A DNA stretch of 47,176 bases from an uncultured Rhodospirillaceae bacterium (GCA_964398175.1 CAYNLV010000001.1:1-47176), one strand, 5' to 3'; positions 1-47,176 are shown, counted from the stretch's first letter. Numbers and translations are program-made. Notes: generated by a model not told the origin, from the letters alone.

Positions 1-262
1 GAAGCGCTGAAGAGAAGGGCAGTCCAGCGCGCAACAGGTCTTCAAGCTGGCGGCAAAGCGTAATGCGTTGAGCGAGAGGCGAACGATCGCGCCACTGATG
101 TATCCAACGGGGTAAGGGAGCAGGGGTATGCGGCTTGACCTCAATGAGTTCAAGACCGGACTCGCTTAAAAAGTGCGACAATTCGTTTTCATTGGCCGCC
201 AAAATTTGGCCGCGCCGAACGTATCCCTGAGCATTGACGGCGCGGTAGCGGTAGGCGGGCAT
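1..262 (-). CDS. Type II secretion / type IV pilus inner-membrane platform protein (GspF/PilC family), N-terminal part only; the gene runs off the window start
   Basis: Not in the ORF track because it is truncated. Manual minus-strand translation from the ATG at 262-260 gives MPAYRYRAVNAQGYVRRGQILAANENELSHFLSESGLELIEVKPH...SPLAQRITLCRQLEDLLRAGLPFSSAL. This is a typical GspF/PilC N-terminus and the start of the first T2SSF domain. It lies directly downstream of the GspE-type ATPase. Confidence 0.6.
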   Translation of the reverse strand, partial: MPAYRYRAVNAQGYVRRGQILAANENELSHFLSESGLELIEVKPHTPAPLPRWIHQWRDRSPLAQRITLCRQLEDLLRAGLPFSSAL

Positions 263-300
263 GGTTCTGGTCCTGACTCTATAGGTATGTTTGATGTCGC

Positions 301-339
301 AATAAAACGACCCTCGCCCCTGGAACAGGGGAGAGGGTC
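301..339 (-). terminator. GC-rich hairpin plus U-tract between the ATPase and platform genes (possible partial terminator or processing site)
   Basis: Minus strand reads GACCCUCUCCCCUG-UUC-CAGGGGCGAGGGUC followed by GUUUUAUU. The stem is 14 bp with one mismatch. It lies 38 nt after the ATPase stop and about 40 nt before the platform-gene ATG. Confidence 0.4.
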
Positions 340-376
340 ATTTTAGTTTCTTGTTTGTTTAGGAAGAATATTCGCA

Positions 377-2179
377 TCAATCCCCCCGTGTCAGGTCGAC
401 GGCGCGGCGGAGATCGGCGAGCGAAATCTCACCAGCTAACACCCGCGCGATGCCGTCTTCCTGAATGCTTTGGAACCCTTGTTCGCGCGCTTTTTTTAGC
501 ATGGCGACACGGCCTGTTTCAGCCGCGATCATGTCGTCCAGTTCCGGCGTGACGTTCAAAATTTCGGCAATCACGGTACGGCCATGGGTGCCTGTTTGGG
601 CGCAATATTCGCACCCGGCGGCGTGGGCAATAACGGGCGGTTTAGAGGATTTAATGCGCAAGATACGGCATTCTTCGGTTGTGGCGCGGCGGCTGATTTT
701 GCAGTGCGGGCAAAGCTTGCGCACAAGGCGCTGGGCGATAATGCCGTTCATGTTGCCCGCGATCACGCGCGGGTTAAGACCCAAGTCAATCAATCGGGGC
801 ACCGCGCCGAGCACGTCGTTGCAATGGAGCGTGGAATAGATCTGATGGCCTGTCATGGCGGCACGGAGCGCCATTTGCGCCGTGTCGGCGTCGCGGACTT
901 CGCCGATAAAGATGATGTCCGGATCCATGCGCAGAACGCCGCGAATGCCCGCGCCGAAGCTCAAGCCTTGGGCTTCCTGCACGGCGGTTTGGCGGATCAG
1001 ATCGAGCTGATATTCGACGGGCTCTTCGAGCGTCGCGATGTTGACCTCAACGCTGCTGATTTGGCGCAGAATGGAATAAAGCGTCGTCGTTTTGCCGCTT
1101 CCCGTAGGACCTGTCACGAGGGTGATGCCTTGCGGCCGTTCCATGACTTGCCGGAGAACCGAAAGAACGTGCGGCGAAAAGCCGAGCTCCGTTAACGGCA
1201 GCAGGGAACGGCGGTGATCCAGAAGGCGAACGGATATGTTTTCACCCCAAACGGTCGGCATGATGGCGACACGGAAATCCACGTCGCTGCCGCCGATCTG
1301 CATCTGGAAACGCCCATCCTGAATGCTGCGCGTATCGGCGATGTTCATCCCGGCCATGATTTTGAGGCGATGGGAGAGCGCGGGCCAGTGCGACTGGTGC
1401 AGCGCCCGGATTTGATGAAGCCTGCCGTCGACGCGGTAACGCACGCGCACAAAGCTGCTTTCGGGCTCAAAGTGAATGTCGGAGGCGCCGCGTTTCACCG
1501 CATCGAACAGCAAATGATTGACCAGACGCACAACGGGATGTTGGTAGCCGCTTTCCGGACGGTTTTCTGCCTGCCCGGTCTCAAGCTCGCGCAGGATGCC
1601 GTCCAAAGACGATGTGAAGCCGTAATACCGTTCGATGGCGTCTTCGATGTCGGCAGCGCTGGCGACGGAGGGCTTTAATTCGATGTGGCGGGGAAAGTGA
1701 CGGCGTATCTCATCCATCGCGACAATGTCGTAAGGATCGGCCATCGCGATTTCGAGAACGGGCTCCTCGAGACGCAAAGGAATGGCCCGACAACGCTCGG
1801 CTACGGGACGCGGTAACGATTTGAACAGCGCCGGATTCAGCGCCGTTCGCCGCAGGTCCACGGGCTCGAGACCGGTACGCGCCGCCAGCACGGACGCCAA
1901 TGTGGTCTCGTCAAGAAAGCCAAGCTTGACGAGCACGGCGCCGATCATCTGCCCGCTTTGGCGCTGTTCATAGAGCGCGAGGTTAAGCTGGTCGCTGGTG
2001 ATTGCGCCGATTTCCACGAGGCGCTCGCCAACGGGTTTGGATGATGGCGGCTCGACGTTAGCGGGGCTTTTTTGTTTGCGTGGAAGTTCGGGCAGGTCTT
2101 CCCATGTGTCAGCGCGCTCGTCCGGCACGGCTTTAAGGGTGTTGACTTTGCGCATCGCGGTCACCATCACATTTGGCAA
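377..2179 (-). CDS. GspE/PilB/MshE-family secretion ATPase (T2SS / type IV pilus assembly ATPase)
   Basis: 600-aa ORF. It has an N-terminal GspE_N/MshEN-like repeat (GERLVEIGAITSDQLNLALYEQ, IGAVLVKLGFLDETTLASVLAA), Walker A GPTGSGKTTT, a Walker B / Asp box (IIFIGEVRD), and a tetracysteine motif (CPHC...CEYC). The start is uncertain; alternative ATGs lie 12 and 24 nt inside. Confidence 0.9.
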   Translation of the reverse strand: MPNVMVTAMRKVNTLKAVPDERADTWEDLPELPRKQKSPANVEPPSSKPVGERLVEIGAITSDQLNLALYEQRQSGQMIGAVLVKLGFLDETTLASVLAARTGLEPVDLRRTALNPALFKSLPRPVAERCRAIPLRLEEPVLEIAMADPYDIVAMDEIRRHFPRHIELKPSVASAADIEDAIERYYGFTSSLDGILRELETGQAENRPESGYQHPVVRLVNHLLFDAVKRGASDIHFEPESSFVRVRYRVDGRLHQIRALHQSHWPALSHRLKIMAGMNIADTRSIQDGRFQMQIGGSDVDFRVAIMPTVWGENISVRLLDHRRSLLPLTELGFSPHVLSVLRQVMERPQGITLVTGPTGSGKTTTLYSILRQISSVEVNIATLEEPVEYQLDLIRQTAVQEAQGLSFGAGIRGVLRMDPDIIFIGEVRDADTAQMALRAAMTGHQIYSTLHCNDVLGAVPRLIDLGLNPRVIAGNMNGIIAQRLVRKLCPHCKISRRATTEECRILRIKSSKPPVIAHAAGCEYCAQTGTHGRTVIAEILNVTPELDDMIAAETGRVAMLKKAREQGFQSIQEDGIARVLAGEISLADLRRAVDLTRGD

Positions 2180-2946
2180 ACGCTGTTGCCGATTAGGCTG
2201 ACAAGAGCGTTGCGATCGAGAAAAAGAAGGATGTCGTCGAAGGGGTCATTATTTCTGACGATGGGTGAGGCATTAATAAATGTTGAGTTGCCATCTGTGT
2301 TACAGCACTCATAACCGCCACTATTTGTACAAGTGCTCACTCTGCAGGGAAGGGGCAGAAGACGATAGCCGTTCTTCAGGCCCGATTGGGGACTGGCTAT
2401 CAAAGAGCCGCGCCCATTTGGCCCGTGGCTCACAAAAATCACCGCGGCTGGTTGAGATCCGCCGTTTGGAATTTGAACGATGACTTGATTGGCTTTATTG
2501 AGGCCTGTCATGCATAAACCGGCCATGCCGTTTGGAATAACGCTGCTGAAAGAATTGTCTGTAAGCGCGGGATCGACGCGCATGGTGATCCAGTGGCCCC
2601 AGCCGTCTTTCGCCATGTTCATCGGCAAGCCGAGCGAAGCAAACGGCGGTATGCCTTCCGGAGATCCGCAGCCATTGCAGGCGGCGGTGTTGTTATCACC
2701 CCGCACATAGCCGAAAGCTGAACCAACGGTGGTCGCAGGCGTGGGGCAAGGAAGGCATCCGTTGGCGTGGACGAAGGCGGCTGTTGCCCGGAGAAGCGTT
2801 TGCAGATTGCTGTCCGTCACGGTGCGCTGGGCGTTTGTGCGCACCGCGCTTAAGGCCGGAAAAATAATGAGTATCGTTAATCCAATGATGATCAGCACAA
2901 GGCTCATCTCGACAAGCGTGAAACCTCTGGAAGCGCTTCTGTCCAT
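2167..2946 (-). CDS. Prepilin-type N-terminal cleavage/methylation domain protein (large, cysteine-rich pilin/pseudopilin-like)
   Basis: Leader MDRSASRG|FTLVEMSLVLIIIGLTILII has the canonical G/F cleavage site and Glu at +5. I chose the ATG at 2946 (AGGA lies 5 nt upstream) rather than the track start at 2991, which overlaps the upstream pilin gene. The mature part contains 10 Cys. Confidence 0.75.
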   Translation of the reverse strand: MDRSASRGFTLVEMSLVLIIIGLTILIIFPALSAVRTNAQRTVTDSNLQTLLRATAAFVHANGCLPCPTPATTVGSAFGYVRGDNNTAACNGCGSPEGIPPFASLGLPMNMAKDGWGHWITMRVDPALTDNSFSSVIPNGMAGLCMTGLNKANQVIVQIPNGGSQPAAVIFVSHGPNGRGSLIASPQSGLKNGYRLLPLPCRVSTCTNSGGYECCNTDGNSTFINASPIVRNNDPFDDILLFLDRNALVSLIGNSVCQM

Positions 2947-2956
2947 CGTTCCTGTC

Positions 2957-3628
2957 TCATATGCGCATGCAAAGCGTGTACGTTGTATCATCGCTGTAGG
3001 ATGTCGCTACCGCGCCGCCGCTGCTGCCGGGGTCGGAGCCCGTTTCGGCCGTGGCCTGAATGGCGCCCGCGTTGCTTGTCCCGTCATCCAGACGCGCGTC
3101 AACGGCTTGGGCGGCATTGCCCGGAAGTTTGTTCAGGCATAAAACGGTTGTGGCGAATTCACCGCCAAAAGCGCCATTCTGAAAACCGTAAACGCCGCTG
3201 AAAGGATTGGGCGGCTGGACCGCGGTGCTGCCGCCGGTGACCTGGTTTTTCACAAGACCTGCGGCGCGTAGATGCGCCCAGACCAGACGGCTTTCACCAG
3301 CAGGGGGGGTGGTGGATGGCGTGTCGTAGGAAGAACCGGTGCCGACAAGGCCATCACCGCCGCCGGACGTTACGCCTGCCGACGGGAAGCGCGTGGACGC
3401 GCTAAGATCGTCGCCAGGTAACGCGCCGTAGTTCTGCGCATAAGTCTGGAATTGGGCCTGATAGGCTTGCATGTCGTTAATGGTGCGCGTGATGCGCGCG
3501 TTCTGGATGATCTGCTGGCCGGTTAAAACGCCGCCGATGATCAACCCGATAATGACAAGGACGATCGACAATTCAACAAGCGTAAAACCACGAGAGGCAG
3601 GGTGAACAAGGCGCATGGGTGTCTCCAT
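2957..3628 (-). CDS. Prepilin-type N-terminal cleavage/methylation domain protein (pilin/pseudopilin-like)
   Basis: (METP)MRLVHPASRG|FTLVELSIVLVIIGLIIGGVL is a class III signal peptide with Glu+5. The ATG at 3628 overlaps the secretin stop (TAATG). An alternative ATG at 3616 has GGAGA 5 nt upstream. Confidence 0.8.
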   Translation of the reverse strand: METPMRLVHPASRGFTLVELSIVLVIIGLIIGGVLTGQQIIQNARITRTINDMQAYQAQFQTYAQNYGALPGDDLSASTRFPSAGVTSGGGDGLVGTGSSYDTPSTTPPAGESRLVWAHLRAAGLVKNQVTGGSTAVQPPNPFSGVYGFQNGAFGGEFATTVLCLNKLPGNAAQAVDARLDDGTSNAGAIQATAETGSDPGSSGGAVATSYSDDTTYTLCMRI

Positions 3629-5451
3629 TAAAGTTTTTCTTTTGAAAGAGGCAGGGGCCTCGGGTCGCGGTTGTATTTCTTATACAAATCGACGTCGGCG
3701 GTATCCGGAACGGGTTTCTCAAGTATCGTGGCCCGTAAGAGAATAACCAACTCGCTTGTTGTGCCCTGGTTGTCCCGCGACTTGGCGAGGTTGCCGATAA
3801 GCGGCAAGGCATCGAAAGGCGGAACGCCTTTTTCCTCATTGTCTGAGCTGTCCTGCATCAAGCCGCCCATAACGGCAACTTCACCGGAGCTGAGTTGCAG
3901 CACGGAGTCCATTTCGCGCACCGCCAGCACCGGCACCTGTGACTGAACAGGGGTTGTCACGCCGGCCTGTGCGGCGTTTAGACCGATTGATGGATCGTAC
4001 GCATAATCGACGACGCGCGAGATGGTGGGGCGCAAGGTCATGGTAATGCGTGATTTCTCAAGATCAATTGCTGGTTGGACAGTCATAACAAGGCCAACGG
4101 GAACCGTTCGCGGGGTGCTGGAAAAGACAGGCGTTCCGGAAACGGGCACGCCAGAGGCGCTTAGAGTCGTCGGGAACTGCGCTGACGTCAGGAAGTAAAC
4201 TTCGTTACGCGCCACCTTCAATACGGCGGTCTGGTTATTGAGGACGGTAAGACGCGGAGATGACAGGATACGCGTCGCGCCGAAGGTGCGGACAAGGTTA
4301 AGAATACCCGCGAAATCCGAGTCTTTGACCGAGGCCGTGAAAACGCCGTCGGTTGCCGTTGTGGCCGTAACAAAAGGCGCGCCCGCGCCTACCGTGCCAA
4401 AGCGTGCGGCCGTGTTGACGCCGTGATCAAAAAGCGTGCGCCAGTTGATGCCGCTCTTGAAATCGTCGCTCAATTCGACTTCAACAATGCGCGCCTCAAT
4501 AAGAACCTGAGCCGTCGCCTTCTGTTGAAGGCGCGTCAAGTATTTCTGGACAGCTTCTTGTTGTTGTGCGTTGCCGAAAACGGTGATCAGCCCTGCTTGC
4601 CGATCAATACTGAAATTGGGCTGTGTTTGGGCCGGTGTATTGCCAGGTTCTTTTACGAGGGGGCGCTGGCGGTTGGTGGTTGCCAACACTTGAGTGAGGG
4701 ATTTTTCAAGTTCTGTCCAAAAATCGGCGTCCGACGCGCCCGTAATTTTAGAGAGCGAATTATTATCGCTGCTGGCGCCGTTGTTGCGATTAACAGAGTT
4801 ATTTGAGCCGTTGCCCCCCGCAACATCGACTTCGAAAACATTTGTGGCGATGGTCACTTCGCTGGTTGTTCGCCGCGCAATGGCGAGGTAATCGACGGTA
4901 TAGGTGTGTTGATAGGGCTCATCAAGTTCGATGCGCATGAAGCTGCCATCTTGTTTATAGCGCAAACCAGCCAGCGAACAGATCCGCTTGATGACTTCCG
5001 AAAACGGCTGTTCATGCGCCGTAAAAATGATGCCACCCTGAATGCGCGGATCGATTTCCAAGTTGACGTTGCTTTCACGGCCAAGATCGATCAGCACATC
5101 GCGAAGCGGAACGTTATCTGTGACAGTGACGCTAACCCGTTTTTCGGTTTTTTCATCGGCGGCTGACGGTAGGGACGGCGCTGACTCTACGGGCGCTACC
5201 GGAATTGGCGGCAGCGCTTCTAATCCATCCTTGTCCTTATCGGATACCGGTTCTTCTTCCGTGTCTTTTTTGTTTCCTTTGAGAGGCGTTTTCGCCTCAG
5301 CAACACCGCGTTGGCGCAAAGCTATATAATCTTTACGCGAAAGGTCACCGGGTGGATCAATTTTGTCAGCTGGAAAGACGTTTGTGCAGGCTTGAAGGGC
5401 AAGGCCGCTTAACAAAATTATGACGAAATGAAACCGAAACGTATTACACAA
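3628..5451 (-). CDS. Secretin, lipoprotein type (MshL/PilQ/GspD family)
   Basis: TTG start. Lipoprotein signal FVIILLSGLALQAC. The C-terminal secretin domain reads VPVLAVREMDSVLQLSSGEVAVMGGLMQDSSDNEEKGVPPFDALPLIGNLAKSRDNQGTTSELVILLRATIL. The N-terminal STN/N0-like module reads VSVTVTDNVPLRDVLIDLGRESNVNLEIDP. Confidence 0.85.
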   Translation of the reverse strand: MCNTFRFHFVIILLSGLALQACTNVFPADKIDPPGDLSRKDYIALRQRGVAEAKTPLKGNKKDTEEEPVSDKDKDGLEALPPIPVAPVESAPSLPSAADEKTEKRVSVTVTDNVPLRDVLIDLGRESNVNLEIDPRIQGGIIFTAHEQPFSEVIKRICSLAGLRYKQDGSFMRIELDEPYQHTYTVDYLAIARRTTSEVTIATNVFEVDVAGGNGSNNSVNRNNGASSDNNSLSKITGASDADFWTELEKSLTQVLATTNRQRPLVKEPGNTPAQTQPNFSIDRQAGLITVFGNAQQQEAVQKYLTRLQQKATAQVLIEARIVEVELSDDFKSGINWRTLFDHGVNTAARFGTVGAGAPFVTATTATDGVFTASVKDSDFAGILNLVRTFGATRILSSPRLTVLNNQTAVLKVARNEVYFLTSAQFPTTLSASGVPVSGTPVFSSTPRTVPVGLVMTVQPAIDLEKSRITMTLRPTISRVVDYAYDPSIGLNAAQAGVTTPVQSQVPVLAVREMDSVLQLSSGEVAVMGGLMQDSSDNEEKGVPPFDALPLIGNLAKSRDNQGTTSELVILLRATILEKPVPDTADVDLYKKYNRDPRPLPLSKEKL

Positions 5452-5532
5452 GATACCGCCTCAAGTTGAATACAGGCGGATGAAGTTGACTGTTTTTTGG
5501 TTAACTGTCAAAGAAACACTGAGCAGAAAGCC

Positions 5533-5561
5533 TGTGGATAAGTTGCAAAAGTTGTGGATAT
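5533..5561. promoter_or_regulatory. Two tandem DnaA-box motifs (TGTGGATAA perfect; TGTGGATAT 8/9), same orientation, starts 20 bp apart
   Basis: Direct read of cctgTGGATAAgttgcaaaagtTGTGGATATcac; the boxes are at 5533-5541 and 5553-5561. They lie in the 132-bp spacer between the OGT-like gene stop (5584) and the secretin start (5451). Binding is not demonstrated. Confidence 0.35.
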
Positions 5562-5583
5562 CACAAGAAAATAGTTGGCTTGG

Positions 5584-7281
5584 TTAAGGTTTAATCTCAA
5601 GATAAACGGTCTCCAAATTGTTAACAAAATGGGCCGTTTCAAAAAGCGGTAGGGACAAGTGTTTATTACTGAGATGTTTTTTAAGCCCCTCTCTTGTTGC
5701 TTTGTCATGTGAAAATTTAAGAATTAAATTTTTATAATCTTCCATATTTGTGGCGATAAGCTCGGGCAATCCGGCAGCTGATAAAACACTGGCCGCAACG
5801 CGGGACACAAAGCTTTTTCCGGCGATCGTCACGACGGGTACCCCGCACCAAAGCGCATCACTTGTCGTCGTGTGGCCACCCACAGGAAACGTGTCCAGGC
5901 ATAAATCGACATAGGCATATCGCGCGAGGTGTTCCGCCAAAGGCAAGGGGGACGCGAAAACAAGCCGGGATGGATCAACGCCATGCTTTGTTGCCGTTTG
6001 CCGCAGTTTGTCAGGCGCGTAAGGGTTTGATTGATAGAGCCAAAGAACGGAGTGAGGTGTTTGTTTAAGTATAACGCACCACGACGCGAAGATATCGGGG
6101 GTGATTTTATAGGTCTGGTTAAAGCTGGCTAATACGAGGCAATCATCAGGCAAACCATAGGCGGCGCGAGGCAGGGGTTGCGCGGCGGTGCGGTGGCGGT
6201 CGTTGATTTGGTAGCAGGGAGATAAGTAAAGGATTTTTTCGGTGAAAGAAGAGGCGCAACCCGTTGGGATTGTTATGTTGTCGGCAATAAAATAGTCGAT
6301 GAAAGAGGTGCCTAGCGTACCCGGATAACCCAGCCAATGGACTTGTACAGGCGCGGGTTTGTATCCCAAAATCTCGAGTTTTCCCCCTTTTGTGTACCCC
6401 TTCAAATCGACCAAAATATCGATGCCGTCGTCCCGGATGCGTTGGGCGGCTTGTAGGGGAGTGAGGTTGTTAAGCTCCACAAAGTGCTCCGCCTCCTCTT
6501 TAAGACGCGCCCGGATGGCCGATTTGTCGTCGATGCCATAGCTGTAAGCAAAGACTTCAAAACGGTTCCTGTTGTGCAGGCTGAAAAGCTCCGCTATCAA
6601 ATAAGCCGTGGCGTGAGCGTGAAAGTCGGACGAGAGATAACCGATACGCAGCCTTTCATGCACTTCGGGTGCTTTGGGGGGCAGAGGCGCTAGGCCGCCA
6701 AACCTTTCCCGGGCATAACGCATGGCCGATTGTTTCTGGAGCTCAGGATCGTCAACCAAGACGGTTACGGCTTGCGGCGGCAGTTTTTCAATGTCCAAAA
6801 TTTGAACGTCCCAGTCGCAAAGCTGCCGCGCGAGAAGGAAGTATTGCGTGCGCCATGCCTGATTGTGCGGCACAAGGCTTAACGCTTTTTGCCAGTGTTT
6901 GAGAGCGACGGGAAGTTCGCCGGTTTGCTGATGCAGTTTGGCCAAACCTTCCCACACAATCGGTAAATCAGGATTCATAACGCTGACTTTTGTCATTAGC
7001 GCAAGGGCTTCCTGAAGTTGGCCCTGCATGCCCAAAACGCGCGCGAGGTTATAGGTTGCTTCAAGCCAATCCGGATGTGCATCAAGTGCGCGGCGGTACA
7101 TCATCACGGCGCGGGGCAGCGCGTTCTGCGCTTCGGCAATCTGCGCCGCCAGATGCAAAAGGTTCGGGTCCTTTGGCGCAGCGCGCAAAGCAGTTGCAAC
7201 GGCATTTGCCGCGGACTCATAATCACCGTGGCGATAGAGCGCCTGTAGGCGAAGAAAACGTTTCTTGGCTGCGGACGACAC
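5584..7281 (-). CDS. TPR-repeat protein fused to a GT41 (O-GlcNAc transferase / SPINDLY-like) glycosyltransferase domain
   Basis: The N-terminal ~170 aa are TPR-like (YRHGDYESAANAV..., YRRALDAHPDWLEATYNLARVL...). The C-terminal part has GT41-type blocks (RIGYLSSDFHAHATAYL, VDLKGYTKGG, VQVHWLGYPGTLG, ASFNQTYKITP, LDTFPVGGHTTTSDALWCGVPVVT). Confidence 0.8.
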   Translation of the reverse strand: MSSAAKKRFLRLQALYRHGDYESAANAVATALRAAPKDPNLLHLAAQIAEAQNALPRAVMMYRRALDAHPDWLEATYNLARVLGMQGQLQEALALMTKVSVMNPDLPIVWEGLAKLHQQTGELPVALKHWQKALSLVPHNQAWRTQYFLLARQLCDWDVQILDIEKLPPQAVTVLVDDPELQKQSAMRYARERFGGLAPLPPKAPEVHERLRIGYLSSDFHAHATAYLIAELFSLHNRNRFEVFAYSYGIDDKSAIRARLKEEAEHFVELNNLTPLQAAQRIRDDGIDILVDLKGYTKGGKLEILGYKPAPVQVHWLGYPGTLGTSFIDYFIADNITIPTGCASSFTEKILYLSPCYQINDRHRTAAQPLPRAAYGLPDDCLVLASFNQTYKITPDIFASWCVILKQTPHSVLWLYQSNPYAPDKLRQTATKHGVDPSRLVFASPLPLAEHLARYAYVDLCLDTFPVGGHTTTSDALWCGVPVVTIAGKSFVSRVAASVLSAAGLPELIATNMEDYKNLILKFSHDKATREGLKKHLSNKHLSLPLFETAHFVNNLETVYLEIKP

Positions 7282-7385
7282 GCGGTTGCACTCCCCGGAT
7301 AGAAACGTTACATTAAGCCATCATGCGCGTTTTCATACAAGTTTGCTTGTTAACCATTCTGTTCGCGATTGAGGACTGAGAATCT

Positions 7386-8699
7386 GTGCTTGCGAACTTG
7401 GGCATCATTTTTCTTCTTCTCCTGTTGAACGGCTTTTTCGCCATGGCCGAGCTGGCGATTGTCTCGGCTCGCCGCGTACGCTTGAAGCAGTTTGTGGAAG
7501 ACCAGAAAAAAGGCGCAAAAGAGGCCCTGCAACTTGCGGAAGATCCCAGCTCGTTTCTTTCCATTGTTCAAATCGGCGTTACGCTTAACAGCGTTCTTGC
7601 CGGCGCTTTCAGCGGCACAACGCTGGCCGAGCCGTTTGGAAAGTACCTGAATACATTATCATGGATCGCCCCGCATGGGATTTCGGTTGCTCTGGCTGTT
7701 ACCGTTCTCGGGGTTACCTATTTTAGCCTTGTGATTGGGGAACTGGTTCCTAAACGCATTGGCCTTTCCTACGCCGAGCTTATTGCCGTTCGTGTCGCGC
7801 GGTTTATGGCCTTTCTGGCTTTTCTGGCAGCCCCGGTTGTATGTCTGCTCCGCTTGTCAACGAACCTGACGCTCAAGCTCTTGAGACTCGATAACCCCGG
7901 CACGGTGCAAATAACGGAAGACGAAGTGAAGGAGCTTATTGCCGAAGGCACGGAGTCCGGCGTCTTTAAACCTGCCGAGAAGAAAATGCTGGAAGGCGTG
8001 ATGCGTTTAGCCGACCGCACGGTGCGCACCATTATGACGCCACGCATTGATATGGTCTGGCTCAGCGAGAGTGACTCGCCGGAAGAGCACGCGCGTCAGG
8101 TTCACGGCAGCAGTTACAGCCGTTTTCCGGTGGTCAGAGGGGATCTGGAAGAGGTCTTAGGCATCGTTCAGGCAAAGGACGTGCTGAACGCCATGTTTGA
8201 AGGCCGTCCTCTAAATATCGTTTCTGTCATGCGCGCACCGCTTTGCGTGCCGGATACGACGCCAATACTCAGGCTTCTGGACCAGTTCAAGCAATCCGGC
8301 CAGCATCTCGCGATTGTCATTGACGAATACGGCAGTGTTGAAGGTCTTGTCACGATGACCGACATTCTGGAGGCGATCATCGGCGATTTGCCGGAGCTGG
8401 GGCAGGAAGCCTATTACAAGCCGGTGCGGCGCGAAGACGGGAGCTGGCTTATTGACGGCATGATGCCGATTGATGAGGTGGAAACGTTGATCGGCCTCAA
8501 GAACATGCGCGAGGAGGGCGATTTTCACACGCTTGCCGGTTTTATCATTGAGAAGCTTGGACGCATTCCTGCCGCAGGCGATCACTTTATATGGAACGGC
8601 GCGCGCTTCGAGGTTGTCGATATGGACGCGCGCCGCGTGGACAAGGTCATGATTATGCCGCCGGTTTCTGAACAGGAAAATTCATCCGATGGGATTTAG
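7386..8699 (+). CDS. CNNM/TlyC-family membrane protein (DUF21 + tandem CBS + CorC_HlyC domains; 'hemolysin family protein')
   Basis: GTG start. The N-terminus LLLLLNGFFAMAELAIVSARR is typical of DUF21. A CBS pair follows (TIMTPRIDMVWL..., VVRGDLEEVLGIV), then C-terminal WLIDGMMPIDEVE...GHTLAGFI...F.V..MD.RRV. Its TAG stop overlaps the stop of the convergent downstream gene (TTAG). Confidence 0.9.
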   Translation: MLANLGIIFLLLLLNGFFAMAELAIVSARRVRLKQFVEDQKKGAKEALQLAEDPSSFLSIVQIGVTLNSVLAGAFSGTTLAEPFGKYLNTLSWIAPHGISVALAVTVLGVTYFSLVIGELVPKRIGLSYAELIAVRVARFMAFLAFLAAPVVCLLRLSTNLTLKLLRLDNPGTVQITEDEVKELIAEGTESGVFKPAEKKMLEGVMRLADRTVRTIMTPRIDMVWLSESDSPEEHARQVHGSSYSRFPVVRGDLEEVLGIVQAKDVLNAMFEGRPLNIVSVMRAPLCVPDTTPILRLLDQFKQSGQHLAIVIDEYGSVEGLVTMTDILEAIIGDLPELGQEAYYKPVRREDGSWLIDGMMPIDEVETLIGLKNMREEGDFHTLAGFIIEKLGRIPAAGDHFIWNGARFEVVDMDARRVDKVMIMPPVSEQENSSDGI

Positions 8700-11272
8700 G
8701 AAGAAACGGCAGGTCCCTGTTTCTTTTGTTTCAGAACAACATTTAACATCGACACAATGAGCGCGGCCCAGTAGGGCAAGGTCTGGACACACAACATGCC
8801 CGACCATAATTGCGCGTTGAAGTTCGACATTTCAAAACGGTAAAGAATAGCGCCTGCCGAAATAAGCAAGGCCAGCAGCAATATAATTTCTTCACGCGCC
8901 ATAAGAAAACCTTGCACAATGGCAGGCTTATCTTCGCATTTGGGCGTGCGGAAAAAAGGTTTTCCGGATGTGAACAAGCCTTGCCAGACGGCGCGGCTAA
9001 CGGAATGCGTCAACGCCATGCCCGCTATGGCCGCGCCGAGCCTGTCGCGCCAGCCGCATTTGACGCGCGCGCGGTAAAGCCAAAAACCGGAAGCAATCTT
9101 GAAGACGAAAACGCTGAGCGTCGGTACGAGGAAAACGGCCGGTGGGAACTCAACCCATTTGAAAAGCAAGAGAATAGACCACACAAGCGCGGCGGCAACG
9201 AACGCAAGATGGGCGGCATCGGCGAACCATGGCAACCAGCCTGAAATAAAGTGGTACCGTTGTCCCTGTGTGAGGCGGACACTTTTGTTGCGCGTTTCAC
9301 TCAGGGCTTTCCAGTGGCGTTTCAGGATTTGGACCGCGCCGTAGGCCCAACGGAAACGCTGGGTTTTGTAACCGCCGAAACTGTCCGGGATAAGCCCGCG
9401 GCCCAAAGAATGTTCGAGATAAACGGCTTCATAACCGCGCTCGAAAAGGCGCAAACCGAGTTCGGCATCTTCGGTGATGCACCATTCGGCCCACCCGCCC
9501 ACGCGTTTCATCGCATCCTTGCGGATAAGAGTCATGGTGCCATGCTGGATAATCGCGTTGCGCTCGTTCCGTTGCACCATGCCGATGTGGAAGAAGCCCG
9601 CATACTCCCAATAACACATGCGCTTGAACAAGCTTTCATTGCCGTCACGATAATCCTGCGGCGCTTGAACGAAGGCGACGTCAGGATTTTCGAAGTAAGG
9701 CACCGTCGCGTGCAGCCAGTCCGATGACACAACATAATCGCTGTCAATAACGCCGAAAATCTCGGCATCCTCGGCCATTTGCGTCAGCGCAAAATTAAGC
9801 GCGCCGGCCTTGTAACCCGGCCATTTCGGCAAGTGAAAGAAGCGGAAACGCGGCCCCAGTTTTGCGCAGTACTCTTCAAGAGGTTTCCAGACTTCTTCGT
9901 CCTTTGTGTTGTTGTCGATGACGAGAACTTCGAAGTTTGGATAGGCGAGATCCGCAAGCGCGTCTAACGTTTGCATAACCATATGGGGCGGTTCGTTATA
10001 ACAAGGCACATGAATTGAAACCTTGGGCGTATCGAGGGGGAGGGGTTTATCCAGCGGCGGAAAAGCGCGGCGCCGGTTAGCCCAGATTACCTCCGTCAGT
10101 TCTAGTCCATCGACAAGGAGAAGAGCGAGCAAGACGACTTGAAAGCCGATCAGAACTGCCCATGCGATGGTATTGGCGGTGATGATTTTCTCGGCAACAG
10201 CAGCCATTATGGCCCAGACAAGCATGGACGATGCGGCCTGAATCAACAGCGCGTAGAAAACGATGCCTGCCGGTTTCAAGTCAATGCGCCGGCGTACGAA
10301 CCACTGGATAGGCCAGAGCGCAAGAAGCGAGGCAATCAGGAAACCCCAAAACCAATGCGCGGATTCGTGGACAATTCCGCTCATGGAAAACTTGGGTTTC
10401 CGGTTCGCATCCCACAATCCCCAGTGGGCGCCGACCGTGCCTTCGATGCTGCGCTTCCACGGCGCGTCAATGGCCTCGACGATGGAGTAATCAAGACGTT
10501 CTTCGCTTGCAAGATTGAGAAACTCGCGGATGAAGCGGGCTTGATTAATTTGCGAGGGTTCAGATCCCTTGACCCACTGCCCTTCGCTGGGCCACCCGAC
10601 TTCGCCGATGAAAATATGCTTGTCCGGGAATGCAGCCTGTAACTGTTGCCAACGGTAGCGAACGTAATTGACGGCCCCATCAATCGGAACGCCTTCCCAG
10701 TAAGGGAGAATATGGACGGTAATATAATCGACCGCTTGGGCAAGCTCAGGGTATTTGAGCCAGATATGCCATGGCTCGGCCGTGGAGACGGGAACGCTGA
10801 CTTGCCTTTTTACGCGTTCAAGAAACGAAAGCATTTCATCGATCTTAACATCGCCACGCAGTAGAGATTCGTTGCCAACAATAACCCGGCGGATGTTGGT
10901 GTTTGATCGTAGGACATTAATCAAATGAGTCACTTCGTTAGCGTTTGTTTTTGCATCAGGGCCAAGCCAGGCGCCAGGCGTGACCAACAGGTCATATTTT
11001 TTTGCCAAAGCAACAATGCGATCGAGACCGTCACTGATGCCATAAGTGCGGATGCTATACACATGGGCGGACAAAAGCTCCATGTCGCGTTCAATAGTTT
11101 TGTCGGAATAACGGTTGTCGCTATCTCCGGCCTTATAGCCGCTGTAGGACAGACTGTTTATGAGACCGCCCCAAGGCCTTTCGATCGCACCTCTGTTGAT
11201 CAGCGCCCAGACGGCAAAGTTAACCGCTAGAACGATGGCAATAATGGACGTGATGCGTTGAAGCGTGCGCAT
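8696..11272 (-). CDS. GH17 glycoside hydrolase-like domain fused to a multi-pass membrane processive GT2 (NdvB-like beta-glucan synthase)
   Basis: The N-terminal TM segment is followed by GH17 motifs (IRTYG, VIVGNESL, IFIGEVGWPSEG). Then come TM segments and GT2 motifs (VSIHVPCYNEPP, VIDNN, VIDSDY, QAPQ, TEDAELG, QRFRWAYG). The architecture matches Pseudomonas NdvB-type cyclic beta-1,3-glucan synthases. Confidence 0.8.
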   Translation of the reverse strand: MRTLQRITSIIAIVLAVNFAVWALINRGAIERPWGGLINSLSYSGYKAGDSDNRYSDKTIERDMELLSAHVYSIRTYGISDGLDRIVALAKKYDLLVTPGAWLGPDAKTNANEVTHLINVLRSNTNIRRVIVGNESLLRGDVKIDEMLSFLERVKRQVSVPVSTAEPWHIWLKYPELAQAVDYITVHILPYWEGVPIDGAVNYVRYRWQQLQAAFPDKHIFIGEVGWPSEGQWVKGSEPSQINQARFIREFLNLASEERLDYSIVEAIDAPWKRSIEGTVGAHWGLWDANRKPKFSMSGIVHESAHWFWGFLIASLLALWPIQWFVRRRIDLKPAGIVFYALLIQAASSMLVWAIMAAVAEKIITANTIAWAVLIGFQVVLLALLLVDGLELTEVIWANRRRAFPPLDKPLPLDTPKVSIHVPCYNEPPHMVMQTLDALADLAYPNFEVLVIDNNTKDEEVWKPLEEYCAKLGPRFRFFHLPKWPGYKAGALNFALTQMAEDAEIFGVIDSDYVVSSDWLHATVPYFENPDVAFVQAPQDYRDGNESLFKRMCYWEYAGFFHIGMVQRNERNAIIQHGTMTLIRKDAMKRVGGWAEWCITEDAELGLRLFERGYEAVYLEHSLGRGLIPDSFGGYKTQRFRWAYGAVQILKRHWKALSETRNKSVRLTQGQRYHFISGWLPWFADAAHLAFVAAALVWSILLLFKWVEFPPAVFLVPTLSVFVFKIASGFWLYRARVKCGWRDRLGAAIAGMALTHSVSRAVWQGLFTSGKPFFRTPKCEDKPAIVQGFLMAREEIILLLALLISAGAILYRFEMSNFNAQLWSGMLCVQTLPYWAALIVSMLNVVLKQKKQGPAVSS

Positions 11273-11276
11273 AAAT

Positions 11277-11417
11277 GAGGTTAGGGGTTAGGGATCAGGG
11301 GCTCGGAAAGATATAAATCCTTACATAATGAAATCACAAGTTTGATTAAATACGACTTTTCGAGCTGATATCTAATCCCAAATCCCTAGCCCCAAGCCCC
11401 TAGCCACGAATCCCCTC
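11277..11417. repeat. G-run arm (11277-11303) and C-run arm (11371-11417) forming an imperfect inverted repeat around an AT-rich ~65-bp spacer
   Basis: GGGGTTAGGGAT (11284-11295) is complementary to ATCCCTAGCCCC (11382-11393) at 11/12 positions, the twelfth being a G:U. The left arm has 4 G-runs and the right arm has 5 C-runs, so both are G4-compatible. The element fills the spacer between the MlaC-like stop and the NdvB-like start. Confidence 0.4.
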
Positions 11418-11420
11418 TTA

Positions 11421-12080
11421 TCAGGTCGCGCCCATTTTCTTTGATTTTTCGCCTAAAGTCGCGATTAAGGCGCTAAATCCTTCACGCTTAACAATAGCGC
11501 TAAATTCCGACCGGCGAACCGCGAGTTCGCTAATCGAGGCGTCGAGAAACACGTCCACGATTCGCAACTGGCCTTTGTCGTCGGTGCGAACGAGATAATT
11601 AAGAGTTACGGACGCGCCGCCTTTAGGCGTGAGCTTGGTTTCGACGATGAAGCCGCCATTACTGGCAGGCTTTTCGCCCAGCACGTCGAACTGTTCACCA
11701 TCAAATTTAGTGAAACGACTGGCGTAGTTAGCAACACTGAACTTGGAGAAGGCGTCGACGATACGTTGCTGGTCCTCAATCCCGGCTTGCGCCCATGCGG
11801 GCCCGACGGCAAAACGCGCCATCAGCGGCAGGTCAAACGTGCCTTTGACGATGGGCTCCAGCTTCTTGAAGCGGCCACTGAAACCGAGTTTGTCGCCTTG
11901 CTTCATCGTGTCGAGCAATTGCGCATAAAAGTTCTTGACTAACTGTATTGCGGAAGTTTCGGGCGTTTCAGCAAAAGCAGGCGAGGCAACGGCAAAGAAA
12001 GCAAAGGTCAACAGGAAGAGACCAAGATGTTTGATGTTATTCATATCCATTCCGTTCATGTTCAAGCGCGAGGGCTGCAC
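11421..12080 (-). CDS. MlaC/Ttg2D-family periplasmic lipid-binding protein
   Basis: Signal peptide HLGLFLLTFAFFAVASPAFA. Family-typical blocks are FDLPLMARFAVGPAW, FSKFSVANYASRF, LRIVDVFLDASISELAVRRSEF. The start is ambiguous, with ATGs at 12059, 12050 and 12044. Confidence 0.7.
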   Translation of the reverse strand: MQPSRLNMNGMDMNNIKHLGLFLLTFAFFAVASPAFAETPETSAIQLVKNFYAQLLDTMKQGDKLGFSGRFKKLEPIVKGTFDLPLMARFAVGPAWAQAGIEDQQRIVDAFSKFSVANYASRFTKFDGEQFDVLGEKPASNGGFIVETKLTPKGGASVTLNYLVRTDDKGQLRIVDVFLDASISELAVRRSEFSAIVKREGFSALIATLGEKSKKMGAT

Positions 12081-12111
12081 GAAGACACTCTCAGAGAGAA
12101 ATCCGGCAAAA

Positions 12112-14136
12112 TTATGCCCGGGCTAAAATCGCGCGGGCCTCTTCGATATCAAGGGCTTCGAGGGCCTTGGCGACAATGTGGCGGGCGCTGAGCCCGGCCG
12201 CATCGTATTGTTTGTAGGCGGCATCTTGCGGCTGGAAGTCATCCGGAAGCGTCATGGCGCGAATCTTGAGCCCGTGATCCACGAGTCCTAGATTCGCGAG
12301 GTGGTGTATCACATGGCTGCCAAAGCCGCCAATAGAACCTTCTTCGATCGTTAAAATAACCTCGTGTGACCGAGCTAGGCGCTTGATCAGGTCCATGTCG
12401 AGCGGCTTGGCAAAGCGCATGTCCGCGATGGTTGTGCTGAGTCCCCGCGCATCAAGCTCTGCAGCGGCTTTCCGGCATTCCACGAGTCGTGTGCCGAGGT
12501 TCAGGATCGCGATTTTACTTCCTTCCTTCACAATCCGTCCTTTGCCAATGGGCAGGACTTCGCCGCGCGCCGGCAGGACAAGTCCTTCGCCTTCGCCGCG
12601 GGGGTAGCGAACGGCAGTCGGCATGTCGTCGATAGCGGCAGCAGTGGCCACCATGTGCATCAACTCAACTTCGTCCCCAGCCGCCATCACGATGACGTTA
12701 GGGAGGCAGCTCATGAAGGCAAGATCGAACGAACCGGCGTGCGTCTGGCCATCCGCACCCACCAGTCCGGCGCGGTCCATCATCAGCGCCACAGGCAGCT
12801 TTTGCAGAACGACATCGTGCATAACCTGGTCATACGCGCGTTGCATGAAGGATGAATATATCGCGCAAAACGGCTTGAAGCCTTCGCAGGCAAGGCCTGC
12901 TGCAAAGGTTACGGCGTGTTGCTCGGCAATGCCGACATCAAAGAAGCGCTCCGGGAACTTTTTGGCAAAAAGATCGAGGCCTGTACCAGCAGGCATTGCT
13001 GCCGTAATGGCCAGAATACGGTCGTTCACTTCCGCCTCTTTGATCAGGGCGTTCGCAAACACCTTGGTATAGGAGGGAGATGTTGTGGCGGGCTTGTCCT
13101 GATCGCCCGTGACAACGTTGAACCGCGCGACGGCGTGCAGTTTGTCCGGCGCGTTTTCAGCCGGCGCATAGCCGCGGCCTTTTTCCGTCACGACGTGGAT
13201 AAGAACCGGCCCGCCCTGCGGGTCATCGCGGACGTTTTCCAACACGGGTACAAGGTGATCGAAATTATGCCCGTCGATTGGCCCGACATAGTAAAAGCCC
13301 ATTTCCTCAAACAGCGTGCCGCCGGTCACCATGCCGCGGGCGTAATGCTCGGCCTTCCGGGCGGCTTCCTTCAGGCGGCGCGGGAAGATACTGGCGAACT
13401 CTTTCGCAATATGGCGCAGGCCGCGGTATTCTTTTGATGACACGAGGCGCGACAAGTAAGCGCTCACGGCGCCGGTCGGCGGCGCAATAGACATGTCGTT
13501 ATCGTTGAGGATAATGATCAAGCGCGAATTGGAAGCGCCCGCGTTGTTCATCGCTTCGTAAGCCATGCCAGCGCTGATGGACCCATCGCCGATTACGGCA
13601 ATGACATTATTCTTTTTCTTTTTAAAGTCACGGCCAATGGCAAAGCCAAAGGCGGCCGAAATAGATGTTGAACTATGGCCGGCGCCAAAGGGGTCGTATT
13701 TGCTTTCCGTGCGTTTTGTAAAGCCGGACAACCCCCCGCCTTGACGTAAGGTGCGGATCCGGTCGCGGCGGCCAGTCAGAATCTTATGCGGGTAGGCCTG
13801 ATGGCCGACATCCCAAATGACGATATCTTCGGGCGTGTTGAAGACGTAATGAAGCGCGGTGGTTAATTCGACGACGCCAAGGCCCGAACCGAAGTGGCCT
13901 CCAGTCACGGATACAGCCGAAATAGTCTCAGCCCGGAGTTCGTCAGCCAGTTGTGGTAATTGCTCAGGTTTAAGCTTACGCAAGTCTTGCGGCCAAGTGA
14001 TTGTGTCCAAGAGAGGCGTCAAAGGGCGCCCTGTTATACGCGGGTGAATGTCTTTGGCCTCGACAGCTTCTCCATTTTCGAAGGGGCTATCCTCATAAGT
14101 CTTACGGGGAGCCTTGATTTTGGGTGGAGTATTCAC
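12112..14136 (-). CDS. dxs: 1-deoxy-D-xylulose-5-phosphate synthase
   Basis: [16 protein letters not shown]...[27 protein letters not shown], ThDP motif [18 protein letters not shown], and [19 protein letters not shown]. It carries an N-terminal extension of about 35 aa relative to typical Dxs. Confidence 0.95.
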
Positions 14137-14287
14137 GCGCTTCTCCCTGTTTATTTTCTCGTACTAACGTCAACAATCTCGCTTTTCGTTTGGCGTAGAC
14201 TCAGCAGCTCAACCCTTCATCCATAGCATTTTCGGGTGCAAGGCCGGAATGATTAGCCCCTCTGTGGGGCATTATGCAAGGGAGGCG

Positions 14288-14938
14288 TTACTTTCCCGCC
14301 ACATAGTGCGCCGCAGCAACGAAATGTTTGAGCCATTCCGGCCGTTTATCCCAATTCCCCCGAAGGATAAAACTTGGGTGAAAGGTGGGGATAACGGGCA
14401 CAGCGGGCAATAAACGGCAATTAAAACGCTGCCCAACCTTGGTTAATAGACCGTTTTCGCCTGTTAAGGCCCAAAAAGGCGTTCGTCCTAAAGCCACGAG
14501 AATCATACGAGATTTGGCCCTTTTTCTATATTTTTCAAGACGTAATTTAAGGTGCTTAATTTCTTTCGCGAAATCGGCGCGGCACCAGTAACTGCCAAAA
14601 CGTCCCCATTCTTCTGCTAATGATACCCCTTGACCGGCAGCCGCACGCCTTGACAGGAAAAAATGGTCAACTTTGTTTCCCGGCGGCTGGAAACGAAAAA
14701 CATTAGCAACAATAGAGTCTTCACGTTTTATTCCTGCTTCAAGGAGCATTTCATTGAGGAGTTGTCCGCTACGTCCAACGAAGGGCCGCCCCAAACGAAC
14801 CTCATCCTTTCCTGGCGCTTCTCCAACCAGCACAAGGCCGTTCCAACAGTTTAATCCATTCGGTTCTTCGTAATTAACACAAGGCAAAGAATGGTTTGGT
14901 TCCGCTAAGACACCACCAAGATCAAAAGGATACTGCAT
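14288..14938 (-). CDS. Uracil-DNA glycosylase superfamily protein (family 4/5-like)
   Basis: Motif A is LVGEAPGKDEVRLGRPFVGRSGQLLN. Motif B is IPTFHPSFILRG. Confidence 0.7.
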   Translation of the reverse strand: MQYPFDLGGVLAEPNHSLPCVNYEEPNGLNCWNGLVLVGEAPGKDEVRLGRPFVGRSGQLLNEMLLEAGIKREDSIVANVFRFQPPGNKVDHFFLSRRAAAGQGVSLAEEWGRFGSYWCRADFAKEIKHLKLRLEKYRKRAKSRMILVALGRTPFWALTGENGLLTKVGQRFNCRLLPAVPVIPTFHPSFILRGNWDKRPEWLKHFVAAAHYVAGK

Positions 14939-15065
14939 GAACTTATTCCATTTAGCGAATCAAGAGGTTAACTCGATATTAGCAGTCTCTGCGCCAAAGT
15001 GCGTAATTGTGGGGATCCCCTACCGAACAGCCCTCTGTTACCGGAAATCTTAAGGCTGCAAACAT

Positions 15066-17207
15066 ATGACGGACAGGACGGCAACGCTTGCCATGACGCC
15101 AATCATGGGAGCCACAACGTGGTTTCTCAGGGTGGTGGCTATTATCGGCGTTGTTATCGCGTTGTTGCAATTTATTCTGGTCCGTCAGCAAGTCAGCGGC
15201 TTTTTAACCCAACAGATTAAACAAGCAACACGTCAAGGCGTTGGAAGTCTTCAGCAACAGGTTAACCAGGATCAGTTTTTGGTCGAGTCCGTTGCTGACT
15301 TGCAGGCGATCAACCCCGATGCCGTCGCGAAAGAACTCCAACGTTTTATGTCGATTGCGCGCCGGGAGTATAGCTCAGTTGCATATATTTATCTGATTAC
15401 GGCAGGCGAGAGCCAGAGTGCAGGCAAAAGTCTTATTCTTACGCTTAATCATTATGCGCAACCATCTCCGGCATTTGAGCAAGATCCCAGACTTAAAAGC
15501 CTGATAAACGGAATTGTGTTGAAACCGCAGCCAATCACGACCGTTATTGATTTTGGCAAAGAGGCAGGCACGTGGGTGCTGTTCCTTCGCCCGGTCCCTG
15601 GCCAGGAAAAAACGGAAAAGATCATTGTAGGTCTGTCGCCACTTGACCGCTTGTTTGCAGGCGTCAATGATTTACGCAAGACTGGCGAGATTGTGGAATT
15701 TAAGGCCGTTGAAATTGAAGGAAATAACGCATTACCGTTTTTCACTTTTGACGATCCAAAGTCTTCTTGGCAGCTTACATCGCCGACCAGATCGCAAGAA
15801 TACATATTTTTGCATAATCGAAACTGGAGCATCGAGTTTGCGAGCATGCCGCCCCGCAACCTCACTATGGTTGCATCGTTGCCGTACATCATTCTTCTTG
15901 TCGGGCTTTTGCTGACTTGGGCATTAGTCATGTATTTAAGGGTGGTGCGTTCCCGTGGAGCGGAGGTTGCCGGACTGGCCTTGTCGTTACGGCAGGCGAA
16001 TGAAGAACTGAGCCGCCGCGTAGTCGACGAGGAACGCATGGCGCGTGCGTTACGTGAGAGTGAGCAAAAATACCGCGCTATCTTCGAGAACGCCGGTATC
16101 GGAATTTGCCAGATAGCTCCGTCTGGTGAATGGCTGAATGCTAATCGTACCATGTCGCAAATCCTCGGTTATGAAAGTCCGCAGGAACTTCTTTTGGTTC
16201 AACCGGACCTGCATGGCCAGTTATTTGTCGACTCAAAAGTGCGGCAAGACTGGTTTGCCAAACTGGAAGCCGGCAGTCAGCGCGAGTACGAGGCTGCGCT
16301 TTACACGAAAGACCAAAGAACATTACGGGTCGGCAAGGAAGGGCAGCGTGCGGTGTGGGTCAGCATGAGCGGTCATGCGGTGCGCGACGAGCGCGAGGAG
16401 GTACAATATTATGAGTGCACCATTTATGACGTGACCGAACGCCGCCATGCCGAAATGGCGTTGAAACAGGCGAAAGAACAAGCTGATTTTGCGAACCGGA
16501 GTAAATCCGAGTTTTTGGCCAACATGAGCCATGAACTGCGCACGCCATTAAACGCCATCATTGGTTTCTCGGAAATCATAAAGGAACAGTTGTTTGGTCC
16601 CGTGGGCCAGCCGCAGTATATCGAATATGCCCGGGACATATATGATAGCGGCGATTTACTGCTTTCGCTGATTAACGATATTCTGGATATGTCAAAGATT
16701 GAAGCAGGCAAACGTAATTTAACCGAAAGTGTGATCGATATTGGGCACACGGTAAAATCCGCCGTACGGCTTGTTGCCGTGCGCGCAAAGGCGGGACGTT
16801 TACATCTCAACATTAAGATGCCGCACGATCTGGCATCACTTCAAGGTGAAGAGAAAGCGGTCAAGCAGATTCTCACGAACCTCCTGACCAACGCCATCAA
16901 ATTTACGCCGGAAGGTGGAAGCGTGACTTTAACCGCGCTGATGGATGATCTGAACCGCATTATTATTAAAGTTGAAGACACAGGCATAGGCATGAAGCCG
17001 GAAGATATACCTGTGGCGTTGGCGCCATTCGGCCAGATTGAAAGCGTGTTGAGCCGTAAAAATCAGGGCACGGGCCTGGGTTTGCCGCTTACAAAAGCGC
17101 TCGTTGAATTGCACGATGGCATTCTTTCGATCGACAGCGAGCAAGGAAAAGGCACAACGGTAACCATTGCTTTCCCGGCGAACCGGACTGTGAATTGCTT
17201 AGTTTAA
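15066..17207 (+). CDS. Membrane sensor histidine kinase with periplasmic sensor region, PAS domain, HisKA and HATPase_c
   Basis: There are two TM segments (about residues 20-40 and 265-290). PAS: SEQKYRAIFENAGIGICQ. H-box: SHELRTPLNAIIGFSEI. N-box: LTNLLTNAIKFTPEGG. G1: VEDTGIGM. G2: GTGLGLPLTKALVELH. Confidence 0.85.
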   Translation: MTDRTATLAMTPIMGATTWFLRVVAIIGVVIALLQFILVRQQVSGFLTQQIKQATRQGVGSLQQQVNQDQFLVESVADLQAINPDAVAKELQRFMSIARREYSSVAYIYLITAGESQSAGKSLILTLNHYAQPSPAFEQDPRLKSLINGIVLKPQPITTVIDFGKEAGTWVLFLRPVPGQEKTEKIIVGLSPLDRLFAGVNDLRKTGEIVEFKAVEIEGNNALPFFTFDDPKSSWQLTSPTRSQEYIFLHNRNWSIEFASMPPRNLTMVASLPYIILLVGLLLTWALVMYLRVVRSRGAEVAGLALSLRQANEELSRRVVDEERMARALRESEQKYRAIFENAGIGICQIAPSGEWLNANRTMSQILGYESPQELLLVQPDLHGQLFVDSKVRQDWFAKLEAGSQREYEAALYTKDQRTLRVGKEGQRAVWVSMSGHAVRDEREEVQYYECTIYDVTERRHAEMALKQAKEQADFANRSKSEFLANMSHELRTPLNAIIGFSEIIKEQLFGPVGQPQYIEYARDIYDSGDLLLSLINDILDMSKIEAGKRNLTESVIDIGHTVKSAVRLVAVRAKAGRLHLNIKMPHDLASLQGEEKAVKQILTNLLTNAIKFTPEGGSVTLTALMDDLNRIIIKVEDTGIGMKPEDIPVALAPFGQIESVLSRKNQGTGLGLPLTKALVELHDGILSIDSEQGKGTTVTIAFPANRTVNCLV

Positions 17208-17267
17208 AGAATATTAACTAATTAGTGGGACTACTTTACAATAATTCTATTTTAAAGGGGTAGCGCC

Positions 17268-17957
17268 ATGCTTCGTTTAATCTTGATGTTTGTGATGATT
17301 TTCAGTTTCGGAAGTTTTGCTTCAGAAGTGCAAGGAGCAACGCCAGCACCCCTGGCTGAATCAAAAGTTGAAAATGGCAACCTTACCTTTAAAGTGCAGG
17401 GAGACACAGCCATTCGATTTTCATCGCAGGGCCAAGCATGCGATGCGACGGCTGAAGGTGCGATGCGGTTTAATTCAACAACAAAGGTATTCGAAGGTTG
17501 TAACGGAACAAATCAGTGGATGCCCTTAAGTCCGCCGAAGCGTATTATCTGTAGACATTTAATAAATCTGAGTGGCAGCGATGCGCACACTTATCCGAGC
17601 AGTTACGCGACAGGCACGATGGACAAAGGCTTGTTGATACGCCACAAATTTACGTCGGCTGAGTGCGGCGGCGGTGTTTTGCCTGATTCAACGTATGTCG
17701 GGTACCCTATAGCCATGATGGGTTCTTGCTCAGTGTTGGGAAAATTTGTTGTTTTCCAGAGAGAAGACTCGGCCACTGATTTTCCCGGATACTTTGCCGA
17801 GATTACAAATTGTGCGGGGGGGGCCGAATTCCGTGTCGTTTACGTTCAGTTTGACTACGGCTCTTCTCCAGCGGGGGCCGCGAGCCTCAGCGCGGGGATT
17901 GACAAGCTGGTGGCGGATCATATTACGGCAGGCTTGCTCGCCTATATCGATAAGTAG
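17268..17957 (+). CDS. Hypothetical secreted protein (cysteine-containing)
   Basis: Signal peptide MLRLILMFVMIFSFGSFASEVQG. RBS aagggg. It carries the motif CDATAEGAMRFNSTTKVFEGCNGTNQW. I recognised no family. Confidence 0.6.
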   Translation: MLRLILMFVMIFSFGSFASEVQGATPAPLAESKVENGNLTFKVQGDTAIRFSSQGQACDATAEGAMRFNSTTKVFEGCNGTNQWMPLSPPKRIICRHLINLSGSDAHTYPSSYATGTMDKGLLIRHKFTSAECGGGVLPDSTYVGYPIAMMGSCSVLGKFVVFQREDSATDFPGYFAEITNCAGGAEFRVVYVQFDYGSSPAGAASLSAGIDKLVADHITAGLLAYIDK

Positions 17958-17962
17958 CCTTT

Positions 17963-19660
17963 TTACTGAACCCGAATAATCCCTAGCTTCGCTAGCCACC
18001 CCAGCGTGCGCCAAAGACGTGAAGTGTCGAGGGCGAGAAACTGCTGGTGTACTTCGCCGATGGTTGAGCGGCCTTGGGTGCCTATCCAGTTGAGTATCGC
18101 CGCCACGTCTTCGGCCCCGACCATCATATCAAAGGCCAGCACGTTCATCTCGTGCCCCCACAGCAACTTTATTTCTTCGGCCGAAGCGATGACGCCGATG
18201 CGATCCGAATCCTTCAGTGCCGACGACGGAAACGCGCTGTAAAGCGTGAAAGGATCGGGCGCTCGTGGCGGAATAGCCGGCCACTTTTCCCAGCTCTTTG
18301 AATCGGATTGCGCGGTGCGGCGTTGCGCGGCCAATTCATCCCAGAGCGCTTCGTAAGCGGGAATAATCGTGCGCCAGTCGTAATTGGGGAGGCGCTGTTT
18401 CGCTTTGTCGGCTATGCGGCGACGGAGATCCGGGTTTTCGATCAGGGCCACAAGCGCCTCAGCGGCCATATTATGATCGACGGCAACCGACAGCGCCGTC
18501 TTGGCCAAAAACCCGCCATATAATTCGCGCTTGCCGAGCAGCACAGCGGATAAATCGCCACCGGCTCCGGGCGGAGGTTGAATAGTGCGGACGAGAAAAC
18601 CGTCTTCGCCTTGTTGAACGCTGTCGCGGTAACCATCCCAATCGCTGAGAACGCGCGGCAGTCCCGCCGCAATGGCTTCGATTGGCGTAAGCCCGAAACT
18701 TTCCTGCATATTGTCGATGAGTGACAAGAAAATATCGCCTGCCGCCCAAAGACCGTCAGGAAAACGCGGATCGTTGTTGGCGATGAACGAGACTTTCGCT
18801 GTCGGACAAAAATCGCGCGCTAAATCCTGAAACTGTTTGGCGGCGTTTTCCGGCACGAAATAGCCCACCATAAGAAAATGCACGCGCGCGTTTGTGCGTT
18901 TCGCGGCAGCTTCCACGGCGCGGAACATAGCCAGCGGATGCGCCTTGATCACATGGCTCAGGCGCCCGACCCACAGTACGGCAATGTCTTTTTCGCCCAA
19001 GCCAAGCTGCGCGCGCTGCGCGGCGCGTTTTTCCGGCGTGGCTTTTGCGGCCATGCGTTCGGCGTCGATGCCAAGCGGTATGATCGGCAACTGAACGGGG
19101 CAACGATACTTTGCGCCGAAACGCCGCTCGATATAGTCCGCGTAAATGTCCCAGAAAGTACGGATCGTGGCTTGTATCGCGCGGGAAGGACAAATGATCG
19201 CGTCGGTAGCCTCGGACGGCCCGAGACAATATTTCTCGAGCACTTCGCCGCCTTCAAGTCCCGCGATGGCGTGGGAAAGGCCGCAGAAAGAAAAATTGAT
19301 ATTGGGCGCGAGACATCGTTGCCACAACAGATCGTGCGGGTCGGAATCGGCCCGGAAAATGGCGCTGAACTTGTCAAAGTTCTCTTTCGGAAAGCGGCCG
19401 TCATAAGCGATGAGCCGCGCCGGATCGACACCGGCGCTTAGCGCCGCATCCTTCGCTTCTTCCAAGCTTTGCGCGTCGCTGATGAGGAGGGGGAATGTTT
19501 CCTGATGGCTGTAGCGCAGATACGCCTTTAACCAATCCAGCACCGCCACTTGAAGGCCGTATATTTTCCCGGCTTCAGGCGGCGTCTTGACGGAACTGTA
19601 ATGGATGGCGACAGGCATGAGCAGTAGATATACCCAATATTTCCTCCAATCGCGAAGCAC
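17963..19660 (-). CDS. Glycosyltransferase, GT4/GT-B fold, with extra N- and C-terminal regions
   Basis: The core reads VGRLSHVIKAHPLAMFRAV...HFLMVGY...SLIDNMQESFGLTPIEAIAAGLPRVLSDWDGYRDSV..GEDGFLV (the EX7E-type region). The C-terminal ~60 aa (GRSTIGEVHQQF...LWRTLGWLAKLGIIRV) look winged-helix-like. The start may be the internal MPVAIHY, because the divergent spacer to recO is only 24 bp. Confidence 0.75.
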   Translation of the reverse strand: MLRDWRKYWVYLLLMPVAIHYSSVKTPPEAGKIYGLQVAVLDWLKAYLRYSHQETFPLLISDAQSLEEAKDAALSAGVDPARLIAYDGRFPKENFDKFSAIFRADSDPHDLLWQRCLAPNINFSFCGLSHAIAGLEGGEVLEKYCLGPSEATDAIICPSRAIQATIRTFWDIYADYIERRFGAKYRCPVQLPIIPLGIDAERMAAKATPEKRAAQRAQLGLGEKDIAVLWVGRLSHVIKAHPLAMFRAVEAAAKRTNARVHFLMVGYFVPENAAKQFQDLARDFCPTAKVSFIANNDPRFPDGLWAAGDIFLSLIDNMQESFGLTPIEAIAAGLPRVLSDWDGYRDSVQQGEDGFLVRTIQPPPGAGGDLSAVLLGKRELYGGFLAKTALSVAVDHNMAAEALVALIENPDLRRRIADKAKQRLPNYDWRTIIPAYEALWDELAAQRRTAQSDSKSWEKWPAIPPRAPDPFTLYSAFPSSALKDSDRIGVIASAEEIKLLWGHEMNVLAFDMMVGAEDVAAILNWIGTQGRSTIGEVHQQFLALDTSRLWRTLGWLAKLGIIRVQ

Positions 19661-19684
19661 AACTTTTCGTGCTAGGGTTTACGT

Positions 19685-20452
19685 ATGGAATGGATAGATG
19701 AAGCGATTCTATTATCGGCGCGGCCGCATGGCGAAACGGCGGCTATCGTCACTTTGCTGACGCTTCAGCATGGGCGGCACGCGGGGCTTGTGCAGGGCGG
19801 GCAGGGGCGGAGCAAGCAAAGCCTTTTGCAGCCCGGCAACCATGTCAAGGCGCGGTGGCGCGCACGGCTGCTCGATCACTTGGGCAATTATTCGCTGGAG
19901 GTTGTGACTTCGCACGCCGCGCCGTGGTTTGACCATCCGGAGGTTCTGTCCATCATCGCGAGTGCGTGCGCCATAACGGAAGCCGCGTTGCCCGAGCGCC
20001 AGCCAATGCCCGGCGTTTATGCGGGCTTGCGGGCGCTTCTGAGTTGGCCCGATCCTGAACTTTGGGCTCCGGCCTATGTGAAATGGGAAACGGAACTTTT
20101 GCGCGCGCTGGGTTTCGGACTTGACCTGTCGCAATGCGCCGCAACGGGAACGACGGAAAATCTCAGCCATGTCAGTCCGCGCACGGGCCGCGCTGTCTCG
20201 CGCGAGGCGGCCACGCCGTACAAAGATAAATTGTTTAAACTGCCCGCGTTTTTGTGCGGCATGGCGGAAGAATGGACGATGGAAGATATTGTGAACGGTC
20301 TCGACATGACCGGGCATTTTCTGACGCGGCACGTGTTCGCGCACAATCATGGCCGCGCGCCGGGAGCTCACGATCTTCCGCCGGCAAGGGAGAGGTTGGT
20401 GGAATTTTATCGCAAGGATGCCGGCTTTGATCAGGTGAACGCCAAGACGTGA
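19685..20452 (+). CDS. recO: DNA repair protein RecO
   Basis: MEWIDEAILLSARPHGETAAIVTLLTLQHGRHAGLV is the typical RecO OB-fold N-terminus. The 255-aa length fits. A C-terminal Cys/His-poor alphaproteobacterial-type helical domain is present. Confidence 0.85.
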   Translation: MEWIDEAILLSARPHGETAAIVTLLTLQHGRHAGLVQGGQGRSKQSLLQPGNHVKARWRARLLDHLGNYSLEVVTSHAAPWFDHPEVLSIIASACAITEAALPERQPMPGVYAGLRALLSWPDPELWAPAYVKWETELLRALGFGLDLSQCAATGTTENLSHVSPRTGRAVSREAATPYKDKLFKLPAFLCGMAEEWTMEDIVNGLDMTGHFLTRHVFAHNHGRAPGAHDLPPARERLVEFYRKDAGFDQVNAKT

Positions 20453-21045
20453 GTTTGGACAGAATTATTTAAAGTTTTTCCATCGGGCGGCGCAGGACGT
20501 TTCAAATCAAGAACCGTCTTTTGTTCCGGGGTCGGCGTGCAAAAACCAGACTTTTTAATCATCGTGGACATATAAGTTCCAAACGAGCTTTCGGAACAAT
20601 CCTCAAGAAATTGCTCATCAAGAAGCCAGCCCAATGAAGCATCCACCATCTGCAAGTGTTCGCAAGAAGGATCTCGCCTATCTGAATAGAAGAAGAACGT
20701 CAGCCTGGGTTTTGTTGCAGACTCGTGTTGTGAGAGGTTAAGAGGAACAATGGCAACGCTCTCCCCAAAGCTTGAATCGCCAAGAATAATAATGCCTTGG
20801 ATGCGTTTATTTTTTTCAAGCGTAATAATTTTAATCTCAGAAAGCCGGAAGTAGCCTTTACTCTTATCAGCAAAATTCAAAAAGCCATATTGTATAAATT
20901 CCATAAAGTCAGGTTCGCAATTTTTACTGATTTCTTTGAAGGCTTCTGAAAGATCGGCATACGCCTTAGGATAGGTTTCTTCAAACGCGGGCGAAAACTT
21001 GAAGATTTCTTTGAAAAACTCTTCGTTTAACTCTATTTTTTCCAT
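20431..21045 (-). CDS. Hypothetical protein, low-GC orphan
   Basis: I chose the ATG at 21045 (GGAAAGGA upstream) over the TTG at 21066. The protein starts MEKIELNEEFFKEIFKFSPAFEETYPKAY... and I recognised no motif. The sequence is visibly more AT-rich than flanking recO and parC. Its 3' end overlaps the recO 3' end by 22 nt (convergent). Confidence 0.55.
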   Translation of the reverse strand: MEKIELNEEFFKEIFKFSPAFEETYPKAYADLSEAFKEISKNCEPDFMEFIQYGFLNFADKSKGYFRLSEIKIITLEKNKRIQGIIILGDSSFGESVAIVPLNLSQHESATKPRLTFFFYSDRRDPSCEHLQMVDASLGWLLDEQFLEDCSESSFGTYMSTMIKKSGFCTPTPEQKTVLDLKRPAPPDGKTLNNSVQTHVLAFT

Positions 21046-21219
21046 AATCGTATCCTTTCCAAACAATCATTAACTAGTCTATGCGAAAATAAACAAGGCA
21101 TGCAATCATTTACATTAGGAAAGAGCAAGGCTAAAGTATGGTTAATTTCTTTTGTGGGAATGTATCCAGTAAACTCTTATGTTTGAACACAGGCAAAATA
21201 TGATTCTTGATCTTAATTC

Positions 21220-23466
21220 ATGACGCGTACCTCAACCAAAACCCGCACCCCTGCCGAGCCGCCGCAGCCAATCGTTGACAAGAAACTGTCCGAGGCTTTG
21301 TCGGAGCGTTACCTGTCCTACGCGCTGTCCACCATCATGGCGCGGTCGCTGCCGGATGTGCGCGATGGTATGAAGCCGGTGCATCGGCGTCTGCTTTACG
21401 CGATGCGCGAATTGAAGCTGGAGCCCAACCTGCCGCCAAAGAAATCGGCGCGCGTCGTTGGCGACGTGATCGGCAAGTTCCATCCGCATGGCGATACGGC
21501 TGTGTACGAAGCCCTTGTGCGCTTGGCGCAGGATTTTTCGCAACGCTACCCGCTCATCGAAGGGCAGGGCAATTTCGGCAACATCGACGGCGATAGCGCG
21601 GCGGCGATGCGCTACACCGAAGCGCGCCTGACCGAAGTCGCGCGCCTGCTGCTCGATGGCATCGACGAAGACGCGGTGGCGTTTCGCGCGACGTACGACA
21701 GCAGCGGGACGGAGCCTGCCGTGCTTCCGGCGGCGTTTCCCAATCTGCTGGCGAACGGGGCGGCGGGCATTGCCGTCGGCATGGCCACATCCATCCCGCC
21801 GCATAACGTGAGCGAGCTTTGCGACGCGATGCGCCATCTCATCCAGCATCCGAACGCGACGATGGATAAAATCGTCGCCTTCGTTCCCGGGCCTGACTTT
21901 CCGACGGGCGGCGTTCTCGTCGAAGGCCGCGAGGCGATTGTCGAAGCCTATAAAACGGGGCGCGGCTCGTTCCGCCTCCGCGCGAAGTGGGAAAAGGAAG
22001 AACTGCGCCAGGGCATGTGGCAAATCGTCGTGACGGAAATTCCGTATCAGGTGCAAAAGTCGCGCCTGATCGAAAAAATCGCCGAGCTTCTGGCGGCGCG
22101 CAAGCTGCCGATGCTGGACGACGTTCGCGACGAGTCCGCGGACGACGTGCGCCTGATCCTCGTGCCGAAAAGCCGCAACGTCGATCCGGCCGTGCTGATG
22201 GAATCCCTGTTCCGGCAAACGGAACTGGAGTCGAAAATCCCGCTCAACCTCAACGTGCTGGACAAGGAAGGCGTGCCGCAGGTGATGGACTTGCGCCGCG
22301 CGTTGCAGGCGTATCTCGACCACCGGCAGGACGTGTTGGTGCGCCGCTCGAAGCATCAGTTGGCGCAAATCGAAGCGCGGCTTGAAGTGTTGGCGGGTTA
22401 TCTGATTGCATATCTCAATCTCGACAAGGTCATCAAGATTATACGCACGGAAGACGAGCCGAAGCCCGTGTTAATGAAAACATTCAAACTGACCGAAGTG
22501 CAGGCCGAAGCCATCTTGAATATGCGTCTGCGCAGTCTTCGCAAGCTGGAGGAAATGCAGATCAAGGGCGAGCAGAAAGAACTTTCCGGCAAACAAGCGG
22601 AATTGAAAAAGCTGCTTAAGGACGAAGGTTTGCGCTGGCAGAAGATTGATAAAGAGCTTGCCGATCTTAAACAGAAATTCGGCAAGGCGACGAAGCTTGG
22701 CATGCGGCGCACGGAATTGGCTGAACCGCCGGCGGATATCGATGTTCCTGTCGAAGCCGTTGTCGAGCGTGAAGACGTGACGATTGTTTGTTCGGACAAG
22801 GGGTGGATCCGGGCCATGAAAGGCCATGCCATCGCCGTCGATACGATCAAATACAAAGAGGGCGATGAGGAACGGTTTATCCTTGAAGCCGAAACGACGG
22901 ATAAAATACTTCTTTTCGCGAGCAACGGGCGTTTCTACACGCTGGGCGCGGACAAACTGCCGGGCGGGCGCGGTTTCGGCGAACCCGTGCGCCTCATGAT
23001 TGACCTGCCGAACGAGGCGGAGATCGTCGGCATCGTGAAATATCAGCCGGAACAAAAGTTCATTGTCGCGTCGAACGACGGGCGCGGGTTTATCGTAAAG
23101 GCCGAAGACGTGCTGGCGCAAACGCGCAACGGCAAACAGGTGTTGAACGTGAACGGCAAAGGCCGCGCGGTCGCATTTGCGCTGGCGGGCGGCGATACAA
23201 TCGCGGTCATTGGCACGAACCGGAAATTGCTTCTGTTCCCGGCGGAACAGTTGCCTGAAATGACGCGCGGACGCGGCGTGATCCTCCAGCGTTACAAGGA
23301 CGGCGAACTGTCGGACGTGAAAAGCTTCAACATAAAAGAGGGCCTGACGTGGCGTTCGGGCGATCGCGAACGCACGGAAACGGATCTTCGCGCCTGGCGC
23401 GGCGAACGCGCGCAAGCGGGCCGTTTGCCGCCAAACGGCTTCACGCGCAGCAACAGGTTTTCCTGA
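21220..23466 (+). CDS. parC: DNA topoisomerase IV subunit A
   Basis: [48 protein letters not shown], and the active-site region [10 protein letters not shown]. The 748-aa length fits ParC rather than GyrA. Confidence 0.9.
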
Positions 23467-23478
23467 CCCAACACGCGC

Positions 23479-25332
23479 TCATACTGGTTGCGGCGCGCGA
23501 AGGTGTGGCGCGAGCACAACTTTATGGCGCGGATTGCCGGGCAGGATAATCGGATAAACGTTTTCCTCCGTATCGATGCGGCAGTCCAGTAAGGCCGGGC
23601 CGGGATGCCCTAAAAATTCTTTCATCGTGGCTTTAAGCTCCTGCGGTTTCGAACAACGCAAGCCTTTCCAGCCATAAGCGCCTGCCAAGGCAATAAAGTC
23701 AGGCTGAATTTCCATCGAACTTTCGGAATACCGGCGGTCATAAACGAGTTCCTGCCATTCGCGCACCATGCCAAGACCTTGGTTGTTCAGGAGCAGAACC
23801 TTAACAGGCAATTTATACTGCGTAGCCGTTATCATCTCCTGCGCGTTCATCTGAATCGAACCGTCGCCGCTTACGCATACAACTGTCGAATCCGGATGAG
23901 CCAGTTGCGTGCCGATAGCTGCGGGCAAACCGAAACCCATTGTGCCGAAGCCGCCCGAAGTGATGAGCCGGTTGGGCCGTTCAAAACCATAATATTGGGC
24001 GACCCACATTTGGTGCTGGCCGACGTCCGTGACAATGAAGGCGTCGTTGAGGCGCGTCAGCGAATCAAGCTGCTGTATGATCGCTTGAGGTTTTAGCGTG
24101 TCTTGTGCGGCTTCAAAGCTTAAGGAGTCAGCGCGCCGCCACGCATCAATTTCCCGCCACCATTCCTGCTGAACGGAACGATCGAGAGCGTCTTTACGAT
24201 CTTTCAATTCCACAAGAAGATCATTCATGGTTCGTGAGCAATCGCCGACAAGCCCGACATCGGCTGGTATCAGTTTATTGATTGCTGCAGGGTCGATGTC
24301 GATGTGAATGATCTTCGCGTGAGACGCAAAACCATTGCATGTGCTTGTGATGCGGTCATCGAAACGCGCGCCGATGGCGATGATCAAATCGGCGTTGCAA
24401 AGGGCCATGTTGGCTTCAATTGTGCCGTGCATGCCCGGCATCCCCAGCCATTGCGGATCCGAAGCCGGGAAAGCGCCCAAGCCCATCAAGGTCGATGTGA
24501 CAGGAAAACCCGTTATTTCCGCGAATGTCCGCAAAAGCTTTGAGGCCTCCGGTAACCCTTTGGATTTCGATCGTTCATTCACGACGCCGCCGCCTGTGTA
24601 CAAAATCGGGCGTTTGGCGGCCGCTATCAGGGCGACGGCTTTCTGAATGTTTTCCTTGTGGGTAGCCGGATAATCGTCGGCTTTATCGCATAGAGCGTTT
24701 TGAACGATATCCCACTCGGATGGACACCTGTATAGGCCGTTCGCGGTTTGAATATCTTTCGGAATGTCAATCAAGACAGGGCCGGGACGGCCTGACCGCG
24801 CTACGTAAAAAGCCTCATGCAGAATTTGCGGCAAATCCTTTATGCCGCGAACGAGATAGTTCTTTTTTGTGCACGGTCTTGTGATAGACGTGATGTCGCA
24901 TTCCTGAAAAGCTTGCGTGCCGAGAAGATTTAACGGCACCTGCCCGGTTATGACGATAAGCGGAACGGAATCCTGAAAAGCGGTATGAATCCCAGTCAAC
25001 GTATTGGTTGCGCCCGGGCCGGATGTCACCAGAACAACGCCGACGTTGCCGGTAGAACGCGCATAGCCATCGGCAGCATGCACGGCGCCTTGTTCATGAC
25101 GCACCAGAATGTGGCGGACATCTTTTTGTCGTTTATAGGCGTCGTACGTTGGCAGGATCGCGCCGCCCGGATAGCCAAAAACGTACTTAACGTTATTTTC
25201 GGCAAGCGCCGTCCATACCATTTCGGCGCCGGTCATCTTGAGGGCAAGTTGAGATAAAGCCAGATGCGCTGGAAAGCCTTCGCTTTCAGGGCCATATGCC
25301 TTGGCTTCTTTCGTTTCCATTTTTTTCTCCAT
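23479..25332 (-). CDS. ilvB: Acetolactate synthase (acetohydroxyacid synthase) large catalytic subunit, biosynthetic type
   Basis: GYPGGAILPTYDA, HEQGAVHAADGYARSTG, SGPGATN, ThDP motif GDGSIQMNAQEMITA...LLNNQGLGMVREWQ. The second ATG at 25320 has the better RBS (GGAGA). No small-subunit gene follows; parC ends 12 bp away on the opposite strand. Confidence 0.9.
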   Translation of the reverse strand: MEKKMETKEAKAYGPESEGFPAHLALSQLALKMTGAEMVWTALAENNVKYVFGYPGGAILPTYDAYKRQKDVRHILVRHEQGAVHAADGYARSTGNVGVVLVTSGPGATNTLTGIHTAFQDSVPLIVITGQVPLNLLGTQAFQECDITSITRPCTKKNYLVRGIKDLPQILHEAFYVARSGRPGPVLIDIPKDIQTANGLYRCPSEWDIVQNALCDKADDYPATHKENIQKAVALIAAAKRPILYTGGGVVNERSKSKGLPEASKLLRTFAEITGFPVTSTLMGLGAFPASDPQWLGMPGMHGTIEANMALCNADLIIAIGARFDDRITSTCNGFASHAKIIHIDIDPAAINKLIPADVGLVGDCSRTMNDLLVELKDRKDALDRSVQQEWWREIDAWRRADSLSFEAAQDTLKPQAIIQQLDSLTRLNDAFIVTDVGQHQMWVAQYYGFERPNRLITSGGFGTMGFGLPAAIGTQLAHPDSTVVCVSGDGSIQMNAQEMITATQYKLPVKVLLLNNQGLGMVREWQELVYDRRYSESSMEIQPDFIALAGAYGWKGLRCSKPQELKATMKEFLGHPGPALLDCRIDTEENVYPIILPGNPRHKVVLAPHLRAPQPV

Positions 25333-25358
25333 CGTTTCTCGTCATTTTCGATTTGGGC

Positions 25359-25385
25359 AATAAAAAAGGCCCTTGAAAGGGCCTT
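25359..25385 (-). terminator. Intrinsic terminator hairpin of leader copy 1
   Basis: Minus strand AAGGCCCU-UUCA-AGGGCCUU followed by UUUUAUU. The stem is a perfect 8 bp. Confidence 0.6.
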
Positions 25386-25416
25386 GGGTGCGCGCTGGCG
25401 GTCGTGTGATCGAAGA

Positions 25417-25461
25417 TCACCCCGTGTCCAGCGCACACCTAACGAGCAGAATTATGTTCAT
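25417..25461 (-). CDS. Putative ilv leader peptide MNIILLVRCALDTG
   Basis: ATG AAC ATA ATT CTG CTC GTT AGG TGT GCG CTG GAC ACG GGG TGA, read directly. It contains an Ile-Ile-Leu-Leu-Val run. The SD is weak or absent. Confidence 0.5.
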   Translation of the reverse strand: MNIILLVRCALDTG

Positions 25462-25516
25462 TGGTCTTTTTTCATCCTCTGCAAAAAACCGGTTGTTTCA
25501 AAACAGTCTCCGTCGA

Positions 25517-26308
25517 TTACCTAGGCTCAGGCTTGGCGCCGCGCCTCGATGGTTTTCCGTTTGTCGCGTTGCCGTTTTCCCGGCGCGGGCAAAGGAAAGG
25601 CTTGAAGCCCTCAACGAGTTCATATTTCTTTGTCCCGGGATCGAACCTCAGGCCGTAAGCGCCAAGGCCCATAACGCCGTTGCCATAAAAATTTTTCCAT
25701 CGTTCTTCCATAGCCTCGCGTTCGGGTCTTTCCGCTTCTTCTTGAGCCACGGCTTTTTTTCGTTCCTTTGTAACCTTGTGAAGAAGCGCCTGGGCTTGCC
25801 CGAAGGTGAGGCGGACTTCCGTGCGGTCGGGCCGAAGGAAACACATTTTGCCGTCCTTGAAATTCATATGAAGCGCGGCGATGTTCTGGCCTTTCAGAAA
25901 GAAAGCTTTTCTGTCGTCAACGAGGGGAAGAGTTACGAATTCTTCACGGCCTCGTCCGCCGAGGCTGGCCTGAACGGGGCTTTCAAAAAGAGGGTTCGGG
26001 CTTTGGTAAAAATCGGCTTCGAAGGTAAAAACCCCCAGATTGGCGGTAACCTTCAGAGTGTCCCTTCCCAAATAGTCGTCGTAGCGCTCCATCCGGACTT
26101 CGGGCCAAAAGTGCGCTTTTCTGTTCCAAAGAGTCTCGTTCTGTGTGTCGAACGCGGCGAAAAGGCCGTCGTGAAATTTGTCGAGCGCTTCGCGGGAATC
26201 CGTAACGAGCGTGAGCGTGGGTTTTTTTACGGGCGCCTCGAACGTCATGGCATCGCCTCCCTGATCGTCGGGGCCGAAGAGCGTGGTTTCTACATTTAAC
26301 TTTGTCAT
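25517..26308 (-). CDS. Hypothetical protein (263 aa), preceded by its own ilv-type leader
   Basis: Strong RBS (AGGAGA 6 nt upstream of the ATG at 26308). The residue composition is balanced and protein-like, with a Lys/Arg/Glu-rich helix (KERKKAVAQEEAERPEREAMEERW) and a basic C-terminal tail. I recognised no family motif. The 308-aa ORF on the opposite strand looks like a shadow ORF. Confidence 0.65.
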   Translation of the reverse strand: MTKLNVETTLFGPDDQGGDAMTFEAPVKKPTLTLVTDSREALDKFHDGLFAAFDTQNETLWNRKAHFWPEVRMERYDDYLGRDTLKVTANLGVFTFEADFYQSPNPLFESPVQASLGGRGREEFVTLPLVDDRKAFFLKGQNIAALHMNFKDGKMCFLRPDRTEVRLTFGQAQALLHKVTKERKKAVAQEEAERPEREAMEERWKNFYGNGVMGLGAYGLRFDPGTKKYELVEGFKPFLCPRRENGNATNGKPSRRGAKPEPR

Positions 26309-26346
26309 CTTGTTCTCCTATTTTTTTCTCGCGTTAAATTCGGGCA

Positions 26347-26371
26347 ATAAAAAAGGCCCTTGGAAGGGCCT
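26347..26371 (-). terminator. Intrinsic terminator hairpin of leader copy 2
   Basis: Minus strand AGGCCCU-UCCA-AGGGCCU followed by UUUUUUAUU. Confidence 0.55.
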
Positions 26372-26396
26372 GGGTGCGCGTTGGCGGTCGTGCGAT

Positions 26397-26450
26397 CTAG
26401 GATCGCCCCGTGTCCAACGCCCATCTAATAACCAACATAAAATGACGCAT
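26397..26450 (-). CDS. Putative leader peptide MRHFMLVIRWALDTGRS (or MLVIRWALDTGRS from the internal ATG at 26438)
   Basis: ATG CGT CAT TTT ATG TTG GTT ATT AGA TGG GCG TTG GAC ACG GGG CGA TCC TAG, read directly. It has a Leu-Val-Ile run and shares the R-x-ALDTG tail with copy 1. Confidence 0.45.
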   Translation of the reverse strand: MRHFMLVIRWALDTGRS

Positions 26451-26482
26451 AAGTTTCAGCTTTCTGCTTTCGTGTGGAGAGC

Positions 26483-26512
26483 ATCCTAAAGTCTGAAAGT
26501 CAACGCAGTCAA
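26483..26512 (-). promoter_or_regulatory. Possible sigma70-type promoter for leader copy 2 (TTGACT, 18-nt spacer, TAGGAT)
   Basis: Minus strand TTGACTgcgTTGACTttcagactTTAGGATgctc lies about 35 nt upstream of the leader ATG. This is a motif match only. Confidence 0.25.
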
Positions 26513-26611
26513 CCTTTTCCTGCAATGAGTAAGAAAATTAGTTAATGTTTCATTAACTTCGAAGCTTGGGCATCCCTTCTTTCTTTTTCTCTTTTGGGGA
26601 GATCGGCGCGT

Positions 26612-27694
26612 TTAATGACGGGACTTTTGACTCGCTGACTTCAACTGGCCGCACGCCGCCATAATGTCGCGGCCACGGGGTGTGCGGATGGGGCTGGCGT
26701 AACCCGCACGGTTAACTATATCCCCGAACTTTTCAATCGTATCCCAATCAGGACATTCGAACGGTGCACCGGGCCATGGGTTAAAGGGGATAAGGTTAAT
26801 TTTGGACGGTATGCCCGCGAGCAGTTTAACCAATGCGCGCGCGTCCGCAGGGCTGTCGTTCATGCCTTTCAACATGATGTATTCAAACGTAATGCGCCGT
26901 GCATTGCTCACGCCCGGATAATTACGGCAAGCGTTCAACAGTTCCCTGATCGGGTATTTGCGGTTGATGGGGACGAGCTGATCGCGCAGTTCGTCCGTCA
27001 CCGCGTGCAAACTGATAGCAAGCCCCACGCCGAGTTCCGCGCCGCATCTTTCGATCATCGGCACGACGCCAGAGGTCGAAAGCGTGATTTTGCGCCGGCC
27101 AATTGCGATGCCGTCGCTATCCATGATGATCTTTATTGCCTTCGCGACGTTGTCGTAATTGAACAATGGCTCGCCCATGCCCATCATCACAATATTGGAG
27201 AGCAGGCGTTGTTCTTTGGTCGAGGGCCATTCGCCAAGTTCATCCCGCGCAAGCATCACCTGCATGACAATTTCGCTTGCATCCAGATCGCGCACCAACC
27301 GCTGAGTGCCTGTGTGACAAAACTTGCACGTCATTGTGCACCCGATCTGGCTCGACACGCAGAGGGCCCCGCGGTCTTTTTCGGGAATGTGCACACATTC
27401 GACTTCTTCTCTATCCGCCATGCGCAGAAGCCATTTTCGTGTTCCATCGACAGAGTGTTGGCTCGCGGCGATATCCGGGCGTCCGATGACGAAATGCTCG
27501 GCCAGCTTGATACGAACTGGTTTGGCAAGGTTGGTCATGCGGTCAAAGTCACGAAAGCCGTGGCAATACATCCATGACCAGATCTGCTTGGCTCGAAATG
27601 ATTCGAATCCCAGCTGGCTCAGCTCGGTTTTCAGTTCCTTCAAACTGAGACCCACGAGATTGAGGCGGTCCGTTTTGTAATTTGATTCGGCCAT
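26612..27694 (-). CDS. rlmN: 23S rRNA/tRNA adenine-C2 methyltransferase RlmN (radical SAM)
   Basis: [11 protein letters not shown], radical-SAM CxxxCxxC in [27 protein letters not shown], and C-terminal [12 protein letters not shown] preferred the ATG at 27694 over the TTG at 27712. Confidence 0.9.
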
Positions 27695-27983
27695 TAAGAC
27701 TCTTTTGCACAAGATGATAACGGTTATTTATGAGCTAAAATCTTAACATTATTGCGGGTAAACGCACACACAAGAAAAGAGAACTTTCACTTCTTAAAAA
27801 GCCCGTGTAGCTTGCGCCTAAGACCCAAGCCTTTAACTATTCCTAATCACTTGTTAACCATCCGAAGGTTAAGACCTGAAAGGGGGAGCGCACGGCCCCG
27901 TAACAGGTGAGTTATGTCCTTGGTTTCAGCCCTTTTAAGAGGAATCGAGGACATGTCCCGTTTCCTGGTAATGGAGTTTAAAC

Positions 27984-28562
27984 GTGGCAAAAAAAGACGA
28001 TAAACCTGAAAGAGAAGATAAAGACGACGAAAAAGAAAAAAAAGGCGCCGAGGACGGGGATGCCGAAGGCGAAGAAGGCGCGTCGGAAGATCTTGAGGGG
28101 GGCGGGAAAAAACTCGGCAAGAAAATGCTGATCATCATCGGCGTTGCAGCTGTTCTTTTGCTTGGCGGCGGTGTTGGCGCGACGCTCTATTTCACGGGTG
28201 TGATAGGCAAGAAGGGTTCAGCCGAGGGAACGCATGAAATTGCGGCAACAAAAGGACGGGCTATCTACTATTCTCTGGGCGATATTCTGGTTAACCTGAG
28301 CGGTGAAGGTAAACGGCCCAACTTTTTGAAGATTAAAGTTAGCCTTGAACTGGCTGATGAAAAGGATGTTCAGATTATGGACGCCATCAAGCCGCGCATC
28401 ATCGATAATTTTCAGGTATACTTGCGCGAATTACGTATTGAAGACTTGCGAGGGTCAGCTGGGCTTTATCGTTTGCGTGAGGAACTGTTATTGCGGGTTA
28501 CCGAAGCGGCGCAGCCAGTTCGTGTGCGCGATGTCTTGTTTCAGGAGATGTTGGTCCAGTAA
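27984..28562 (+). CDS. fliL: Flagellar basal body-associated protein FliL
   Basis: GTG start with GGAG 7 nt upstream. An acidic/basic N-terminal tail is followed by one TM (MLIIIGVAAVLLLGGGVGATLYF). The FliL core reads YYSLGDILVNLSGEGKRPNFLKIKVSLEL...IKPRIIDNFQVYLRELRIEDL. Confidence 0.8.
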   Translation: MAKKDDKPEREDKDDEKEKKGAEDGDAEGEEGASEDLEGGGKKLGKKMLIIIGVAAVLLLGGGVGATLYFTGVIGKKGSAEGTHEIAATKGRAIYYSLGDILVNLSGEGKRPNFLKIKVSLELADEKDVQIMDAIKPRIIDNFQVYLRELRIEDLRGSAGLYRLREELLLRVTEAAQPVRVRDVLFQEMLVQ

Positions 28563-28598
28563 AAAAGGGTAATCATTAACCTCTAGCCACTAATACCG

Positions 28599-29672
28599 AT
28601 GGACGATACAGCTAAACCCGAAATGACCGAAGAAGAACGCCAGGCCGCCGAATGGGCCGCCATGGCCGATGGCGATGGCGGGGAAGCGGCCGCTGAAGGC
28701 GGTGCGGCGCGCGTTCTAAGTCAGCATGAAATTGACAGCCTTCTGGGCTTCAGCGGCGCGGGGCAGCAACAGGACAACTCCGGCATTATGGCGCTCATCA
28801 ACAGCGCGCTCGTCAATTACGAGCGCCTGCCGATGTTGGAGGTCGTGTTCGACCGGCTTGTGCGCATGATGTCGACAAGTTTGCGCAATTTTACGTCCGA
28901 CAACGTCGAAGTCAGCCTCGATCAAATCACGTCCGTGCGTTTCGGCGATTACCTGAACTCAATCCCGTTGCCCGCCATGTTGGCCGTTTTTAAGGCCGAG
29001 GAATGGGACAACTCGGCGCTGATGACCATCGACAGCGCCATGATCTATTCGATCGTTGACGTTCTGCTCGGCGGTCGCCGTGGCACGGCGGCGATGCGCA
29101 TCGAGGGCCGCCCATACACTACCATCGAACGCAATCTCGTCGAACGGCTGGTGCGTGTCGTTCTCGCCGACGTCAGTGGCGCTTTTGATCCTTTGTCGCC
29201 GGTCACATTCCGGTTTGACCGGCTGGAAACCAATCCGCGTTTTGCGACGATTGCACGGCCTGCAAATGCGGCCGTCTTGGCTAAACTGCGTATTGATATG
29301 GAAGACCGGGGCGGGCGCATCGAAATTCTTATTCCCTACGCGACCCTTGAGCCGATACGTGAATTACTGCTCCAGATGTTCATGGGGGAAAAATTCGGAC
29401 GGGACTCGATTTGGGAAACGCACTTGGGGAACGAATTGTTGTTGACGAATATGCACATGAATGCGGTGCTGGACGAAGTAACCATGCCTCTTGGCGACGT
29501 GATTAATTGGAAGGTCGGTTCGCGTATCATGCTGAACGTGAAACCGGACGATCTTATCGCGTTACGCGCGGGCGAAATTACGCTGTTTCAGGGGCGCATG
29601 GGATCGTTAAACAGCAAAATCGCTGTGCGTGTTGAGGGGGTATCGCTCGATAATAACAAACATCAGGATTAA
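28599..29672 (+). CDS. fliM: Flagellar motor switch protein FliM
   Basis: N-terminal CheY-P binding motif LSQHEIDSLLGF. The FliM middle domain reads FDRLVRMMSTSLRNFT...V.FGDYL. The C-terminal SpoA-like domain reads INWKVGSRIML...GRMGSLNSKIAVRV. Confidence 0.9.
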   Translation: MDDTAKPEMTEEERQAAEWAAMADGDGGEAAAEGGAARVLSQHEIDSLLGFSGAGQQQDNSGIMALINSALVNYERLPMLEVVFDRLVRMMSTSLRNFTSDNVEVSLDQITSVRFGDYLNSIPLPAMLAVFKAEEWDNSALMTIDSAMIYSIVDVLLGGRRGTAAMRIEGRPYTTIERNLVERLVRVVLADVSGAFDPLSPVTFRFDRLETNPRFATIARPANAAVLAKLRIDMEDRGGRIEILIPYATLEPIRELLLQMFMGEKFGRDSIWETHLGNELLLTNMHMNAVLDEVTMPLGDVINWKVGSRIMLNVKPDDLIALRAGEITLFQGRMGSLNSKIAVRVEGVSLDNNKHQD

Positions 29673-29675
29673 ACA

Positions 29676-30188
29676 ATGGGCCAAATCATTTCTTTTTTGC
29701 TTGATATCATATTAATCGGCCTGCTGATCACAGGAATCGCCTACGCCGTGCGTTTAATGCAGCAGATGGCAGGGTTGCGTGCAAGCCGTGCTGAGATGGA
29801 ACGCTTTGTGGCCGATTTTAGTGCGACGGTGCAACGGGCGGAAGCTGGGATTCGCGGATTGAAACAGGCGGCGCGCACGGGCGGTGACGATCTGGAACAA
29901 CTGATCGAAAAAGCCCAGTCGCTTCGGGATGAATTGCAGTTTTTGGTGGAAAGCGCGGATCAAATAGCGTCGCGGTTAAGTGATGCGGCCACGACCATAA
30001 CCCGGACAACGGCAGCGGAAACAGCGGCGCCGCTTCAAGAGACTGCAAAAGAAGTGAAACCGGCAACAATTTCTTCGATTGCGAGCGCAAAACAGGCTCC
30101 GGGAGAAAAAAGGCCGTCTAAATCCGGCGTTCCAGCGCCGTCAGCCGCGGAGAGGGAATTGTTGCAAGCCCTCGAAAAGCTGGGATGA
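29676..30188 (+). CDS. Small single-TM coiled-coil protein (DUF6468-like) in the flagellar operon
   Basis: N-terminal TM IISFLLDIILIGLLITGIAYAV, then a helical region (RAEMERFVADFSATVQRAEAGIRGLKQAA). It is translationally close-coupled to fliM, with a 3-nt gap. The family assignment is from memory of alphaproteobacterial fliM neighbours. Confidence 0.5.
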   Translation: MGQIISFLLDIILIGLLITGIAYAVRLMQQMAGLRASRAEMERFVADFSATVQRAEAGIRGLKQAARTGGDDLEQLIEKAQSLRDELQFLVESADQIASRLSDAATTITRTTAAETAAPLQETAKEVKPATISSIASAKQAPGEKRPSKSGVPAPSAAERELLQALEKLG

Positions 30189-30206
30189 TATGGGGCGAGG
30201 TAACCT

Positions 30207-30956
30207 ATGACTGATCAAAAGCCTTGGTATATCATTCAGCCGCGCACCATCCTGCCACTCATGATCTTTTTGGGCGTGCTGGTGGTTGGCATACGCCTGA
30301 ATGATATATGGGATTCCCTGGCGGAGGGGCGTATTTTTCAGGCGGTCACGCCTTCCAAAGCGGCATCCGAAGGGGAGGTTCCCAAGATAAACACGCCATC
30401 CTTGGCGCCGGCTTCTGGCACAACGGATTCAGTCCCCGCGAAAGGAGAAAAGCCGGCGGCAGAAGCCAAAGCAGCGCCTCAATCTGAAAACAAAACGGCG
30501 CCAACTGAAACCAAGGCTAAACCAAGCAAACCTCCCATGGATTCATCATCGGCAGAGATGGAGTTGGTCAAACAACTTACCGGGCGCCGTGAACAACTTG
30601 ACCAAAGAGCGCGTGAACTTGATATGTATGAAGCCCGCCTGCGTGTCGCAGAGCAGCGGGTTGACCAGAAAATGAAAGAAATGGAAACGTTGAGAACCCA
30701 ATTACAGACTATGGTCAATCAACTCAACGCGTCACAGCAAGCCCAGATCGAAAATCTGGTGAAAATCTATGAAACCATGAAGCCCAAGGAAGCCGCGCGT
30801 ATCTTTGAATCGCTGGAGCTTCCGGTTTTGCTGGGCGTTGTCCAAAAAATGAAGCCCCAGCGAACGGCGGCCGTTATGGCGGAAATGGCCCCTGAAAAGG
30901 CTAAAGAAATTACGATTGCCTTAACGAAACAGGATCAGTTACCCCAGATTAAGTGA
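30207..30956 (+). CDS. MotE-like / MgtE-N-like flagellar motility protein
   Basis: One N-terminal TM, a Pro/Ala/Lys-rich linker, a coiled coil, and C-terminal LVKIYETMKPKEAARIFESLELPVLLGVVQKMKPQRTAAVMAEMAPEKAKEIT, typical of MotE/FlbB-type proteins. Confidence 0.55.
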   Translation: MTDQKPWYIIQPRTILPLMIFLGVLVVGIRLNDIWDSLAEGRIFQAVTPSKAASEGEVPKINTPSLAPASGTTDSVPAKGEKPAAEAKAAPQSENKTAPTETKAKPSKPPMDSSSAEMELVKQLTGRREQLDQRARELDMYEARLRVAEQRVDQKMKEMETLRTQLQTMVNQLNASQQAQIENLVKIYETMKPKEAARIFESLELPVLLGVVQKMKPQRTAAVMAEMAPEKAKEITIALTKQDQLPQIK

Positions 30957-31154
30957 TGCTAAAACCTTAAGAAATTCTTGTTTTACCCCGCGACTGGCCA
31001 CAAACAGGGCAAAAGACGGTTTAGCTTCGCCTCTGGTAACTATTTTTTCAGTATCTCCGGGCTAAGTTTTGGTTGAACACAAACCGTCGGTAGATTGCTT
31101 CGGCATGCCGCGAAGGTTTGTGTGTGCAGCATTAGGTTTGCAGGGAGTTGGTCA

Positions 31155-31541
31155 ATGCCTGTTGATATGAACATGAACATCCTCATCGTCGACGATTACA
31201 AGACGATGCTGCGCATTGTTGAAAACCTGCTGAAACAGCTGGGGTTCAAAAACATCCATCAGGCGACGGATGGAACGATGGCGCTTCGCATGCTTCGCGA
31301 TGGCAGTTTCGGCATGATCATATCGGACTGGAACATGGAACCCATGACCGGGCTGCAACTGCTCAAAGAAGTCCGTGCCGACAACAAGCTGCGGGTTATT
31401 CCGTTTATTATGGTAACGGCGGAAAGCAAGGTCGAAAACGTCGCCGCCGCTAAAGAAGCGGGCGTGAACAACTATATCGTCAAACCGTTTAATGCTGAAA
31501 CCCTGAAACAGAAGATCACCGCTGTTTTGGGAGCCTTCTAG
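31155..31541 (+). CDS. cheY: Chemotaxis response regulator CheY (single receiver domain)
   Basis: I chose the ATG at 31155 (GGGAG upstream) rather than the track start at 31095. Receiver motifs: ILIVDDYKTM (acidic pocket), MIISDWNMEPMTG (phospho-Asp), MVTAE, NNYIVKPF. The product is 128 aa. Confidence 0.85.
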   Translation: MPVDMNMNILIVDDYKTMLRIVENLLKQLGFKNIHQATDGTMALRMLRDGSFGMIISDWNMEPMTGLQLLKEVRADNKLRVIPFIMVTAESKVENVAAAKEAGVNNYIVKPFNAETLKQKITAVLGAF

Positions 31542-31576
31542 AGACTGATCTGTTTTTTGCCGGGGAGGATAATCCC

Positions 31577-32230
31577 ATGACCGATACCGAACGATTGAAT
31601 GCTTTTGAAACGAACTTGCACAAACAAATCAGGCTGGCGAACGAAGCTGCCCAGCATCCTTTGTCCGCGGACGACATCACGTCGATTGTGCGGCAGGTGA
31701 TTGATTCCCTATCTGGGGACGTTGCTGCGTCAGATCTGAAGTTCTACGCTGAGCTTGAAGATCTTGCGACCTATATTCGCAGGGCCAAGAAAGAGATTGC
31801 GGCCATAAAACCGAAAGATATCAACATCAACCACATACCCCACGCGACAAACGAGCTTGATGCCGTAGTTGGGGCCACGGAGGATGCGACGAATAAGATT
31901 ATGGACGTGTGCGACACGATCACAGGTCTTGCCGAAACGTCGTCGGGAGAGTTCAAGAACAAACTCATTGCGTGCACGACGCGAATCTATGAAGCCTGCA
32001 ACTTCCAGGATATAACCGGCCAGCGAATCACCAAGGTGGTCCAAACCCTGAAGTACATCGATGGCAAGATCGAAGCTTTGCTGACCGCTCTTGGGGAAGA
32101 GATTCACCGCGGCGAAGGTGCGGGCGCAGGAGAGCCCTCCGACGCCGAAAAAGCACTTTTGAACGGGCCGCAGCTGCCCCAGCATGCCATTGATCAGGAG
32201 GCCATCGACAAGCTGCTTTCAGGGAATTAA
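31577..32230 (+). CDS. cheZ: CheZ-family CheY-P phosphatase
   Basis: RBS GGGGAGGA. Catalytic DxxxQ motif in ACNFQDITGQRITKVVQ (compare E. coli FQDLTGQ). The C-terminal CheY-binding-like peptide is QEAIDKLLSGN. It lies immediately downstream of cheY. Confidence 0.7.
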   Translation: MTDTERLNAFETNLHKQIRLANEAAQHPLSADDITSIVRQVIDSLSGDVAASDLKFYAELEDLATYIRRAKKEIAAIKPKDININHIPHATNELDAVVGATEDATNKIMDVCDTITGLAETSSGEFKNKLIACTTRIYEACNFQDITGQRITKVVQTLKYIDGKIEALLTALGEEIHRGEGAGAGEPSDAEKALLNGPQLPQHAIDQEAIDKLLSGN

Positions 32231-32361
32231 AAGAAAGCGTACAGGCGTCTTTCGGCCAAACATCTCCACGGCCGGACCTTGTCTTTGTCATACGGGAGAA
32301 TCTTCCCGTAAGGCGGAGTCTGCGTGTTATCCCACCGTCGAATCAGTATAAGCTGGAAACT

Positions 32362-35300
32362 ATGATGCCGAATCTGTCTTTATTTCCGTGGCGGAAAGTC
32401 ATCCGGCTTGTTTTTTTCGGGCTGGCCATAGCCGGTTGGGGAGCTTCGCCTCAAGCAGCCGAAAAAACGACATCGTCGGCTGCCGTCAATCTTACCTTGC
32501 GCATAGGCATTCATACGGATTTTGACCGGTTGATTTTTGAAGGACCTCGCGGTCTCGACTATGAAATCCATCGTGACGGAACAAAGGTGACAATCCAGTT
32601 TGCGTCGCCCGCGACGATTAACCTGAGCCCGGTCATGAAGTTGACGCGCGCCAAACGATTTACGGCCACGGGTTCGAATAAGCCGCTGGCGGTAAGCTTC
32701 ACTGTGGCCGAAGGCGCAATCATTAAGGACTTGGTAAACGGATCGGCGGTTATCGTTGATATCTTTGGTGCGACGGAAACCGCCAAAACGGAGCCGAATG
32801 CGTCAGGGCAGACTGAGCCAAAGAACGCTACGACTCCTGCAGCGGCCACGGAAACGACTCTGGCTTCCACCGCAACCGAAAAAACGGGACCTGCCTTGGG
32901 GCCAAAGGCGGTTCCGGAAAGCGAGAAAGCCGAAACTAAGCCCGAAACGCCGGCTGCCGAAACGGCTGATACGACCAAGGATAACACGGACAAAAAAACG
33001 GCGCCTTCTGAAAAAGCGGCGTCATCCCTTTCGACGGAACTCGGCGCAACGCCTCAATTGGTTGCGTCTTTCGATCCCAAGGTGAAAACGGGTGTGGCCA
33101 TTTTCGCGCGCGGCGGCATATGCACAATCCTTTTCGACCGCAAGCTAACGTTAACTCTTGCCGCGCTGACAAATGGGTCAATACCTGCCGAGCGGTTACA
33201 AACCCTCGAATTACCGCAAAACACCGGCTACCGCTTTCCGGTTCCCCCGGGCGTCAATGTGCGGGCAAGCCGCAACGGAACGGTTTGGCAAATTTTCCTA
33301 AACAAGAAGCACGGGGAAATTACGGTTTCGACCGAACTCATTTCTCAACCGGAATATGCCCTTGGCGCGCGACAGTTGCTGCCGGTGACGGATGCGCCGA
33401 AACCGGTAAAATTCACCGATCCGGTCGTTGGCGATGAACTGATCGTGGCGCCCCTGCTGGATGCCTTCTCGGTTAATACGCCCCGGCGCATGGCGGATTA
33501 CATTCTCATGCCGGCGGCGCAGGGGCTTGTGATCAAGCCTCTCCATGAAAAAGTGGTTTTACAAACGGTATCGGACGGGATAGAAATTACGGCTGAAGGC
33601 GGTCTGAAGCTTTCATCGGCTAAAGACGCCGGGATCCGCTTTTCCGCAAGCAAAAAGGCGTGGGCCGCCGCCAGCACGAAATCGATGTTTGATTTTGCGG
33701 TATGGAAAGGCAAGCCGAACGAAAACTTTACATCGAACCGCCAGCAATTAATGCAAACGATTGTCGATGTGCCGGAGATTGAAAGGAATCTGGCGCGCCT
33801 GGAATTGGCGCGTTTTTACTTTGCGCATGGCATGGGTAGGGAAGCCATGTCGCTGCTCGATTTGCTTGTTCAACAAGCGCCAGATCTGGTATCCCATTCT
33901 GAGTTTTTGGCATTGCGCGGGGCCGTGCGCCTGCTGGCGGGACGTACGCAGGATGGCCTGAAGGACTTGAGCGATCCCGAACTGATTAGGCAGCCTGAGA
34001 TTGAACTCTGGCGGGGGATTGGGGCGGCGCAATTGCGTGATTGGGCGGCCGCAGAAGAGCGGTTCAGTTTTTCCGAAAGCATTCTCAACGCCTATCCTGA
34101 GCCGTTCTATTCGCGTTTTTGGGTGCTCGCGATTGAAGCCGCGCTTTCTGTAAACAAGGATCAGGAAGCCGCGGAGTGGCTCGACCGCCTGGAAGCTCAG
34201 AACTATCTACCGGAAATCGAGCCTGCTCTTCGCTATTTGCGCGGCGTGTTGCGTAGTAAGGCTGGTCACGCCGATATGGCGGAATCTTTGTGGAAGAGCG
34301 TGGCTCAAGCGAATGACCGTCTTTATAAAATCCGGGCCGAATTGGCCTTAATCGATCTTGGCGTGGCAACCCGTTCGATTACGCCACTGCAGGCCGTTGA
34401 ACGCCTTGAAGGCCTCCGTTACGCTTGGCGCGGCGACGATCTGGAACTTGATATTCTTCACCGGCTGGGTAGTTTTTACATTGAAGGCAAGAATTACAGG
34501 CCTGGCCTGACCGTGCTTGCGCAAGCGGTGCGCCTGTTCCCCGACAGTCCCTTGACGCCGGGCATAAGTGCCGAGATGGCCAAGACCTTCCATGATATCT
34601 TTCTTGGCGAAGAAGCCCTTGTGAACATGTCGCCTGTGGAGGCATTGACGCTCTATCAGGATTTCCAGAATATTATGCCAACGGGCGAAGAAGGGATTGC
34701 CGTTGTGCGTAATCTTACGGAAAGGCTTGTGGATGTCGATTTACTGGATCAGGCCGCGCAGTTGCTTGAAAACCAGATTAAAAACCTGAAAGGCGAAGAG
34801 AAAGTCAAAACCGCCGCGCGTCTTGCCGCGATTCGTCTGCTGGATCACAAACCGGAAGCCGCCATAGCTGCCTTAGATGCGAGCAAGGATGACATGCCTT
34901 CCTCGGGCGCTTCCGTTGCCGACCTACAGAACGAGCGGCTCTTGTTGCGCGCCCGCGCGTTCTCGGAACAGAAGAAATTCGACGAAGCGCTCGCATTGCT
35001 GCAAGACAACACGACCGCCCCGGCGAAATTGCTTCGCGCGGACATCACCATGCGGGCCCAGCGCTGGAAAGACGCGGCGCTAGCCCTTCTGGATATGATC
35101 GGCCCGCCGCCGAAAGCGGGCGAACTGGTCACGAAAGAACAGGCGCAATGGCTGGTGAATTGCGCCATCGCCATGTCGCTCGATAACGACACGGCGGGGC
35201 TCGACAAGCTGGCGATTAACTTTGGTCCGGCGATGGCCGGCACGCCGCAAAGCGATTCTTTCCGGGTTTTGACGCGGCCTGAGAAAACCGGAGAGTTACG

Positions 35301-35415
35301 CGACATTGCGGCGGCCCAATCCAGGATTACTGAAGTTGATATGTTCCGCGGTTTTCTGGATTCCTACCGCGCAGGCGGAGCGAAAGAAAAGAAAACGGAG
35401 AAGAAGAAAAAGTGA
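32362..35415 (+). CDS. Large secreted/periplasmic TPR-repeat protein (1017 aa), function unknown
   Basis: Signal peptide VIRLVFFGLAIAGWGASPQAAE. An AMIN-like N-terminal beta module (LRIGIHTDFDRLIFEG...VIVDIFG) is followed by a Thr/Pro/Ala/Lys-rich linker and then about 550 aa of TPR-like helical repeats. The tail is Lys-rich. Confidence 0.7.
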   Translation: MMPNLSLFPWRKVIRLVFFGLAIAGWGASPQAAEKTTSSAAVNLTLRIGIHTDFDRLIFEGPRGLDYEIHRDGTKVTIQFASPATINLSPVMKLTRAKRFTATGSNKPLAVSFTVAEGAIIKDLVNGSAVIVDIFGATETAKTEPNASGQTEPKNATTPAAATETTLASTATEKTGPALGPKAVPESEKAETKPETPAAETADTTKDNTDKKTAPSEKAASSLSTELGATPQLVASFDPKVKTGVAIFARGGICTILFDRKLTLTLAALTNGSIPAERLQTLELPQNTGYRFPVPPGVNVRASRNGTVWQIFLNKKHGEITVSTELISQPEYALGARQLLPVTDAPKPVKFTDPVVGDELIVAPLLDAFSVNTPRRMADYILMPAAQGLVIKPLHEKVVLQTVSDGIEITAEGGLKLSSAKDAGIRFSASKKAWAAASTKSMFDFAVWKGKPNENFTSNRQQLMQTIVDVPEIERNLARLELARFYFAHGMGREAMSLLDLLVQQAPDLVSHSEFLALRGAVRLLAGRTQDGLKDLSDPELIRQPEIELWRGIGAAQLRDWAAAEERFSFSESILNAYPEPFYSRFWVLAIEAALSVNKDQEAAEWLDRLEAQNYLPEIEPALRYLRGVLRSKAGHADMAESLWKSVAQANDRLYKIRAELALIDLGVATRSITPLQAVERLEGLRYAWRGDDLELDILHRLGSFYIEGKNYRPGLTVLAQAVRLFPDSPLTPGISAEMAKTFHDIFLGEEALVNMSPVEALTLYQDFQNIMPTGEEGIAVVRNLTERLVDVDLLDQAAQLLENQIKNLKGEEKVKTAARLAAIRLLDHKPEAAIAALDASKDDMPSSGASVADLQNERLLLRARAFSEQKKFDEALALLQDNTTAPAKLLRADITMRAQRWKDAALALLDMIGPPPKAGELVTKEQAQWLVNCAIAMSLDNDTAGLDKLAINFGPAMAGTPQSDSFRVLTRPEKTGELRDIAAAQSRITEVDMFRGFLDSYRAGGAKEKKTEKKKK

Positions 35416-35550
35416 AATACATGCAAGAGTATGTTTTTTCGATGCAAGCTTGAACACAAGAGTAACCAGCGTTTTTTCTTGGTTTTTATTCAATAAAAAT
35501 TAAATCTTGCGATTGCATGGTGATGGCTTCAACGCCCTTGGAAAAGCGCC

Positions 35551-36552
35551 ATGACTCTTTCGTATTACCAGCGCCCTGTTTTCGCCGCTGTTCTTATCGG
35601 CGGCGTTGTTCCTTTTTTAGCCTTATGGCCGCGCGTAAAGGGCGATGACCTCTTCGCGGTCTCGATCGCTGTTGGCGTTCTGTTGATCGGCGGATGGTGG
35701 TATAGCCGGCGCGTCGCGCGCCGTTTTCTTGGCCTTTTAGCCGCGCAATCATCGGCGGAGGAAGCCGCTCAAACAAATGCAGACGCGGTAAATATGCTGG
35801 CGGCCGTAAGGGAGAAGGCCAAAGCGACGCTTTTGCCGATTAGGGATGACGCAAGACGTTTAACCCAACTTACAGAGGAACATCAAAAACGCGCCAGCGA
35901 AACGACATCGTCGGCCGCGCGCGCGACGGAAAGCTCCACCATTATCGCCAGCGCGGTTGAGGAAATGAACAGCGCCATCCGGGAAATCGGCCGGCAGGCG
36001 GACGAAGCGGCCGGAATTACGCATTCTGCGGTTGACAAAGTGCAAGGCGCGGATGAGTCCGCAAACGCGCTTGCCGAACGCGCGGATCAGATTGTCACGG
36101 TTGTCGAGCTTATCCGTTCGGTTGCTGAGCGCACAAATCTGCTGGCGCTGAACGCCACGATCGAAGCGGCGCGCGCGGGCGAACATGGGCGCGGCTTTGC
36201 CGTTGTGGCGCAAGAAGTCAAAGCTTTGGCTAACCAGACGGCTGAAGCCACGGCGCAGATTGAGGCGCAGATCGGCGATGTGCGCTTGTCGTCGCAAATG
36301 ACGCGTGAAAACATGCAGGCGATCAATCAGGTTATTCAGCAAATCAACGCGATCACGCTTGCCATTAAAGGAGCCTTGCAGCAACAAACGGCGGCGACCA
36401 AGGAAATCGCGACAAGCGCGCAATCGGCGACGGCAGCCACAAATGGGGTCAACACAGGCATTTCACATCTGCTGGTCACAACCGAACAAATCCGCCGTGT
36501 TTGCGTGGATCTGGATGAAAAAGCGAGGGAACTCGACGGCGCTGTTGGTTAA
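35551..36552 (+). CDS. Methyl-accepting chemotaxis protein, minimal form (two TM segments plus signalling domain, almost no periplasmic loop, no obvious HAMP)
   Basis: The conserved hairpin tip reads [37 protein letters not shown]. Two TM segments lie within the first ~55 aa. Confidence 0.85.
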
Positions 36553-36671
36553 TTTTGACTTCCTCTTCGCCGGTTTTAACGGCAAAAAAATAACATGAAT
36601 CCCTTTTTCTCTTTCCGGGATTTTGCTAAAAGATATTCGATTGAATGAACCGGTTTTTAGGGGAGAAAATT

Positions 36672-37106
36672 ATGAAAAAATCTTGCGGCAGCGTTTCGGA
36701 AGCCATCGATTTATTTATGGACGATATACCATCTAAAAGGGCGCTGGGCGCGGTTCGCCTTTATCTTCATTGCCGCGAGGGCGCCGTTCAGGAAGTTGAA
36801 TCGCGACCGGAGCTTGTTGAAAAAGCGGTTGCCTTTATTCAGGGCGGCGACAGGGAACAAATCAGGGATGGCGCCTTTCTTCTTTATGGGCTTGCGAAGC
36901 ACGGCGCGGCCTTAAAAGGTTTAGACGATGACAGACAATTTTTTTTAAGGCTTGCTGCGCTTTCGGTTGAACTTCCGCGGCATGTTGTTGTGGAAAAGTT
37001 GATGGCAAAGCTTGCTGAACAGAATCCGGAACGGCGGCACGATACGTTGATTCCTTTCTTCTTGAAGGAACAATCCTGGTTGCGCTTGCCGAAGGCAGCC
37101 CTCTAA
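36672..37106 (+). CDS. Hypothetical protein (144 aa)
   Basis: The ATG at 36672 has GGGAGA 5 nt upstream; the track start at 36645 is less likely. The protein looks helical (possibly HEAT-like) and I recognised no motif. Confidence 0.45.
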   Translation: MKKSCGSVSEAIDLFMDDIPSKRALGAVRLYLHCREGAVQEVESRPELVEKAVAFIQGGDREQIRDGAFLLYGLAKHGAALKGLDDDRQFFLRLAALSVELPRHVVVEKLMAKLAEQNPERRHDTLIPFFLKEQSWLRLPKAAL

Positions 37107-37453
37107 AAAATAGGGCAATTTAACATAACGTCTTCCCGCACGAAAACGTTAACCTTAAGAACCAGATACGTCTGTTCAAAACGGGCGAAAAGAGTGGTTA
37201 CGCAAAGCGTGTTTTCCGGCGACGAACGGGCACGTTGCTCGGTAAATAAAGGTACGCGGCTCCGTCCGAACGGGTGCGCCATCTGACGATTAGCCCTGTT
37301 TTCAAGCCCTGTAGGTTCGAAAAACCGCCGGAAAACGCACCTGCAGGTGTTAAATTCTTGCGCCGTTCAGCACCTGCGGGGCTTGGAAAAAACAGTGATT
37401 TCTGGTCCAGGAATTTTCTCGAAGTTACGAACCTGGAGGTGCGCTTTTTGACG

Positions 37454-38983
37454 CTATCGCACGAAGTTCAGGCACCGGTAACTAAGTGCCTCGGCGATGT
37501 GGATGCGCTGGACGCCATCCTGCCCCTCAAGATCGGCCAGCGTTCGCGCGACGCGCAAAACGCGATGGTAACCGCGCGCGGAAAGTTTAAATTTTTCAGT
37601 CGCTTGCGTCAAAAGCGCGCAACCTGCCTGATCGGGGGTGGCCACTTTTTCAAGCAATTCGCCGTCTACTTCGGCATTCGTGCGCAAGGGCGGCGCGTTA
37701 TCGTTCGTAAGCGCGGCATAGCGCTCTGTCTGGATAGCGCGGGCTTTAAGAATGCGCACGGCAACGGCGGCTGAATCCTCGCGCGGCGGCGGCAAGCTGA
37801 GGTCGGTGGGGCTGACGGCGGGAACATCCACATGGCAATCAATACGGTCGAGAAGTGGCCCTGAAATGCGCGATTGATAGTCCTGCGCGCATTTGGGTGC
37901 CCGCCCGCAACTCCGCGCCGGGTCCGCCACATAGCCGCATCGGCAAGGATTCATCGCCGCTACAAGTTGCACGCGCGCGGGATAGGTGATGTGATGATTG
38001 GCACGCGCGACTACGGCGCGTCCTGTCTCAAGCGGTTGCCGCAACGCTTCCAGCGTTTGGCGCTGAAACTCAGGCAACTCATCGAGGAATAAAACGCCGT
38101 TATGCGCGAGTGAAATTTCACCCGGCTTTGCGCGCAATCCGCCGCCGACAAGCGCAGGCGTTGAGGCGGAATGATGGGGATCCCGAAACGGGCGGTGACG
38201 CAAAAGCTTGCCGTCGTCAAGTAATCCCGCCAGCGAATGGATCATGGAAACCTCAAGCGCCTCGTCTGGCTCAAGCGGCGGCAAGATTCCCGGCAAACGC
38301 GCGGCAAGCATGCTTTTGCCTGAACCCGGCGGCCCGATCATAAGCAAGTTATGGCCGCCTGCGGCGCAAACTTCCAAGGCACGCTTGGCTGTTTCTTGTC
38401 CTTTAATATCGCGCAAATCCGGCGTGGGTCCCCTTTCATCCTGCAGGCGAGGTTCGGGGCGGGAGAGGACTTGCGTTCCCTTGAAATGGTTGATGATCGC
38501 TAAAAGAGAAGAGGCGGCAAGCACGTTTAGAGCTTCTCCCGCCCAAACGGCTTCGCCGCCGTTTTGGGCGGGACAAATCAGGCCGCGCCCATGGACATTG
38601 GCGGTAACGGCTGCCGGCAGAACGCCGGCGACAGGAGACAAAGCGCCATCCAACGCCAACTCGCCTAAAGCTGTGTATTGGGACATTTCCTCCGGCGGCA
38701 AAATACCCATGGCGGCAAGCGTGGAAAGCGCGATAGGAAGATCGAAATGGCTGCCTTCCTTGAGGACATCGGCAGGGGCAAGGTTGACCGTTATGCGCTT
38801 GGCGGGCAAGGCAAGACCCAAGGCATGAAGCGCGGCGCGAACGCGTTCGCGGCTCTCGGCCACGGCCTTGTCCGGCAGGCCAACAATGTTAAAGCATACA
38901 ACGCCGGACGACAGCTGCACCTGCACATCAATATCGAGCACATTCGTGCCTTCAAAAGCAACCGTGGCAACGCGGGCGACCAA
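37454..38983 (-). CDS. comM: YifB/ComM-family Mg-chelatase-like AAA+ ATPase
   Basis: TTG start. The N-terminal Lon-protease-like domain reads VDVQVQLSSG...IVGLPDKAVAESRERVRAAL. Walker A is MIGPPGSGKSMLA, Walker B is VLFLDELPEF. The C-terminal part reads RGYHRVLRVARTLADLEG. Confidence 0.9.
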   Translation of the reverse strand: MVARVATVAFEGTNVLDIDVQVQLSSGVVCFNIVGLPDKAVAESRERVRAALHALGLALPAKRITVNLAPADVLKEGSHFDLPIALSTLAAMGILPPEEMSQYTALGELALDGALSPVAGVLPAAVTANVHGRGLICPAQNGGEAVWAGEALNVLAASSLLAIINHFKGTQVLSRPEPRLQDERGPTPDLRDIKGQETAKRALEVCAAGGHNLLMIGPPGSGKSMLAARLPGILPPLEPDEALEVSMIHSLAGLLDDGKLLRHRPFRDPHHSASTPALVGGGLRAKPGEISLAHNGVLFLDELPEFQRQTLEALRQPLETGRAVVARANHHITYPARVQLVAAMNPCRCGYVADPARSCGRAPKCAQDYQSRISGPLLDRIDCHVDVPAVSPTDLSLPPPREDSAAVAVRILKARAIQTERYAALTNDNAPPLRTNAEVDGELLEKVATPDQAGCALLTQATEKFKLSARGYHRVLRVARTLADLEGQDGVQRIHIAEALSYRCLNFVR

Positions 38984-39072
38984 GCAAAAACCTATTTAAT
39001 AGTGAAAACTCAAGACGTTTTATTTGCTAACACGCCGGACTAGAAGCTGGCAAGGAAAGGAATGCCTTTGCA

Positions 39073-40023
39073 TTATTTCAATTTCAGCGCGTGCCGGTAG
39101 ACGTCGTTTTTCTTGGCGCCAGTGGTTTCAACGATAAACTCAACCGCATCGCGCAGGCTCATCGTCTTCATTTTTTGTTTAAGCAGAACGACAATATCGA
39201 TGGCTTTTGAAACGATTTTCTGTGCCGGACCGACAAGGATAACAATCTCGCCTTTCGGAGTTGGATGGGAACGGTAATACGCCGCTAAATTACCTAAGGT
39301 TTCAGCTTGGATATCCTCGTATAGCTTTGTTAATTCGCGGGCGACAACGGCTGGTCTTGTTGCGCCAAGGCGTTCGGCCAAATCGTCCAAAGTGGCGCAT
39401 AGCCGCGAAGACGCTTCGTAGAAAACAAGCGTTGCCGACACGTTTGCGTACTCGGAAATCGCTTTTTGGCGCGCCAAGTTTTTGGGAGGCAGGAAACCGG
39501 CAAAAAAGACCTTATCGGTTGGCAGCCCTGCCGTGACAAGGGCAGCCAAATGGGCGCTGGCCCCCGGTATGGCCGTCACAAAAAGATCTTCGGCGCGGCA
39601 AGCCTCGACCAACTTAAAGCCGGGATCGGAAACTAGCGGCGTGCCTGCGTCGCTGACCAAAGCTACGGACTCGCCCATTTTTACACGCGACAGGATCTCG
39701 GGCTGACGCTGGTCGGCATTATGGTCATAGTAGGAGAGAAGGGGTTTTTTGATGCCGTAGAGGTGCAGCAAAGTTCCGGTAACGCGCGTGTCTTCGCAGG
39801 CAATGACATCGGCTTTAGTTAATGTTTCCAGGGCGCGCAGTGAGATATCGCCCAGATTGCCGATTGGCGTTGAGACAATATACAAACCCGCGGGGAGTTT
39901 ACTTGCCGTTTCATTCCAGCTAGCCTTTACGATCTGGCGGGCCCATTGCGCGTAGTCCGGCGAGGTTTTTTTCTTCTTTCCTGTCTTTTTTTCGGGGGCC
40001 AACAATGCGGATTTTTTTGTCAT
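39073..40023 (-). CDS. rsmI: 16S rRNA (cytidine1402-2'-O)-methyltransferase RsmI
   Basis: LYIVSTPIGNLGDISLRALETLTKADVIACEDTR, VSDAGTPLVSDPG, and the ARELTKLYE motif. I chose the ATG at 40023. The track ORF extends 85 codons further into the divergent lpoA-like gene, which is implausible. Confidence 0.85.
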   Translation of the reverse strand: MTKKSALLAPEKKTGKKKKTSPDYAQWARQIVKASWNETASKLPAGLYIVSTPIGNLGDISLRALETLTKADVIACEDTRVTGTLLHLYGIKKPLLSYYDHNADQRQPEILSRVKMGESVALVSDAGTPLVSDPGFKLVEACRAEDLFVTAIPGASAHLAALVTAGLPTDKVFFAGFLPPKNLARQKAISEYANVSATLVFYEASSRLCATLDDLAERLGATRPAVVARELTKLYEDIQAETLGNLAAYYRSHPTPKGEIVILVGPAQKIVSKAIDIVVLLKQKMKTMSLRDAVEFIVETTGAKKNDVYRHALKLK

Positions 40024-41321
40024 GTCTGATGCTCGTATCGCTTCTGGTGATGGGCTGTTCGTCCCGTGACACTGTAAAGCAGAAAGCCTCTGTCGCACAG
40101 GCGCAAACACGCCCCTTACAGCAACCAACAGTAACGTCTCCCTCGGCTCAAACACCGGTAAGTGCGGGTTATGCGGCCTCTCGTCTGGATAGCCAGCCGT
40201 GGCCGCCCGGCATGGGCCAGCCTTTGTCCCAGGCCTCCTCAAGAAGCGCGTACCCGCAGAAAAAGTCGTTTTTTGCACCTGAGTCGGCCCTGCAGGGCTC
40301 CAATCAGCAACCCCAGAACGGTAAAGTTAAGGTGGCCATTTTGCTGCCTTTGACGGGTAAGAATTCCAATCTTGGACAAGCGATGCTGAACGCGGCGCAA
40401 CTGGCTGTGTTTGAGATGGCGAACAGCAATTTTGAGCTTATGCCGCGCGATACGGGAACGACCATGGAAAACGCGGTGCTGGCTGCTCGTGACGCCATAG
40501 CCAGCGAGGCGCAGTTGTTAATCGGGCCTCTTTTCGCGGCGGATGTTGCGGCGATAAAGCCCGTTGTGCAAACATCAAGTGTTAACATGCTTGCCTTGTC
40601 GACGGATGTTTCGTTGGCAGAACCCGGGACTTACATCATGGGCTTTGCCCCCGCGCCGCAGGTTGAACGTGTCATCGCCTATACTTCGCGAAAAGGCGCT
40701 CAGCACTTTGCGGCTCTTATCCCGAATGGGGCTTATGGCCAACTGGTGCAGCAAGCTTTTGAATCCGCCGTGCGTGATCAAAGAGGGACTGTCGTTATCA
40801 TGGAAGGCGTCGCGCGTATTCAGGAAATCATCACCAAACGCGATCAAATCGATGCGTTGTTGTTACCATTAGGCGGGAATGATTTACGGCAAGTGGTTAA
40901 TCAGCTGACCGCAGGCGGTGTCGATCCAAAGAAAATACGTATGCTGGGAACCGGGCTGTGGGATGAAGCCGGGCTTGGCAAGGCATTGCCGCTGCTTGTG
41001 GGCGGGTGGTATGCGACGGCGGAGCCTGACGCGCGCGAGGCGTTTAATAAGAATTTTGTGAAAACATATGGCCAAGAACCGCCGCGTCTGGCGACATTGT
41101 CCTATGATGCGACCGCGCTGGCGGCCGTTCTGGCGCAGCGGGGCGGGCACTTTGACCGGGTTTCGCTCAGCAATCCGAGTGGTTTTGCAGGGTTGGACGG
41201 CATCTTCCGCCTTACGCAGGATGGGTTGGCGGAGCGGGGGCTGGCGGTAAGTGAGGTGACGGAGAATGGCAGTAAAGTCGTCGACCCTGCGCCGTCAGTA
41301 TTCACGTCCGGAAGATATTGA
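40005..41321 (+). CDS. LpoA/LppC-like penicillin-binding protein activator (lipoprotein with a type-1 periplasmic binding fold)
   Basis: Lipobox LLVMGC. A Pro/Gln/Ser-rich linker is followed by VKVAILLPLTGKNSNLGQAMLNAAQLAV..., typical of LpoA/Leu-Ile-Val-binding folds. It is divergent from rsmI, as yraL-yraM are in E. coli. An alternative start lies at 40029. Confidence 0.65.
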   Translation: MRIFLSCLMLVSLLVMGCSSRDTVKQKASVAQAQTRPLQQPTVTSPSAQTPVSAGYAASRLDSQPWPPGMGQPLSQASSRSAYPQKKSFFAPESALQGSNQQPQNGKVKVAILLPLTGKNSNLGQAMLNAAQLAVFEMANSNFELMPRDTGTTMENAVLAARDAIASEAQLLIGPLFAADVAAIKPVVQTSSVNMLALSTDVSLAEPGTYIMGFAPAPQVERVIAYTSRKGAQHFAALIPNGAYGQLVQQAFESAVRDQRGTVVIMEGVARIQEIITKRDQIDALLLPLGGNDLRQVVNQLTAGGVDPKKIRMLGTGLWDEAGLGKALPLLVGGWYATAEPDAREAFNKNFVKTYGQEPPRLATLSYDATALAAVLAQRGGHFDRVSLSNPSGFAGLDGIFRLTQDGLAERGLAVSEVTENGSKVVDPAPSVFTSGRY

Positions 41322-41504
41322 AGCGATGCGTTAACCGAATAAACGACGGAATAGTCACGTCTATCGCGGTGGAAGCACGATGGATAAAATTTAGCCCAAA
41401 TTGATGAATATTCTTATTATTTCAATAGGTTGCGGCATGATAATTCATGCTTTTTTTACCACTCGTCCGTATTCTGAAATCATATTGATGGGGGAGATGT
41501 TTTT

Positions 41505-41705
41505 ATGGTTATTGGTTTTAGCGCGCTTATGATAGCCACGAAAACGGCCTGTTTTTACGCGGAATGCGAGCCAGACGAGCCCCAACGGGTACCGACTGCT
41601 GCAGCACCGAAAAGCAGCGAATATGCCGCTCAGCGGCCTACCAGACCAGCTTTCGGGCGTGTTTACGGGCGCAACAAACAAGCGCCTGAGCAATTAAATA
41701 GGTAA
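41505..41705 (+). CDS. Possible small membrane-anchored protein (66 aa)
   Basis: GGGGGAG lies 8 nt upstream of the ATG. It has a hydrophobic N-terminus (MVIGFSALMIATKTACFYA) and a Pro/Ala-rich tail. There is no homology evidence and it could be spurious. Confidence 0.25.
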   Translation: MVIGFSALMIATKTACFYAECEPDEPQRVPTAAAPKSSEYAAQRPTRPAFGRVYGRNKQAPEQLNR

Positions 41706-41777
41706 AGCTTTTCCGGAGACCCTAGAGCTAGACTCCCCGGCCCCTTGCTGCTAAACAGCCTTCCTGCCTTAAATAAC

Positions 41778-41853
<76 letters not shown>

Positions 41854-41926
41854 TCCTACGCTGCGATGTAGCTTCGGGTGGCAAGCCATAGCCAAAAACA
41901 ATCGGCAAACAAGCTATAAGTCGGCT

Positions 41927-44458
41927 TTACTTCTTCCCTTTACGCTTTTTGGGTTCCACCGGGGTGTTGGTACGCAGGGTGATATCGTTGCCCGTGTAGA
42001 ACTCACTCGTCTTTTCGACCTTGACGTTCACGGGATTAACGAGCTCGGCTTTATATTCTTCCAAAGCTTCCGATGGGATGGTCAGGATATATTCGCCGGG
42101 CAACACGCGCGTGAGGACGAAATAGCCGTCGGATTCGCTCATCACACGCTTGATCAGTTTGCCGTTCTTGTCCTGCAACTCAATCACGATATCCGGGATG
42201 TCATGGCGTTTGCCGTCTCTGTCGATCAGTTTGACGTTGCCGTCGATCTCGCTGGTCGAGACAACAGGGAACTGTAGATTTATAACGTCGCCCGGCCGGG
42301 TCGTAACACGAAAGCCCTCAATAGATGAGGATAACATGGGATCCTTGAATGTGCTGGCGTCGACATCAACATTCACCGGCTCATAAGCGCCGACAGGCGC
42401 GATAAACGTTGTGTCATCGCGCGGGCGGATCGGCACGCGGTTCATTCTCAAAATCGCGTCCGTGAAAACTTTTTCGTTTTCTTCGGGTGTGTTGTTATAG
42501 TTGTCATCAACAAACACTTTGTTGGCGATTGCGCCGGAGCCGCTCATGCTTTGCGACTGCGTATGCCAGCGGTTGAACATTTCGTCATGCGCGACCGAAA
42601 AGACGAGATTCACGCCGAACGTCGCATTGTACTTATCGTTCATCTCACCCGAGAAACTCAAGCGGTAATCCTGCAAATCCCAATTGATGGTTTGCCGAAT
42701 AGACGTTCCATCGGCATCCCCCAATTCCCGGAAAAGTTGGGTTTGACCACTCAGTTCATCGGTGAGGCGATATTGGGTCGTCAGCATGGCGCCATTCGGG
42801 CCCATGATTGGTTCGACGTCGTAGCGGCCATCGAAACGGAAAAGGATGTTCCATAAGCGCGTTTGCACACCAAGATTGCCCTGTATGCGTTGCTTGGTAT
42901 CGCGGATCAGGTCGAGCGTATTTGAAAAACTTATGCCCCAGATCGCTTTGGAATAGGACGAGCTGTAGGTCAGGCGAGGCACCTGATACGTGAATGTTTC
43001 ACGCTTGGCGCGCACGCCGAAGTTTAGATCTTCGATAAGCGGCAGGTAATACTGGCCGTTCATGTCGAGGGTCGTTTCGCTTTTGCGTGGGTCTGATGGG
43101 TTATTTTCAATCTCGCTGGTAAAATTATTGAAGATACGGTGCCGCGCGCGCACGCTGACATCGTAAATACTGGTAATGGCAGTTAATCCGGTGGCCCAGC
43201 CGCTGGCTATATCCTTGACAAAGTTGCCTTCGGTCAGGACGCCGAAAAAGCTCGTATTCGCAGAACCGGTCATGTAACGGTGCGTGCCGTCGTTAAGTTC
43301 CGCCTGAGCCGCGCCCGCACCGAGTGTCAGAAATTGCGCAACCCCATAACGGGCTTCGGCAATCCCGCGCCAGCCGCGCGGGACTGTGGACTCGCCCGTT
43401 GTGGATTGGGAATCGAGGTTGATCAGGCTCTCGCCTTCCTGATTGACAGAGAACGTATATTCGAACTGATCGGGCTTCAACATTGTGCTGCCGACAAGAT
43501 AGGTTTCAATACGGTCTTCGGATTGGCCTTGGGGTCCATAGAGGGCAATGCGAAATGTATTGGTCCCGTAGACAAGGGGAATATCGCGGAATTCATAACG
43601 CCCGTTGTTGTCGGCAATCTGAAACGCGAGAAGAACATTATTGCGGTAAAGCTCTACTTCCCAGCCGGGCATCGCGTTGCCGACAAAAGTGTGCGTATCG
43701 AAATTATCCGGTGTATTTAATGCGCGGTTGGTGATTGAAATGCCACGGCTTAGGCTGTTGGTGGTGACCAATGTCAAGGCCGGAGAGTCGATATCGCCAA
43801 GCGAAAAAGCCGTCGCTTGCAAAGGGCCCAGCAGTTCAGCTTTCGGGTCTTTCCGGCCGGCCACAATGCGGAGGTTGTTCAGCTGATCATCCGAACTGCC
43901 TCCTGCGTAAATCTTGGTTGTCAGATAGCCAAGATCGCCTGCGCTAAGCAGTGTGAAGTTATTTGTGAAACTGCTACTGCTACTACTGCTGCTTGAGTCC
44001 GAGCTGTAAGAGCTCGACAGGTTGACGTCAATAAACGGCCATGAAATCAGCTGGTACGGATTTTCGACAGTTTGGTAGTTTTGCTGTTTCGCTTTTTGCG
44101 CTGCCATAAGTTTGTCCCAAAGATTATGGCGTTTCATGCGAGATTCGACGGGTAAAACCACCGACGTATCAAGCGCCAGTGCCATCATCTTTTTGTCAAA
44201 GCGGCTTTGGATGTCGAACCATTTGGAAAAATCGTCGGCGCTGACGTAAATCTGGTCGTTTTTAACGAAAATGCTGTCCTTTGACAGCGGATATTGCTTG
44301 TGATTGGCGGTGACTTCGCTGTCATGAACATCCAGCGCGAAATTATGTTCGGAGTCGATGAATGTGCCTTCGGCGGTTCCTTTTTGGGGATCGACTTTAA
44401 TGTTGAACTCCAGAAGGCTCATCATTTCCGCAAGCGGCAAATAGAGCTTATCATCCAC
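41927..44458 (-). CDS. Large outer-membrane-type protein (843 aa) with usher-like and CarboxypepD_reg-like modules and a beta-barrel-like core; no recognisable signal peptide
   Basis: GTG start with no SD. The N-terminus looks like a copper-amine-oxidase-N / stalk-like domain (YLPLAEMMSLLEFNIKVDPQKGTAEGTF...). A poly-Ser tract follows. An Ig-like module (GWEVELYRNNVLLAFQIADNNGRYEFRDIPLVYGTNTFRIALYGPQGQ) resembles usher plug/middle domains. Long amphipathic beta-strand regions come next. The C-terminal part reads DGYFVLTRVLPGEYILTIP. Confidence 0.65.
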   Translation of the reverse strand: MDDKLYLPLAEMMSLLEFNIKVDPQKGTAEGTFIDSEHNFALDVHDSEVTANHKQYPLSKDSIFVKNDQIYVSADDFSKWFDIQSRFDKKMMALALDTSVVLPVESRMKRHNLWDKLMAAQKAKQQNYQTVENPYQLISWPFIDVNLSSSYSSDSSSSSSSSSFTNNFTLLSAGDLGYLTTKIYAGGSSDDQLNNLRIVAGRKDPKAELLGPLQATAFSLGDIDSPALTLVTTNSLSRGISITNRALNTPDNFDTHTFVGNAMPGWEVELYRNNVLLAFQIADNNGRYEFRDIPLVYGTNTFRIALYGPQGQSEDRIETYLVGSTMLKPDQFEYTFSVNQEGESLINLDSQSTTGESTVPRGWRGIAEARYGVAQFLTLGAGAAQAELNDGTHRYMTGSANTSFFGVLTEGNFVKDIASGWATGLTAITSIYDVSVRARHRIFNNFTSEIENNPSDPRKSETTLDMNGQYYLPLIEDLNFGVRAKRETFTYQVPRLTYSSSYSKAIWGISFSNTLDLIRDTKQRIQGNLGVQTRLWNILFRFDGRYDVEPIMGPNGAMLTTQYRLTDELSGQTQLFRELGDADGTSIRQTINWDLQDYRLSFSGEMNDKYNATFGVNLVFSVAHDEMFNRWHTQSQSMSGSGAIANKVFVDDNYNNTPEENEKVFTDAILRMNRVPIRPRDDTTFIAPVGAYEPVNVDVDASTFKDPMLSSSIEGFRVTTRPGDVINLQFPVVSTSEIDGNVKLIDRDGKRHDIPDIVIELQDKNGKLIKRVMSESDGYFVLTRVLPGEYILTIPSEALEEYKAELVNPVNVKVEKTSEFYTGNDITLRTNTPVEPKKRKGKK

Positions 44459-44541
44459 CTCGATAGCTTCGATGAACTCGTTGTTCGGGGGATTTTTCTT
44501 AAGGCGGGGCTGGAGGATGAGAGGGTTTTCATAGAGGCTTA

Positions 44542-45198
44542 TTACCGGAAGTTGTTGAACTTGTATGTAATGCTGGCTTTTACCGTATCTGTTGTTGGAC
44601 GAACAGAAACAGGACCTGCGTAGGTAAAGTCCTCACCGCCGTATTGAGCGCGCGCATAATCAACACCCGCAATCCAGTTGTTGTACACGGCATAGTCAAT
44701 ACCAGCACCAGCCGTCCAGCCAACATAAGTATTTGCTTTATTTCCCCACCCCAAAGCAGGAATGAAGTGCATGTCGGTCATATTGGCAAGGGCCAGACCA
44801 CCTTTGCCGTAAACCAGAATATTGTCCACGGGGACATAACCGGCCTTGCCAACAAAAGCGCCCTGCCAACTTTGTTCAATCTCATATTCTTCTGTGCTGA
44901 CACCCGTCGCATATTTGCCTTTATTGAGGGTCCAGTCCATACTTCCTTCGGCACCGAGGACAAAACGTTTAATCTGATAATTGTAACCAATTTTACCACC
45001 CGCGGTGAACGCCGTCGTGTCGATATCATTATGCGACGAGACATAGTTTGGGATTTTGATAGCTGAGCTATTCCAATTGGCGCCGAAGTTGCCGCCAACA
45101 TAGAAACCCGTCCAATTATAACCCGGGGTCGGTGCAGCCATCGCCGGTACAGCGAACGCGGCAACCGCAACAGTTGTCAGAAGTAATTTGCGAAGCAT
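44542..45198 (-). CDS. Outer-membrane beta-barrel protein, Omp25/Omp31/OmpA_membrane porin family
   Basis: Strong RBS AGGAGG. Signal peptide MLRKLLLTTVAVAAFAVPAMA. It has NWTGFYVGGNFG, alternating aromatic beta-strands, and a C-terminal ...ASITYKFNNFR ending in an aromatic-x motif. Confidence 0.85.
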   Translation of the reverse strand: MLRKLLLTTVAVAAFAVPAMAAPTPGYNWTGFYVGGNFGANWNSSAIKIPNYVSSHNDIDTTAFTAGGKIGYNYQIKRFVLGAEGSMDWTLNKGKYATGVSTEEYEIEQSWQGAFVGKAGYVPVDNILVYGKGGLALANMTDMHFIPALGWGNKANTYVGWTAGAGIDYAVYNNWIAGVDYARAQYGGEDFTYAGPVSVRPTTDTVKASITYKFNNFR

Positions 45199-45492
45199 TT
45201 GAAACCTCCTAAGATTTTGAAGAGCGAAACATTCTATCTGATCGTGACCGTGCTTTTCAAAAACAATCTAACTTGTTTCGATACAATAATGATATCTGTG
45301 ATGAAAGAGAGACAATTTAAGCGGTTGAATAGGCAGGATTTTGTTGCTGACAAACGCCAACCACAATCAATAAATGACATAGTCTTGTGTCTAAACAGGA
45401 CAAATTCCCTTCTACCAGTAATGCCTAAATCATGGTAACAGTAAATTAATCAATCACTTGTTTTACCATCATTCACTACTGGGCCCTAATCC

Positions 45493-46419
45493 ATGAAGCT
45501 TCGTTTGTTGTACGTAGTTTTGACCGCGCTTTTTATATGGCCCGGCATCAGCCAAGCCGGGAACCTTTTGCGCGCGTTCGAGAAGCCACTTGCAGACCGT
45601 AAGTTCACATACTTGATGATGGTGGAAGCAGCAACGTCAAAAACCGCGCCTGAACACATCGCACTTCCGACAATGTCCATCGTACCACACCGGGCAATAT
45701 ATAACATGGTTCTTAATGCTGCGAAAAGCGGAAGTAGCATTTCGGATATTTCCGGCAAAATGTTTTTTGAATGGGCGGACGCTTGCGATGGGTGGGCTGT
45801 TCAGCAGCATCTGCAGATGCACTTTGTTTATACTGAAGGAGATGAATCCGACGTGAACAGTTCGGTCATTACGTGGGAGGCGAAGGATGGCAAGCAGTAT
45901 AATTTCAATGTGCGACGCACGACCAATGGTAAAGAGACGGAAAATTATCGAGGACGCGCTTTGTTGACGGAAAAAGGAGGTATAGGCAAATATAGTATTC
46001 CGCGCGAAAAAAAAGAAGCTGTGTTGCCAATTGATACCTTGTTTCCTTCCTCTCATACGACACTCATTCTTCAAAAGGCCGCACAAGGGGAAAAACTTTT
46101 CATGCGCCGGGTATTTGACGGTTCGGACGAAGAAGGATCAGCCGATATAAGTTCTTTTATCGGTGAACGCATTAACTCGATATCCCAAACGGAACTAACA
46201 CCCGAATTACGAAGCAAGCCATTGTTGGCTCATCCCGCATGGCCCATTAGGCTGGCTTTCTTCAAGCCGGAATCCGAAACAGGAGAGCCTGATTATGAAA
46301 TGAACCTGACATTGCAGGATAATGGCGTAGCACGTTATATGCAGATCGATTATGGCGATTTTTCTATAAATGGTATTCTTGTCGATGTGGAGGCATTACC
46401 AACCAGTTGCTCGAATTGA
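45493..46419 (+). CDS. DUF1849 / EipB-like periplasmic cell-envelope integrity protein
   Basis: Signal peptide LLYVVLTALFIWPGISQA. PHRAIYNMVL...SGKMFFEWADACDGWAVQQ resembles DUF1849 family blocks known from alphaproteobacteria. The assignment is from memory and no search was run. Confidence 0.55.
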   Translation: MKLRLLYVVLTALFIWPGISQAGNLLRAFEKPLADRKFTYLMMVEAATSKTAPEHIALPTMSIVPHRAIYNMVLNAAKSGSSISDISGKMFFEWADACDGWAVQQHLQMHFVYTEGDESDVNSSVITWEAKDGKQYNFNVRRTTNGKETENYRGRALLTEKGGIGKYSIPREKKEAVLPIDTLFPSSHTTLILQKAAQGEKLFMRRVFDGSDEEGSADISSFIGERINSISQTELTPELRSKPLLAHPAWPIRLAFFKPESETGEPDYEMNLTLQDNGVARYMQIDYGDFSINGILVDVEALPTSCSN

Positions 46420-46429
46420 GAGAGGATTC

Positions 46430-47038
46430 ATGCATATCGTCCTCATAAGCGGCAGTCACCGAAAGGCTTCGCAGTCGGCCCGCGTTGCGAACTATATGGC
46501 GGAACGCTTGCTTTCAATCGAAACAGGAACCTCAAAAGACATTATTGAATTGACCGGAAATCCATTGCCTCTTTGGGAAGAGAGCGCGTGGCACGCAGAC
46601 AGCGCTTTAATTAAACAATGGGAGCCTTACGCCAAACGGCTGCGAGCGGCAGATGGGTTGGTTGTAATCGCGCCGGAATGGCATGGAATGGTTCCGTCCG
46701 GTCTGAAAAATTTTCTTCTTTACTGTTCGGCGCGGGATGTGGGCCATAAACCAGGGTTGATTGTAACTGTTTCGTCAAGCCGCGGCGGTGCATATCCAAT
46801 TAACGAACTACGCACCAGCGGTTATAAGAACACGCGCATCTGTTATATACCAGAACACTTAATTGTGCGTGATTGCGAAAAAATGTTTGTCAGCGATGCA
46901 CCTGCGGATAAAGATGACGAATACTTGCGTGGTCGCGCGGATTTTGCGCTGCGTTGCCTTATTGCATATGCCAAAGCACTAAAACCAGTTTGGACGAATG
47001 GCCCTTTACTCGATGAAAACTATCCATTCGGAATGTAG
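46430..47038 (+). CDS. NAD(P)H-dependent FMN reductase / flavodoxin-like fold oxidoreductase
   Basis: I chose the ATG at 46430 (GAGAGAGGA upstream). MHIVLISGSHRKASQSARVANYM and GLVVIAPEWHGMVPSGLKNFL are typical of the FMN_red family. Confidence 0.8.
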   Translation: MHIVLISGSHRKASQSARVANYMAERLLSIETGTSKDIIELTGNPLPLWEESAWHADSALIKQWEPYAKRLRAADGLVVIAPEWHGMVPSGLKNFLLYCSARDVGHKPGLIVTVSSSRGGAYPINELRTSGYKNTRICYIPEHLIVRDCEKMFVSDAPADKDDEYLRGRADFALRCLIAYAKALKPVWTNGPLLDENYPFGM

Positions 47039-47046
47039 ATTTTCTT

Positions 47047-47176
47047 ATGCGTATTCTTAGCCTCGATTGTGCCAATTCGTCTTGCAGCGTATGCATTTGG
47101 CAGGATGGCGTTGTGCAGGCGCTGGCGGAAGAACGTATGGAGCGCGGGCAGGATGCGCGTCTTATGCCGTTGATTT
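47047..47176 (+). CDS. tsaB: tRNA threonylcarbamoyladenosine biosynthesis protein TsaB (YeaZ), N-terminal fragment; continues beyond the window
   Basis: Manual translation gives MRILSLDCANSSCSVCIWQDGVVQALAEERMERGQDARLMPLI. This is the typical TsaB N-terminus (ILxxDTSxxxCSVA... pattern). Confidence 0.65.
   Translation, partial: MRILSLDCANSSCSVCIWQDGVVQALAEERMERGQDARLMPLI

Follow-up and report, generated by a model that had tools for sequence, protein, structure and literature searches.

A lineage-restricted gene lies between two copies of a branched-chain leader ahead of the acetolactate synthase gene in an uncultured alphaproteobacterium

An alphaproteobacterial "ilvIH cis regulatory" element is listed in PMC2573895, which cites Vitreschak et al. 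2004 for it, and attenuation at the Caulobacter ilvBN leader is described in PMC4117421, with reference to Tarleton et al. 1994. The Rfam family RF02502 (Atu_C8) has the consensus AUG AUU AUU CUU GUG GUG, which reads MIILVV, and after it come a long hairpin and a terminator; we infer that it is a Rhizobiales Ile/Leu/Val leader that was catalogued as a small RNA. Sensors that follow one another on a single transcript are also known, namely, tandem riboswitches and T-boxes and the two leader ORFs of the Salmonella mgtCBR leader.

We examined a locus that resembles both kinds of system within a 47,176-nucleotide stretch of DNA from an uncultured Rhodospirillaceae bacterium (here called the window). 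On the minus strand, a promoter-like site is followed by leader 2, a 263-aa orphan ORF, leader 1, and the acetohydroxyacid (acetolactate) synthase (AHAS) gene ilvB. This set of features is flanked by rlmN (26612-27712) and by parC (21220-23466, plus strand), which is convergent with ilvB and lies 12 nt past its stop codon. An earlier note on this DNA had read the same order of leaders and genes from the sequence, and ORF calls together with our own reading of the sequence bear it out. The features, in the direction of the minus strand, are as follows.

26483-26512, minus strand: predicted sigma-70-like promoter, TTGACT-18 nt-TAGGAT, upstream of leader 2.
About 26339-26457, minus strand: leader 2, with a leader ORF at 26397-26450 encoding MRHFMLVIRWALDTGRS and a stop codon; Atu_C8 score of 29.2 bits, E value of 0.0022.
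26315-26319, minus strand: Shine-Dalgarno sequence AGGAG, 6 nt before the ATG of the orphan.
25517-26308, minus strand: orphan gene encoding a hydrophilic protein of 263 aa (~30 kDa, pI 8.4) with 1 Ile.
About 25351-25468, minus strand: leader 1, with a leader ORF at 25417-25461 encoding MNIILLVRCALDTG and a stop codon; Atu_C8 score of 42.9 bits, E value of 4.8e-7.
23479-25332, minus strand: ilvB-type AHAS large-subunit gene, 617 aa from the first ATG or 613 aa from the ATG at 25320.

Of the two possible starts of ilvB, the ATG at 25320 has the better spacing to a GGAG. The product is a biosynthetic-type AHAS large subunit (TIGR00118, 742.7 bits against a cutoff of 538) in which all three domains of thiamine diphosphate (ThDP) enzymes are found (TPP_enzyme_N, _M, and _C in Pfam), and the ThDP motif GDG...NN and the HEQ motif are legible in its translation. 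It is a divergent member of its family, the best homologues outside the sister species described below being just 55 to 58% identical. No small subunit with an ACT or ALS_ss_C domain adjoins ilvB or is encoded anywhere else in the 47-kb window, in agreement with the earlier note, which had remarked that no ilvN or ilvH gene is adjacent. Only 55 nt separate the stop codon of the orphan from the ATG of the leader 1 peptide, with no further terminator in that interval.

Each leader contains a short ORF that carries a string of Ile/Leu/Val codons and whose stop codon falls inside a long hairpin, P1. A G+C-rich terminator stem begins 1 to 4 nt after P1 and is followed by a T-run. In leader 1, P1 is formed by pairing of 25428-25439 with 25387-25398 and the terminator has an 8-bp stem (25366-25385), with a folding z score of -4.9; in leader 2, the terminator has a 7-bp stem (26354-26371). 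The earlier note had credited the orphan with its own copy of the branched-chain leader, and the two copies indeed form an 80-nt direct repeat spaced 986 bp apart, with 89% identity over the part from P1 to the terminator. A 20-nt core of the leader occurs exactly twice in the window, against 0.04 occurrences expected by chance. The P1 helix also shows compensatory changes in a small sample of seven sequences (CG to UA in two of them and GC to AU in one), the inner hairpin varies among UA, CG, and UG in the same sample, and in the leader of L017, a differing sequence (GCGCAUCGCC/GGCGAUGCGC) builds the same helix.

Neither leader matches any Rfam family at the gathering score. In a permissive search, both align over their full length to Atu_C8, for which the gathering threshold is 50 bits; leaders from two further contigs, L010 (34.1 bits) and L011 (30.1 bits), also score below it. 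The four are divergent relatives of Atu_C8 rather than members under the Rfam cutoff. Leader peptides related to those of leaders 1 and 2 are found in L008, L010, L011, and L017. In the alphaproteobacterial metagenomic contigs L008 (MFTKLILVRCALDMRS) and L010 (MRQNMLIVRGALNGRS), a leader of the same type precedes the AHAS gene, and in a third such contig, L017 (MRNFVIVLRGRIAADG), it precedes a canonical ilvI-ilvH pair. Judged by sequence and position, both of our leaders belong to the alphaproteobacterial ilvIH/ilvBN leader type. They share with it the short ORF bearing an Ile/Leu/Val run, the stop codon within a long hairpin, the intrinsic terminator, a conserved AUUGCC past the T-run, and the location upstream of an AHAS large-subunit gene. 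They differ from it in that two copies stand in series on one strand, the promoter-proximal copy precedes a gene without ilv homology, no ilvH follows the synthase gene, and both copies score below the Rfam threshold.

Among about 15 billion proteins, the orphan has a single homologue, which belongs to one sister species. In 5.8 billion clusters, a word-indexed search recovered only the identical protein and another at 67% identity, and when 1.84 billion representatives were searched exhaustively with phmmer, the sole addition was a 40-aa match to a filamin-repeat protein. We take this match to be due to chance: its E value of 1.8e-4 is inflated by six repeated copies within the 3,982-aa protein, and the Filamin model of Pfam misses the orphan. 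The earlier note recognized no motif in the protein, and no Pfam model matches it at an E value of ≤1, nor does NCBIfam offer any meaningful match. No family for it exists in PHROGs or PADLOC, which were searched for a phage or defense origin, and a profile search of PDB sequences found no relative, its one match having an E value of 0.32. The protein has a GRAVY of -0.71 and, by eye, no evident signal peptide or membrane segment.

The homologous locus of the sister species was recovered three times (L001, L007, and L011, the second labeled "Alphaproteobacteria bacterium AnMBR.bin438"), each time with the order rlmN, leader 2, orphan, leader 1, ilvB, parC, although L007 ends inside ilvB. In L001, ilvB carries about 13 frame-disrupting indels and the orphan frame is open, and we considered whether ilvB might be a pseudogene in this species, which would have weighed heavily against a partnership of the orphan with the synthase. 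L007 and L011, however, lack these indels, and in L011 both ilvB (610 aa) and the leader 1 peptide are intact; moreover, the C terminus of the orphan itself is frameshifted in L001. The indels are therefore assembly errors and permit no inference that the orphan has outlived the synthase.

The ORF between the leaders is a real protein-coding gene, as judged by comparison of the two species. Between the window and L011, the orphan products are 68.8% identical in amino acid sequence (dN of 0.19, dS of 0.97, omega of 0.19), and the nucleotide differences fall 45, 48, and 100 on the three codon positions. The other five frames of the region give omega values of 0.33 to 1.45, so that the low value belongs to the annotated frame only. 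The Shine-Dalgarno sequence of the orphan is kept as a GGAG at the same spacing in the sister species, and its codon-position GC (GC1 above GC2, GC3 resembling that of the neighboring genes) gives no compositional signal of horizontal transfer. The ribosome-binding site noticed earlier is confirmed. For ilvB, the same comparison gives 67.7% identity (dN of 0.23, dS of 1.27, omega of 0.18); rlmN (83% identity, dN of 0.11, dS of 1.64) and parC (93% identity, dN of 0.04, dS of 0.62) each have an omega of 0.07.

The leaders themselves are more conserved than this background. Over P1 and the terminator, the leader 2 orthologues of the two species are 97% identical and the leader 1 orthologues are 86% identical, whereas flanking coding DNA is about 75% identical and the dS of neighboring genes is about 1. 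The control of the orphan thus seems to be under selection at least as strong as that acting on the control of ilvB.

A consensus scan of the minus strand between rlmN and ilvB found the site at 26483-26512 as the sole sigma-70-like promoter, and its hexamers and their spacing are identical in the sister species. Since this single site lies upstream of leader 2, it suggests that leader 2, the orphan, leader 1, and ilvB form one operon with two attenuators in series. The scan found no site before leader 1. By eye, a weak candidate (TTGAAA-16-GAGGAT) can be discerned there, with a -35 element that is not conserved in the second species; such an internal promoter might make ilvB partly independent of leader 2.

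The composition of the orphan protein is unusual in one respect. Isoleucine accounts for 1 of its 263 residues, against 5.8% in the other proteins of the window (binomial P of ~2.5e-6), and for 2 of the 261 residues of its orthologue, at positions that the two proteins do not share. Leucine and valine are normal, phenylalanine is doubled, and the isoleucine content of ilvB is normal at 6.6%. Alves and Savageau are said to have described, in 2005, a cognate amino acid bias of biosynthetic enzymes, and Baudouin-Cornu and colleagues reportedly found, in 2001, that sulfur-assimilation proteins are poor in sulfur. The orphan resembles such nutrient-depleted proteins in having 0.4% Ile, against the 5.8% background, under a leader of the Ile/Leu/Val-sensing type. 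It departs from them in being depleted in Ile alone and in that the putatively coregulated AHAS is not depleted. Alternatively, the depletion could be left over from the way the gene originated and not be adaptive.

We propose, with a probability of about one-half, that the orphan, a genuine lineage-restricted gene, is the first in a doubly attenuated operon and that it is made under branched-chain limitation. It would be the promoter-proximal cistron of a small operon running from the promoter through leader 2, the orphan, and leader 1 to ilvB. With charged Ile, Leu, and Val tRNAs in plentiful supply, polymerase starting at the single promoter would get no farther than leader 2; with these tRNAs scarce, the polymerase would read through leader 2 and yield orphan mRNA. 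Leader 1 would then impose a second decision, on whether the polymerase enters ilvB, so that the orphan would need one read-through event and the synthase two. The orphan protein would be made specifically under branched-chain, and above all isoleucine, limitation. Because it lies between two copies of a branched-chain leader upstream of ilvB, the orphan is probably switched on by Ile/Leu/Val shortage. As in tandem riboswitches, T-boxes, and the mgtCBR leader, serial termination decisions on related signals would be made here and can sharpen or stage a response; unlike in those systems, a full protein gene lies between the sensors, the first of which would gate gene 1 while both would gate gene 2.

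One step of this scheme calls for caution. We folded six leaders, both truncated and with the ribosome-covered part masked, and in no case was the terminator displaced or its 5' arm paired upstream; P1 and the terminator are adjacent and do not overlap. By eye, the L017 leader before ilvI-ilvH has the same hairpin-plus-terminator layout and no obvious antiterminator. The lack of an evident classical 2:3 antiterminator therefore concerns the leader family as a whole, the canonical ilvI-ilvH operon included, rather than this locus alone, and no antiterminator competing with the terminator was found in these leaders. Our use of the term "attenuator" accordingly refers to the Ile/Leu/Val-rich leader ORF, the terminator, and the position and resemblance of the leaders within their family, and should be read as a putative assignment. 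The proposal of the earlier note that expression is tied to the charging of Ile/Leu/Val tRNAs is therefore supported in its regulatory part, by the leader type linked to AHAS and by the strong conservation of leader 2, but not in respect of the switch itself.

We selected the three next-nearest relatives by ParC similarity (84 to 86% identity) and contig extent, and none of them has ilvB, the orphan, or the leader at this site; in one (L014), parC and rlmN are neighbors with an unrelated 123-aa ORF in between. The cassette thus appears to be present or absent as a unit. Several of the ParC relatives carry the label "Bdellovibrionales bacterium," the order under which NCBI files Micavibrio. According to PMC3189940, Micavibrio aeruginosavorus, an alphaproteobacterial predator, does not synthesize Ile and Val; that our host is Micavibrio-like is only a guess. 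A scan of 185,579 species genomes for the leader pattern recovered only the sister species (L007), apart from four single-match stretches that we take to be chance, and among metagenome contigs, the sister species (L011) was again the only one recovered, apart from one chance match within coding-like sequence.

A -10-like hexamer and the region of translation initiation (GGAG, 6 nt, and ATG before both genes) seem to form part of the repeat unit, and beyond 80 nt past the terminators the units are no more similar than shuffled sequence. The apparent content of the unit fits either duplication of the control region 5' of ilvB or integration by a single crossover. We also considered that the orphan might be a decayed or frameshifted copy of ilvB, ilvD, or another gene; tblastn, blastn, and tblastx searches against the window, L008, and L010 yielded nothing significant.

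The alternative that survives best, which we regard as possible but well short of an even chance, is that the orphan is a young passenger. It would have arisen in, or been inserted into, a duplicated ilvB 5' region and would have inherited attenuator control, and any function that it serves would be unrelated to branched-chain amino acids. The route could have been a tandem duplication or the single-crossover integration of circular DNA carrying a copy of the leader. Such an origin would account for a protein without homologues beyond two sister species, flanked by direct repeats of a leader whose repeat unit appears to span a -10-like hexamer and an initiation region. It would also be in keeping with the low confidence of structure predictions for the orphan, given below, and with an omega above that of the housekeeping neighbors. 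It sits less easily with purifying selection sustained over a dS of about 1 and with the better conservation of leader 2 than of leader 1, which suggests that control of the orphan matters. The near absence of isoleucine, too, fits a protein selected for expression under isoleucine limitation, and no residual similarity to ilvB or to the rest of the window documents such an origin.

A second alternative concerns AHAS itself. AHAS large subunits are usually poorly active without their small subunit, and the earlier note suggested that the orphan is a new accessory or regulatory partner of the synthase or serves another function in branched-chain homeostasis. We consider it unlikely that the orphan stands in for the missing IlvH/IlvN as an accessory or regulatory partner of a non-ACT kind. 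The idea draws on the lack of a small-subunit gene next to ilvB and in the remainder of the window, on the linkage of the orphan to ilvB in both species that have it, and on the gain or loss of the cassette as a unit. The similar rates of the orphan and ilvB, both of which evolve faster than the flanking genes, point the same way. The orphan is, moreover, like IlvH/IlvN in being a modest-sized, soluble protein encoded beside an AHAS large subunit that has no neighboring small subunit, and it may be coregulated with it. At 263 aa, however, it is larger than the ~165 to 185 aa of IlvH/IlvN, and Pfam detects in it, at an E value of ≤1, neither the N-terminal ACT domain (ACT, ACT_AHAS_ss, or ACT_5) nor the C-terminal ALS_ss_C domain. 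Alignment of a two-sequence orphan profile with a genuine IlvH (L016, 4000-4557) by hhalign gave a probability of 0.1% (E value of 0.5), and the orphan is therefore not a diverged ACT small subunit.

The gene order argues in the same direction. In L016 and L017, ilvH directly follows ilvI, as is canonical, while the orphan precedes ilvB, the two being separated by a leader and its terminator. This arrangement would be unusual for obligate subunits, and it implies that the orphan and AHAS would not be produced at a constant ratio. The AHAS relatives closest to ours, L008 and L010 (57 to 58% identity), keep the leader but have neither an adjacent small subunit nor an orphan-like gene (L008 has the order leader-ilvB-ilvD, and L010 has leader-ilvB alone), so that one would more simply expect an ilvH at some other place in the genome. 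A synteny survey had been suggested in the earlier note. It did place the sole homologue beside ilvB and the leaders in the sister species, but two related species give almost no power to detect co-occurrence, and the linkage counts for little. The suggested structural check was carried out too: AlphaFold2 reached a pLDDT of 42.2 from the single sequence and 45.6 from a two-sequence alignment, so that the models are unusable, and Foldseek found no PDB match at an E value of ≤0.001 with a model of such confidence. The functional idea of the earlier note, whether partnership or a role in branched-chain homeostasis, is thus not established. The boldest form of the partnership strikes us as slightly less probable still: the orphan would represent a new class of non-ACT partner, acting as an activator, stabilizer, or feedback sensor of an AHAS that has lost IlvH/IlvN, nearly free of isoleucine so that it could be made under isoleucine limitation and produced ahead of the enzyme by the serial attenuators.

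The weakest alternative, that the ORF is a chance frame between the leaders or that the 308-aa antisense ORF at 25373-26299 (plus strand), longer still in the second species, is the real gene, gains something from the confinement of homologues to one sister species, but our comparison effectively refutes it, as purifying selection acts solely in the annotated frame with third-position changes dominating, the ATG and its Shine-Dalgarno sequence are kept in both species, the GC pattern by codon position is typical of the genome, omega is about 1 in the frame of the long antisense ORF, and 7 to 11 stop codons interrupt each of the remaining frames.

The regulatory design of the ilv leader was known before; what is new is a serial, duplicated variant attached to an orphan protein, which we consider modestly interesting. 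Its wider significance is limited, as the orphan occurs in only two uncultured alphaproteobacterial species and any link to branched-chain metabolism is putative. The switching mechanism of the alphaproteobacterial ilvIH leader family deserves a direct look, and this point may matter more generally. If the model of a doubly attenuated operon is true, a ribosome-sensing amino acid attenuator has been duplicated and put in charge of a gene of restricted taxonomic range, and a pair of attenuators acting in stages along a single transcript would offer a simple route by which a starvation response with two thresholds could arise naturally. The predicted inducing condition, limitation for Ile, Leu, or Val, makes an otherwise untestable "hypothetical protein" testable.

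The leaders preceding ilvB, which encodes the acetolactate synthase (AHAS) large subunit, and the orphan 263-aa ORF belong to the ilvIH type, as do those of three other contigs: L008 and L010, which carry the closest AHAS relatives, and L017, in which the leader precedes a canonical ilvI-ilvH pair.

Window 25351-25468 (-), leader 1, before ilvB
Window 26339-26457 (-), leader 2, before the orphan
L008 4853-4960, ilvIH-type leader
L010 4853-4962, ilvIH-type leader
L017 3186-3295, ilvIH-type leader

In these leaders the terminator adjoins the long hairpin, yet the two structures are not mutually exclusive, and no antiterminator was found in any ilvIH-type leader examined (six by folding, that of L017 by eye). 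A five-codon mini-ORF lies ahead of the leader 1 ORF both here and in the sister species, the only other known carrier of the orphan (assemblies L001, L007 and L011).

Window 25464-25481 (-), mini-ORF
L011 about 3670-3687, mini-ORF

Its product is MKKDQ in the window versus MRQNG in the sister species, each followed by a stop, and in both species an ATGA overlap joins the end of the mini-ORF to the leader 1 ORF start. The mini-ORF coincides with a GAGGAT hexamer similar to the -10 element in the promoter of leader 2.

Opposite the orphan lies a long antisense ORF, which in the sister species extends across both leaders as well.

Window 25373-26299 (+), antisense ORF
L007 10-1437 (+), antisense ORF

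We rejected it as a gene: dN/dS in its frame is about 1, which marks it as a by-product of the codon usage of the sense gene, the orphan. Within the latter, a 40-residue stretch predicted to be beta-rich (residues 95-135, window 25904-26026, -; TFEADFYQSPNPLFESPVQASL...) resembles the filamin-repeat ends of P0003, a 3982-aa protein, at about 40% identity. The E value of 1.8e-4 is boosted by six copies, and the likeness is probably due to chance.

Assembly L001 (GCA_040770265.1) contains many indels of 1-2 nt, which disrupt ilvB, a glycosyltransferase gene and a histidine kinase gene.

L001 3180-4995, disrupted
L001 8324-9798, disrupted
L001 10086-12116, disrupted

These are assembly errors rather than pseudogenes, since the indels are absent from L007 and L011 wherever the assemblies overlap. 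In the sister species, the stretch from rlmN to the promoter of leader 2 also contains an 11-nt unit repeated perfectly in tandem (GCACCGTTGAA, 4.7 copies); the window has no such array.

L011 2561-2612, repeat array
L001 1915-1970, same array
L007 about 1450-1500, same array

Elsewhere, the 47-kb window holds no ilv or leu gene beyond ilvB.

Window 377-5451 (-), type II/IV secretion or pilus cluster (T2SSE ATPase, secretin, prepilin-like protein)
Window 20431-21066 (-), 211-aa ORF between recO and parC
Window 27984-36552 (+), flagellar and chemotaxis block (FliL, FliM, CheY-like, CheZ, 1017-aa TPR protein, MCP)

The 211-aa ORF has an unusually low G+C content (41%, versus 53% across the window), and Phe makes up 9.5% of its residues. 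It belongs to no Pfam family, and tblastn gave no match to it in either the sister species or the next relatives.

The next-nearest relatives (L014 9256-9930; L013; L015), with ParC 84-86% identical, lack the leader-orphan-leader-ilvB cassette entirely. Their parC-rlmN site holds an unrelated 123-aa ORF, which has no Pfam family, or is rearranged.

The closest AHAS relatives share 57-58% identity and retain the Ile/Leu/Val leader.

L008 5001-8679, AHAS region
L010 5001-6788, AHAS region

No small-subunit gene adjoins AHAS in either contig; in L008 ilvD comes after the AHAS gene, and in L010 that gene is solitary. In this clade, it may be a wider habit for AHAS genes to lack a neighbouring ilvH.
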